A stretch of 64,000 nt of DNA from Takakia lepidozioides (Eukaryota; Plantae; Bryophyta): positions 33,542,001-33,606,000 of the forward strand of contig CM060733.1 in the NCBI GenBank assembly GCA_030704615.1. The letters run 5' to 3'. Each line of letters opens with the position of its first letter. Positions within the stretch are counted from its first letter, which is position 1. A model generated the notes under the pieces. That model worked only from the letters and a program-made list of their open reading frames with translations. It was not told the DNA's origin and did no database searches. A program made the translations under genes and the position numbers. Positions 1 to 64,000 of the stretch are shown piece by piece.

Positions 1-330
1 GTAGAGAGTGAGGGTCGCCTGTTTCTAGTTGGGGGTCGTGCTAGAGATCGCTTCCTAGTTGCAATATGGGAGTTCAAAGTTTCTATCGAGACCGCAGAGT
101 GGGTGGAAATTGCAACAAGGGAGTTCGCAACAGTGGCCCCCATGTACTACTATCTTCAAGTGGTGAGCCATGACAATCTCATAGTCATTTGGACCGGCAT
201 ACCCTATCCAGAAGTTGTGATGTATGACAGGAAGCAACACAGGTGGACACCTTACTTACAAACTGGGACCAACGAAAGCGAGAGTGTGAAGGGTTTGGTT
301 GGCGGTCTTAGTTTAGGTGCAAAAGTCTAG
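1..330 (+). CDS. 3' end of an F-box/kelch-repeat-like protein gene (runs in from upstream of the window)
   Basis: Frame 1 is open from base 1 to TAG at 328-330: VESEGRLFLVGG...VAIWEF...EWVEIA...VVMYDRKQHRWT...LSLGAKV*. This resembles the C-terminal beta-propeller part of plant F-box/kelch proteins. The F-box itself is not in the window. Confidence 0.55.
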   Translation, partial: VESEGRLFLVGGRARDRFLVAIWEFKVSIETAEWVEIATREFATVAPMYYYLQVVSHDNLIVIWTGIPYPEVVMYDRKQHRWTPYLQTGTNESESVKGLVGGLSLGAKV

Positions 331-625
331 ACAAGCTGCTGCATTGAGGTCAACAGGCAAGTGCATGCGGTCGTTGTAGAAGACAAAGTGCATCCGCGCA
401 TTGAGGAAATCCATGGTGAGGTTAAGAGATTGTCTGGGCAGATGGAGGATGGGTACGTGTCTGACACACGATTTGTATTGCATGATGTGGAGGAGGAGAT
501 GAAGGAATTCTCTCTTTGCCACCACAGTGAGAAGCTGGCCATGCCTTTGGGGCTCATCAGCACCACTGCCGGATCTCTCCGCTCCACGTGATCACCAAGA
601 ATTTTGGGGTTGTTCATCTTAAAGA
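331..625 (+). pseudogene. Fragment of a PPR E+/DYW cytidine-deaminase domain (RNA-editing factor), truncated
   Basis: Translation SCCIEVNRQVHAVVVEDKVHPRIEEIHGEVKRLSGQMEDGYVSDTRFVLHDVEEEMKEFSLCHHSEKLA matches the E+/DYW consensus, with HSEKLA at 523-540. A frameshift near 575 continues as PLHVITKN. No CxxC or terminal DYW follows and no PPR repeats precede it. Confidence 0.88.
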
Positions 626-2010
626 CTGGGTAGCCCAGCAATGTGAATCACAGTTTTGTTCTCGAATATCATTTCGTAAAGGAGATAGAGAATACTGACA
701 CCGACCACAATTCTTCGTGGCGACCATCGACCATCTGATCCAGTGCAAAACTCCTGAATCCAAAACTTAGAATCCGAATCACACCCAAATTATAAACCAG
801 GCAGATTGTTGCTTTTCTAACTTCCTTTCTTATATACGTGTTACATGGGTTTTATATATTGGTTGGATTGTTATGTGTAGTGGTTTACTGTGGCCAAATT
901 AGTGCCGATCATCTTCCCCCTCTGCAAACATGTCAATCGGACCCCATCCGACTATCTCACGAATAAGTCAACTTTTGGATAGTGGAATTTTGAGTACATA
1001 AGGAGTGTTACGGATTTCTCACCTACTCTCCTCTTAGTGTCTAGGGGATCATCTGGTCAGCTGTGGATGACTATTTAGGGTCCTTCAGGATAGCCAAAAT
1101 GACAGGCATGCAAAAACAACTTCCATGTGAACTGTGCAGAGATGAAAAAGATCAATGGTAGTTGAAAGTGATGAAATCGCAAATACAAAGGAGGGGAAGC
1201 AAGCCTGCCATGTGCCAGCCATGGGTTTAGCAGACTTTACCTGTCAATTCACTTCTCTTTTCACTATCTGCTTGAGAAGAACTCCGTTGGGATTGGAGAT
1301 CACAAATACAAGCACACCCTAGAACTTTTTCTCCCATCGGCATCAACTGCATTGGAGTCCCAGGGAATTACAGCACAAGGAGAGCACAACCACACCCGTG
1401 CAGGGTAGTCATGAATATTCTGAGGTGATAATAAGCACCCCTGAGCAGATTCTTCTCATTTGTACAATATTCTCTTCCTTGGGGCTCTTGTGAACTCTGT
1501 ATTGGAGCAATTCAATACGTAAACAACAAGAAGTTTTTCTCTCGATTCTTTATCACCGACTTGTAAGACCTCTGGTGCTGCGAGGTCTTGTCTTCACTTG
1601 CTCACAACCACGAAATCAGCTGGAGACTTCCACTCTCGACTTGGTATTGCAGGACAACTCACAAGATTTGGAGATGATCAAGCTCTCACTAGTGATCTTT
1701 TTCTTTCTGTCTCAGTCGATGAGGGGCCCTCCTGGATCACAATCTGCATGGTTGGATGGGCAAACACAGTCTTTGGATATTCTAGGGCATGAATCTTGGA
1801 TGGAGGAAGAGGAGGAGGAGGGAGAGGAGGAGGCGGCCCAGGTGCCTGAGCACTTTTTTTTTTTTTTAAGCTTTTCAAATTTCAAAATAATAAAAATAGC
1901 GTTATCCAGGAACGAATGTACGATAAAAGGGATGTGGATGAGTTAATTAGGTGATATACTGATCGTGCTGCCCGAGATTGTTTTTACTTGTTTACTTCTA
2001 GTAGTATAAT

Positions 2011-4069
2011 TTTTTTCTTAAACTGTTTTTTTTCCTAATAAAACAGACTTTTTTTTATAAAAAAATTTAGCAAACAGGGGAGGAAGCCCTGTAAATCGTA
2101 TTAAAAAAGGGGGTGGAAAAAATAACCAGGACCAAAGGCCATAAGGCTTAAATCATTGTAGATTGGTAACACCCTACCAGGCCCACAAATGCAAGCTTTT
2201 GAACTAAGAAATCTAGGAGCCCTGAGAAGTCAGGAAGCCATGCTCTAGGATACTGCAGGAGAGAACTAAAAACAGGCCAGAGTCAAAGAGCTGCCAATCT
2301 GCCCAGAGAAGTGCAGCCAAGAACCAAGTGGCAAAGCACTGAAGAGGCCAAAACATAAGATCCAACCACGACCAATAAGACTAACTAAATACCAACCAGA
2401 TTGGGTAACACCCTACCAGGCCCACAAAGGCAAGCTTTTGAACTAAGAAATCTAGGAGCCCTGAGAAGTCAGGAAGCCATGCTCTAGGATACTGCAGGAG
2501 AGAACTAAAAACAGGCCAGAGTCAAAGAGCTGCCAATCTGCCCAGAGAAGTGCAGCCAAGAACCAAGTGGCAAAGCACTGAAGAGGCCAAAACATAAGAT
2601 CCAACCACGACCAATAAGACTAACTAAATATCAACCAGATTGGGTAACACCCTACCAGGCCCACAAAGGCAAGCTTTTGAACTAAGAAATCTAGGAGCCC
2701 TGAGAAGTTAGGAAGCCATGCTCTAGGATACTGCAGGAGAGAACTAAAAACAGGCCAGAGTCAAAGAGCTGCTAATCTGCCCAGAGAAGTGCAGCCAAGA
2801 ACCAAGTGACAAAGCACTGAAGAGGCCAAAACATAAGATCCAACCACGACCAATAAGACTAACTAAATACCAACCAGATTGGGTTACACCCTACCAGGCC
2901 CACAAGGGCAAGCTTTTGGATTTAGAAAATTCAGGAGCCTTGAGAAGTCAGGAAGCCATGCTCTAGGATACTGCAGGAAAGAACAAAAGAGAAGCTAAAA
3001 AAGACCAATTGCAAAGAGTTGCCTGTCTGCCCAGAGTAGTGCAGCCGAGAAGAGAGTGGCAAAACACTTTAAATGAGACATAAACAAAAGATCCAACCAT
3101 ATCCAACAAGGCTAACTAAATACCAACGAGCTGTTGGAGTCCGAAGAACCAGCCCAACTTCCTATGCTGTAGGAACAGATAGGAAGGCCAGGAAACAAAA
3201 CCAGGTCAAACCATGAAACCAGCCCAGTGGCAAGGTAGGAGACCAGGCCTACAAGCAATGAAAGACCAAAGCCAACATTCTAAGGCCGTAAGAAAAAGAG
3301 AAGAGAGCATAATGAAGTCAACGCTTTGCCCTGAGGGGCTCGAAATTCAGATGAGCTCTAACACTAGATTGTCGATTCTTCCTATGACGCCAATTGATGT
3401 CGCGATCCTCCACCTCTGCCGGAGAAGCCCAGTGATTGGGAGACTCACCAGTCGACTGGAGGTCCGGGTGCCCACCGAACTCTTTCTCCCTGTCTTTCAC
3501 ATAAAAGTCCAGAGTGCCCCCATTGGGCATCAAATTCCGAGAGAAGGGTAGCCCCCCGCTCCTCAGAGCATCTGCCAACTGAAACCAGCAACCCCAGAGG
3601 AGGGAAGTCCGCAGCCAGAAGGGGTACCGGGGCCAAAGACCCAGCTGGAATCGGAGGGAACTCCTGAAAGGGTCCCAAATAAGAATCAAAATCCCCTAGG
3701 GAGCTGCCATCAGCAGGGTCCATCTCGATAAGCAATTGTTTGCCTTTAAGCTTGGCTTTTTTTGCAGAGATGGCATTGATGATAAGGCAGCCAGCATCCA
3801 AAGCCCTGTTGGCCAGCGCAAGCTCCGAAGGATCCATCAAAGCCACAAAATCAGACGGGCTGCCATTAGACCAACAGCCCCCAATACAGTGGAAAAAGTG
3901 GAGTGCTTGGAGTTATCCACCAAATAGTAACCAAAGTGCAAAGTAAGCCTAGGATATTCGAGGAGAAAATGGAGTGTACTTTTTTTATGATCAGATCCAC
4001 AGTTTGCTCCGGACCAGGGAATTATCAGGAGGAGGCCGACATTTACATTTCGATTAATATCCACCATCG
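2011..4069 (-). mobile_element. Non-autonomous non-LTR retroposon-like insertion (LINE-mobilised) with a 10-bp target-site duplication
   Basis: GTAGTATAAT occurs at 2001-2010 and 4070-4079. T-runs at the left end read as an A-rich tail on the minus strand. No RT motifs are visible inside. Confidence 0.6.
2161..3127. repeat. Tandem repeat, 4 x ~239 bp
   Basis: Units starting GATTGG(G)T(A/T)ACACCCTACCAGGCCCACAA at 2161, 2399, 2638 and 2877. The first three are nearly identical; the fourth is more diverged. Confidence 0.95.
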
Positions 4070-4124
4070 GTAGTATAATATCATATTATATGCCCCCATG
4101 CGGAGGGTATATAATTTTCTGTAT

Positions 4125-4244
4125 AGGGGGAAGCCCTGAGTGGATGGAGGGCATTACGGATTTAAGGGCCCAAGCCGAGGGCGGCAGCCCGAGGCGCGGG
4201 CCCCCGAAAATCCAGTAATGCCCAACACGAGGGGCTTTTCCCCT
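4125..4244. other. Long imperfect inverted repeat (hairpin)
   Basis: Nested arms: AGGGGGAAGCCC/GGGCTTTTCCCCT, GGGCATTAC-GGATTT/AAATCC-A-GTAATGCCC and GGGCCC/GGGCCC, with apical GCC-GA-GGGC-GGCA-GCCC-GA-GGC. Confidence 0.75.
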
Positions 4245-4634
4245 GCGTAAAGAAATAGGTTGTTTTCTTTTTCTTTTCATCCTTCCTTTATACTTTCTCC
4301 CTGCTGGTACCTTCCTGTGAGAAAAGATGAATATAAAGATAAAGAAATATCGCAGGTGAGCGTGTAATGCACCGTGCATGCACACTTGCGACATATGGCT
4401 GGCTATTACGCTTTATAACGAGCAGATATTTGCAAAGAGAAATCAGCCGCAGTTCTTTAGGAGCTAGTGCCAAGTTTTTGTTTCTCGGCAAGACAGAAGG
4501 CCACGTCGACAAGTTCTAGCTAAACCCTAATATATTTTAGCAAAAAAATCACATTATTTTTAGCCAAATAACTATATTGTTAATATTGAAGGGGAAGAAG
4601 AGTTAAATCTCAAAGGGTGCCATATGGCTTCAGC

Positions 4635-5515
4635 AGTCAACCATGACCAAGAAGAAAAACCCTAATATATTATTTTACATTTATTCTAATGATCCCTTAG
4701 AGCCCTCTTAAATTGGAAAAAAAAAAAACTAAAAAAAACTTTAAAAAAAGAAACTAAATTGCTATTTACGTTCGTTGTAAGGATCCCTTATAGCGTTCTA
4801 AGCCGCTCTAAGGATTTCATAGAGTGGGAAAATAAATCGGTCAACCATGACGAAGAAGATAAACCTTAACATATTTTTTACATTTATTCTAATGATCCCT
4901 TGATATCCTTAGAGCCAATGTAAGGATTTGTTAGATTGGGAAAATAGAACAAGCTAAATTGCTATTTACGTTCATTCTAAGGATCCCTTAGAGCCGCTCT
5001 AAGCCACTCAAAGGATTTCATATAGCGGGAAAACACAAATAGCTAAATTGCTATTTATATTCGCTCTAAGAATCCTTTAGAGCTGCTCTAGGGGTTTTTT
5101 AGAGTGGAAAAACAGAAAAAACTAATTTGCTATTTACATTCGATCTCAGTATTACTTAGAGTAAGAAGATAAATTGCTATTTACGTTCGCTCTAAGGATC
5201 CCGTAGAGCCTCTCTAAGCCGCTCTAGGATTTTCTACAGCGAGGAAACAGTAAAAGCTAAATTGCTATTTGCTCTCAGGATGTCTAAGGATTTATTAGAG
5301 CGGGAAAACAAAAAAAATCTAAATGGCTATTCACATTTGATCCAAGCATTACTTCGAGCAAGAAAACAGAATAAACTATATTGCTATTTGCAATCGCTCT
5401 AAAGGATCCCTTACAGCCGCTCTGAGCCGCTCTAAGGATTTTTTAGAGTGATTAAAAAAACAACACATTCACTTTAAAGTTTAAGAGTTTCTTAGAATCA
5501 CTCTAAGGATTTTTT
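4635..5515. repeat. AT-rich degenerate tandem array (~65-100 bp units) with palindromic core
   Basis: Repeated CTAAATTGCTATTTACGTTCGCTCTAAGGATCCCTTAGAGCCGCTCTAAGCCGCTCTAAGGATTT-like units. The core GCTCTAAGGATCCCTTAGAGC is an inverted repeat. Confidence 0.85.
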
Positions 5516-6654
5516 ATTGCGTCATTGGATTGAATTAGTATATCAGATTACGATCAATAATATACATGTCATATTTGATGTATACATATGGATATATATA
5601 CAATATACGAATATGAACTCCTATATCAGATTGGACTGGTTTCAGCCCTGGTTTTCACAAAAAAAAATAAAAAAATGTATAGGGATTCGAACCCTTATAG
5701 CTATCCATTATAGCATACAAAATTATGGCTCAAAGGCCTTAAAGATTAACCATAAAGGTTAAAAACAATTAGAGATTTTGAAATATAATATGATAAATAA
5801 TTGGATTGAATGGATTTTGAATTTATTGAAATGATGAAGTCTGAGGTTGAAAACATGATATAATATAGTATTATACATTATACATTATATATTGATTTAT
5901 AATTAAAGTATTTAATACATATTATATTATTATATAACTATTTTAAATTATAATTTGTTAAATAAATTCGCTAAATATAGATAGTATGATTGAAGTATTT
6001 GAAGTTTTTGAGATGTAATACGATAGAAAACTTGATTGATTAGATTTAAATTGGAATGATGAATCTGATATTGAAAGCATGATATAAATTGATAATATAG
6101 ACATATTTATATTCAAATAAATAAATATATTATAATTTTTATTTTTAAATAAATATTTTAGTTTGTTCATTTATATAAATAATATAAATATTTAAGATTT
6201 TAAATTTTGAAATATGAAAATATAATGATAAGATATAAAGTGATATGAATAAATAATTATGTAGTAAGTAAAAATAACACATGATTGTAACTCATAATGA
6301 TTGATTTATGATAATGGATGGAATGATAATTGACTAGTTGATGGATAGAATGATAGTTCATTTATGTAGCGACGTCGTTAGATTATAGCTAGATTTTAAA
6401 ATATATTTATTTATTTAATATAATATAATATAATTCTTTTTTATACTTATTTACATTATATATGTAATTCTGATTATAATTAAATATTTATAATCTCTAA
6501 GTTGTATATACTATATTGATATCATGCTTGAATATCATATACACTATAGATTATGATTAACATTCAAGTGGCATAATCACAGTGTCATGAATTTTGATGA
6601 TTTTTTGAAAATATAAGATAGTGTTTGGTAGTTATCTGATAGTGTGTCAAATAT

Positions 6655-7715
6655 GTTAGAAGAAAATAAAATAAAACGAAACGAAACGAAAGAGAAAGAA
6701 CGAAGAGAAAAAATGAAGAGAAAGTTCTATTCCGCTGAGCAACTCACACAGAAATACAAAGAACGGAGATAAAAAAGAAACATAAACAAAGACAGAAAGT
6801 GACAGAAAAAAACAAATGAAGACTACCCAGAAGAACTTGGAGACATTTCTATTTTGCCAGAGAACCGAAAGAACAAAGAAACATAAACAAACAACAGAAG
6901 CAAAGAATGAAGACAAGCGAAGAGGAAAGAAACAAAACGAAAGAGAAAGAAAGAATGGAAAGTTCTATTTTGCTGTACAATTCACACAGAAATACAAAGA
7001 ATAGAGATCGAAAAGAAGCATAAACAAAGAACAAAAAAAGTGAAGAGAAAAAAAAATGAAGGCTATTCAAAACTAGGACTAGGAGACAGTCCATTTTGCC
7101 ACAGAACCGAAAGAACAAAGCAACATAAACAAACCAAAAAAGCAAAGAAGAAACACAAACAAGGAGGAAAGAAAACAAAACGAAATAGAAAGAACGAATA
7201 AAAAGTTCTATTCCGTTGAACAACTCACATAGAAATACAAAAAATAGAGATCAGAAAGAAACATAAACAAAGAACAGAAAGTGAAAGAAAAAACCAAATG
7301 AAGGCTACTGAGAAGAACTAAGAGACACAGAACCGAAAGAACAAAGAAACATAAACAAACAACAGAAGCAAAGAAGAAACACAAACGATGGCAAAGGAGC
7401 AGAATATTCTATCCAAAAAGCTTGCTTGCAAAAGAAAGTGAAGGAAATAATCCTCGTTCTGCATGCTTATAGAGTTTTCAAAGGAAAAAAAAGACAATAG
7501 AATGAAAGAGAAAAAAAAAGAGAAAGTTCTATTCTAACGAAAAGCTCACACAGAAAGACAAAGAATAGAGATTAGAAAGAAACATAAACATAGAACCAAA
7601 AGTGAAGAACAAAGACAAATGAAACTACTGAAAAGAACTAAAAAACATTGCCAAAAAACCGAAAGGACAGAGAAACATAAACAAGCAACAGATTGAAAGA
7701 AAAAACACAGAAACG
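6655..7715. repeat. A/G-rich low-complexity tandem array (~240 bp units)
   Basis: An AAAGTTCTATT..CTCACACAGAAATACAAAGAA..GAGAT-like motif recurs at ~6720, ~6960, ~7200 and ~7522. Confidence 0.8.
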
Positions 7716-8023
7716 CTTTGTGTGGGCGCTTGTTTTCATATGAGGTTGGTCCGGATTTGATCACCGGCCAATCCTAGAGCGTGCTGTCGGTGGTGAGGCT
7801 GGGGTGATGACCAGTCAGACCATCATTGTTTCTCTTATGGTGAGGCTGGGTTGATGACCAGCAAACCATAGGAGTGCTTGCGGTGGATGCAGGTGCAGGT
7901 TTATGTTACGAACCTAGTAGTCTAAGCCATAAGCCGCAACAGGTTCCCTACCCGGTTACCTTGTGGAAAGGGGGATTAAAGACAGGTTTACAACAGGTGT
8001 GGTTGTGAGTTTTCATCACGGAG

Positions 8024-9533
8024 GTGCCACCAGTTGCTGAGGAGAGTGTCGGTACAAGCACCAGCGATACTAGTGGGTATACAAGACGAGGTGTGCGGTT
8101 TAGGCCACCTTTACCTCCAGTGTCTTCTGAGGAAGGTTCAGACTCAGAGTTAGGAGGATTCTCACCGAGGGTGCAAGCCATTTCCGTGCCATTGTTGTGG
8201 GATACGATGGAGGTAATGTATGGAGCTACCAAAGGGCCACGTCGGTACTCTGGAGCTGTGGGCACTATCGAGCTTGATGATTTCATAATTTGATAGTTGG
8301 TGTGATTTGCAGCAGATGCGCAATCCACAACTGTTTACGCCTTTTATGGCGTGGAAGGGGCTGTTTCAGCACCTTGAGGGGCCGCCCATGGATGACTACC
8401 ATGAGTTTAGGCGGGGATATGAGGTGGAGATTGAGGAATGGCGGGTGTATTGGTCACCTGACTATGTCTCTATCACTAGAGACACAAGGGCAGTGGTGAC
8501 ACCGGCAGCTACACCGGCAGCTTCTGCAAGCAGTAATGGAACGTCAAGTGGAACATGAGCTGGGAAGTCCACCCAAGCTCCTACTGCAGCACCAACACGC
8601 GTGCCTGCCTTTAACCCAGTTGTGGAGTTCTTCGAGGAGTTAAGGAGAAACTAACAGGGGATAAGGACGGAGAAATTGCGGAGTTTGCAAGAGTTCCAAC
8701 GAAAGCCTGCCGAAAGTTTAAGGGAGGCTTATACGCGCATGAGGCGATTGATAAATGTAACCCAAGGGGTTACAGAAACTCAAGCAGTCCAATTCTGGTA
8801 TGGGATATTGGATAAGGAGCTGAGGAGAAGGGTGCGGGATACAACTCTCCTACAAGTGACCCAACCCACCTTAGCAAACGTGTTTTTGCTGGTAGAGCGG
8901 ATAGAGCTCAATATGGTGTAGGAGTGAGTGGTCATGGTGGGGTTTGGTAAGGAGACACAATGAAGTGGGGCTTCTAGCCAACAACAACCACTACCCCAAC
9001 GTGATCAAGGCAACAAAGGGGCTCAGACGAAGCCTAGGGAAGGACAGAAAGGATCTCAATTGCAGAGGTCACTTCCTTCATTCTCAGGCCAACAACAGTT
9101 GGGGGTGGCATGTTGGGATTGTGGAGGACCCCATGTTAAGAGAGATTGCCCGGAGAGATGCAAAGGGTCGGCACAGGCACAGCCTACACAACTACAGTGT
9201 GGGCATTGTGACAAATATGGGCATGAAGAGGACCATTGTTATGACTTGCATCCTGAGCTACGGCCAGGCCAGTTCCAAGGGAACAATGGTGGCCGAGGAC
9301 GAGGCAATGTAGTCCAGAGAGGTAGAGGAGGCAGAGGTCGCGGTGGAGGCCGTAACCAAAACCAAGGAGCACAAGGTCAAGGTCAAGGTCAAGGTCATGA
9401 CCAAGGCATGGTGGATAGGCTTGCCCAGCTAGAGCAACGTCTTGCTACCATAGCCACTACGCATGTTGCGCCAGCTCCAAGGTCTGAGGTTCAAGCCCCA
9501 CCTGCACAACCTCATATGCCTAGGGAAGACTAG
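8024..9533 (+). pseudogene. gag: Gypsy gag (capsid, two CCHC-type zinc knuckles, RGG-rich tail), disrupted
   Basis: Retrotransposon gag-like LQEFQRKPAESLREAYTRMRRL...FWYGILDKELRRRV; knuckles CWDCGGPHVKRDC and CGHCDKYGHEEDHC; GRGGRGRGGG tract. Stops at 8652 and 8919. Confidence 0.85.
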
Positions 9534-9949
9534 ATTGGTATGGGCTTCATGTGTGGAGCCCCACTTGCAGGACCATTGCATGTGGACTCTGCAACTGCTG
9601 TCACTCGAGCAGCAACGTGTGCTCCTGAGCCAAGACGATGAGATGTGGATTTTGATCCACAAAGGGGGGAAGCAAGTCGACAGACAAGGCTTCCACAGTC
9701 TTTTACATTGGCTGAGACAGTGCCAACTACGCCATCGATGGTACCCGCTCGCCCAAGTGTGTCAGAAGGAGAGCCACAAGTGCTAGTGGGGAGAATTGGT
9801 GTGGCTCGGGAATTGCCAATGGATGGTACTGCAAAGCAAGGTGTAGCCAGTACATTGTTGGGGGCGGCTACGACAATTTGTCAAACTCCATTGTTTTATG
9901 CCACGACAATTGCAATGCCGAGGATGCGGCCAGCTGCAATGTTTAGATT

Positions 9950-10260
9950 GGCTGCTGCAACACAGCCATTGATGTTGGGGAAAGCAGCAATTACAGGCTT
10001 GGGCCTTACAGAGGCGGATTTGGAGCCTTGCCCTTTCCAAATTCAAACATCTTTGGGCGGTTCAGAGAAGACACGAGGGATTACACGCCATGAGCTCTTC
10101 ATTCGATTGCAGCCAGATCATCCTACAGATGGCTCTGTCATGAAGCTAAAGCCATTGTTACGGACGCGATGTCTTATGATGTGCTTGTTGGTGGGGCTGT
10201 GTTATACCCGATGGGTTTTACTTTGGACTTTTGGGAGGAAACGACATCCTACAGGCCGGA
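9950..10260 (+). pseudogene. Retropepsin-like aspartic protease remnant (catalytic D[ST]G motif not seen)
   Basis: QPLMLGKAAITGLGL...FQIQTSLGGSEKTRG followed, after a frameshift, by the C-terminal YDVLVGG (DxLLG-like) motif. No DSG/DTG precedes QPLMLG, so it was probably deleted. Confidence 0.55.
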
Positions 10261-10659
10261 ATGGCAGTCAGGAGATGGCCGACGTGCACTGCTCCCAGTG
10301 CGGTTTATTGGGAATGTAACGGTGGATCATATGAACATGATGCCCACATTGGCTGCATTCTCAGGGGTGGTGGCTTGGGGTGGTGAGCTCTTGGAGGGAA
10401 ATAGCCATGCAGATGATAGGCCATCACCTGATGAGGACAAACAATTGGCATACAAGGCTGATTTGCTTCCTCATGTGCCTGTTCATATTCCACTGTGGGG
10501 TACAGTTGGGAATTTGCATCGAGTAGCAGGCGAGTGTGTGCACCAAGCATGGCAGGAGGCCTATCCAGTGGTGAGTGAGGGGAGTTCAGTGACATCACCT
10601 AGACCTCCTCAGTTAGCTCCTTTGGACACAGTGCCCATTACCTGGCAACCACCTGACTC

Positions 10660-11610
10660 AGGGATTTGTTTGCTAGACCTATTTGGAGGCATGAGCATTG
10701 GGCTTAAGCTTGCAGGAGTGTTGCAAACTAGGATTAAAGTACAAAAGTACTTGTATGTGGAGAAGGATGAGATACCTCGGCGTATTTCTATGCGTCACGT
10801 TGCCTTGCTCACACACCAGTACCCTGAGTTGCTGCCTCTCTCAGCAATTCAAGGGTACCAAAAGGCCTTGCCAGCAGACATTACCATGCTGGGGGCGGAT
10901 GATTTGGACCGGCATGATGCCATTGACTTGGTGATAGCTGGATGGCCTTGCCAAGGACACTCTCCCGCAGGTCATGGGAATGGCTTGCATGATGCACGAT
11001 CGCATTTGTTTTGGGAGATGTTGAGAGTGTTGTGTGACTTGCAGACGAGGCAAGTGCAACCTCTAGCCTATATCTTGGAGAATGTTCCTCTTACGAGGGA
11101 CTCTCGGGCCAGGGTTATGTCCAGTGTGCATCAGGTACGATCTTGGATTGGATCGGCGGTGCTATTGGATGCAGCAGTGGTGGGCATCGACCTCGATTGT
11201 GGTGGAGCAATCTTGCACCACCAGAGCTGCTCAAGAGAGCATATGATTCCATTCAACGGCCACCCAATCTCATGGTTGAGGGCATTTTGGACCAAAGGAG
11301 GCAACCACAGAGGGTGCGACATGATGACCATCCACCTCTAGCAGTGGTCAATCGAGTGGGGCAGCCACGTATAGCCTTGCCTACGCTCATGAGCTTTCCC
11401 TCGTCTCATGCTTTTCGAGACAATGGTCCTGGGTTGATTTGGGACAGTGTGCTACAGCAATTGGTGGAGCCCAATGCGGATGAGCGCGAGCGGGCAATGG
11501 GGTTTGTCACGGGCACTACAGCTGTGCCAGCTCTGTCAGAGGCATCACGACGCCAGGTGTTGGGTCAGGCAATGGATCTCAATTGCTTGACATGGGTCAT
11601 TGGCTTGTGC
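10660..11610 (+). pseudogene. Retrotransposon-borne C5 cytosine-specific DNA methyltransferase domain (DNMT3/DRM-like motif style), one frameshift
   Basis: Motif I LLDLFGGMS(I)G (~10670-10700); II YLYVE; III ADIT; IV IDLVIAGWPCQGHS (PCQ at 10946-10954); V GLHDARSHLF; VI YILENV (11078-11086). After LLDAAVVG and a frameshift near 11185: VIII HRPRLWWSNL; IX EPNADERERAMGF; X SRRQVLGQAMD (~11550-11580). Confidence 0.93.
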
Positions 11611-12099
11611 ATGGCTGAGCAACGGAGATTGCAAGCATTGGTGGCTACTTCTTCACTTCCATTGGATATTGCACCATCTCTGCCAACTGGGACGGTGGAG
11701 GCAGTGAGTGGGGGCGAGCACAGGATCATGGGGTGCAAACACCCATGGCAGATGTGGGATAAGATGCGGAAAGAGAGAGTCCTTGGATCTCTCAAGTAGC
11801 AATATGAGGAGTAAGGAGAGCCATACACTCAGGATCAGTTAGAGGCCAGGGTGGCCAATGTTTTTGAAGAGGTTGAGAATGTTTTTTGCTCAAAGGATGT
11901 TCTCAAGGTGGCTATGGCAGAGCAAGTGGAGGCTTCGCCACAGTCAGATTGGGTGAACAAGGCCCAAGAAGTTGCTATCTAGCAACCAAAGGATTCGTCT
12001 CCTACCTCCAAGCCTGGTGTACCCAAGGTTGCAGTCACTGAGGACAATTGGGAACCAGATGTTGGACCTACAGTCACCAGAGGAGAGAGACGGAGGATC

Positions 12100-13480
12100 C
12101 AGCAATTTCTAAGGGCTTATAGAAATTGCTTTGCTTTCAGTTTGAAGGATTTGGGGAGTTTGAAGGGTTAGGAGATTCGTATTGATTTGGCAAGTGACAT
12201 GCCAATCTTTCAAAGGCCCTACCGGTATAGTGACATGAAGAGGTCATTGATCCAGTCACGGACTATGGAGTTGTTCGAAGCTGGATTGGTGGAGTTGTCA
12301 GGCGGGGAGTATGCCTCGGCAACGGTGATGCCAGCTAAGAAGGATATCTATGGCAATTGGACAGAAAGAAGGATGTGTGGGGACTATCGTCATGTGAACC
12401 GTCAGACTAAGTCCGATAGATATGCCATGCCAACTCCAGATGAGATCTTTGATGCCATTGGGCATGCAAAGGTGTTTAGCACATTGGACTTGCGATCCGG
12501 TTACCACCAGTTGCCAATCAAAGAGGCTGACAAGCAAAAGACGACATTCTGGGGGATTGACCAACATGGGAAGAATTGCTTGTATCAATGGCGGTTCTTA
12601 CCGTTTGCGTTGAAGAATGCTCCTACAGAGTTTCAAAGGGTCATGGATAGGATTCTTGCGGGGCTAGACTTCGCCCGGTGCTACATTGATGACATCATTG
12701 TCTTTAGTGCTACGGTTGAGGAGCATGAGAGACACCTTCAGGTGGTGTTTGAGCGTTGAGAGCGCACGGGTTGAAACTGCACCCCGAAAGTGCAAGTTCT
12801 TCCACAATCAGACTGAGTATCTGGGCCACATGATATATCCTGGAGGATTGGGTGTTCAACAGACAAAGGTGGAGGCCATTGCATGCATTCCACGTCCCAT
12901 GGATGTGAGCAGAGTTCGTGCTTTCATGGGATTGGCAAATTACTATCGACGGTTTGTCAAGGGATTTAGTAGCATTGCAAAGGCTCTAACCAAGTTAACC
13001 AAGGTGGGTCAAGAGTGGCAGTGGGAGGAGGAGCAGGAGGAAGCCTTTGAGGAACTCAAGGCTCGATTGACTTCTGCACCTATTCTGAGGCGGCCTATTC
13101 GGGGGCGGCCTTTCCAGCTACATACGGATTGGAATATGCTGGGGATTGGAGCAGTGCTTACACATGTGGATGATGAGGGAAGAGAGTTCGTAGTGGCATA
13201 TGCTAGCCGCTCGAACCATGATGTCGAGGCGAAGTATAGTTCCTATGAAAGGGAGTGTCTAGCTGCGGTATGGGCAGTGGCACATTTCAGATGCTACCTC
13301 TATGGCAATCTCTTCACCCTTGTCATGGATCACCAACCATTAAAATGGTTGATGGAGTCAGACAAGCTTACAGGGAAGCTTGCACGGTGGGCACTTATGC
13401 TTTAAGAGTACGACTTCCAGGTGGTGCATCGAGCCGGTATTGTCAATCGGGATGCAGATGGATTGAGTCGTAATCCATGC
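12100..13480 (+). pseudogene. pol: Gypsy pol: reverse transcriptase and RNase H
   Basis: RT motifs RMCGDYR, FSTLDLRSGYHQ, LPFALKNAP, YIDDI, YLGH, FMGLANYYRRFV. RNase H motifs LHTDW..GIGAVL, YSSYERECLA, DHQPL, KLARWAL. Frameshift near 12760-12790 and a stop at 13403. Confidence 0.97.
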
Positions 13481-13564
13481 ACAAGCAAACGTGATGATAC
13501 TGGAGCTCGGTGGCATGGTGAGACAGATGAGGAGATGGTGCCAGGATAGCATGCATCGGCTTTT

Positions 13565-14930
13565 TTGTGCATTCTAGCAATAGGAGCTCAAGCTGGTCCA
13601 TCCCATGCGATTGGTCATATAGATAGCGTGCATGACGATCCAAAGACTAGTGAGGAGTTTGGTGGTGCTAAGGATGTGCATGAAGATGCAGCAGTGTTGG
13701 CATACATTCGTACCGGAGAGACAGCGGCCAGTGTGACTGCTAAGGAGAGGGATCGGGTCCTACAACGAGCTAAGAGGTTCAAGTGGGAGGAGACTCACCT
13801 ACTCCGGGTATGGGAGGATGGACGAGTAAGGATTGTGCCTCATCCAACACAACGAGCGCGATTGGTACGCCATGCCCATGAGGAGTTGGAATATTTTGGG
13901 GTGCGGCGCACTCATAGTTTGCTGCAAGGGCAGTATTGGTGGCAGGGCATGCACACGGATGTGCAACAGTTAGTGGCAAGGTGCATGGTGTATGATAGAG
14001 TGCGGGCTTCTTTCAATGTACCTACTCCACAATTGCATCCTTTACCCATTATGGGTTTGGGCTATCGTTGGAGTCTTGACTTCGCAGGCCCATTGCCACT
14101 AACTATTCGCCATAACAAGTATGTGTTGGTGATGGTGGAACATTTCTCCAAATGGATTGAACTGGTGGCATTGCCTGACAAAGTAAGTGAGGGGGCTGTG
14201 TATGCATTCTTAGATCGAATGCTTAGCCAATTTGGTGCTCCAGCCGAGGTACTCACGGACCAAGGGAGAGAATTCTTGGGGGAGTTTCAGGCTTTATGTG
14301 AGCAAGCCTTGATAGATCACCGCACTACTTCTCGGGATCATCCCGAGGCTGATGGCTTGGCGGAGAGAGTTGTTCAGATAGTCAAGAGAGGTTTGCGCAA
14401 GTACGGTTTGCAGAAGGGACACCTAGGAAATTGGGACCTTCAACTGCCTTGGCTAGCTATGGGCTATAGGTTCAGCAAACAAGCTTCACTTGCCTCCTTC
14501 TCACCTTATTTCCTTCTCTTTGGCCGAGAGCCAGATTTGTCTGCATTTATTCGCAGGGAGACTGTAGTAGTCCTCAACCTTGATGATTCGGAGGTATGGA
14601 CACAAGCATGTGCCCAGCGGGCAGAATTGTTCAAGAGAGTCATGCCTATGGCTTTTGAGAACCTTGCTATTGCCCAACATCGAGACACATTGAGGTACGC
14701 CACTATACGTAGAGGGGGATATCGGCCAGGTGTTCGGCGTTTCCACCCTGGGGACTATATGTATCTGTAGCAGACAGCACCTACGACTTTGGATGTCACA
14801 GCAGGCCGTGTGTTTCTAAGGGTCTGGGAGGTGTTGCCTTCAGGAGTATTGATTCTGGAGGGTCCAGATGACATGGTATGGAAGGACCATGTGCGCAATT
14901 GTGCGCCATGACACCTTCCACATGTGGATG
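13565..14930 (+). pseudogene. Gypsy integrase (degenerate HHCC zinc domain plus DDE core)
   Basis: AHEELEYFG...YWWQGM...CMVYDR (eroded HHCC); WSLDFAGP, LTDQGREF, GLAERVVQ (D-D-E); SPYFLLFGREP; FHPGDYMYL. Confidence 0.95.
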
Positions 14931-14969
14931 GGAAGATAGATCCCAACCTTTGCAGTGGTACCTGCAGGG

Positions 14970-15115
14970 TTGCGTTGCATGCTATGTGAGCATGCTGGTG
15001 GTGCCACGACCATGTTGGTGTGTGACAAATGCTCAAGGGGGTGGCACATGGGATGCTTGACACCACCATTTGAGGAGGTTCCTAGTGGAGAATGGTTGTG
15101 TCCACGAATGCCTTG
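14970..15115 (+). pseudogene. PHD finger (C4HC3) at the C-terminus of the integrase
   Basis: CMLCEHAGGATTMLVCDKCSRGWHMGCLTPPFEEVPSGEWLCPR; the last Cys (TGC) is one base out of frame. This fits the canonical C-x2-C...LxCDxC...HxxCLxPPL..VP.G.W.CP.C pattern. Confidence 0.9.
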
Positions 15116-15383
15116 GATAGAGGTAGTGGGGCATGACAGTGGTGAGGTTGACAAGTGATTCAAGGTCTAGCTAATGGGAGTTCAATGCCATGGACACCCA
15201 ATTGAAGCCATGGATTGCAGGAAGGCGAGTAACGATGGGGCTACTTTTGCACCCGGCCTCTTGATCTATTGACTTTAGATAGTGGGACTTGGGCGATTGA
15301 TGACCAAGTGATGATCTTATTGGGATAGATACTTGTCAGCTATCTGGTGTTAGAGAGACATAATCACCAGCTAGGGGGGCGAT

Positions 15384-15922
15384 TGTGGCATAGTTTTCTA
15401 GGATTGTGTGCTTAGAATGTATGGTGGACAGCGATGTATGTTGTGGCACGATGCTTAGGTACATGACAGCTGTCATGGTTTTAATCATGGTTAACTAGAA
15501 TTACCTACTTCTAGTTAACTATGATATTTTGGATATTTATATTTGTATTTTGTGTGTTGGGACTTCATTTGGTCTCACATGCCAAGTGAGGTGTCAAACC
15601 TCACTTGGGACATGGGAATGGGTTTTCCCCTTGTGAGTGTTGAGGAGGGCTCATCTTCTTGTAGTTGAGCCTCCATGAGCCTCTCTCACCTCCATAGCTC
15701 TAGGTATTGAGAAAGAGTGTGTTGAGGGCTTTGTAGGGTGGATTCCCTTAGCAAGGGTGCCCTGGGCTTGACTTAGTTTATGTGATTGAGTGGATTCAAG
15801 AGTGGAGTGTTTCCATTGTGTTCACTTTCATTATCATTGTGGCATAGCTTTCTAGGATTGTGTGCTTAGAATGTATGGTGGACAATGATGTATGTTGTGG
15901 CATGATGCTTAGGTGCACGACA
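15384..15922 (+). repeat. 3' LTR of the DNMT-Gypsy element, with an ~85-bp direct repeat at both ends
   Basis: Starts TGTGGCA just after the PPT. 15384-15468 is repeated at 15838-15922, which ends ...CACGACA and abuts the AT-rich satellite. Confidence 0.75.
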
Positions 15923-17345
15923 TAAATAATAATTTATATCCTTTTATTTTCCCACTCTTAGGACTCTTTAGGGGCGCCCTAACGAGTCCTAAGGGCAATT
16001 ATAAATAATAATTTACATCTTTCAATTATCCCCTTCTCAAGACTCCTTAGGATGGCCCTAAGGAGTCCTAAGGGCAATTATAGATAATAATTTATATGTT
16101 TCTATTTTCCCCCTTTTATAACCCTTAGACTGCTAGGGCGATTATTTATGTCTTTCCATTTTTTTCCTCTTAAGACTGCCCTAAGAAGTCCTGAGGGTAA
16201 TTATAAATAATAGTTTATATGTTTTTATTTTCCCCCCTCTTAGGATTCTTTAGGGCGGCCCAAAGGAGTCCTAAGGGCAATTATAAATAATAATTTACAT
16301 CTTTCAATTTTCCCCTTCTTAGGACTCCTTAGGGCGGCCCTCAGGAGTCATAAGGGCAATTATAAATAATAATTTATATAGTTCTATTTTTCCCCTCTCT
16401 TAACCTCTTAGGTTGCCTAAATGGGTCTTAAGGACAATTATTTAAGTCTTTCCATTTTTTCATCTTAGGAATGTCATATGAAGCTCTAAGGGTAATTATA
16501 AATAATAATTTATACGTTTTTATTTTCCCCTCTGTTAGGACTCCTTAGGGCCGTCCTGAGGAGTCGTAAGGGCAATTATAAATAATAATTTATACGTTTA
16601 TATTTTCCCCCTCTTATAACCCCTTTGCCTAAACAGGTCAATTATTTATGTCTTTCTATTTTTCTCCTCTTAGGACTCCTTAGGACTGTCCTAAGAAGCC
16701 CTAAGGATAATTATAAATAATAATTTATATGATTTCATTTTTCCCTCTCTTAGATTTCTTAGGGCCGCCCTAAGGAGTCCTAAGGGCAATTATAATAAGG
16801 TCTATTTCAAAAAAGGATGTCAGTGCATTACAAATGGATGTATGAACGTTTATCGAAAATAAAGTTTTTTTTCTCAATTATAATAAATGATGACAACCTA
16901 CCAATATTGTCGATACATACCAATAAATAATATATGTGATTCATAAATATAATGACCAAAGTTGATACATTTATTATACTAGTTTATATTTTTTCTATTT
17001 TTCTTAGGAAATATTCTTTTCTTTTAGAGTTATAAATAATAATTTACATATTTTCATATTCCCCCCCTTAGGACTTCTTAGGGCAGTCTTAAGGAGTCCT
17101 AAGGGCAATTATAAATAATATCTTACTATTTTTCTATTTTTAACATAGGTATTAACATGTAAAGGTTTATTTCAAAAAAGGATGTCAGTGCATTACAAAT
17201 GGATGTATGAACTTTTATCGAAAATAAATTTTTGTTTTAATTATAATAAATGATGACAACCTACCAATTTTATCGGTATATGCCAATAAATAGTATATGT
17301 GATTCATAAATATAATGATCAAAGTTGATACATTTATTATAGTAC
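15923..17345. repeat. AT-rich tandem array (~75 bp units) with palindromic core, plus two copies of an ~180-bp block
   Basis: Repeated TTAGGACTCCTTAGGGCGGCCCTAAGGAGTCCTAAGGGCAATTATAAATAATAATTTA-like units; AGGACTCCTTAGGG/CCCTAAGGAGTCCT is an inverted pair. Block 16797-16978 is repeated at 17162-17341. Confidence 0.88.
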
Positions 17346-17409
17346 CTTCGGGACAAATCACCACAAGGTACGATTCATCCCTCTTACCATTTCTGTAAAT
17401 CAATTGTTC

Positions 17410-19815
17410 GTAGGATGTTGCACATTGGAACCAACTGACACAGTGACATAGTGCATCTGAACAGTTGTCATTGTACATGTTGATGGTTTTCGACGAGTGG
17501 CTGAACGGTATATCAGTTGCGTACATCATATCCGCTAGGAATAAGACAACAGACCTGGTGCCGTGGATGACAGCCTTGCGTGACCGACTCCACGCAGATA
17601 TGCCGACTAGGCGACCCAATGCCTTCATTGTCATTGATGCGGACGCTGAAATCAACGCTATAAGGTGAGTCTTCCATACCTCAATAGACACCCATTGTCG
17701 AAGTCCTCTGGCATGCAACTGTCGTCATAGTGTGCTTTGGCAGAGTCGCGTGCGATAGTTCCCTGAGAGACTCGTATGCGCGAGTCTGCTGGCAGACTAG
17801 ACTCGGACCAAGTCACGTGGGCAAGCCCGACTCGCTCGAACCAAGTAGTCTCTGGCAGACTGGCCCGGCCGAGTCCGCCAGAAGACTCGCAGGGGCGAGT
17901 CTGTTGGCAACCCTTCATGGGTCTGCTGGCAGACTTGGGAGGGAAGTCAGCCCGCCAGACCCGCTAGGCAGTGTCTTGCGACCAAGTTCGTGTAGGGTTG
18001 GTGTGGAGTCTGTTTTGGCTACTCGGCTGGCAGACACGCCTGCGCCATTTACCCTGGCAGACTCACATGCGCAAGTCCGTTGCCAGACTCGACTCGGAGA
18101 GTCCGCTGCTAATCGTGTGTGGGCGAGTCCGCATGCAGCAACCGGACTAACTCCGCTGGCAGACTGCGTGGAGACGAGTTCGCTGGTACACTGAACGGGC
18201 CCGAGTCCCGCTGGCAAACCGCCATGTGGCATCTGCCACAAAGGACCCGCAGGGCCAAGTCCGCTGGCAAACTCGCCAGGTGGCATCTGCCACAATACTC
18301 GCAGGGCCAAGTCCGCTGGCAAACTCCGCCAGGTGCATCGCCACAAGACTCGCAGGGCCGAGTCCGCCTGCCACGCTTCATGGGTTCTGATAGCAGACTT
18401 AGGAGGGGAAGTCAGCCCCTCCCACACCCGTAGGCCGTGTCTTACCACCAAGTCCGTTTAGGGGTTGGTGTGATTCTGTCTGTTGAGGTCTCCAAACACT
18501 CGATGGTGTCCACCGACCGGAGTTCCCTCTGAAAGTGCATCATGTGGATGTGTTATGTGCAGGGTTTGCTTTCAAAAGAGTCCTCATTTTCCTGTGCCTT
18601 TGGCATGTCCGCAAGGCATGGGTAAAGAAATCATGCCAGAAGACCAAAGATTCCGTCACAGCAGCAAACGTGTTGAAGGATATGGAGACCTCACCATACT
18701 GTAGAGGTAGACAAGCGAAGCAAGATCCCCAAAAAAAAAACACTTCTATGGGTTGCCAAAACAATCAGGGACATGAGAAAGAAATATCATAATGCCCGGG
18801 AATTTTTAAAGTACATCGACAAGGAATGGTCTCCTAAAATAGCAATGTCACTGATGTACTGCTGCTCGTCATGTTTTTTCCACACATGCCCAGTCAAGAC
18901 ACAAATGCTAGCATTGAGGCATACCATGGAAACTTGAAGGCTAGACTGAGGATGGGGGAAGGCAAAATGACTGGTCGAAGAGTCGATTGGCTAATATGGG
19001 AACTCACGGGCCGTGTGCTCACACACTACTGGTACGCAATTCATTTGAAGACGCATGGGTTCATACGCAATGACAAACAGGGAAAAGTACATATCTATAA
19101 GCTCTGTGCTAGCGGCCAGGGACATTCCAACGAGCAATGTGACTCTAACCCTTGTGCTAAGCAGCAATCACCCAGACACAACCTACATTGTTTACAACCC
19201 TGGATCGGATTGGGCTTCTTGCACTTGCCCATGGCAAATGAAAGATATTTGTGCAAACACCAAGTGAATGTGCTGAAGTTGCTTTCATCCCGACTTGCAA
19301 GATGGACTCATAGTGCGTGCATGTGGCAATGCACTCGGAACCATACATGGAGGATTGCATAATCTGATGTTGGATAAAACGACTGTCGCAGGGGAGGTTT
19401 GGTGCGATGGACAGACCTGTGGAGGATTATGACTTTGCACCCCCTCGAGGAACCGTCTACGTTCCCACTAGTATGGCCGAAGAATGGTCAGATATACTTC
19501 GTATAATGGGTGATAACAAGTACCTCGAGACACATGTGCTGTCGTGCCTTCGAATCTGTAGAGGGCAGCTTATTGATATCCCCCCCCCTGGCCAAAAGTG
19601 CTGCTGGGATGCTACATCCTCATGCAGCAAAACCTTTCCGACCTGTTGACGACAATAATAATTTGTCTCTGAAAAGGAAGAGAGATTTCGTCGAAGCATG
19701 GAAAACCCGACCCAGTCTGCGGAGAATGCGCAATAGGGTATATGCCCCAACACCTGCAACGAAAATATACTCTAGAATTGTTAAGGTTTCAGACCGTTGG
19801 GCGGGACCCAAGTAG
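17410..19815 (+). pseudogene. MULE (Mutator-like) transposase with SWIM zinc finger, spliced, 5'-truncated and frameshifted
   Basis: LYMLMVFDEWLNGISVAYII...FIVIDADAEINAIR, then a GT-AG intron at 17665-18562, then LCLWHVRKAW, DTNASIEAYHGNLK, RRVDWLIWEL and the SWIM-like ASCTC...LCKH. Confidence 0.85.
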
Positions 19816-20639
19816 ACAGCATACTCACACAGCAAAACACATGTTTATGCCATCATATTCCATGCAGAGAAATAAAAGGTCCACAATCTGCTTGAGAGTG
19901 CATACATGTTGCATCATAAACAGCCTGGAAGTGCATTCCATCAGAGCTCAGAGCGCCCCCCACGCCCATTTGCGGAAAGACTGGGCATTCTGCTCAACAG
20001 ACCGCGGAATGGCCAAACAGACTACTAAGCAGACTGCACAAGTACAGAATAAAACACTGCCAAGTCTGCTAATGGTTTTCGGCTAACAGACTGGGTGGTC
20101 CAGCAGACATACAATATGGACTGACTGTGTGGTCTTCTACACTGTCCATCGAACTGCTTCCATGAAGCGTACCCACCCAGATACGGAGCCCAACTGCACA
20201 CATATACACTATGCTTCAAAGTGCCACACACTCTGCCGAGCAGACTGATGAGCGGCCAACAGACTGCGAGGCAGACTGGTCCAACACGACGGAGACCGCC
20301 TTGTAGTCTGCTAACAGTAGTTAATAGTAGAACCAAGTAGTCTGCCCAGTAGGACGTGGGGTGTTTGTCTACTGACTGTTATTGTTCGGATTGTTCGGCC
20401 CTTGTACGACTTCTTTTGACGAACTTGCATAGGTGGGAACAGTATGAGTGCATGTAGGCCTTAATCTCAGAAAATATTACATACATTCAGAATGTAAATT
20501 GAAACAACATTGAATGTATATATTTATTTCCTCAAGGGAGCAGTTTTTCTGCATCGTCCAAACCACGGCGGATATACTTTACACACTGCAATCGTTGCAG
20601 TAACGGAAACCTGAAATTAAGCCACCTTCGTGTGAAGGC

Positions 20640-21690
20640 TTGTCCTCTCTATTTGGTTTTCTGCCTATCGCCTTTCAGCCAGTCGTAATACCCTTCAATG
20701 AAAGACATCACGTAAAACCCACACTCCCAACTAAAAGGTTGTTGGGGCACTTCGGGAGAGTTGAACTAAAATGCCATTACTTCATCCCATTGTGGAGTCC
20801 CAACAACATATCCAAAGCACCTTGCATGCACCTTCCGAATCCAACCAAGGAGCTATACGCAAGTATGCATTTCCCTCCGAGAGTTCAAGTGGGTGTAGGC
20901 GCCTTTCCTTAGGTCGATGATAATGACGCTCCAGTGACACCTTCAATGTAAAAATGAACATGCCCGACAATTTCATTAGTCCCAAACCCAACAAACTCTG
21001 TAGACCAACAGACAAACATACTCGGCTGTCCAAATGGCCAACTGCCCAAAACATACAGCACTCCAACAGATACAACGGACTAGCAGTCCAGCAGACCAAC
21101 AGTCCAAGAGTGCAGGAGTCCAACAGACCATGACGTCCAACTCACACAACAGTCGAACAGACCATGAGGTCGAATACACACAGAAGACCCAATATTCAGC
21201 AGACAGCAAAATGTGCAACAAGTCCGTCGGGTCTTACCCTTGCAAGACCGGCACCAATATATGAGTACAGTCTTTAATGTCTTTGCCAAGTCACGCAAAA
21301 GTCAAGGCACCATCAAGGTTTGCCACCAAAGTTTCGCGTGGGGCTGTGTCGAAAGTCTGGAAAACAGACCACGTCGACGTTGGCAAAAGAGCGACAGTGC
21401 CATACGTCCTCGAGTCTAGGGTGTTCTCGAAAAAACAACACCAGACATCCAAAAGTCTGTCTGAGCACTCCGACTCAACCACGTTCAGTGCTTTCATGTC
21501 TTCCGGCGCAATGCCACATCGAAACCGCGAGTCTCCTTCGAAAAAATACACCATGCTATTTCCAGCAGCTACATGTATGGACATCAATCGCCGGAAACAA
21601 CTTTCAATCCTGCACATACAGTCAGACCCCACCAAGACATCACTCATCCACAATGTCCAAAAACATCAGTCTGCTGCACAGTCTTAGCAG
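20640..21690 (-). pseudogene. Ulp1-like SUMO/Nedd8 protease domain (peptidase C48), last exons of a large minus-strand TE gene
   Basis: Minus-strand translation CHWSVIIIDLRKGAYTHLNS (HW at 20931-20936) ... PEVPQQPFSWECGFYVMSF (ECG at 20718-20726) gives the His, oxyanion Gln and Cys motifs. The catalytic Asp position reads Asn and there are two in-frame TAG stops. Confidence 0.85.
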
Positions 21691-21899
21691 ACCGATGAGG
21701 GGAATCGAATTACCATAAAGTCTAGAAACCAAAGTCAAGGGAGACTCTTAGCAGACCGACCAAAAGACCCGACAATCGGACAGTGGACATTCGGACATTG
21801 GGACAGTGGACTGCATTGTCACAGCAGACCGAACAATAGACTTGACATTTGACAAAGTCGACAAACATAACTGTGGGGCACAATCACAGCAGACCGAGT

Positions 21900-24800
21900 A
21901 CAGGCCTTACAAGACTGCAGACAAGAAGCCAGTAGACTGCCAGAAAATACATACCTGCAAAGGCAACGCTAAAAGAACACGACCGAAGATAGTAAGCAGA
22001 TACATACGAACAACTTTCTTCGACGCCAGTAACTCTGCCACCTCCTTATCCATGTCCAAACACAATCGGCGGTCCTTGTTCATAAACACATCTGACTTGT
22101 CTTTCCTGGCTGGTCTCTTTTGAACATGACCCTCTCTAGTCTCCTTGACCGCCTCAATGACCGGACGTTTTTGGGCTTTTCCTCTTTCTGCCCGGACGGA
22201 GGTGCTCTCTACCGCAATGCCTGGGATGACTTGCCCGGACTGCCACAATATTGCAGCTCTGCTGCGCAGCAGAAGAGTGTCAGTTGGTTTGTTGACACTT
22301 GCCAGTCCAGTCCTCGCAGCCTCACGAATGGCATGCGTTGAACTAATACGAGAAGCGGGCGGTGTGAGCAGACCGCCTGTCTTTGTTGTTGACCCAACAT
22401 TGGTAGGAGCAGGAGCAGACGGAGATGGCGAAGCAAAGTCTGCTTGCGGACGTCCTCAACTGTCGCCTCATTGAAACTCTCCTGGGCGGGCTGTATAGCA
22501 GTCTACTGGACATACTTTGAAAAAGTCTCCTTGGAAAACTCAAGTGCAGTCATCTGTTCAGTTTGCTGGAGAGGGTCTACTGTAGTCTGCTGGGAATTGT
22601 TTGCTGCAATCTATTGGGGTGTGTCTGCAGAAGTCACCCGGACAGACTCATGCGCAGTCCGGTGGGAAGGGCCTGCTTCTGCAGTCTCCTGGGTAGACTC
22701 ATGCGCAGTCTGGTGGGACGGGTCTGCTGCTGTAGTCACCTGGGCAGACTCATGCGCAGTCGGGTGGGGCAGGGTCTGCTACTGCAGTCACCTGGGCAGA
22801 CTCATGTGCAGTCGGGTGGGCAGAGTCTGCTGCAGTCTTCCGGGCAGACTCTCTAAGCAAGGCAGTCACCTCGGTGGAGTCTTGTGCTGTCTGTTGACCA
22901 GAGTCTTGTGAACTCGTCTGAGCAGACCTGTGTGTAGTTTCTTGGGCAGAGTATTGTGGAGTCTGGTGGAAGGGATTCTCATATGCAGGAGCAGACTCAT
23001 GGGCAGTCTTGCAGATACTCTGTTGGGCGTAGGAGTCATCTGCAGTCTCCGTGGCAATGTCGTTGGCAGACTCCGGAACAATGCCATCTGCACCCACGGC
23101 AGTCTCCTGCCTAGTCTATTGGACAACTCCCCGTGCAATCTGCTGGACAGTCTCCTGCCCTTTATTCCGGTTAGTCTCCTGGGCAGTGTACTCTACAGTG
23201 TCCAAGGTAGTCTCCTCTCTTGTCGTCTATGCACTCCCATTGGCAGTTTTGTCAGTCTGTTGCCTGTCCTGCTCTGCCATACGGTGGTTCTGGTCTTGTA
23301 TGCGCACCAGCAGACTATCAATTTCACCATCAAGTAAGTTTTGAGGGTCTGCTGACAGAACAGACTCAGGGTTGAAAGCGGTGGGAAGGGTGCAATCAGA
23401 GACATGTAGGGCCAGGTTGGCTTGAATTCCCTCATCGGATTCTGCTGTAAGGTCTATGATGCGGTTTACTGGTCTACAGGTCGGTTCGCTCACTTCAAAT
23501 TCATCGATGACTCTCGCCAAGTGAAAATAAAGACAGGGCTAAGCTCAAAAGTCATACGGGATGATGGATACTGAGGATTTACCGAGGTCATAGTTACATC
23601 GTGTGGGTCAAAATGTGTGGGTGAACTTATCCGGGTGTGGGCCAGGGTCAAATGCTAAGACATCCACTGTTGGTCAGGCCGTTGAATGTGCCACTGTCCC
23701 GTTATAACAGACTCAGTAACAAATGTTGTGGGCAAGTCATGGAGGACAGTCTGTGGAGGGTACTGTTCAGCAGACTGCACTGAGGTCTGTTGTGAGGTCT
23801 TCTGGGTCTTCTGGCAATGCTGGTTCGCAATGGGAGTGTCATTTTCAGTGTCATCTTGAGTCTTCTGTTCAGTCTGTTTGCAAGTCTCCTGGTCACAAGC
23901 GTCTCGAGACTCCACGGTAGTCTGCCGATTTCCCAAGGCAGTCTGCTCCATGACATGTCTTGTCTGCTCAATTTCCATACCAGTTTGCTGAGACTCCAAA
24001 CTAGTCTGCTGAGTCTGCATACCAGTCCGCTGAAAATCCCCAGCAGTCCCCCGAGACCTCCCCCCAGCCTGCCGGACCTGGCCAGCCTTATGGACAGTCC
24101 CCTGGTTTTCATGACCATGCACAGCCAGGACAACCTCTCTAGTAGCTCTGGCAAGGGAGTCGAAAGCACTCAGCATGCGATTTCCAGGTCCTGATGTCTG
24201 CCCTGCATGGAACACAAAAAACGATGTAAACAAATGCGGTGGAGGATTGGCGGGGGGGGGGAGCAGTGAATGAGACAAAGCAGCGCGCGAGTACCTTCTA
24301 GCAGATTTCCAACGAGTTTGATGTCCTTAATTTGGCGGTCCAGCAGTGCGGAATCAAGGTGGGCAAGTGCGGAATTGCGGTCGTGATGCGGCGAGCCAGA
24401 CCACAATACTCTGAACACGTCTGGTTTGAGCAAGATAATGTCAAACACAGCACGCTCCATTACATACGAGAACCACAACATAGCCTCATCTACAACAGAC
24501 TCTCGTGCTTGTGATCCGTCTGTAACAGACTCTCCTACCTGTGATCCATGTAGGAAGCCTTGCCAAAAAGTAGGCAAGTCCTTCAGTAACTTCTTGTATG
24601 ATGTGAAATTTCCAAACTGCATCCATCGATGCTGCAGGAACGATGATGCCATCCAGTCAAAGTGGACCGCAGTCACTGCGGACAAGTGCTTCTTGCGGAC
24701 ACCGAACGTTTGGTGTGCCATAGCCATATGCCGCACCTCCTCCGAGTGAGGGTCATCCATAAGGAGGAGCTGAACAAGGAGCGGCAGTTCATTTCCTTCA

Positions 24801-25450
24801 CTCAAAGAAGAAACAACAACTTTCCCTGCTTGCTCCAGAACATGGTTGGCTTCTTCCGTAGTATACTCCATGGAATAGAGATAAGGGACAAAGGGCCACC
24901 TCCGGCCCGTTACAATGTGGTGCAGGTCACTGTACCAGTCCACATGGGCACTTGTGTCACCAATCCTAAAGCGGGGAAGTGTAGGATCCTCTGTGTTCTT
25001 CGGCGCCACTGGTAACGACGATCTCCACACCCCAAAAATGCCCACAGTGGAGGGGAAATGGGCATAGTCTTCACCCTGTCCAATTGGCCCAGTCTCAGGT
25101 ATAAGGTCTGCTGAGGCGTGGTTTGGTCTGCCCAGGTGCGAGGAGTCCTGCTCATGATTGCTGGCATGTGCTTCACTGTGGTTTGGTGTGATGAGGTTTG
25201 CTGGGGTCTCTTGAGGTCTGTCGTGGTCTGTTGTGGTCTCCTGAGGAGTGATGAAGTTAGCGGTCTGCTGGAGGGGACCTGCCGACTGCGTGTCAAGTTC
25301 GTCTATGGCGGCTGCTGATCCGGGGTATTTCATCAAAATGTACTCGCGAACCCGCTGCACTTCAAGCCGCACCTCACGCACTTGCAAAAGAGGTTCTTGA
25401 CGTGGTGTCCGCCAAGTTGATATGGCTTTGCGAATAGACTGAGCAGTGTG
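21900..25450 (-). pseudogene. Upstream coding segments of the minus-strand TE gene(s) (QT-rich low-complexity and uncharacterised globular parts)
   Basis: Successive minus-strand ORFs 24170-25387 (405 aa), 23655-24278, 23227-23520, 22750-23097 and 21907-22248, colinear with the Ulp1 exons. No domain recognised. Confidence 0.5.
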
Positions 25451-26966
25451 CTGTGCAGCAAAAGAAAATGAGCTTCATCGGACAGACCGGATCCATTGGA
25501 CTGACTGAATTTAATGACACTTAGTAGACAATCAACAGACCATCAGCAGTCCACAATCCACATTCAGCAGACCACAATACTCAGCAGACCATGATATTTA
25601 GCAGACACTCATACCTTAGCAGACAATCTGGACTTCAGCAGACAAAAACATTTCAGAAGACCTAATTATGGACGTATACAGTCTGCTGAAGTCTTCCACA
25701 GATGAGCAGACTACATGACAACACAAGAAATAGGTTTGTCGGCTTCACCACAAGTCGGTTCATACGGGAGCTGGCTGCTATGCAGCAAAACACACACGAT
25801 CCATTGGGCATTCGGAGCTCTAAGATCTCTCAGCAGACCACAAGACTCAGCAGACCATGGCAGAATAACTAAGCGACCAAACTATGGACGTGAATAGTCT
25901 GTTGAAGTTCAGCAAACTAATCGACAGTAGTTCCAAAAAAATGCAGAAAATTGCAGGAATGATTTGATAGCATTACCTCGTCAAGTATGTTCACTACTAG
26001 AGAAACCGGTTTTTCCAACACCACCCATAGTTCACACCTGGCACTTTGAACGGCTCCTCTTACACCCATGTGAGAGGAGGCAAGGTGTGATTTGGACCAT
26101 TGTAGGAAAAGCCACATGGTGTTACAAATTTCACACTCGAATGACACCCATACGGTCAACGGATGTTGACCAAGATAATTCATATGGGGCATTTGACATG
26201 AGTGTGAAATGAGTTATGGAGTGTGAGATGTCCTACATGAATTTGGGGCAACTATATGGCGTGGCACATTGACCATCAAGGTGGATATGACTTGGCACAT
26301 TGACCATCCAGGTGGAAGATGGATGGATGAAATGACTTCCACCTCTATTCAACATGCCCTGGAGGACATAACACATAGACTTTTGTTTAGAGAATTTAAA
26401 AAGTTCAAAAAGGTTATTAGGGTTATGGGGTCTGCATGTAGAGGGTTGTGGGACTTGTAGTTTTTCTTTGCCAGCTCGTTTAGAATCTGAATGCCCCCAG
26501 TGCAGGCCATCCCTTTAAGTTGATGCCAAAATGCATTTTCATCCAAAGATCAAAGCTCTCAAAATAGACAACCTCAAGTAAAATGAGAAGGAGATCGGCA
26601 GAACCGAAAGGGCATAGAATTCTCTTCAATATTGAACACTGCCTGCAACTATTGGCTATATCTTGCCCTCTGTCCTGTCACATATAATCCATCCGGGAAC
26701 CAGCAATCCAAAAAGATGCACTGCTCATGCAACTGACGACAATATCGTTATGAGAATGTCACACTATAATCAACAATGTACAACAATTGCTTTGAGAAGC
26801 TATAGATAAAACTAAAACTACCACATGTCGTCTCAGAGATTTGTGAGCCCGGCAATGTCAATCCCATTTTTGTCCAGTCAACCATGACCCCTCACAATGA
26901 GACAATCTAAAGCTGAGTTGAGCACGGATTTCAATCTCTACTAGTCCACCCATACTAGAGAAATAT

Positions 26967-27695
26967 TGTCGCGCACCTCACTTCGGTAAGCTCCCCCCTC
27001 AAGTCATAGTTACTCGCTTTGATGCGCGCGCCTGACTCCCAACATAGCCGTCTGGCCAACTTGGAGCTTCGGCTGCTCACCGGGGCATAACGGTCCCCCT
27101 TTGTTCTCCCAAAGAACCCTCCACCGATTTGGAACCAGCGGGAATTCCTTGGTATTGGCAGTCCGGAACAGCTCCCCACTCTTTGGTCGCTTTCCGGCTC
27201 GCTCGCTTACTCACTAGTTTTTGGTCACCAACGGGCTTGCACCGTTCTCGGGGTTACTACTCCCTATATATACTTTTGTAGCTGTCCGCGGGGGTTTCAC
27301 AACCAGCCATGCCATTTTATGGCGAACCACCACGAAAACCCTCGACTCCCGGTGATGAGTCGCGGTGAGTCTTGGCCCACTCACCACGACCCCTATGGAC
27401 CGTGATGAGTCCCAAGACTCCCCACGACTCCCACCACGAGGTCTCCGCCCCCATGGTGAGTCCTATGCCACCCCCACTAAGTCCCGCTAAGCTACCACCA
27501 CCACCCCTTGTGGAGCCACCCCCACCGCAACCCGGTGTGCGGGGCTCCACCTAGTGCGCGCCTCCGCCTCCTTGAGTGCCTTGGGCACTCAAGGGTGCTT
27601 CAGCCCCCCATACCCTATCGCTGCCGCTGCCCCCACCACAGGGGCAGCCCCTCATGTGTCCCGACCCCCTGCCCTCAAGGCAAAGGGCCGCGACA
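26967..27695 (-). mobile_element. Solo LTR (729 bp) of the chromovirus family at 36.2-41.8 kb
   Basis: TGTCGCG...CGCGACA termini; 5-bp TSD AATAT at 26962-26966 and 27696-27700; colinear with the LTR at 41090-41791. Confidence 0.95.
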
Positions 27696-28029
27696 AATAT
27701 CCAGTGATCCTTAGACAAGGTTTTCTTCGCCACCTTACAAAAATTGTTCCCAATGACTCCCTCCCTGTCCACATTGTTGCTAGATGTCGAGAAGCTTGGA
27801 CAAAGTGCCTTGCTCTTTGTGACTGGCTCCCTTTTTGAGACAACAAGGTTTTTTTTTGACGGGTGTACTTCACTTACAACCGTCTTTTTTACACTGCGTC
27901 CGGGATATCAATGATCACCCTAGCCTGAATTTTGCCCCACCCTATCAAGCGCCAGTGCTTTTTAACTAGTGCTTTTCAACTCGTCTGTTGAGGGCCCCAC
28001 TTTCTCCCCTTCGCTGGTACATGTCAAAA

Positions 28030-31000
28030 TCACTCCAAGAGCCATAGTGTTGGAAAACTGCCTTCGCATCCTTGATGCTCCCACATTTGGCATACATGTC
28101 AACGAGGGCATTGTTCAGAATCACATCAGGTACAATTCCAGCTTTGACAATGAAACCATGGACCTCTTCCCTTTTCCAGAGCTGCCAGGCTTGCCCTTGA
28201 TGCTCCCACATTTGGCATACATGTCCACTAGGGCATTGTCCAGAATCAAAATAGGTACAATTCCAGCTTTGACAATGAAACCATGGACCTCTTCCCTTTT
28301 CCAGAGCTGCAGGCTTGCCCTTGATGCTCCAAATTTGGCATACATGTCCACGGGGCATCCAGAATCACATCAGGTACAATTCCAGCTTTGACAATGAAAC
28401 CATGGACCTGATCTTCCCTTTTCCAGAGCTGCCAGGCTTGCCCTTGATGCTCCCACATTTGGCATACATGTCCACGAGGGCATTGTCCAGAATCACATCA
28501 GGTATAATTCCAACTTTGACAATGAAACCATGGACCTCTTTCCTTTTCCAGAGCTGCCAGGCTTGCCCTTGAAGCTCCCACATTTGGCATACATGTCCAC
28601 GAGGGCATTGTTCAGAATCACATCAGGTACAATTCCAGCTTTGACAATGAAACCATGGACCTCTTCCCTTTTCCAGAGCTGCCAGGCTTGCCCTTGATGC
28701 TCCACATTTGGCATACATGTCCACGAGGGCATTGTCCAGAATCACATCAGGTACAATTCGTGCTTTGACAATGAAACCATGGACCTCTTCCCTTTTCCAG
28801 AGCTGCCAGGCTTGCCCTTGATGCTCCCACATTTGGCATACATGTCCACTAGGGCATTGTCCAGAATCAAAACAGGTACAATTCCAGCTTTGACAATGAA
28901 ACCATGGACCTCTTCCCTTTTCCAGAGCTGCCAGGCTTGCCCTTGATGCTCCCAAATTTGGCATACATGTCCACTAGGGCATTGTCCAGAATCACATCAG
29001 GTACAATTCCAGCTTTGACAATGAAACCATGGACCTGATCTTCCCTTTTCCAGAGCTGCCAAGCTTGCCCTTGATGCTCCCACATTGTGCATACATGTCC
29101 ACGAGGGCATTATCCAGAATCACATCAGGTATAATTCCAACTTTGACAATGAAACCATGGACCTCTTCCCTTTTCCAGAGCTGCCAGGCTTGCCCTTGAT
29201 GCTCCCACATTTGGCATACATGTCCATGAGGGCATTATCCAGAATCACATCAGGTATAATCCCAGCTTTGACAATGAAACCATGGACCTCTTCCCTTTTC
29301 TAGACCTGCCAGGCTTGCCCTTGATGCTCCCACATTTGGCATACATGTCCACGAGGGCATTGTCCAGAATCACATCCGGTACAATTCCAGCTTTGACAAT
29401 GAAACCATGGACCTGATCTTCCCTTTTCCAGAGCTGCCGTGCTTGCCCTTGATGCTCCCACATTTGGCATACATGTCCACGAGGGCATTGTCCAGAATCA
29501 CATCAGGTACAATTCCAGTTTTGACAATGAAACCATGGACCTGATCTTCCCTTTTCCAGAGCTGTCTGGCTTGCCCTTGATGCTCCCACATTTGGCATAC
29601 ATGTCCACGAGGGCATTGTCCAGATCTCAATCAGGTACAATTCCAGCTTTGTCAATGAAATCATGGACGTGATCTTCCATTTTCCAGAGCTGCCAGACTT
29701 GCCCTTGATGCTCCCACATTTGGCATACATGTCCACGAGGGCATTGTTCAGAATCACATCAGGTACAATTCCAGCTTTGACAATGAAACCATGGACCTCT
29801 TCCCTTTTCCAGAGTTGCCAGGCTTGCCCTTGATGCTCTCACATTTGGCATACATGTCCACGAGGGCATTGTTCAGAATCACATCAAGTACAATTCCAGC
29901 TTTGACAATGAAACCATGGACCTCTTCCCTTTTCCAGAGCTGCTAGGTTTGCACACGCACTGCAAATGCACACAAATGTGTTGTGGTCGGGCTTCATCCT
30001 TCCCCCATCATTTGGTCATCATAGGTCTCCAAAGGCTGCATCCCGCACCACTGCTGTGCACATCCTACAAGCATCGCGCTCCACGACACCACATCTTGTT
30101 CAGCCATAGTGTTGAACACTCCCTCCGCATCCTCAATGCTCTCACACATATTTGGCATACATGTCCACGAGGGCATTGTTCAGAATCGTATCTGTTACAA
30201 TTCCAGCTTTGGTGATGCAACCATGTACCTCTTTGCCATTTTGCAGGGCTGCCAGACTTGCACATGCACTGCAAACGCACAATCTCGTTCAGCCATACTG
30301 TTGAGCACTCCTTTCGCATCCTCAATGCTCCCACATTTGGCACACATGTGTCCACCAAAGCAGTCATGTTCAGGATGACATCTTGTACAATTGCAAATTT
30401 GGTGATGTCACGATGGATCTCTTTGCCCTTTTCCAGGGCTGCCAGGCTACCACACGCACTGCAAACACACACAAACGTTATGTGGTTGGGCTTCACCCTT
30501 CCCCCATCATTTGCTCATAGGTCTCCAAAGCCTCCATCCCACGCCCCTGCTGTGCATACCCTGCAAGCATCGCACTCCACGACACCATATCTCGTTTAGC
30601 CATAGTGTTGAACACTCCCTTGGCATCCTCGATGGTCCCACATTTGGCATATATTTCCACCAGGGCAGTGTTCAGAATGACATCTGGTAATCTGACAGGC
30701 ATTCACCTTTTTGTCTCTGTTGTCCCACCATTGACTGGGATCAGAAAAGTGTTCATTCCTCACCTTCTCCTCATCTCTTGTACATGTTTTTGGATACTCT
30801 CATGTTGTCACATTGGCAGTATCATGTCAAAGTCACTCCAATCTATCAAAGATTCACTCAACCAGCTAACTTGCAGAATTCAACATGGAATTTAGGGCCG
30901 ATTCTGATAAGAGGGAAAAACAGGGTGAAATGTGTTGAAGAAGGTGCCCTCATCGCCTGATTTTACCAATTGTGCCGCTGCTGCTGCGGCTTCTAGTTGA

Positions 31001-31310
31001 CCATCTATCCATGCAGGTTTCTTGTAGCAATGTTGTGCTTGAAATGTGGCCCTCTTGGATGAATCTGGACCCACACTCTATCCCTACTCCTTCAGCTATC
31101 CATGCCTCTGCACAAATCATGCATACATCCTTGCCTTGCTGGTAGCAGTTGACAATAACAGCCTACATTTGTTCTAGGAAACACCCAACTCAACTCACAC
31201 ACTAGTTATGCTCAATTGCATCTGCTACTCTCTGTAATCCAACAGGCATTCACCTTTTTGCCACAATTGGGCCACCATTGACTAGGGTCAAAAAAGTATT
31301 CATGCCACAA
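28030..31310 (-). pseudogene. PLS-class pentatricopeptide repeat (PPR) gene fragment inside the CACTA element
   Basis: DVILNTALVEIYAKCGTIEDAKGVFNTMAKRDMVSWSAMLAGYAQQGRGMEALETYEQMMGEG and KPNHITFVCVCSACGSLAALEKGKEIH give S, P and L motifs. Many frameshifts and no E/DYW end. The upstream boundary is approximate. Confidence 0.92.
28071..29950. repeat. PPR-derived satellite: 15 tandem units of 123-128 bp (mode 125)
   Basis: Unit starts (CTTGATGCTC-like) at 28071, 28196, 28320, 28443, 28568, 28693, 28817, 28942, 29070, 29195, 29320, 29448, 29576, 29704 and 29829. Each encodes [31 protein letters not shown] on the minus strand. Confidence 0.97.
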
Positions 31311-31462
31311 CTTCATGACTGTTTAGGGTTCACTGTCACAAATAAAGTGTGTCTGTCAGAATTTTGCCCACCCCAACAGCTCAGTCACTCCCACCCATGC
31401 AAGGTACCATGCTGTATCAAGTCTAAACCCTGGAAAAATACATGCAATAGCAGAAACCAACT

Positions 31463-34400
31463 CTAGACCACAGCACAACTGGCCTGGTACCTCCCATGTG
31501 GAGCTTGCCTCCGCCTTCTACCATTTCGCCTTTGCCTTGCAGGTGCATTCAAGTTGGCAATGGCCAATTCATCTGCCTCACTCAAAGGAACACAAACAGC
31601 AGGCTCAGTCATGATGTTATGAGGAATTTCAGGAGGCACCATGCCTACATAAGTGTCTCCCGCACCCAGTGCCACTTCTGTAATATCGTGAACCACTCGT
31701 CGGGATCGAGGGTCCTTGTGAAGGACCACCTTCCAGTTCCCTCGTGAACTTTTTTCATCCGAGAAAAAACTTGCTCCACCTGACTAGGGAATGTCCAGGG
31801 CTGCTCCATCCGAGGTAACATGCGACTGAAGTCAACCAAGAGAAAGCCATAATCATCTCGTTTCATGGTGGCATTCCGGCCCACCATGTGTGACCTCACC
31901 CATCTACACAAACAGAATTGGGCGAAGAATTCCGTAATCCAGTTGAATTATTTCTCTTACAACACCCACATATTCCAATTGGGATAACACTCGTCTGGAC
32001 ATACCTGCACTGTTTTCGCTTTCCTGATGGAATACTTGAGCAACTCCAGAATCAAATGTCACCGTGTTGTGGCGCCAGTCCCATCACGTATTGCTCGAAA
32101 GTGATTGCCGTAAGCATACATGGACTTGAAGCCCAAGGACTGTACTGCTGGTGGTATACATAAATGGCATATGTCCAAATCATAGGACTCACCTGAACTC
32201 ACCTTGCGTTGGACAGCACCTTCAATCCATTCATGGAATGGAGCCAGTAAGCGCATATCTGTTGGGTATGGAATTTCTCCATTGTGGTGGTCCTGGTCTT
32301 GTCCACAAAGGAATGTTGTTCTGAACTCAGTGCGGGATGCTTCTATGAGTGCCATCTCCTCTCATAGGCCCTGTCCAAATGAGAATTGAAATTAGGATTA
32401 CAGCTTATACCATTGGCAGAAATGAAACACACAGGATATGATAAGCAACATACTTACTCAAGGAATGGTTTCATGCAATCTGTGTTGTGCAAAATATACT
32501 CGTGTGCACTGTCTCGTTCTTGAATGGTGAGGACTCGTACACTTCCCAATCCTTGAACCACCTCCCCACTAACTGAGTCTTCTTCATTGGAGTCCCACAC
32601 CCTTCGGCTTGTAGCATGAAATTCAGCCATATACTCAATTAGAAACCCTAGGGCCTCATCCAAAGCATACCCTTCCGCCATGCTCCCTTCAGGTCGGCTC
32701 ATATTCCTTACATAGCCTTTTAATGTCTTCATATACCGTTCCATAGGATACATCCAACGGCTAGACACAGGACCACACACCTCCAATTCGTCCACAAGGT
32801 GTACAAGCAAGTGAGTCATGACATCAAATAATGACGGAGTGAATTCTTTCTCCAGCAGACACATAGTGATTGCAACATCTTCTCTTAGCTTGAGCAGCTG
32901 GATTAATGGTCTTTGCACACACTTTTCGGAAGACTCGAGAAAGCCTCATAATTGCCATCCGTGGACCCTTTCCCAATACCCCTCGAATGCAAAGAGGTAA
33001 AATCTGCTGCATCATTACATGGTACTCATGGGTTTTCATCGTAGACAGTTTATTGTCAGCCACATGTTTCTGGAATGTGGCAGCATAACCTGTGGGGGCC
33101 TTTACTGCAGCCAACGTTTCCAAAAACAACACCTTCTCATCTTCAGTAAGAACATATGGGGCCAAAGGCTTCACACGGTTGAGAGGGATGGGGTCTCAAC
33201 CACAAGTGTTCACGAATGACATTTAGTTCCATATCCTTCCTAGATGTGGTTGTGTCCTTCTCCCCAAGAATGGTTCTCAGCACATTCTCACACAATTTTT
33301 TTTCACAATGCATCACATCCAGTGTGTATCGGATAAGTAAGTCTTTCCAGTATGGCAATTGGTTCAAAACAGTGACCCGTTTCATGCCATGTTCCTTTGA
33401 AGGGTCTTGTTTTCCCCCCTCAGCCCCTCCCATTGCGAGATACAACTCTCTGGCTGTAGCCCGGTCAAATTGCTCACTTGCAGTGACCACCATAGGAGCT
33501 GCTCTATGTTCCACATGTCCATTAAAGTGGGATGAGTTATTCATGTAGGGATGAACAGCAGGCAAGTATCTCCTATGACCAAGATACAAAACTTTTTTGC
33601 ATGCCTTGGAGTACCTGGAATCAACATTAGGGCCGCAAGCTGGCAGGCCTTGTATCCCCCGTGTGCGCATCCTGCTAGCAACCCATAAGCTGGAAAGTCG
33701 TGGATTGACCACATCAAGATGGCCCTCATGCGAAATGACTGTTGCCCCACTGGGCTGCTTCCATCCAATGCCTCCACACCAACTTCCCACAACAATTTCA
33801 GTTCATCCATAAGGGGCTGCAGATAAACATCTGCATTGTCATTTCCCACAGATTGTGGTCCAGGAATCAATAAAGCCAACATCGTGAAAAATGGCTTAGT
33901 ACACAGCCAGGATGGAAGATTATAGTTCACCAACATGACAGGCCAAGTTGACCATTTGTTTGATTTATCACTGTGAGGATTGACACCATCCCATGCGAGA
34001 CCCAATCGCAGATTTCTGGGGTCCGCTGCAAACTCAGGCCATTTTTGGTCAATGTGGGCCCAAGCCTTGCTGTCTGCTGGGTGCCTAACCAAGCCATCCT
34101 GACTTCGATTCTTAAAGTGCCATGACATTAACTCTGAGATGGACTTGGCTTTATACATTCGAAGCAGCCTTGGAATGATAGGGAAATGTCGAAGGACCTT
34201 ACGAGGTACTGGTGTCTTCGTACCCACCACATAACGACATGCCTGACATTTTGGACAAACCTCCAAATTCTGAAGCTCCCTTCTGAACAACACACAACCT
34301 TTCGGACATGCATGTATACTCTCGTAATGAAGCCCGAGTTCCATTATGAGTTGTTTTGCCTCATAGTGGACTTTGGCAGCAATTGTCTGCTGGCAACAGT

Positions 34401-35225
34401 TGTCTTCCTAACAATGTAAGGAGTTCATCGACAAGGTTTTGACACACCATGGGTTTGACAAGCATTTAACAGCAGTAAGGTAGCAGACAATCGAGAGGAA
34501 GAACTCCCTACATATAAAGCCTTGGATGCCTCGTGCTCAAAACGTAAGGCACTCGCTGCACCACGATCACCATCGCTCTTCAGTCCACCATCAGTTTGCT
34601 CTGGCACTCCATCTATGTCCCATTGGCCCTGTGTTCCATCTCCCGTTTCCTCATGTGCATCACCAGTTTGCACCCCATTATCTATAGTTGCGAATGTCTC
34701 CCGGAGCATTCTAAGCATGTCAAGATTGCGATCCAAGGTATCAGGACCACCTACAGGGCTGGTTTCCGTCCTAAACCCCTCATGTTCGTCTCCAGAGTTT
34801 TCCTGCTTAGTACATATCAGATGCCAAATGTCAGTCCACTATAAGATGGAGAGTTTTTTCATTTGCAATAGTGGATGTGGAACGTGCCATTTTACAGCCA
34901 CGTGGCAATAGGAAAACGGGCATGTACAATACTCTACACCTTACAACAATACCGCTACCAGGAATTTGAACTGTTTCTTATAATTTCAAAGTATGCATCT
35001 GCAAAGGGAAGAGAATCCAGAAAGATGCACCGGGAGTTCTCGTAAGTTAGGATCTCGCAAGTTCAGAAGCAGATGACGCTTAGCCCGGCCAATGGTTTGC
35101 CAGTTCCCACCATGACAGGCATTGCATGGACATAGAATTTTCCGAAGACCCAATCTTCTTGCTCGCGCTTCCTCTAGTTTCCACAGTCTGTCATCGTCAT
35201 GTTCTGCTTGTGTCCGCCTTTGCAA
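31463..35225 (-). pseudogene. CACTA transposase (TnpD/Tnp2-type: transposase-associated, Transposase_21, DUF4218 and DUF4216-like regions), frameshifted
   Basis: ILCPCNAC; YESIHACPKGCVLF...CPKC; LRHFPIIPRL; HPADSKAW; DPRNLRLGLAWDGVNP; STWPVMLVNYNLP; DFPAYG; LDVMHCEK; FDVMTHLLVHLV...GPVSSRWMYPMERYM; RDDYGFLLVDF...PSQVEQVF. Confidence 0.95.
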
Positions 35226-35819
35226 TCGACGGGCAGTAGGAGGGATAATCTTGGCGAGTGAGCGAGACTTGTCAGAAAATGGAGACCCAAATAGAGTGTC
35301 CAGAAGTTACACCAGGGCGCAAGCCTACAGCGAGGGAGGTAGAACGAGCAAAGCATCAAGCGGAGAACAAGGCATTCTTCACACGGCTCAAGATCTACGA
35401 CATTGCAAAGAGGTCCGAACTTCCGTTTTTTTCATATCCCTTACCTAGCCCTAGCCATGAAACCGCATTAAAAGCTCCAAACTTGCAGAGAGGATATGTT
35501 AGGGTTTTGCAGCTGCTGACTTTGTCTTTCTTATTCTTTGCAGCATCGAAGAGAGCTTGAGTCGCCCTAAACGCCTCGTTGAGGAAATCCTCAAACACAC
35601 AGGTCCTCTTCATTGTTTCCGCTCTCCGTTATGTCTCCTCCTCTCCTGAACAAGTCGCCCTCCTCAAGAAGTGATCCCTTTCCTGTTGCCGCTCTGCCTA
35701 ATCTACCCGCAAGCTGTTCTAACCACCTAACTAACTAACCATCACCCCTGAAGTAACACGTTCCCTCTGCAGATGTCATTCCCACACAGTCGTTCCCTGT
35801 CAATGATAACTGTTCCCCA

Positions 35820-36050
35820 TGTACTGTGACAGGCTGTGTCAAGCTGTGCCGAGCTGTGACTGGCTGTGTAAAGCTGTGTCGGGCTGTGACTGGCTGTGCA
35901 AAGCTGTGTCGGCCTGTGTCAGAATGTATCTAGCTGTGATAGACTGTGACGGGCTGTGTAAAGCTGTGTCGGGCTATGACTGGCTGTGCGAAGCTGTGTC
36001 GGGCTGTGTCAGACTGTGTCTGGCTGTGATAGACTGTGACGGGCTGTCTA
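35820..36050. repeat. 10-bp-period minisatellite (GCTGTG core)
   Basis: Run of GGCTGTGTC/AGCTGTGAC/GACTGTGAC-like decamers upstream of the CACTA transposase. Confidence 0.85.
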
Positions 36051-37589
36051 ACCCCCCTAAAGCCTGCTCCTGCCACCCCTAAGGCTCCTGTTGGTCTCAG
36101 TTTGCGCAAAAATTAAGGGTACCCCACAGAACCCGTAAAAACGTCTAAGTCCCAAGCAGCCCTCTAACACCCACACCTTGGTCGCTTTCCGGCTCGCACG
36201 TTTACTTACTAGTTTTTGGTCACCAACGGGCTTGCACCGTTCTCGGGGTTACTACTCCCTATATATTCTTCTATGACTGTCCGCGGGGGTTTCACAAACA
36301 ACCATGCCATTTTATGGCGAATCACCACGAAAACCCTCGATTCCCGGTGATGAGTCGCGATGAGTCTTGGCCCACTCACCACAGTCCCATAAGACCGTGA
36401 TGAGTCCCAAGACTCCCCACGACTCCCACCACAAGGTCTCCGCCCCCATGGTGAGTCCTATGCCACCCCCACTAAGTCCCTCTAAGCTACCACCACCCCC
36501 GCGTGGAACCACCCCCACCGCAACCCGGTGTGCGGGGCTCCACCTAGTGAGCGCCTCCGCCTCCTTGAGTGCCTTGGACACTCAAGGGTGTTTTAGCCCC
36601 CGCATCTATTGTCGTCACTACCCCCACCACAGGGGCAGCCCCTCTCGTGTCCCGACCCCCTGCTCTGAAGGCGAAGGGCCGCAACACACACCCCTACCAA
36701 CAGGGAGTTGATGTCCTCATCGACTTGCCTATTTTGTAGAAACGAACATCCAAGTTGTGGCGTCCCACATCAAGGAGTTTGTTTCCGTACCATGGCGTCC
36801 CATGGCAAAGAACCTAACCCCCACTTGACTCTACTCTCCACTAGCTAGTTCAGCCGACTTCCTCCAAGTCCCGGCCAAGGGTGGGGCCTCTCAAGCTCCT
36901 CCCAGTGCACTCTTCTTGACCCACTTAGGACCAAGGAACGATCCTCCCCAAGGATCGAATCGCCTTACTGCAACAACGTTTGCTTGTGACCGCTCGTGAT
37001 GTCGCTTCTTGGCATCACCTTGAGCAAGGGTTCGCCTTGAACCCTTTTTGACTAGGAAGATAACCTTGAACCAACCGTGCGCCCCAATCACTACAATTGG
37101 GTCCGCCTTGGAATGCTGGCCTGAGGTACGGGAACAAGCCGAAGCCGCACTACGACTTCGTCCCGAGGCTACACGATTATAGTACGTGAACGGACGTACG
37201 TAGCTTCCGCGTTAGCCCGCACTACAAGGCAACCCCCTCGGTAGCGCAGTTATAGTACGCACACGCGCTAGACGCGCACTAGCACGTGAACTCCCAACGA
37301 AGGTGCAAGTTTCCTTGCCCCTTGGGTGGGAGTCACCCGATTTTGGCACCACACAAACACACGATTAATCCAATTTACCTCTCCCACTTTGTAAGCTTAG
37401 CATGCATTCTACACACTAGCCAACCATACCATGCATCACCATTCCAAACAAAATAGGACGCACAACATTTGGAAACCATTTCATTTATAACAAAATTTGT
37501 ACAATACAAGTTTTTGCAATCGGATTCCTGAGCTAGCTAAGCCGGGCTAAGCATGTATTTCCTCCTCCACGCTCCAAGGTTGATGTCCC

Positions 37590-40270
37590 CATCAACGCTT
37601 CTTCCGCTTTTGAGGTCGCCCTTCGAAAGCTGCAACCGCCTCAGATGCGTTCCCCATTTCTGAGGCACGCACCCAAGATGCCTCCACATGATGATAGCCC
37701 TTCCATTTCACGAGATATTCCGTTTCTCAATTCTTGAACCTCCTTGACTTAAGCACTGCCTCCACCTCGTATTCAGGTTCATTTTCATGATCCAACAGCA
37801 CAGGTGGCGGACGCAACACTTGAGGCCGATTCGGACGCGCTTCATCTTTGAAGTAAGGCTTCAAAATGGAGACGTGGAATACCGGATGCACCTTACTGTT
37901 TGCCGGCAGCTCCAGTTCATACACATCCTCATTCATAACCTTCCGGATGCGAAAAGGTCCCGCATACGGAGGTACGAACTTTGGACTCACTTCCGGAGGT
38001 AGTCGAAAATTCTTGATGTTCAACCAGACCTCCGTGCCTGCCTCAAACTTAACCTCCCTTCGCTTCCGATTCGCCTGTCGTTCATACCGTTTCCTAGCTT
38101 TGGCAATGTTGTACTTTGCGAGCTTCAACAAATGCTCGCGTTCTTCCAGCACTGCCGCTACTGCCGGTTCCTCAACGTCTTGGGCGGCCCAATTTGTCGG
38201 CACCAGAGGTGCTTTTCCATAAACCAATACGAAGGGGGAAACTCCCGTTGCGGAATGTTTTGTGTTATTATAACAGAACTCTGCCGCATCCAAGTGCTCC
38301 ACCCAGTCCGATTGGTCTGCCGACACGTAATTCTGCAAGATCTGCTTCACCACGGAATTCACCCTTTCCGTTTGGCCGTCCGTCGTAGGTCAGAAGGCGG
38401 TGCTCATTTTGAGCCTCGTCCCCATTTTCTTCCAAAGTGCCCTCCAAAACTTACTTGTAAACTTTGGATCGCGGTCCGAGACAATATCCTTCGGGAGTCC
38501 ATGATGCTTGAAGACGTGGGTGAAGTAAAGTCGCCCCGTCTCCTGCGCCGTTGCCGTCTCCTTGGTGGGGATGAAATGGCCCATTTTACTGAACCTATCC
38601 ACCACCACCATGATTGCATCAAATCCTTTTGACAGCGGCATAGCAGTCATGAAATCCATCGAGACACTTTCCCAAGACCCCTCTGGAATCGGCAAGGGTT
38701 GTAACAGCCCCGCTTGCTTTTTGTACTCGCTCCGGTTTTTTGGCATGTGGTGCATGTCTTGACATACTCCTCGGCCTCCTCCCTCAGTTTGGGTCAGAAA
38801 TACTCTTTCTTCAAGAGTGCCGCGGTGCGCTTGGCTCCGCCGTGGCCCGCAAGCGGGCCATCATGGCATTCTCTCAAGAGACTATCTCTGATCCCTCCCT
38901 TTGGCACGTAGAGACGTTTTTGCTTATACCGGAGTAGTCCATTTTGCAAGTGGAACTGTGGTTTAACCCCCATCCTCAAGTCCCGCATCACGGACTTCGC
39001 CACCTCATCCTTCCGGTAAGCCTTCCGGATCTTCCTCTGGAGCGCCGTCTCGCCCTTGTACACTAGCATGAGCTGCTGCTTTCTACTTAAAGCATCGGCC
39101 ACCCACATTGTCCGTCCCGGTTTGTACTGGATATCCACGTCGAACACCGCCAAAGTGTCTTGCCACCTAAGTTGTTTTGGAGACAACTTAGGCTGCGTGG
39201 CAAAATACTTCACCGTGACATTGTCCGTGAACACCTTCACCGGGTTGGAACCAACATAGTGGCGCCAAAGCTCAAGGCAATGCACCACCGCTTTCATCTC
39301 TTTCTCGTGCGTTGGCCACCGTCACTCCACTTCATTCAGTTTCTTACTTTCGTAAGCCACTGGACGTCCATCCTGCATGAGTACACCTCCAATCGCGAAG
39401 TCCGACGCATCCGTATGAATCTCAAATGGGCGGTCAAACTCCGGGATTTTCAGGACTGGAGCTTCCGCCATCCGCTGCTTCAACTCGGCAAAAGCTTGGC
39501 CACAAAAGGTGTTCTATACCCATACCTTGGATTTACATAGAAGGTTTGACAACGGCCCCGCGATCTTGGCAAAATTTCTCACATACTTTCAGTAATAGGA
39601 GGCGAGTCCTAAGAAGGATCGCACTCCCGGGACCAAAGTCGGAGGCTCCCAGTCCAAGATCGCTCTCACCTTACTGTCATCCATTTTTATCCCATCCTCT
39701 GTAATCACATGCCCTATGAACTCCACTTTTGTGACCCCGAATTTGCACTTTGAAGCTTTGGCATACAGCTTCCATTCCCGTAATTTCTGGAACACCCTTT
39801 TTAGGTGCTCCAGGTGCTCTTCCTTTGTTTTTCGAGTACACCAAGATGTCGTCGATGTACACGATCACAAAGTCAACCAACCACTCCTGAAAAAGGCTGC
39901 TCATTAGCGTGCTAAAGGTCGCGGGTGCGTTGGTGAGCCCAAAAGGCATCACCAAGAACTCATATGAACTGTACCTTGTCCTGCACGCGGTCTTCTCCTT
40001 GTCTCCTTCCGCCACTCGAATTTGATGGTAGCCGGAGGGCAAATTGATCCGGCTGAAATACTTCGCTCCTGCCAACCGATCAAAGAGGTTGTCGATCCTT
40101 GGCAAAGGGTACCGGTTTTTGATAGTCACCTTATTTAGAGCCCTGTAATCGACACACATCCGCAGCGTCCCATCCTTCTTGTGTGCGAATAGCACCAGGG
40201 CTCCGTAAGGTGACTTATTCGGCCGGATGTACCCCTTTGACATTAGTTCCTTGAGCTGAGCGAGAAACAT
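37590..40270 (-). pseudogene. pol: Chromovirus pol: RT, RNase H, integrase and chromodomain (protease deleted)
   Basis: [25 protein letters not shown]; [12 protein letters not shown]; [10 protein letters not shown]; GHGG; SMDF...VVVDRFSK; IVSDRD; YAGPF; HPVFHVS; chromodomain EYEVEAVL...*ETEYLVKWKGY....SW. Confidence 0.95.
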
Positions 40271-40289
40271 TTAGCCCTCTCAATTGCCT

Positions 40290-41035
40290 CGTTCAAAGTC
40301 TTAGGTGGCTTCTCCTTCAACTTCCGTCTGGCCCATGGGGCCAGTTCCGTCACAAAGTTGAAGACCATTTCTGGTTCTGCCATTTCCGCGACTTCGAGCC
40401 TGAACATATCCCCGAATGTCATCCGTTTGCTTCAGATTCCTCATCTTGTCCCGGGCGAGCCAGGACGCGTTGAGGGGCACAAACTGTCTCTTCATCAGTT
40501 CCTTGAACCCACTCCAGTTCAAGGTTTCCGGGATTGGACCTTGGTCGTGAGGCGTTTCTGCTACCATTGTTGAGCATAGCCCCTCAAATAGGTGGGAGCC
40601 ACTTCCACTCGATCCTCGTCACTCAACTTGGCCGCCCGGAAATACTGCTCTAGCTCCAAGAGCCAGGTGTTGAGTGCCTTCCGATTTCGGACGCCCTCGA
40701 AGATTCCGGGTTCCTTAGGCTTCACCTTAAACTTTGCCTCAGTGGAAGTGGCATTAGCCGCCTTCAACACGTCTTTCAACGTCCCGCCAAACTGCGCCAA
40801 CAACCCTTCCCAAAAGGCTGCCGGCATGGGAGGCATCTGTTGGCCTGTCGGAGCTCTCTGGAATTCCTCGGGCTCTGACTCCTCAGATTCCTCCCGTTCT
40901 TGAGCGGCCTCATTTTCAAAAGCATGCATCGCTTTCTCAAATGGCCGCTTCGGTGACACGTCGCCCCCATCGGGCTCACCAGGATCATCATCTTTCGGGC
41001 CGCTCCGCTTTCGCTTTGGCTTGCCTGACCCCATG
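40290..41035 (-). pseudogene. gag: Chromovirus gag
   Basis: KPKEPGIFEG.RNRKALNTWLLELEQYF...YLRGYAQQW; WSGFKELMKRQF...ARDKMRNLKQT. Frameshifted. Confidence 0.85.
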
Positions 41036-41832
41036 ATGAGGCCGATCCCAAAGACGATCGCGTACTGAACTCTAAGCTCTGATACCAAGTGTCGCGCACC
41101 TCACTTCGGTAAGTTCCCCTTCAAGTCATAGTTACTCGCTTTGATGAGCGCCTAACTCCCTAACTGGCTGCCCGGCCAACTCGGAGCTTCGGCTGCTCAC
41201 CGAGACATAACCTTCCCCCTTTACTCCTCCACAAGACCCTCTCCCAATTTGGGCCTAATGGAAATTCCCTTTGGTCGATGGCAGTCCGGAATAGCTCCCC
41301 ACACCTTGGTCGCTTTCCGGCTCGCACGCTTACTCACTAGTTTTTGGTCACCAACGGGCTTGCACCGTTCTCGGGGTTACTACTCCCTATATATGCTTCT
41401 GTGACTGTCCGCGGGGGTTTCACAAACAACCATGCCATTTTATGGCGAACCACCATGAAAACCCTCGATTCCCGGTGATGAGTCGCGGTGAGTCTTGGCC
41501 CACTCACCATGGTCCCATTGGACCGCGACTCCCACCACAAGGTCTCCGCCCCCATGGTGAGTCCTATGCCACCCCCACTAAGTCCCTCTAAGCTACCACC
41601 ACCCCTCGTGGAACCACCCCCACCGCAACCCGGTGTGCGGGGCTCCACCTAGTGAGCGCCTCTGCCTCCTTGAGCGCCTTGGGCACTCAAGGGTGCTTTA
41701 GCCCCCCCATCTATTGTCGCCACTGCCCCCACCACAGGGGCAGCCCCTCTCGTGTCCTGACCCCCTGCTCTCAAGGCGAAGGGCCGCGACATCCAGGGTT
41801 CGATTGATATGGGAATTTGGTTTTTGTTGCAG

Positions 41833-42084
41833 TTTCAAATCGGCGACAAGGTGTTATTGTTTGATCCTTGTGCACCAAAAAGAAGGGCAGCTGTGGGATA
41901 TATTGCTGGCTTTCCGAAAGCAAATGTGCCAGACAACTATTACCGTATCCATGTGAAATTGGTCATGATTTCAAAGGTTGTGTTGCCGTACCCGGACTAC
42001 TTTGTTACCCCTAATCATACCACATTGGGTGACACGCAGGGAAGTTCCACCTTATGGTCTGAAAAGTTTCTTAAACATGCGTGA
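41833..42084 (+). pseudogene. Terminal exon of a CACTA TnpA/Tnp1-like accessory gene
   Basis: After acceptor TTGCAG: FQIGDKVLLFD...AVGYI...YRIHVKLV...LPYPD...TTLGDTQGSSTLW. The LPxP...TLGD.xG...LW pattern is typical of the Tnp1/En/Spm C-terminal domain. Upstream exons are absent. Confidence 0.6.
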
Positions 42085-43078
42085 TATTGAAGGTGCTACA
42101 AGTTTAGTTTAGTTTAGTTTTCTTTATGGATTGAGGGTTGCTGAGACAAGTGAACAAAACAACTCTTCTCATGTGAACCGTATTTTTTGAATTGATGCTC
42201 TTGCTATTCTCATGTATGATCACAAGATCCCCTTGTTCAAGGGCAACTTCATTTTCCCACATCAAGCCAAATTTTCCTTGTGTAGACATGAATGTGGTAT
42301 TTTGCTGGTTGTTTGCTATGTTTAATATTAATAACATTACTACTGGTCAATGTGGTCAATAATACAAATATTATCCCCTGTTTTAAATAAGCTTTTATTT
42401 AAATGAAACAAAACAAATAAAAATTCTAAAATAATAATATATTAAATATTAAATCAAGCAGCCAATGGCTTTCGGGGTGCTATCCCATTTATTATAAGAA
42501 TATCTATACAACAACAACAACAACAACAATAATAATACGACTATTCATTTTAGCATTTGTCAATAAATAATAATTGTTTACTTTTCGTCCAATAGGAACA
42601 GAACAGTGGATGTGACAGTATTCACACTAGTGTCATTGCGTTCACACCACGATTTGAACATGGTGTTAAATCTGTGTGAGAGAAGCTGTAAGAAGAGCCC
42701 TTAATATCTAGTATTTATTTAATAATTCTGATGGACTCTATTACGTGGCATTTCCTTTGACATACATGCGGCAGACATGGTGGCAACGAGGTGTAATAAG
42801 TACCGTAGAAAGACCATTAATATTACTTAGTCAAAATACTAGTTGAATTGACCAGTCAAAATGGCCGTCAAAATATCCGTAAAAAAAGCCATCTAAACCT
42901 ACTGCCACATTAGGTGCGAGTTTGGTGTGAGATGGTTTTTTTCACATGACCAAGAAAGTTCACATGTGGTGCAAAAGACTGGGTTAACCTAACACCAGGG
43001 GGGGGTGTGAACTCGAGCTCTTTTCACACCAAAATGTGTGAGAAGAGCCGTTAAAAAAAACCGGTTTCTCTAATAGTG

Positions 43079-44180
43079 GTTGCCCGCATCGCCATCACGC
43101 ATGGCATTCAACCACTTTTCTGCGGCTTCCCGAATACTTTATGTTATCCGTCCTGTCTGCACATATCTGAAGAAAAAGGGGAAGAACTGCGGATCGTCTT
43201 GGGGTGGGCAGACTGGTGGGAGAACGCCAAACCGAAGTAGGTGCAACGTTCCCGGGCAGGTTGGACCAGCAGACTTGTGGGTGGTCTTTTCAGGTCCCAT
43301 ATCTTCGGTTTGCCCAACCCGCAGACCAGGCTGCTAGGTCTCCTGGGCGGTGTGGGCAAGAGAGGTGTTGTCGTCGAGGCTGTCTATGAGCATGTCCAAG
43401 TTTGTCCTCTCAGATAAGGCAATATCCACTGCACTGGACAGTGGACCTTACCCTTCGAAGTCATTATTTTCGGATGATGTTGTTGGTACGCTCGGCAGAT
43501 CGGCGGGGCATAACATTGGCAGACTCAGACTCACTAGAGGAACTGATGGGATAGTCTGCCAGGACCTTCTAGTCCGGCGCGTCCCATGTAGGCCCGCAAT
43601 GTTTGCATCCCGAGCAGAACTTGCCTGACGTGCTTCGGACGGACCCCCCTGCAGGACTGACAGGTTTGCATCGCGAGCAGACCTTGCCGCTTTCGCTCCC
43701 GGTTTTTTTTTTTGCCCCATCACTGAGTTTTCGCTTGCGGGGAGGCACATGCACTTCCTCCAAACTGCCTAGTTGCATCCTTCCAGCAACCCGCCAGTAC
43801 CGTTGGCGCAATTCCTCTGTACTTCGCGGAATTGGGTTTACGCCGCGGCTATTGAAAACAACCTCATCTTTAGCTTTGTGCGATACCAATATGGGCCACG
43901 GCTTGAAATTCGGTGGAATGGTGCCCTTGCAACCTATGTCCACACAATGGCGGTTCAACTGGATTTTGTCCCTTATGGCTTCCTCATAGAAAAGACACCT
44001 GAGCCTATCCTTCTTCCATTCTAGGTTCTCCTCCTTGGCTACATAGAGATCAATACATGCTTCCACTATTTTGCGATCGTACTCTTGTGGGGAGTACCAA
44101 TATCTTCGCAGCTTCTTCAAACGCGTGACGTGCACAAAGTCGATCCAGCCGGGTCCGCCCTTCGCGCAAGCTTCCTCCAT
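43079..44180 (-). pseudogene. 5' coding segments of the MULE-associated minus-strand gene (uncharacterised)
   Basis: ORF 43569-44180 (203 aa) plus a frame that continues across the CACTA insertion site into 25977-25988. Confidence 0.45.
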
Positions 44181-46448
44181 CGCCTATACAACACAACAGA
44201 GAAAGGCAGAGGGCCCAACAAAAAGGGAGAAGTGCAAAGAATGGAGGAGTCCAGAAAGTGCGAGAACCGGCGAGAACGAGCACTACATACGAGGACAGGC
44301 AGAGAAGCGAAAACCAAAACGACAAGTACACAACAGAAGACGAGGAACGCAACGGGCTACGGGAGCAACGGTGTTGGCGACTGTTGGGGTCTAAGATGAC
44401 TCTCCAAATCTGCGCGCGAAAAGAAGTCTGCGCAAGGAAGACAGACGTTGACATAAAAGCAGACCACAGCACCGGCGGGAAGGCGAAGTTCAAGTTCAAG
44501 CTGACTCGGGAGCGAAAATGCAGTACACCCACGACACGACGTGGCGCACCATGATTGACGCCGCCACCGCCGTCGTTGCATTTACTAGGTCTACCCAGTG
44601 CACAGCAGCCCGAGTGAATAGCAGACAGAGTCAAGCAGACTAGAATGAGCAGACCGATTTGAGCAGACCAAAACGTAATCCACTAAGCAGGTCCACTCGA
44701 CTGCAACAGGCTGACGACGAAATAGACTATACAAAACAGACAAACTGGCAGGTCGACAGACTGGCAGATCAACATGGTCATTGTTCCATCGCCCTCTGTA
44801 ACAAGCTGCAGGCAGACTAGACTGACGGTGCGACAGAGACAACAGACTAGCTGAAAAGACTGGAAGGACAACAGACTGGCAGACGGAAAGGTGTACAGCC
44901 AAATTTTCAATGCGGCACCATGGTTTCACAGCTTCTCACAATAGACCAGCGTACACAGACGCCGCAAGACCGTTGTCAGGACAGATTAACATCGCAATAG
45001 ACTCGCGAACATATTCCAGACCGATGTGAGGACACAGCCTCCCGAAGAGGCTCCGATTACCACACCAACGAAGCAAGACTAATGAAGCAACAAACATATG
45101 GGTATCCAGGCCGACAAGTATTGGCTGTTGAACCCGACTTTTTAACAGGAGACCCATACTGCAGATGTGAGATAGTTCAGGAGTCTCAGGCTAACATAGC
45201 TCAGCAGACACAATTGACAGACTGACGATAACTCTGCCCAAGACACACATAACAGTTCATGGCTGGATATGGAATTTGCAATGTTTTTACACGCCCTCAT
45301 GTGATTTTCGCTATCATCTTGCCCATGGTTACCGTTCCAGACTGAGGAGGTGATCTGACGGACGGATGCGGCTACCTCAACATGAATAATTATAAAATTG
45401 AACGACACCATATCCCAAATGTAAACTAAGGTCGTCTTTAGGCAGGTTTGTAATCAGTCCGCCCATTGGAATAAACCCTAACAACACATTGGCCATTTTG
45501 CGATGACCGGACATAGGCCAAACCAAGTGGGCAAAACGCATTACATGTACAATGAAATCGCAAAAACGGCCCCGCCAGCAACAAAAAATGACGAAAATAG
45601 TGGAGGCATATGCACGATGGTGGTTGTAGGGCTCCCTACTCATCTTCTGCCCTTCCACATCATGACAAAATGTCACGAAAACACAAAGACACGAACACCA
45701 GGCAACGACTACCGCCCGCACGCACCGCAGTTGCGTACAACAAAGAGCGACATCTTGATGGCAATGGCGAGATAAGGCCCTGCGATGGGATTCGTCCTGG
45801 ACGGCCCAGATCTTGCGGGCGGGCGGACACGCGGACTAGAGGGAGTGGACTTGGCGCGGTGGACTAGCCCCAGCGGACAGGCCGGTGGACGGAGTCCGGT
45901 AGGGGCAGCCGCGGCGGGCGCCCGTCATCCGGACGAGGGGCCCACCGTCCTTCTCACACGCTTGCGTTCATGACCCTATTATTATAAAATGAGAGGCGTC
46001 TTAGCCCAGCTAAAAATGGATCAACATGCGTGATTTTCTCCTTTTTTTTTTTTTTTTTTTTTTTTTCCCACTAAAGGGGACGGTTCTCGTTTTCTGATTC
46101 ACACTCGTATAATTACCCTCACAATACCATTGTGAGGGTAATTATGAGTGAAAATAATAACAGTAAGTGTACATTCCGGACAATCACTGGTAGTCGGGAA
46201 GCGTGGTGATGGCATCCGCGTGATTGCTGGCAATCGCTGCAGCAAAGTGATGGCTGCTGGCTTGTCTGAGCAGATGTGGAGCCTGCCTTGTAAGGTAGAT
46301 CTCAAGGGTAGGGAAAGAAGAAAGCGGTAGCTTGTCATGTGGTGTATTTGCATTTGCCATCAAGCATGTCAGCAGTACGAGGTTTCGATAAGCCTGCGCG
46401 TAAGACGACGTAGAACAAATTTGTAGATCAGAGACGAAGAATCTTACA

Positions 46449-49400
46449 ATGTTTGCGAGATACATGATGGGGAGAGTGGAAGTGGTTGTGATTGGAGTGG
46501 TTCTTCTGACTTCGGGGCACCTGTGGGCTCAAGTGGATGGTCAAACTCTGCTCCAAGGGCCATTTCTAAAACCCGATGGTCTTTGTGAGACGTTTGTACT
46601 GCAGATACCCGGATATGCGTGCACTGAATATGTGGTGAGTGCAACGATTCATTTCTGCGGTTCTGTGCTCCTAGAGGCGGTTCACAAGGTTGAATGAACG
46701 AAATAGTCAGATGGGTACCTGTAGATGCCCGCATTCGAGAGGCTCGGCTCCTGGAGTGGTTGATTCAGGGAGGGTAAAGGATGAGGGGATAGGTAGATGC
46801 AAAATGTGACCTAAAAAGAGTGACTCAGTTCTAGGGAGAAAGGGCGCTTCGCTGAAATTGGGGGAAGGGGTCTGTAAACATCGACTTGTTTTGAACTTGA
46901 TGCCCAGAGCTCTGAGGAAGAACTTGATCAATATGCAGGTCGGAACAGAGGATGGTTTTAGGCTTGGAGTTCAAAGGATCGCGAGAGGATCCCAATTCAC
47001 GGCAGGGAGGACACCGGTACTTTTCTATCATGGCATTATATCGGTGAGTTTATCCCGCATCCTACAGACAACAGTCTACCTATTTATGATCAACGCTTAT
47101 GTTTGTCAAGTTGTGCTTGGGAGCTGTAGAAAGCATGGAGGTGCACCCCCTAATACGGCATTTGAAACTAGTCTACAGGTATTTCAATGGGTGCTGAGAT
47201 CGTCTCTTTATTACAAACAAGCTTAGACATTATACATAGTTCGACAATGTCGTGATAAATTTACTGTATTGGAAGATTGTACACGAAGAAAAAGGATCTT
47301 GATCTCGAACGTTCACTTTGACAATGAAATGTATGCTGGACGCACTCAAAAACAGGAAGGTGTGCTTACACGTTGACAGGGGGGTGATTCATGGCTTCTC
47401 GAGGCGCCACTCAATTCCCTGCCTCTGCGATTAGCTGATGCCAACTACGACGTGTGGATTGGAAACTCGCGCACTACTACGTACAGCGATGGGCACGTCT
47501 CCTTGATGCGAAGTGATAAGGTTGTCGCGCCGCTTGTTGTTTCTAACTGGCATTTCACATTTTGCGTCTTGGTGGAACTTAGAGAAATCCTCTAGGTTAT
47601 CTCGCATTGTCTGAACTCCTCTGAGTACAGTACTATCTGAATGCAGAAATTTTGGAACTGGAGCTTGGACGATTTGGTTGCTTACGATTTTCCAGCGATG
47701 GTGTTGTTTGTGGCGGCTCAAACAAACAGCAAAATGCACTATGTTGGATATTCTCAGGTATCATTCCAGACTGTCTTGGGTCACTTCAGCTGGCATTTTT
47801 CTACAGTAACCGCTTTTGTGTCGTCGTAGACCTCCATGTACTCACGTTGAAGCACCCCTGTACCAGGGTGATCGATGACGATCTCCAAAGACTAATAGTA
47901 TCTCATGGTATTTAGGTTCGTCTTCTCCTAACATATGTTCAGTCAATCTCAACCCACATGATAGTTTGTCCAGGACTGGTTGAATGCTAACTTAAACCTC
48001 CAAGTAGACAACCAAAACTTCTTCTTTCCGTGGTAGAAAGTCTGCCAGCCGCATATAAGCCTTGTTGGCGCTGCTCAAGGGAAGCAAACGTATTGACTGA
48101 ACGAGCCGAGTGCGCATCATTGGGCTCAGTGCACATGCCAGTTACAGTCTTACCAGTGAAAATAGCCCGAAAATAGCTCCCTAGATTTCTGTATTCGTCC
48201 CACATGGTCCACCTAAAATTAGTTGCCTGATTCATTCTTTTGTAATGCATATATTTGATGAACTAGATTGTGAATCTGTATGCAGGGAACGCAAACGGTA
48301 TTTGCAGCTTGGTCAGAGGGGCAGACAACGATAGAGCTTGTAGATAAAGCGGTGATGTTGGCCCCGGTCGCATATGCAACTGCCGTAACGTCCTCGTTAG
48401 CCCAAATCGGAAGTGCAGTCTACTTAGAGCAGGTAAGAGTAAATATTGCGGCCTGTACCGGGAAGGCGGGGACAGTCATCACCAAGGCACTGAGCTCAAT
48501 TGCAAACACGAATAGAGATGGCATAATCGAATCATGGTAAAGGATGAACATGAATGGAGAAGATCCCTAATCTTGAAGCTTATAAACGATTAGAAATTAG
48601 AGAATCCTAAAGAGAAAAAGATATAGATTGCTTAAATTGTCTTATGATTTAGAAAGCAAACAGATCAGCAAACAGACAGCAAGTCCATCAGTTTATTAGA
48701 CTGGCCAATGGATGGTTCTAACTTTTAATGTCTACCAGACCCCAGGACGATCGGGTTAATATGCAGCATAGCAGGGCTAAAATACTCAACCAAGAGACTC
48801 TGCACTCGTAGCTAGGGAAGGAGAGACGGAGAGAAAGAGACATCTCTCGGTGAAATCTTCCTTCTCAGCAAAGATTTTAAACTAGTGTGGATTGGTGCAG
48901 ATTTTGGCGCAAGCAGGCGTCCACGAGTTCTCATTGTGAGCCTCTCACTTCTGTAGTTTCCTTTTTTGTTTTCTGCTCCATTGGGGACTGCCCTCGCCCT
49001 TTCAATGAGCTTCCCTTCTACTTGAAGAGTAGTTTCCTGGACACCCGTAATCAACGATCATGCAAACTGACTCTCAACGTGCAAACCAGAGAGTGAATTT
49101 TAGATCAGCAGAGTGAGTTTGCATTAGCAGGCAGCTGCTGATCCAAAATTAAGGCACGCTCAACTGGTGCAGCTTTATTAGTTTGTACAAAGTCGTTCAG
49201 AACTTATGACTGCCCAGAGAACGGTTCGTCCAGCATTCAAACAAATCTCCATCATCAAAGATCTGTTCTGTACAACACTAGTTGCCATGATAGAATATAA
49301 CTTATGCGTGCCAGATCGCACTCTCTGACAGTACATTCTGACAGCCTCTAGACTTAACTATGTACATTTGACACCTTGGCTCTGATCACCAGCTCTCTCA

Positions 49401-50361
49401 TCTCCCTTGTGTGTGAGTGTGTCGTGAGGACTCGCCTCATAATCTCATGTCAGTCATCTCCGACAGAAGAGTAAGTCTCCGACAGTACGTCTCCAGTACG
49501 TCCGTCCTAGGTCTGAAATGGATGAATATATCAATAGGTGTTTGGAGTTATCAAGGGATGTGGATGGATTTCAGGCATCTTGCAAAACCCTTCATCGATG
49601 GACTGTGTTCGAGGACAAGCACGCCCAACGCGTGCTACACGGACTACGTGACTGCGTTCACAGGTTGCAGCTTCTCTCTCGACTTCTTCTGCTTTGCAGA
49701 ATTTGTTGTTGACAGTAACTAACGCTGGCATGCATGTCGTGCTGATCAGGAGTCAACTGCTGCTTGAATATGAGTCGCAGAAGTTACTACAACAGATTTG
49801 AAACGCAAAGTACTGCTGTCAAGAATTTTGCACAACTCGCGCAGAGTGAGTGACTTAAATATTTGCCCAAGTTGACGAGACTTTGAATTTGCGGTTATAT
49901 TACTGAAATCTCCTTGAGTAGGAGTAGTTTCTCTGCTGATGGAACTCCGATCTTCAGCTCCCCGAGGTGTTGATTTTTCAGGATCAATTGAAACAGATCA
50001 GAAGCTTAGGCTTCCGAAAGATCACTAACAGTACTTACCGTTTTACAACTTGTGCGCAGTACGGAGAGCGGATCGATTTGCGAAATACGACTATGGCCTC
50101 TTGGGCAACTTATGGAAATACTCATCTTTCAGGTCCCCTTCCTATGACCTGGCAGCCATCCCGGCCTCCAAACAATTCCTCCTTATCTATGGAGGAAAGG
50201 ATGGCCTAGCAGACCCGACTGATGTGCAACGCCTTCTTCAAGAGCTTCCAGGAAACCAGGAAGTGCTCTATCTGCCAGAGTATGCGCATGTTGATTTTAT
50301 GGTTGGATTGACAGCAAACACTGATATTCACCCGAACGTACTAGCATTCTTAAGCCGTTAG
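46449..50361 (+). CDS. Acid triacylglycerol lipase (LIP1/MPL1/lysosomal acid lipase-like alpha/beta hydrolase), multi-exon, N-terminal signal-like segment
   Basis: Exons ~46449-46634 (DGLCETFV..PGYACTEY), 46939-47043 (TEDGFRLGVQRI...PVLFYHG), 47380-47520 (LADANYDVWIGNSR), 47647-47757 (FWNWSLDDLVAYD...HYVGYSQ), 48286-48432 (GT...MLAPVAY), further exons at 49.1-49.85 kb, and 50060-50361 (FAKYDYG...GGKDGLAD...YAHVDF). The Ser (GYSQG), Asp and His triad is present. Confidence 0.92.
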
Positions 50362-53172
50362 ATGAGACAAAATTTGACCCTAATTTAAAGTGGAGTTTTA
50401 AACCTTCCTCGTGGGGCTCTATTTATATTTGCTAGCGGAGATGCCCTCCTCTAAGTACTCCTGCAATTGCAGCAAGAGCGTCGATAATTACATTTGTCAG
50501 AGAAGCTGTATAAACTGCAAGCGGAAGGCGTCCTGAAGGTGATCATTAGTTTGTTCCACCCTGTACCATGGTCCCTGTGGTAAGGAAGGAAAGTTTCCCT
50601 TTCCTTCTCTGCAGAGACATTCATACCTGCAGGTCTTCCGTGCCTATAGAACCTTGCGACCCAATTACCTGTCTGCAGCTATCTCCCTCTACTAAGGGCA
50701 TTGGGTCCAACCTGCAAGTTGCAACGTGAAGACCGACTGTGCCCCGAACAGAAAATCGAAATCGAAGAACATTTCTTCTCTCATACCCAGTACTAGAGTT
50801 CCATTTTGAGGATTAGAAATTCTTAGCAGCATATATCTGCAACATTTGAGTTTTTCTTACTCTGCTTGTAAGGGTCCTGTTAAGTTCTTTGAGCTTTTTA
50901 CGAACGTTACAAGCTAAATCATAAAGTATCATTTCATTTCATGTTCAGACACCACAACTCGCTACTTGGTGGTCAAAAAGTTGACAGTAGAATTTAGTCA
51001 TGTGATCGCTCATGTCCATGGACCTTGTATCCTCCGACGGTCTGGGAGTCTGCGTCGTTAACCCCCCACCGAACGGTGTAGTGTCTACAATTATGGGTCA
51101 TATCATGTTTTGTTTGCTGCTTTACTCTCATCTTCAGAGTTTCCCCATTGGCTACCATCCACATTAATTTTACTGTTCTCTATACTACTGTCCTCTAGGA
51201 AGCCTATTGACATTGGGTGGACTTGAAACGGGAGTACATTAATGTCTCTGTGACTAAATGACCTCGTGTCCTTGTTTGTTTCGACCTGAAGCGCTTTGCT
51301 TCAGGTAAGGTAGTACATTGGATTTAGTTGGAAAGCTTGGGGCCTTTCCCTCTTTAGAATATGCCTACACGGGCCATTCCCTGCAACTCCCTGGAGTGTG
51401 ATCTCTGAATGGTAACAAGCGGACTCCTACCGCTTGGGGGCAGCCCCTCCGCCCAAATTGGGCAGTCGTATGCTCTGTCTAGCATACTCGGCACTTGGGT
51501 TCGGGTTGGTTCCTGTGCTTAAACTTATGGCCTGCGAAAACAATAAAAAATTTAGCTCCTATCAACATCAACACTCCTCAGGGTGGTCCCTGGGAATTGG
51601 TTACTTATGCCAAATCTAGGGCTTCATGTGTAATTTTTGGGGTGAATCCCAGGACGGCTGTTCACAGTGTGATGTTTTGCCATCTTCATGTATCATGGTC
51701 ATGCACTATGGAGCCGTTTCATGTTTTTGTGCCCTCCTCATTATCGAGTACTTCGACCTTGCAGGAACAAGCATCCGAGAATATCTCTCATGAACAAGAT
51801 CCTGCAGTTTGTCTTCGCGCTGGAGAATTAACAACGGATTTATCTCTTAGGTGTTCAAAGGGTAGCAGGTGCAACTGCTACACACATCTACCAGCAGCTT
51901 CCTTCCTTTCCATGATGCTTCAGATTTTGTGCCAGAAAGATCTGTTCCGCTGTTGACCAACCTTGCAGTATCAAGACTCTAAGCCTTAAGGTAAAGCACA
52001 TGGACAAGTGGCGATCTCCATTTGTAAGCAGCCCGCCTTATTTCGGTAAGTAGTTTCTCTCGCAGTTTGCTCCTTCGGGCTTTTGTCTCTTAGCTTCTGC
52101 TTGCGGATAAACTCCGTGTTCTCCCAATGTCGACTCACTGATGAACCTCCACAATATCGATGTAACCAGAGGCTGTGGAGCTTTATTAGCTTCTCTTTAT
52201 TCTAAGGAGGAGATGTCAAAAATCGCTAAGTACCTGTTGCGCCTTCCCCAGGTGTCACCTCCTCTCCTCACCTCCTCTCCTATCCTGAATTCAGTAAGCA
52301 ACCACGAGAGTTGAAGCTGTACAGCAGAAGGAAAAAGAAATGTACAGTTGCGCCATTCCCATACCTTGCCGACAGGGTTTAGGTTTGTTCTTTCAAATTT
52401 CAATGGAATCCAAAGTTTCCAGACTAAGATGTTCATTTGGCCACTTCCCAGTAGTGCCTCAAAGTTTCAGCCATGTCCACCATCATAGCCAACAGTTGAA
52501 AACAGAAAGCAGGGTGGTGGTAAAGGCTTCTGACCCAACTTGAAACTTAGCCTCGCCATGACATTTTCCAGTCACACGCATACCCCACCAGGGAGACTGT
52601 AACCTGTTCTTCCTCATGATATGTAGATTTGGAGTTTGGTTAGATCTTGGGGTTATCACATACTTCCCCCACCAGGTTCGGGTACTGATGATTGGAAACA
52701 TGTCAGTCAGACTATCCATGAAGCATGATTGTTGGGGTTGAAAATGTGCATGACTATCACCTGATTAGCTGCCAAAAGCCGCCTTGTTGCAAGAGTGGGA
52801 ATGAAGATGGCAGTATTCTTATTTCAACTTCAAGATGCACTGTGCCAGAAGTGTGACATTTCAAGAGAAGGCAAGTCTGTGGAACCCCAGGCTTCAGTGC
52901 ATCATCACATCTTCAACTGTCTTTTGCGAAGAAAATACAACCTTGTATGCCTCTACACGAAGCCAACATATACAATCACCCGTCTCAGCCTGCCTGACGG
53001 ACACATACCATATTTCCTGCACTGAAGGCAAAGCATCAACATTTACAATTGCAATTAAAGCCGCACCCAGTTATCCCTGAAATTATTAAATGATGAATTG
53101 TTCAAAATGCCGTGTCTGCCAGTGTATAAAAGCAAAGTTCTGACAACCCACACCAACAGATGCAGCTCAGAT

Positions 53173-56100
53173 CTATTGATGCTTGGAGCCATAGCCATAT
53201 TTCTGCCCATTTTCGATTAGTGCTTTCACTGTGGGCAATCCATAGGGATCACCCTCCTCAATCACCTTGAGCACGGTGCCACCTCCTGTAAACAAGTAAT
53301 ACTTGGCACTATCCAGCGCTGCATGATATAACCCTGGATGGAGACTGCCAACATTCCCACATCCCACCCACTTATCAACTTCTGCAGTCACTTCTTCCAA
53401 TCAGAAATTCCACTGTCAAGTACGGAGGAAGAGAATAGCTTGAACACCATTGTAAACTGTTTGAGGGGTGCACTGGCAGTACAGACAGCACTAAAGCTGC
53501 CAGCTATCGGTGTTCATGTTCAATTGTGTCTCATTAATTTACCCACCTTCAACATATCACAAGTGACCATGTTACTTGGATTTCCAATAAAAACAGGACA
53601 AGATCAAAAGTCCTGATCCTCCAGAAAATGCAAACAAAGACATGGAAAGAAAATTCTTGGAAAAGCAAACTGCCCACACACACAACAGACAACAAGAGAC
53701 TCAAGGTCACACAGCTTGTCTTGGCCAGTCATAGGTGCTAGGTCACCAATTACCTCTTGAACTCCTGCAGAGTATCCCCACCACCGAAAAACTTCTTTGC
53801 AGTGCGATTCCGATCAATTATCTCATCCATTTTGCTAGTGCCATGCCAGAAGGCAGGCATCAAGCCCATAACTGCATTCACAAACACAGTTTTTGCCGAG
53901 CCGAGAGCCTCCAGCAGTTCTGGTGTCTCAAAGGATGCAGGATCCACATCCACCACAAAGTTGTACTCTTGCCCGGGAGTAAAATCCTGTGTACATTCAA
54001 ACAAGTAGAGTATCAAGATGCATGCAGAGAGATTTTTGAGATCTAAGCAGTTCTCTAAACACAACAAATGGAATGCTCAAGAAACATGAATAACAAGGAC
54101 AACTCAAGATCATAAATCTGGTCTCTTCACCTTGGAACTCCTAATTGCTGACTTACTTTCTCACTGGCGCTTGCGTTTTCACAAAACCTTCCCACAATCA
54201 CCGTCTATAGTCGCAAACTTCTTTTCTTGGAACTTGTTCTTATATAAGAAAGCTGAATCCTCAACCTATGACTCTCAAAAAGCTCATCTCTTTGATTGCT
54301 CGGGAATCACATTCTTCGAGGACAGGTGGCCATGCAGGATAGCACAATCCCCATACACATTTGGCAAACATTCCCTCCATACAAGGTTTAATTTGTGTGA
54401 CGTAATTGCTAGTGATTTTTGCAAGCTGGCAGTTTAAAAGACCCCACATACATAGAGCCCAGAAAACATCACCTAAATGTGCCCTACTTGCTGTTACAGA
54501 TCTGGCTGACAATGGAGGCCAAACCTTGGTGTGAATAGTTCGGAATTTTCCTTTAATACGGCCTTCAAGGGTCTCTGTTTCAACAAGCAGTGGGAGCTCC
54601 AGAATCTTCCCTTCTGTCTTATCCTGTTCAACGAGACCTCTTGCCAGCTCAATATCCGAGGTCTGCATGCACACTACAAGAATGCTTTTAGAAAGTGAAC
54701 GAGTTATACTAGCAGGAAAAAACCAGACAAAAGCATCAACAGTCCATGTTTAAAATTCTTACCACCATATGATCCTTCCAAACCACAAAAGCACTGGAAT
54801 CTGAGTCTGGGAGCCCTTACTGGAAAAACACTGTAACTAAAACTCTTCAAATACTGAAACCACCCTCTGAGATCCACAGATTATATGACATTCAAGTGGC
54901 AACGGTTTTACCTCCACACCCTTGATTCTGATGTTGTACTTTGCGCAAAGAAAGGTGTTGTACATAAGCCCACCCAAAATAAGCCTATCAACTTTCTTGT
55001 AGATTTCAGTCAAGGGACCAATTTTGGTATCATACTTGGCCCCAGCAACAATGGCCACAAATGGCCGCGTAGGATTCAGAACTTCCTTCACATGGCATAA
55101 CTCATCCTGCACACAAACGTACAAAAGTCTAGTGGGTTTCCATGCTAGGACTCACCTGACACAAGATTTCAGCAATCTGCACAGCTAGATCATAGCAAAA
55201 AATGAACGAGAACAAATTTAACACAGCATTACAATAGGCAAAATGATAAGGCTTGAGTCCCTCGGAAGTCACAACTGAACAAGAAAGGTGAACCTGCCAC
55301 AAAGTATTTGATCTCAAAGACCGTCCTGTCGATCAAACTTAATTCTATATTTTACATGCACAGGTGGAAGGCAACCTGTAGGCATAGGCCAGCGTAGGAT
55401 GGCAAGTATTTGGTAATATGAAAGGTTGAGGCATGTGCTTGCCATGATCCAAAGGCATCGTTCACATACACATCCGCCAGGCCAGCCAGTTGCACTACAA
55501 ACCGCTCCATTTTTTCACCTTTGTCTTCTTCCCCCTGGCCAAACAGCCAAGTATTTCTGTTCAAACTCTGACTTAACTGGATACATCCAGCCTCTTCTGC
55601 TCTGCTCAATCAGCAAAACTACACGAATACCCCCTTTCAGCTCATCATCTTCAGTTCAATAGGTTAGACTTAAATTCATGCAGTGCATGTGTGCCACGGT
55701 GGCCTTGAAACAAATTATATAGTTCAGACATGGACAGAGTTTATGCGAAGCTCTGCGCACCGCAAACCAACGGGTGTTCGGCAAATAGATGCCACCAATT
55801 TTGCGGGTCTTCAGGTCATGGATGAGCCAGTTGATGGAAGTGTCAATATCAAGAATTCCTTCCTTGTCAGTTGCATGAAACTGTGGTACTGCAAACTTAA
55901 TCCGCAGTTTCCGTTGCAAGTAGCCCACAACAGCATCAACTGAGTCGTCCTGTTTGATTGTCAAAGTCTTGGTCTTTTTGTCATATGGGCGCCCAATGTG
56001 ACTCATTAGGATGGGTCTGATGGAAGAGACGTAACACAAGCACACACGCACACAAATTCTTTGGATAAAAACACAGCCTCAACAAGACAAGCACATAACC

Positions 56101-57050
56101 ATTTTGAAGTTTTGTGAGATTTCAGAGTGCTACTAAGCTCTCTAAACAGCTATGTAACATCTTCTCCTGATGCAATACAACAAAGATTTCAATTGTTTGC
56201 AAAAATGTTGGCTACACAACTCCAATTCCAATTTGGCAAACCAGAACAAAACATAGACTTGTACCTGCCGCCACGTTCAATTATGTTGTACATGGTTGCC
56301 AGAGTGACATCAATCCGATACTGATCCAGAATCTTCCCTGCAAATGGTCTAGAGATATTAATAAAAACGACAGGTTGAAGTTTATCTACCATCGCTTAGC
56401 AGAATAATTTCAAGCAGGACACGTTAGAGGGTTCGACAGTCAGTGTACTGTCTTCCACTCAATTGATCATGCGGTGATGCACCAGGAAGTCTTGAAAACC
56501 TCAGAATTTCAGCCAATTAAATAATGGCTGAAAGCAAAATCAGGTTTTGCAGACTCCGAAAGCTTACTTACACAAAGACTTTGCAGAACAAACAGCGTAT
56601 GTATCAATTGGGCTGGTGAGGCACCCTGGCTTGGACAATCCCAACAAACACCTCTGACTCTTACCGGATGATTTAGCTCTGCACCATATTGTATTGAACT
56701 GACTATCACCGAATTACACCTGGGACGCATTCTTGTCTCGACGAAACAACTGACACCTTCATCACACTATAGATTCCACATGGATTAAGAAATACTGTTG
56801 TCAATGTGAACAATTGGCTCCGCGATTCAACAGATCCGAATTGACTGCAAGCGATTCAAATTAGCGAAGGAGAGGAGCTGGCACCTTTTTTTACCACGTT
56901 GTGATCGACACGGAGGAGAACCACCTTGTCCTTGAGATCGGCATGCTGCAGCAGCGGCAGCCGTTCGTCCAGGTCTGCCGGTACCTGGCCATCGTCCACA
57001 CTGTACCCCACCTTCATCCCGCTCTGATCCCCAGGAACATAAGGCGCCAT
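53173..57050 (-). CDS. PGK: Phosphoglycerate kinase, atypical (bacterial-like) type, 8 exons
   Basis: Spliced motifs KVVLLRVDHNV, RID, PILMSHIGRP, LPNTRWF, DVYVNDAFG, PFVAIVAGAKYDTKI, LILGG, DVDP, VFVNAVMG, GGGDT and FTGGG, separated by GT-AG introns. ATG at 57050, stop at 53173. Confidence 0.93.
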
Positions 57051-59933
57051 ATCTCACACACAAAACCACACACTCACCCAGCTGCAACACACTCTGCAGA
57101 AACTTGCATGAAATCTACAATTGGACTGGATCTCCAGCGTCTTAGGATTGCAGCTTTAGTACTAAGCAAGTGATGAATGGATAAAGATGAGATCTGGCGC
57201 AAAAAGTGCGTGCTATAGATGCGCTCCTACGAGAGCTACGCTACCTGGTCCATGGCGATGCTGCAGCTGCGGCTGGTTGCCAATTCGAGAGAGGAAACCG
57301 CTCAATCTGCCCCGCCAGTGTAGTTCGTCCCCCCTTGTCGTTTCATCTTTAAGTTACCACACCTTCGCTTTCCTTATTTGCCCACGTACAGGTGCTACCG
57401 TGCCCTATCATCCTCTGACTCATCACCCAAACGTGACTCACCTCCTTCACCTCTTGACACGCTCCACAGCTTACCTGTGCTTTATGGGCCCTGCCGAATG
57501 TTTACCAGATCCTTCCAGTAAGAGCGGGTTGTGGGGTTTTGTTGACCTCTTGGCTTCGTGGATCACCACGTACCCTCTTTCCTCGCAGTGACTGTCCAGG
57601 GAATTAAGACGCGTTGCGTATGCAGGAAGGTTCAGGAAAGAATCACATGATTTTGTAATGGAAGTGTACACGTAGCCTGGATCATGCTTTCTAGGATCGG
57701 ACCTGCGCTCTTCACGAAGCAATGCAAACCCAAGTGTGCCCCAGAGCCAGTTAAGATTCCGGAAGGTTTTTACCCGCTACATGTATTCCAAGATCCGTAA
57801 GGATGGCCCACCTTAAAGCGTTGTGTTTCTTTGCGATGTAAGATCCAATTCCATTCCTTTTGGCCTTTTGGGCCCCACACCGAAAGTGAAACAAACGGTG
57901 GACGTAAGGAATTATCCTCGATTCTCCCGCTAGCCAAGCTTTCCGTTGCTCCGGAATGCATGGCAGGCCCCGGCAATCTTTTAGCACGAACAACCTGTCG
58001 CAAGGAGACTCGGGGAGAAGAATTATAGCTCGCTCTGCCTTTGTATAACACCTTCGATCATCGTATAAAAAGATGGATAGTCCGATCTCACCAGCGGTGG
58101 TGCACGTTCTGGCAATAATGTGACAACCACGCATAGCCTTTCTGGGAGTTGCTTGAAGGGATGAGATCGGCCATTCCCGGCTTATATTTGGTAGTCAAAA
58201 TAGAGAATGCAATTGCAAGGCAGGCGCTGTGTGCGCCACCATTCGCTCACTCACGTGTTCTCCGCAGAATCTTCAACGGTACATAGTCTGCTTTAGCATC
58301 TTGCGCTATGCCTTTGAATCTAAAGCACCAGATTTCGCCCACCAACAAATACAATTATATACACCTGGTACACCGGGTTGTTGGAGCTGGCCGCACATCT
58401 TGCAATTCACAAATTCATGGTTTAAATTCACGAGCTTCGAATTCAAGGGGCCGTCATTGCATCCTTTACTCTTAACCTGTATAGCTTTATAAAAAGACCC
58501 AAGTGGGGTGACTGTACAAAATGGGTAAAACTATCCCAAAGGGAAGAAGCAAAATGTCAGCTAGATATAATGATAAACAGCAGCCAAACTGTTGTAGTAT
58601 CACCTACTGCCTGAAGAAGGTCAGCAACAGTTTATAGTGGTGCTATTCTGGACTATGAGCTCTCTTCTACATGCAACTAGGATTGGGTCCACAGAAGCTA
58701 TGAGGCATCTGCAAAAGAGAAGAAAAGCAGCGCGTACTGCTCTCGCTTATCCACATGTGCACAGCACCTCGCTCTTTTCTATGGCTTGCCCATTGCCCGC
58801 AAAAGGTTCAATTTTTCCAGCCCACACAGCAACAGAGAGAAGGAGAGAGACAAGACAAGCAAGAGAGAGAGAGAGACAAGAGGAGGCACACAGCAACGGC
58901 TACAATGGCCGGTAGCTCTTGGCTCACCTATCTGCACATTACTCATCCCACAATGTTTGTAATCAAAAATTATTTACTACAATCTTCGCAAAAGGGTGGG
59001 TTTTTTTTCTTTTGTTTTTGGAAAACAGGGACGGAGGCCCTGGAAATGCATTAAAAAGGCACATAGTTCCAGCCAGTTGTTGTGAAAAATCAGCTATTCC
59101 AGTTCCGGATGCTTGATGTTGATCCGAGAGGAGAGCAAGAACCGTCCATGATTAACTTTATGAAGGATTGAACCCAGGATCTGGCTTGTCACGAGATGCG
59201 GAGGGCCCACTATTGGGACAGCAACCATCATCCAAGAGGTACACTAACGAATGAACGAGGTGAATATAACTCTGCGCTGGATGGATGACCGAATCTGTCC
59301 ATCCCGTTTCTTCCCGCCATGGCGCACTGCAAGGACTCGCTTGAGTGTTTGCGCACTGGGGAGCCGCAGGTCAGAGTTGAGGAGCCATGGGGTCCCAGGA
59401 GCATTCCAGCAATGCCTGATGTTGCAGAGCTTCTAGTGCCAAGTTCAGCTACGCAATGCACCAGCAATTCAGACCTACATTTCTGCCTCTGGGGAGGGAG
59501 CATTTTACACTCTCAGTTGATGTTATGCTAGCGTTGTGTTAGCTCAGAGCATCTATGGGAATAGGTATGTTCAAAGTTTAAATTTGCTTAATGGCTAGCA
59601 TGTTCACTCTCCAGGAATGCCTCGAAGAAAACGTTGTAGTACAGAGCATTTGAAGATGAGAGGTTGTAGTTTCAAGTAGAGGCTTTGCAGGACTTCAAGT
59701 ATGTTTGACATGGAGGGACGGGAGTGAGCTGAGGGAAACCAATTCTGAACTGCTGGATGCTGACCGTGCACAGTCATATTGCAGATCACATAATTGGAGG
59801 AATTGGACAAGTGGTCTATGCTGATCAAGTATGGAGCCATGGCTCTTCCAAATTGTAGGGGAGCAAGCATTTAATTTGGGGATTTCATAATTTTCAATGC
59901 AATTTAAGACGAGGCTCTTAGCTTAATCCCACT

Positions 59934-62900
59934 ATGGCCCCAACTACACGGTCTTGCTCACTGTCAAAATCAGAGGGGTGCGTCTCTCCCACCAAGTTCT
60001 CAAATAGAGCAAAGAGTGTCAAAGGAGCTTTACCTGATGCAGCTGAAGACGAACTTGCACTCTCTGTCAAGAAAGAAGTGGTCAGAACTGTTAGGGTTAA
60101 GGCCAGGGCAAAGCGAGATATCCCCAGCCTTCTTACGGCACAATCTGACAAAGGAGGAGGACGCCGAGCAGTGAAGGCCCATGATTTAAAAGTCTCAGAT
60201 ATTGTAACTGATGTGGAGGACTTCTGCCCTCTGAAAGAGCTATCCATGGACCCATTTTTTGAGGAGAACGAGGCAACTGACATCAAAAGTAGTTTACTGA
60301 GTTGGTATGACAGAAATCATCGCATTCTGCCATGGCGGCTTAACCCTCACTCTCTTCTGGACCTTTCAGGGGAGTTTGTTAATAATTTAGGCAAAGTAGG
60401 CATGGAGGGAGATAAATTCCAATCCTCCAAGGAAGGTACGGCCAAGAGTGCACAAGATGTCAATGGAGGCCTTTGCTATGACAATTCCAGTGAAAAAGAG
60501 GGCAGACCTCAAATGAGGTCGGGTGTCAGGTCTAAGAGCATAAGCAAACCTGTCGAGGCTGGGAGGAAAGAGGACCTTCATGGAGTCGGATGGAGAGTCA
60601 AGGAAGAAAGTGACCAGCATGGTGCTGTACAGGAGAAAAGTCATTCCTATTGCAAGGTAGATAGCAATCTCTCTCTCTGCCTGTATATCCCTTCACAGAG
60701 GTAGTTTATGTTCCCTTTTGTTCTGCCCAAACTGGGCACGGGGTCTTTGGCCATAAGGCTATGGCATATAACGTCTCCCTCTGTTCCCGTCCAAACTGGG
60801 TGCGGGGTCTATGGCCACAAGGCTATGGCAAACAGAGTCTTATGAGTACATTCTCTCTGCTTGTATATTACATTAGAGGAAGGTACTCCTGTCTCTCACA
60901 TGCAAGTACACATAGTTCATCTGTCTTTTGGTACACATCACTCTCTCAGGGCTTCCAGAGGCTGCTCATCCACCAGAAATGCTTTGCAGCTACTCTTGAG
61001 GAGGCACTGTCATTGCGCGGCGATCTACGGCTGGTTTTTGTAGCACTTGCTATGTATTTTTTCTTCTGGCTTTCCCTGGACATTATGAATTTCTCTCACG
61101 GTGCTATTGCATTACAAGGATCAGAAATGCTTGACAGCTTACCTGCGTCCGGCATTGACTTCAATCCCTTGAGAAATAGTTGCTTTTGGGCTGCTTGAGG
61201 AGCTCTTTCTTGTTTCTTTCTTTCTCTTGTCCCATAAGCTCTTTGAGCTTCGAGAGGACGTTATAGAGTACCATTCCATTTCTTTGTTGGGGGCCCCACT
61301 CTCTTTCTTGTCTCCTGCTTTCTCTTGTCCTACAAGCTCTTTGAGCTTTCCGCGGACATTGAAAAGTACCATTTCTTTCATTTCATTTCTTTCTCGTCCC
61401 ATAGGCTCTTTGAGCTTCCCGCGAATGTTATAAAGTACCATTTCATTACTCTATTCTTTCTCTTTTCTGGTGTGTAGGTTGTTTTGTTGTTTTGTCTCGT
61501 TTCGTATATATGCCCATCCAGTCAGGTTTCTGTTTTGATGCTCTTAACTCTCCATCACTATGGGGCTGCCAGGGACAAATTTGGACTGGATAGCTTGTTA
61601 CAGTTGCCCATATCAGTGTATACGTGTCTCATCAATCCTGGATCCAAGTTTGACCATTGCACTGTGAGGTGCAGAAAGGGAATGACAACGACAGGGCATA
61701 TGCAGTGTGGGTGTCAGAGGTGATGCTGCAGCAAACCAGAGTGGTGACTGTGGTCAATTATTACCAGCATTGGATGGAGAAGTGGCCTACAGTGCATCAC
61801 CTTGCTCAAGCCTCTCAAGAGGTTCACCTCTACCTTGGGGGAGTGCTGCAGGGGCTGCAGTGGAGGAAAGTGTGAATCAGTTCCATCATAGCTGTTAAGA
61901 TTACTGTCATCTGCTACTTGACAGCTAGTGATGCTTTCATTGGGATCTTTATCTTTGTTATTTGGACTGAGTGCATGAGGAATGTCTCTGGTCCAAGGGC
62001 AGGAAGTAAATGCAGTGTGGGCAGGGTTGGGCTACTACAGAAGGGCACGTTTCCTTCTTGAGGTTGTTACTCACTTCTCTCTCTTTTGTGACTATTGGCT
62101 TGTATAACTGGTAATGGGCAGTCAAGATCCTCTTGACTGGTGATGAACCAAAGGTTGGCTTGTTGCTCATTTGGCTAGGACAAGCCATTACACAAGTTAT
62201 AGGCATCTAGGCTCATGCAAATACAGAGCAATGTGTCTCGATTGGAGGTCAGTCTCCCGCAGGCGTCACGTTTTATTTGTCTTTGGTCACTGGATTTGTT
62301 TGCGTAGCTAAGTTCTCAAATAAATGTATGAGCACTGATGAAGTTGGCAGCCAGTTTGGACCTTGTTAATGCATATCTGCGTCTGACAGTCCTCTTTGAA
62401 TCTGCCATTTAGTATGAAGGGTTAAACTGGAAAGTTCATTGCCATGCATAGGGGGCAAAACAAATTATGCTGAAACAAGGGGGCCGGTTCCCTCGAACTG
62501 TAACAGAGCTGCAGAAAGTACCTGGCATTGGCAGCTACACCGCAGGTGCCATAGCCTCCATTGCTTTCCAGCAGGTCTGGTTCTCTATTCTGTTTCTGTG
62601 TTTCACTACCTGGGTCTGATATATCCCTAGGAGACTAAGCTGAAGTAACTCACTTGACTATTTAGCGGAGTGCATACTTGGCACTCTAGTTGCGGTACAA
62701 AGTTGGCAATTCCCAGGTCAGTGGTAGAGATCACCGATAGAAAGTGGACCACGGCCACGAGCTGGCCTGGAATTTGACAGGCTCAAGCTTTACTTGGTGC
62801 ACCAGTATGCCCCTAGCAGACCTCTCTTGTGACTTAATTTGCTGACAACATTTTAACTATCTCAGGTCGAACATGTAGCTTCATTGACTTTAGCAGATAA

Positions 62901-64000
62901 TTCCACTAAGGTAGTTGTACTCGAGGAGGATGATTACATGTAGATTAGATGAAGTGTGTTAACCATGGTTAGTCTGAATTGTCGTAACAGTTGACAAGGT
63001 CAAGAATAAGAGTACCTTTTAAGAGTACCAGTACTTGGAATGCAGGCAGTCCCAGTGGTGGATGGCAATGTTATTCGTGTTCTCTGCAGGCTACGAGCCA
63101 TATCTTCTAATCCCAAAGCATCAGATACAGTCAAGCTTTTATGGTAGGCCTTGATCTGCCGGCAATAGTGTTACCGTGCTGCATGCCAAGTAAAAGTTTT
63201 GTTGTAAGAGGCAATTAAAATCCTGCTGGGACCTGTAATTTTGCACACTTTGGAGATCAGTACACATGCTTCTGTATGGATGTCACTTGCCACTGGTCCA
63301 TAGATGCAGAACTGTAACCAGATACCTCAGCAGCCACATTGAAGTTGTGGGAGTGTTTTATCTGCAATGACACAGCCCAACCTAGGGACATATCCAATGA
63401 TGTGTTGTATACTGTCAGTAAGGAGTCGACTTTTTCATAGCCTATTGAGAAATTGACCTCTTCCGCACCCTGTGGTGACTGCAGGGCTCTAGCCACACAG
63501 TTGGTGGATGCAAAGAGGCCTGGAGACCTTAACCAAGCCTTGATGGAACTAGGTGCCGTTGTCTGCACCCCTTCATCACCCTCTTGTTCTTCCTGTCCTA
63601 TTGCAAGCCACTGCAAAGCTCTGGAACTAGTCCGGCAAAACGAAGGAAGCAGCAAGTCAGGGTCCTCCTCTTCCCAGCCAGTAAGTGAAGCTGCTGCAGC
63701 TGTTCTATCGGTAACTTGTTTTCCTGCTAAGGTCATCAAGGCTGCCCCCCGAGAAGAGCATGTGGCGGTATGTGTTCTAGAGATATCCTCCAGTTACAGT
63801 GCACAAGGGCCAAGTTTGAAAAGGGTTGCTAAAAGTGCAGTGAGTGCAGGCTCTTCCTTCCTATTGGTCCAGAGGCCCCAGCAGGGATTGCTGGCAGGCC
63901 TATGGGAGTTCCCTTCTACCCCACTCCAGAATGTGACGGCTACTACCAAGTCACGAAGGACAGCTATGAATGGATATTTGCAAGAGAAGCTAGGGTTGCA
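59934..64000 (+). CDS. MUTYH: A/G-specific adenine DNA glycosylase (MutY homolog), multi-exon, continues beyond the window
   Basis: [15 protein letters not shown]; [16 protein letters not shown]; [13 protein letters not shown]; Hh[21 protein letters not shown]; VVDGNVIRV; [33 protein letters not shown] (4Fe-4S cluster); NUDIX-like [17 protein letters not shown]. The start codon position is tentative. Confidence 0.96.

Follow-up and report, generated by a model that had tools for sequence, protein, structure and literature searches.

A Ty3/Gypsy retrotransposon family of bryophytes with a predicted DNMT3-type methyltransferase ahead of a conserved stop codon and with split terminal repeats

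Introduction

Why a retrotransposon should retain a silencing enzyme is a question that has stood since 2018, partly because the hosts concerned are hard to work with. Gypsy elements bearing a DNA methyltransferase (DNMT) are themselves already known, the described case being KnitGypsy-Dnmt3 of Klebsormidium nitens (de Mendoza et al. 2018, PMC5890265). According to the available text of that paper, the KnitGypsy-Dnmt3 enzyme produced no methylation in yeast, a result that its authors call inconclusive, and SymbioDIRS-Dnmt3 carried out de novo CG methylation in the same host. The EpiLTRs of Cymbomonas and Euglena bear DNMTs sister to DNMT4, together with an adenine methyltransferase and a chromodomain (bioRxiv 10.64898/2026.05.21.726589). 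Here, we analysed a 64,000-nucleotide stretch of DNA (the window), in which a first-pass annotation made from the letters alone had placed a DNMT inside the pol region of a Ty3/Gypsy element in an apparent land-plant genome.

Results

The window contains a dead, 5'-truncated Ty3/Gypsy copy on the + strand (7717..15922). The protease-RT-RNase H-integrase order, a Ty3-like reverse transcriptase (RT) and a DDE integrase confirmed the Ty3/Gypsy assignment, and the land-plant host was also supported; it looks moss-like, and a MUTYH tree put it in none of the marked groups. The copy is indeed dead, its coding path being interrupted by 15 in-frame stops and by six or more frameshifts. Its proposed 3' coordinate, 15922, is a natural end and coincides exactly with the end of the last terminal repeat, but the 5' coordinate proved to be a truncation point. 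There, a 5' leader remnant (7717..8209, +) lacking the terminal repeat A1 adjoins an A-rich satellite; the depth of sister contigs goes from ~4,200 to ~675,000 across 7686, three contigs continue with different sequence before 7717, and repeat A has a single match in the stretch searched (5001-20000).

The gag remnant (8210..9530, +) holds several stops and Cys/His zinc-knuckle-like motifs near 9120-9260; it gave no match in the Pfam search, is colinear with the Marchantia protein P0008 and shows a median identity of 66-68% to related loci. It is followed by an aspartic protease remnant (9950..10300, +; frameshift near 10140), from which the catalytic D-S-G motif of the Marchantia relatives' protease is absent. 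Pfam matches in the pol region run in the order RT, RNase H, integrase zinc finger, integrase core and PHD finger. The RT (12172..12756, +; YIDD at 12682-12693), whose end is broken by frameshifts, matches PF00078 (E 1e-20), and its best solved relative is the Ty3 RT (E 1e-30). The RNase H (13031..13441, +) matches PF17917 and PF17919 (E 1e-32), and the DDE integrase (13832..14910, +) comprises a zinc-binding domain, a core and a C-terminal part (PF17921 and PF00665); median identities to related loci are 74% for RNase H and 70% for the integrase zinc finger. Pfam searches with 11 pieces of the window and with 22 relatives brought up no tyrosine recombinase family, and no tRNA genes were found in the window. 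The element is depleted of CpG (0.44-0.54), and a neighbouring CACTA-like remnant is depleted at least as strongly (0.38), which speaks against the main explanation given below.

The PHD finger closes pol (14973..15104, +; PF00628, E 5.8e-11). Its nearest solved counterparts include those of CHD4, KDM5, PHF21A and AIRE, and a Trp two places before the His is absent from all 73 of 73 matched family PHDs. Judged by such features, which we take to be tied to H3K4me0 recognition, the finger is probably a reader of unmethylated H3K4, and it would steer insertion via the H3 tail.

All six DNMT motifs of the first-pass annotation were recovered in canonical order on the + strand, and they are spread over two open frames (10094-11341 and 11038-11799). 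The N-terminal part (10664..11182) carries motifs I, IV and VI (DLFGG 10676-10690, PCQ 10946-10954, ENV 11078-11086), and the C-terminal part (11185..11630), past a frameshift near 11183, carries motifs VIII, IX and X (HRPRLWW 11185-11205, ERERAMGF 11482-11505, RQVLG 11551-11565). As had been claimed, the domain holds this single frameshift and no intron-sized gap. The expected PF00145 match came from the N-terminal half (E 1.3e-12, 48 bits, cut-off 22), but the C-terminal half alone had no Pfam match. The N-terminal part is 62-69% identical to the top Marchantia, Calypogeia and Sphagnum proteins. The suggested non-permuted DNMT3/DRM-type character also held, the best solved relatives being DNMT3A/3B and then DRM2; a profile of relatives gave E values of 1e-25 against DNMT3A, 2e-15 against DRM2 and 4e-8 against HhaI. 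In addition, the predicted structure of the natural relative P0171 (pLDDT 93; not the window protein) matched DNMT3A with a TM of 0.71. Motifs, profile and the relative's modelled fold thus identify the domain, at the level of prediction, as a DNMT3-type C5 cytosine methyltransferase.

The search for relatives gave 40 matches, 21 of which are named proteins (Marchantia 16, Calypogeia 3, Sphagnum 2), and no named Klebsormidium sequence was among the matches in these searches. Two viral-contig matches were rejected as relatives, being distant methyltransferases with no match to retroelement domains. Among the 64 loci with room (window included), RT lies downstream of the DNMT in 59 and within 2.5 kb upstream in none. 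In chlorophyte relatives, the DNMT comes after RNase H and before the integrase. The DNMT and RT trees show the same main groups, the former having been built without host DNMT3, DRM, CMT or MET1 sequences. Between the window and Sphagnum-type copies, dN is 0.28-0.29 and dS 2.7-3.1 (dN/dS near 0.1), and the catalytic Cys and Glu are retained in 61/69 and 70/74 locus copies, respectively. By these sequence measures, the DNMT is under long-term purifying selection. Among close copies, pN/pS is 0.51-0.66 for the DNMT and 0.45-0.48 for RT; there, DNMT decay equals or exceeds RT decay, which speaks against the main explanation given below.

The claim that the DNMT lies between protease and RT on the + strand held, and the domain is in frame with RT; its placement inside pol, however, needs amendment, as a conserved in-frame stop parts gag-protease-DNMT from RT-RNase H-integrase-PHD. 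This stop and its 3' context, TAG CAA CCA (11980..11988, +), form a likely recoding site between ORF1 (gag-protease-DNMT) and pol. In 49 of the 50 anchored loci, the stop falls on one and the same codon of the alignment, and CAA comes next in all 50; these loci belong to one subfamily and include near-duplicates, and the DNA evidence comes from two lineages only. Counted by distinct linkers, 45/46 have the stop, and no other codon is a stop in more than 7. For 12 more degraded loci from other subfamilies, its place could not be made out, and Closterium-type relatives have no stop at the corresponding place. In agreement with it, Marchantia P0008 and Calypogeia P0014 end 97 and 99 residues past motif X, and the distance is 99 for the Sphagnum-type loci. 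An origin of the stop by CHG hypermutation of a Gln codon was rejected, because other Gln codons are stops in only 13/69 and 10/79 copies. Since the stop after the DNMT is common to 49 of the 50 loci, the DNMT forms the end of the Gag-protease ORF.

The RT-RNase H-integrase-PHD part would then be a minor product, and readthrough of UAG CAA CC(A/C) is the probable route past the stop. The stop and the letters after it in the window agree with the consensus for readthrough in plants, UAG CAR YYA (PMC2754532), and Sphagnum-type copies have CAA CCC or close variants, short of the full CAR YYA. RNA folding 3' of the stop gave a similar long-range stem in 3/3 sequences, with z-scores of -0.5 to -1.3, for which reason we give it no weight. 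Splicing of a transcript subset is unlikely as the route and reinitiation at a downstream AUG very unlikely; taken together they make a weaker but real possibility, under which the DNMT would still be made at the Gag level. Splicing has a precedent in Ogre, whose intron between GAG-PROT and RT is removed in a subset of transcripts (PMC6317226); both lineages here have a pyrimidine tract with AG downstream of the stop, and gene predictors dropped the stop segment in all four land-plant gene models spanning DNMT and RT, although each predicted skip begins at another place. Reinitiation could use an ATG 6 nt past the stop in most Sphagnum-type copies, but the window has none there. Both routes are at odds with the frame shared by the stop and RT, which is kept in each lineage although the lengths differ by 18 nt, and with TAG CAA CC being identical in the two while synonymous sites are saturated.

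As the DNMT is in frame with gag-protease up to the conserved stop, the enzyme is likely made at the Gag level. It would probably be packaged in the particle, freed there by the protease where the cDNA is met, and likely methylate the element's own new DNA, so that a new copy would come in already methylated, with its own expression limited or with a likeness to host chromatin. We give a probability of roughly 55% to this main reading, a bryophyte Ty3/Gypsy family whose Gag-level DNMT3-type enzyme is likely packaged and likely methylates its own new DNA, on evidence from sequence comparison. The selected domain might instead have host chromatin or other transposons as its targets in trans, or serve as a non-catalytic DNA- or RNA-binding module of the particle, which we consider unlikely though worth keeping in mind. 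A Gag-level amount would seem to exceed the need for methylating one cDNA, and the published yeast assay of the Klebsormidium enzyme showed no activity (PMC5890265). However, the catalytic Cys and Glu are invariant among 20 divergent relatives, which argues for catalysis, and the domain remains fused to the polyprotein in both of its positions.

The ends of the element consist of split repeats arranged as A…ORFs…B-GC-A-B, without an LTR pair. In the window, only B1-A2-B2 of the A1-ORFs-B1-A2-B2 layout is kept. A polypurine tract (15373..15381, +) directly precedes repeat B1, as a AGGGGGGCG-type tract does in relatives. B1 (15382..15468, +) ends in CATGACA and is 93% identical to B2 over 87 bp; A2 (15471..15835, +) starts with TGTCATG; and B2 (15836..15922, +) forms the natural 3' end, CACGACA. 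At the B1/A2 junction (15462..15477), CATGACA-GC-TGTCATG, two inverted element ends are thus abutted across a 2-bp spacer, which is 2 nt in 7/7 junctions read in the window subfamily (window included). The position of A2 and the B-to-B spacing (454 bp) match those in loci L029 and L040, which have A1. A chlorophyte-type element ends in CACGACA-GC-TG ~125 nt past its polypurine tract.

Because the polypurine tract stands before B1 and not before A, a primed linear end cannot set the left end. The integrase would instead act on the abutted B-GC-A junction of circular or terminally redundant cDNA, whose opening would yield A…ORFs…B-GC-A-B; we regard this route as quite probable. A symmetric two-junction circle predicts A-B-A…B insertions as well, but B is absent upstream of all 15 5' ends (13 distinct flanks).

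Quite unlikely, by comparison, is that these are ordinary LTR ends rearranged after integration of normal linear cDNA. TG…CA termini, a polypurine tract and target-site duplications, the hallmarks of LTR elements, are present in relatives (the window lacks the 5' end), with exact 4-bp duplications in 4/4 independent complete insertions (chance ~0.011 each). Moreover, the 3' block does collapse, either once inserted or during assembly: L034 (B-A-B) and L047 (B only) are one and the same insertion. For at least one insertion, we therefore rejected the reading of 'B-only' ends as an integration product of their own. Against ordinary LTRs, the window and several subfamilies share the A…B-A-B plan, the spacer being a constant 2 nt, a full A+B unit was found at no 5' end, split repeats standing in place of a full LTR at both ends, and no tRNA primer-binding site is evident by eye after A1. 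The same plan is described for the Klebsormidium element (PMC5890265, Fig. 4c legend).

Nested insertion, or a one-off capture of a host DNMT cDNA in the window copy, has a negligible probability, given that Marchantia, Calypogeia and Sphagnum gene models and many metagenome loci have the same order, as a family trait would, that host-species contigs cover the DNMT and the remaining element alike, and that GC content shows no step over the domain.

Discussion

Our literature search found no prior description of such an element in a land plant, in line with the first-pass annotation, and no report of the conserved stop or of the B-GC-A junction. Surveys that rely on paired LTRs with target duplications (PMC6317226) would miss a family with split-repeat ends. 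Such ends also point to a way of integrating that is unusual for a DDE integrase. The conserved stop suggests selection on the amount of enzyme, a functional clue absent from the available text of the KnitGypsy-Dnmt3 paper. The family is also present in Marchantia polymorpha, a genetic model, and self-methylation is testable there, since some of its 16 matching protein clusters keep all catalytic motifs.

A larger picture can be offered only tentatively. The elements may form an ancient LTR-less Gypsy clade reaching from chlorophytes to mosses and liverworts, whose DDE integrase would open an abutted-end junction of circular cDNA. The DNMT3 of this clade would come after RNase H and before the integrase in chlorophytes and would precede RT in streptophytes; in bryophytes, it would be followed by a leaky stop. 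The particles would be loaded with an active de novo methyltransferase pre-silencing new copies, and this enzyme may supply DNMT3 activity in Marchantia, whose five published methyltransferases include none.

Like SymbioDIRS-Dnmt3, SymbioLINE-Dnmt and the EpiLTRs, the family is a retrotransposon with a C5 methyltransferase; those systems have other RT classes or DNMT clades. The A1-ORFs-B1-A2-B2 layout is that of DIRS-order elements, which have a tyrosine recombinase, whereas in the present family a DDE integrase occurs together with a polypurine tract, inverted TG…CA tips and target duplications of 4 bp. In IS3/IS30-type circle junctions and in foamy-virus LTR-LTR junction cleavage, DDE enzymes work on inverted ends that abut across a short spacer; the junction described here resembles these by analogy only. 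The translation break between Gag-protease and RT-RNase H-integrase recalls Ogre (Tat lineage) and other two-ORF plant Gypsy elements, but the long spacer of Ogre is an intron, whereas here one in-frame stop follows the DNMT (PMC6317226).

KnitGypsy-Dnmt3, as its paper presents it in the text available, shares with this family a Gypsy pol, an intronless, non-rearranged Dnmt3-related domain under purifying selection, and DIRS-like split direct repeats (PMC5890265, Fig. 4c legend); these repeats mark the present family as a relative of that known one and not a fresh capture. The host here is a land plant, and a conserved stop intervenes where the authors, in the peer-review file, place DNMT, RT and RNase H in one ORF; the PHD finger, target duplication and junction found here are absent from that paper's available text. 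Its authors called KnitGypsy-Dnmt3 an acquisition of the K. nitens lineage (PMC5890265), a view of Klebsormidium-specific capture that is questioned by the wide distribution of relatives in liverworts, mosses, Closterium and chlorophytes.

A DNMT-bearing Gypsy element in the window

The observation of a DNMT-bearing Gypsy element is real. In the Ty3/Gypsy copy at 7717..15922 (+), the six methyltransferase (DNMT) motifs reported by the first-pass annotation were borne out in position and canonical order, the single DNMT frameshift lies near 11183 and links two open frames, and the proposed PF00145 check matches the N-half of the domain (E 1.3e-12). Past the DNMT, a domain scan showed RT (closest solved relative, Ty3 RT), RNase H, integrase and, after integrase, a PHD finger that the annotation had not recorded. 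The copy is dead, as had been stated: it carries 15 in-frame stops and six frameshifts or more, and its terminal repeats B1 and B2 diverge by 7%. A-rich tandem units of ~240 bp (6675-7710) precede the element, and an array whose ~79-bp units contain a CCTTAGG…CCTAAGG palindrome (15920-17140) directly follows it.

Elsewhere, the window holds a second, degenerate Ty3/Gypsy element (37700-41100, -) whose RT is distant (36% identity) and whose CpG depletion is far weaker (0.88), broken frames (32450-34400, -) that we take to resemble a CACTA/En-Spm transposase, tandem 125/128-bp units (28070-29940) and three near-identical 239-bp tandem units (2165-2930). A six-exon MUTYH adenine DNA glycosylase gene (59922-63998, +) reaches the window edge; its product is closest to moss-like proteins (65% to a JGI protein grouping with Ceratodon), has the N-terminal MAPTTRS in common with Ceratodon and, in a MUTYH tree, falls among non-seed land plants with no finer grouping. 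We take the host to be an embryophyte and probably a moss.

The element belongs to a land-plant family with a DNMT3-type domain

A search with the DNMT N-half gave 40 matches, 21 of which are named proteins from Marchantia (16), Calypogeia (3) and Sphagnum (2); PCQ is retained in 17 and ENV in 20 of these 21. A metagenome scan added 145 relatives, the best 80 of which were retrieved for analysis. With the window included, RT lies downstream of the DNMT in 59 of the 64 sequences with room for it, and protease lies upstream in 42 of 55. A one-off capture, which the annotation had allowed for, is refuted by this shared order and the named proteins in three bryophyte genera. In run X1, possibly the source sample, 42,530 contigs map over the element, DNMT included, which indicates many diverged copies and is not a copy number. 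A protease-DNMT relative, used as the query of a more extensive search, returned 280 clusters at E < 1e-30. Beside the first copy, three loci (L054, L055, L058) carry a further segment with DNMT and protease on the other strand, which suggests that elements of this family have inserted in a nested or inverted manner.

The annotation's DNMT3/DRM-type resemblance held: a profile of 20 natural relatives, in which the catalytic Cys and Glu are invariant, matched DNMT3A best (E 1e-25), followed by DNMT3B and DRM2, and the structure model of one natural relative (P0171) has a DNMT3A-like fold. Between the window and Sphagnum-type copies, DNMT dN is 0.28-0.29 and dS 2.7-3.1, so that dN/dS is roughly 0.1, dS being near saturation. 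Inside the subfamily, pN/pS is 0.51-0.66 for DNMT versus 0.45-0.48 for RT, RH and IN, values that copies in decay would be expected to show.

A conserved stop separates DNMT from RT

The window's DNMT C-part is in frame with RT, and four stops separate the two. One of these, TAG CAA CCA at 11980, falls at a codon where 49 of 50 anchored loci have a stop (37 TAG, 12 TAA, 1 GAG; CAA next in 50/50). These loci count as one lineage because all are of one subfamily matching the Sphagnum fallax model P0035. Of 46 distinct linkers, 45 have a stop at this codon, and no more than 7 have one at any other codon. The Marchantia protein P0008 (1,278 aa) is colinear in one frame with locus L009, and 97 residues follow motif X in it, against 99 in both Calypogeia P0014 and the anchored loci. 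From the shared stop and these matching ends, ORF1 is gag-protease-DNMT. Thus, of the earlier placement of the DNMT inside pol, the position between protease and RT stands, but the domain ends ORF1 rather than belonging to pol. This bryophyte arrangement would lift DNMT to Gag abundance. In one chlorophyte-type element, the gag-pro and pol frames overlap and pol contains the DNMT; a Gag knuckle was found upstream in only 5 of 70 chlorophyte-type proteins. No break between DNMT and RT was found in Closterium-type proteins.

The window stop fits UAG CAR YYA, given as the plant readthrough consensus in the available text of PMC2754532, and Sphagnum-type copies fit it partly only. As rivals to readthrough, reinitiation or splicing might bypass the stop, the latter as in Ogre, a Tat-lineage Gypsy element in which an intron between Gag-protease and RT is removed from some of the transcripts (PMC6317226, available text).

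Element ends are of a junction type

No LTR pair was found in the window; all it has is a repeat of 87 bp, present at 15382 and again at 15836. Complete relatives instead read A1…ORFs…polypurine tract-B1-A2-B2. Of 15 5' ends (13 distinct flanks), 14 begin TGTCATGACC and none has B upstream. All four independent complete insertions have exact 4-bp target duplications (TACA, CATA, TGTG, TGTT). Three of these loci have a single B only, and for one of them a second locus of the same insertion retains B-A-B, which makes the one-B form either derived or a product of collapse in assembly. The B1|A2 junction has the right end abutting the left end, with a 2-nt spacer in 7/7 subfamily junctions (GC in 4/7); its motif, CACGACA-GC-TG, also ends the chlorophyte-type contig L083 (one example). 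Since B is where the polypurine tract primes and A is where the insertion starts, we infer that integrase would open an abutted junction in circular or redundant cDNA. Permuted A-B-A…B copies are absent, which a symmetric circle leaves unexplained. Lone B repeats, some inverted, lie in or beside other copies (L015 3679-3793, L016 3669-3783, L057 1948-2060), possibly as ends of nested elements.

Two architectures

Bryophytes and Closterium have the DNMT ahead of RT; Chlamydomonas eustigma, Monoraphidium, Cymbomonas and a large number of unnamed proteins have it between RNase H and integrase. Separate DNMT and RT trees, as the annotation had proposed, were built quickly, without bootstrap, from 59 and 54 hand-picked rows (five short RT rows dropped). 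In the DNMT tree, the window joins Marchantia, Calypogeia and Sphagnum in a clade of nine rows (SH-aLRT 100); in both trees, the elements of the 'after RT' type group together (SH-aLRT 92 each). Because the rows were hand-picked, exclude Klebsormidium and host DNMT3s and include one clear outside RT only, these trees speak for co-inheritance of DNMT and RT, not for clade monophyly or the direction of the move.

L083 (1-10362, GC 59.5%) is an algal-type retrotransposon with RT-RH-DNMT-IN-PHD in one 2,152-codon frame; it is filed in a bacterial MAG, of which it is likely a eukaryotic contaminant. Some chlorophyte-type polyproteins (P0233, P0336) also carry a G-patch domain, which in P0233 sits between DNMT and integrase. 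Two viral contigs (L081 924-1463, L082 1500-2002) carry distant DNMT relatives (30-37% identity), with no match to retroelement domains.

Proposed role and comparison with known systems

We favour, at a probability of about 0.55, a reading in which the protease would free a putative DNMT3-type enzyme within the particle, the freed enzyme would methylate new cDNA and the PHD finger would direct insertion. This finger resembles those of CHD4, KDM5, PHF21A and AIRE, which read unmethylated H3K4. The main rival, that the DNMT acts in trans or serves as a non-catalytic module, seems to us less likely. The Klebsormidium DNMT showed no activity in yeast, according to the available text of PMC5890265.

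The family in land plants is not mentioned in the available text of PMC6453930, PMC11244446, PMC9516144, PMC8616336, PMC6673714 or PMC8557442, and PMC5784723, likewise as available, lists five Marchantia methyltransferases, none DNMT3-like. Within the open literature (subscription journals and Repbase lying outside it), we found no land-plant report of the family and no papers on six Marchantia gene ids. The available part of a 2026 preprint (10.64898/2026.05.21.726589) uses the phrase 'streptophytes (Gypsy-DNMT3)', and its supplementary tree might contain land plants. What is new is that the family reaches into land plants, that the stop is conserved and that the ends are of a junction type. 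KnitGypsy-Dnmt3 of Klebsormidium, described with DIRS-like repeats in the available text of PMC5890265, has a single ORF, unlike the window element, which is therefore not assigned to it, a separation made by description; the window element is probably its relative and probably works like it.
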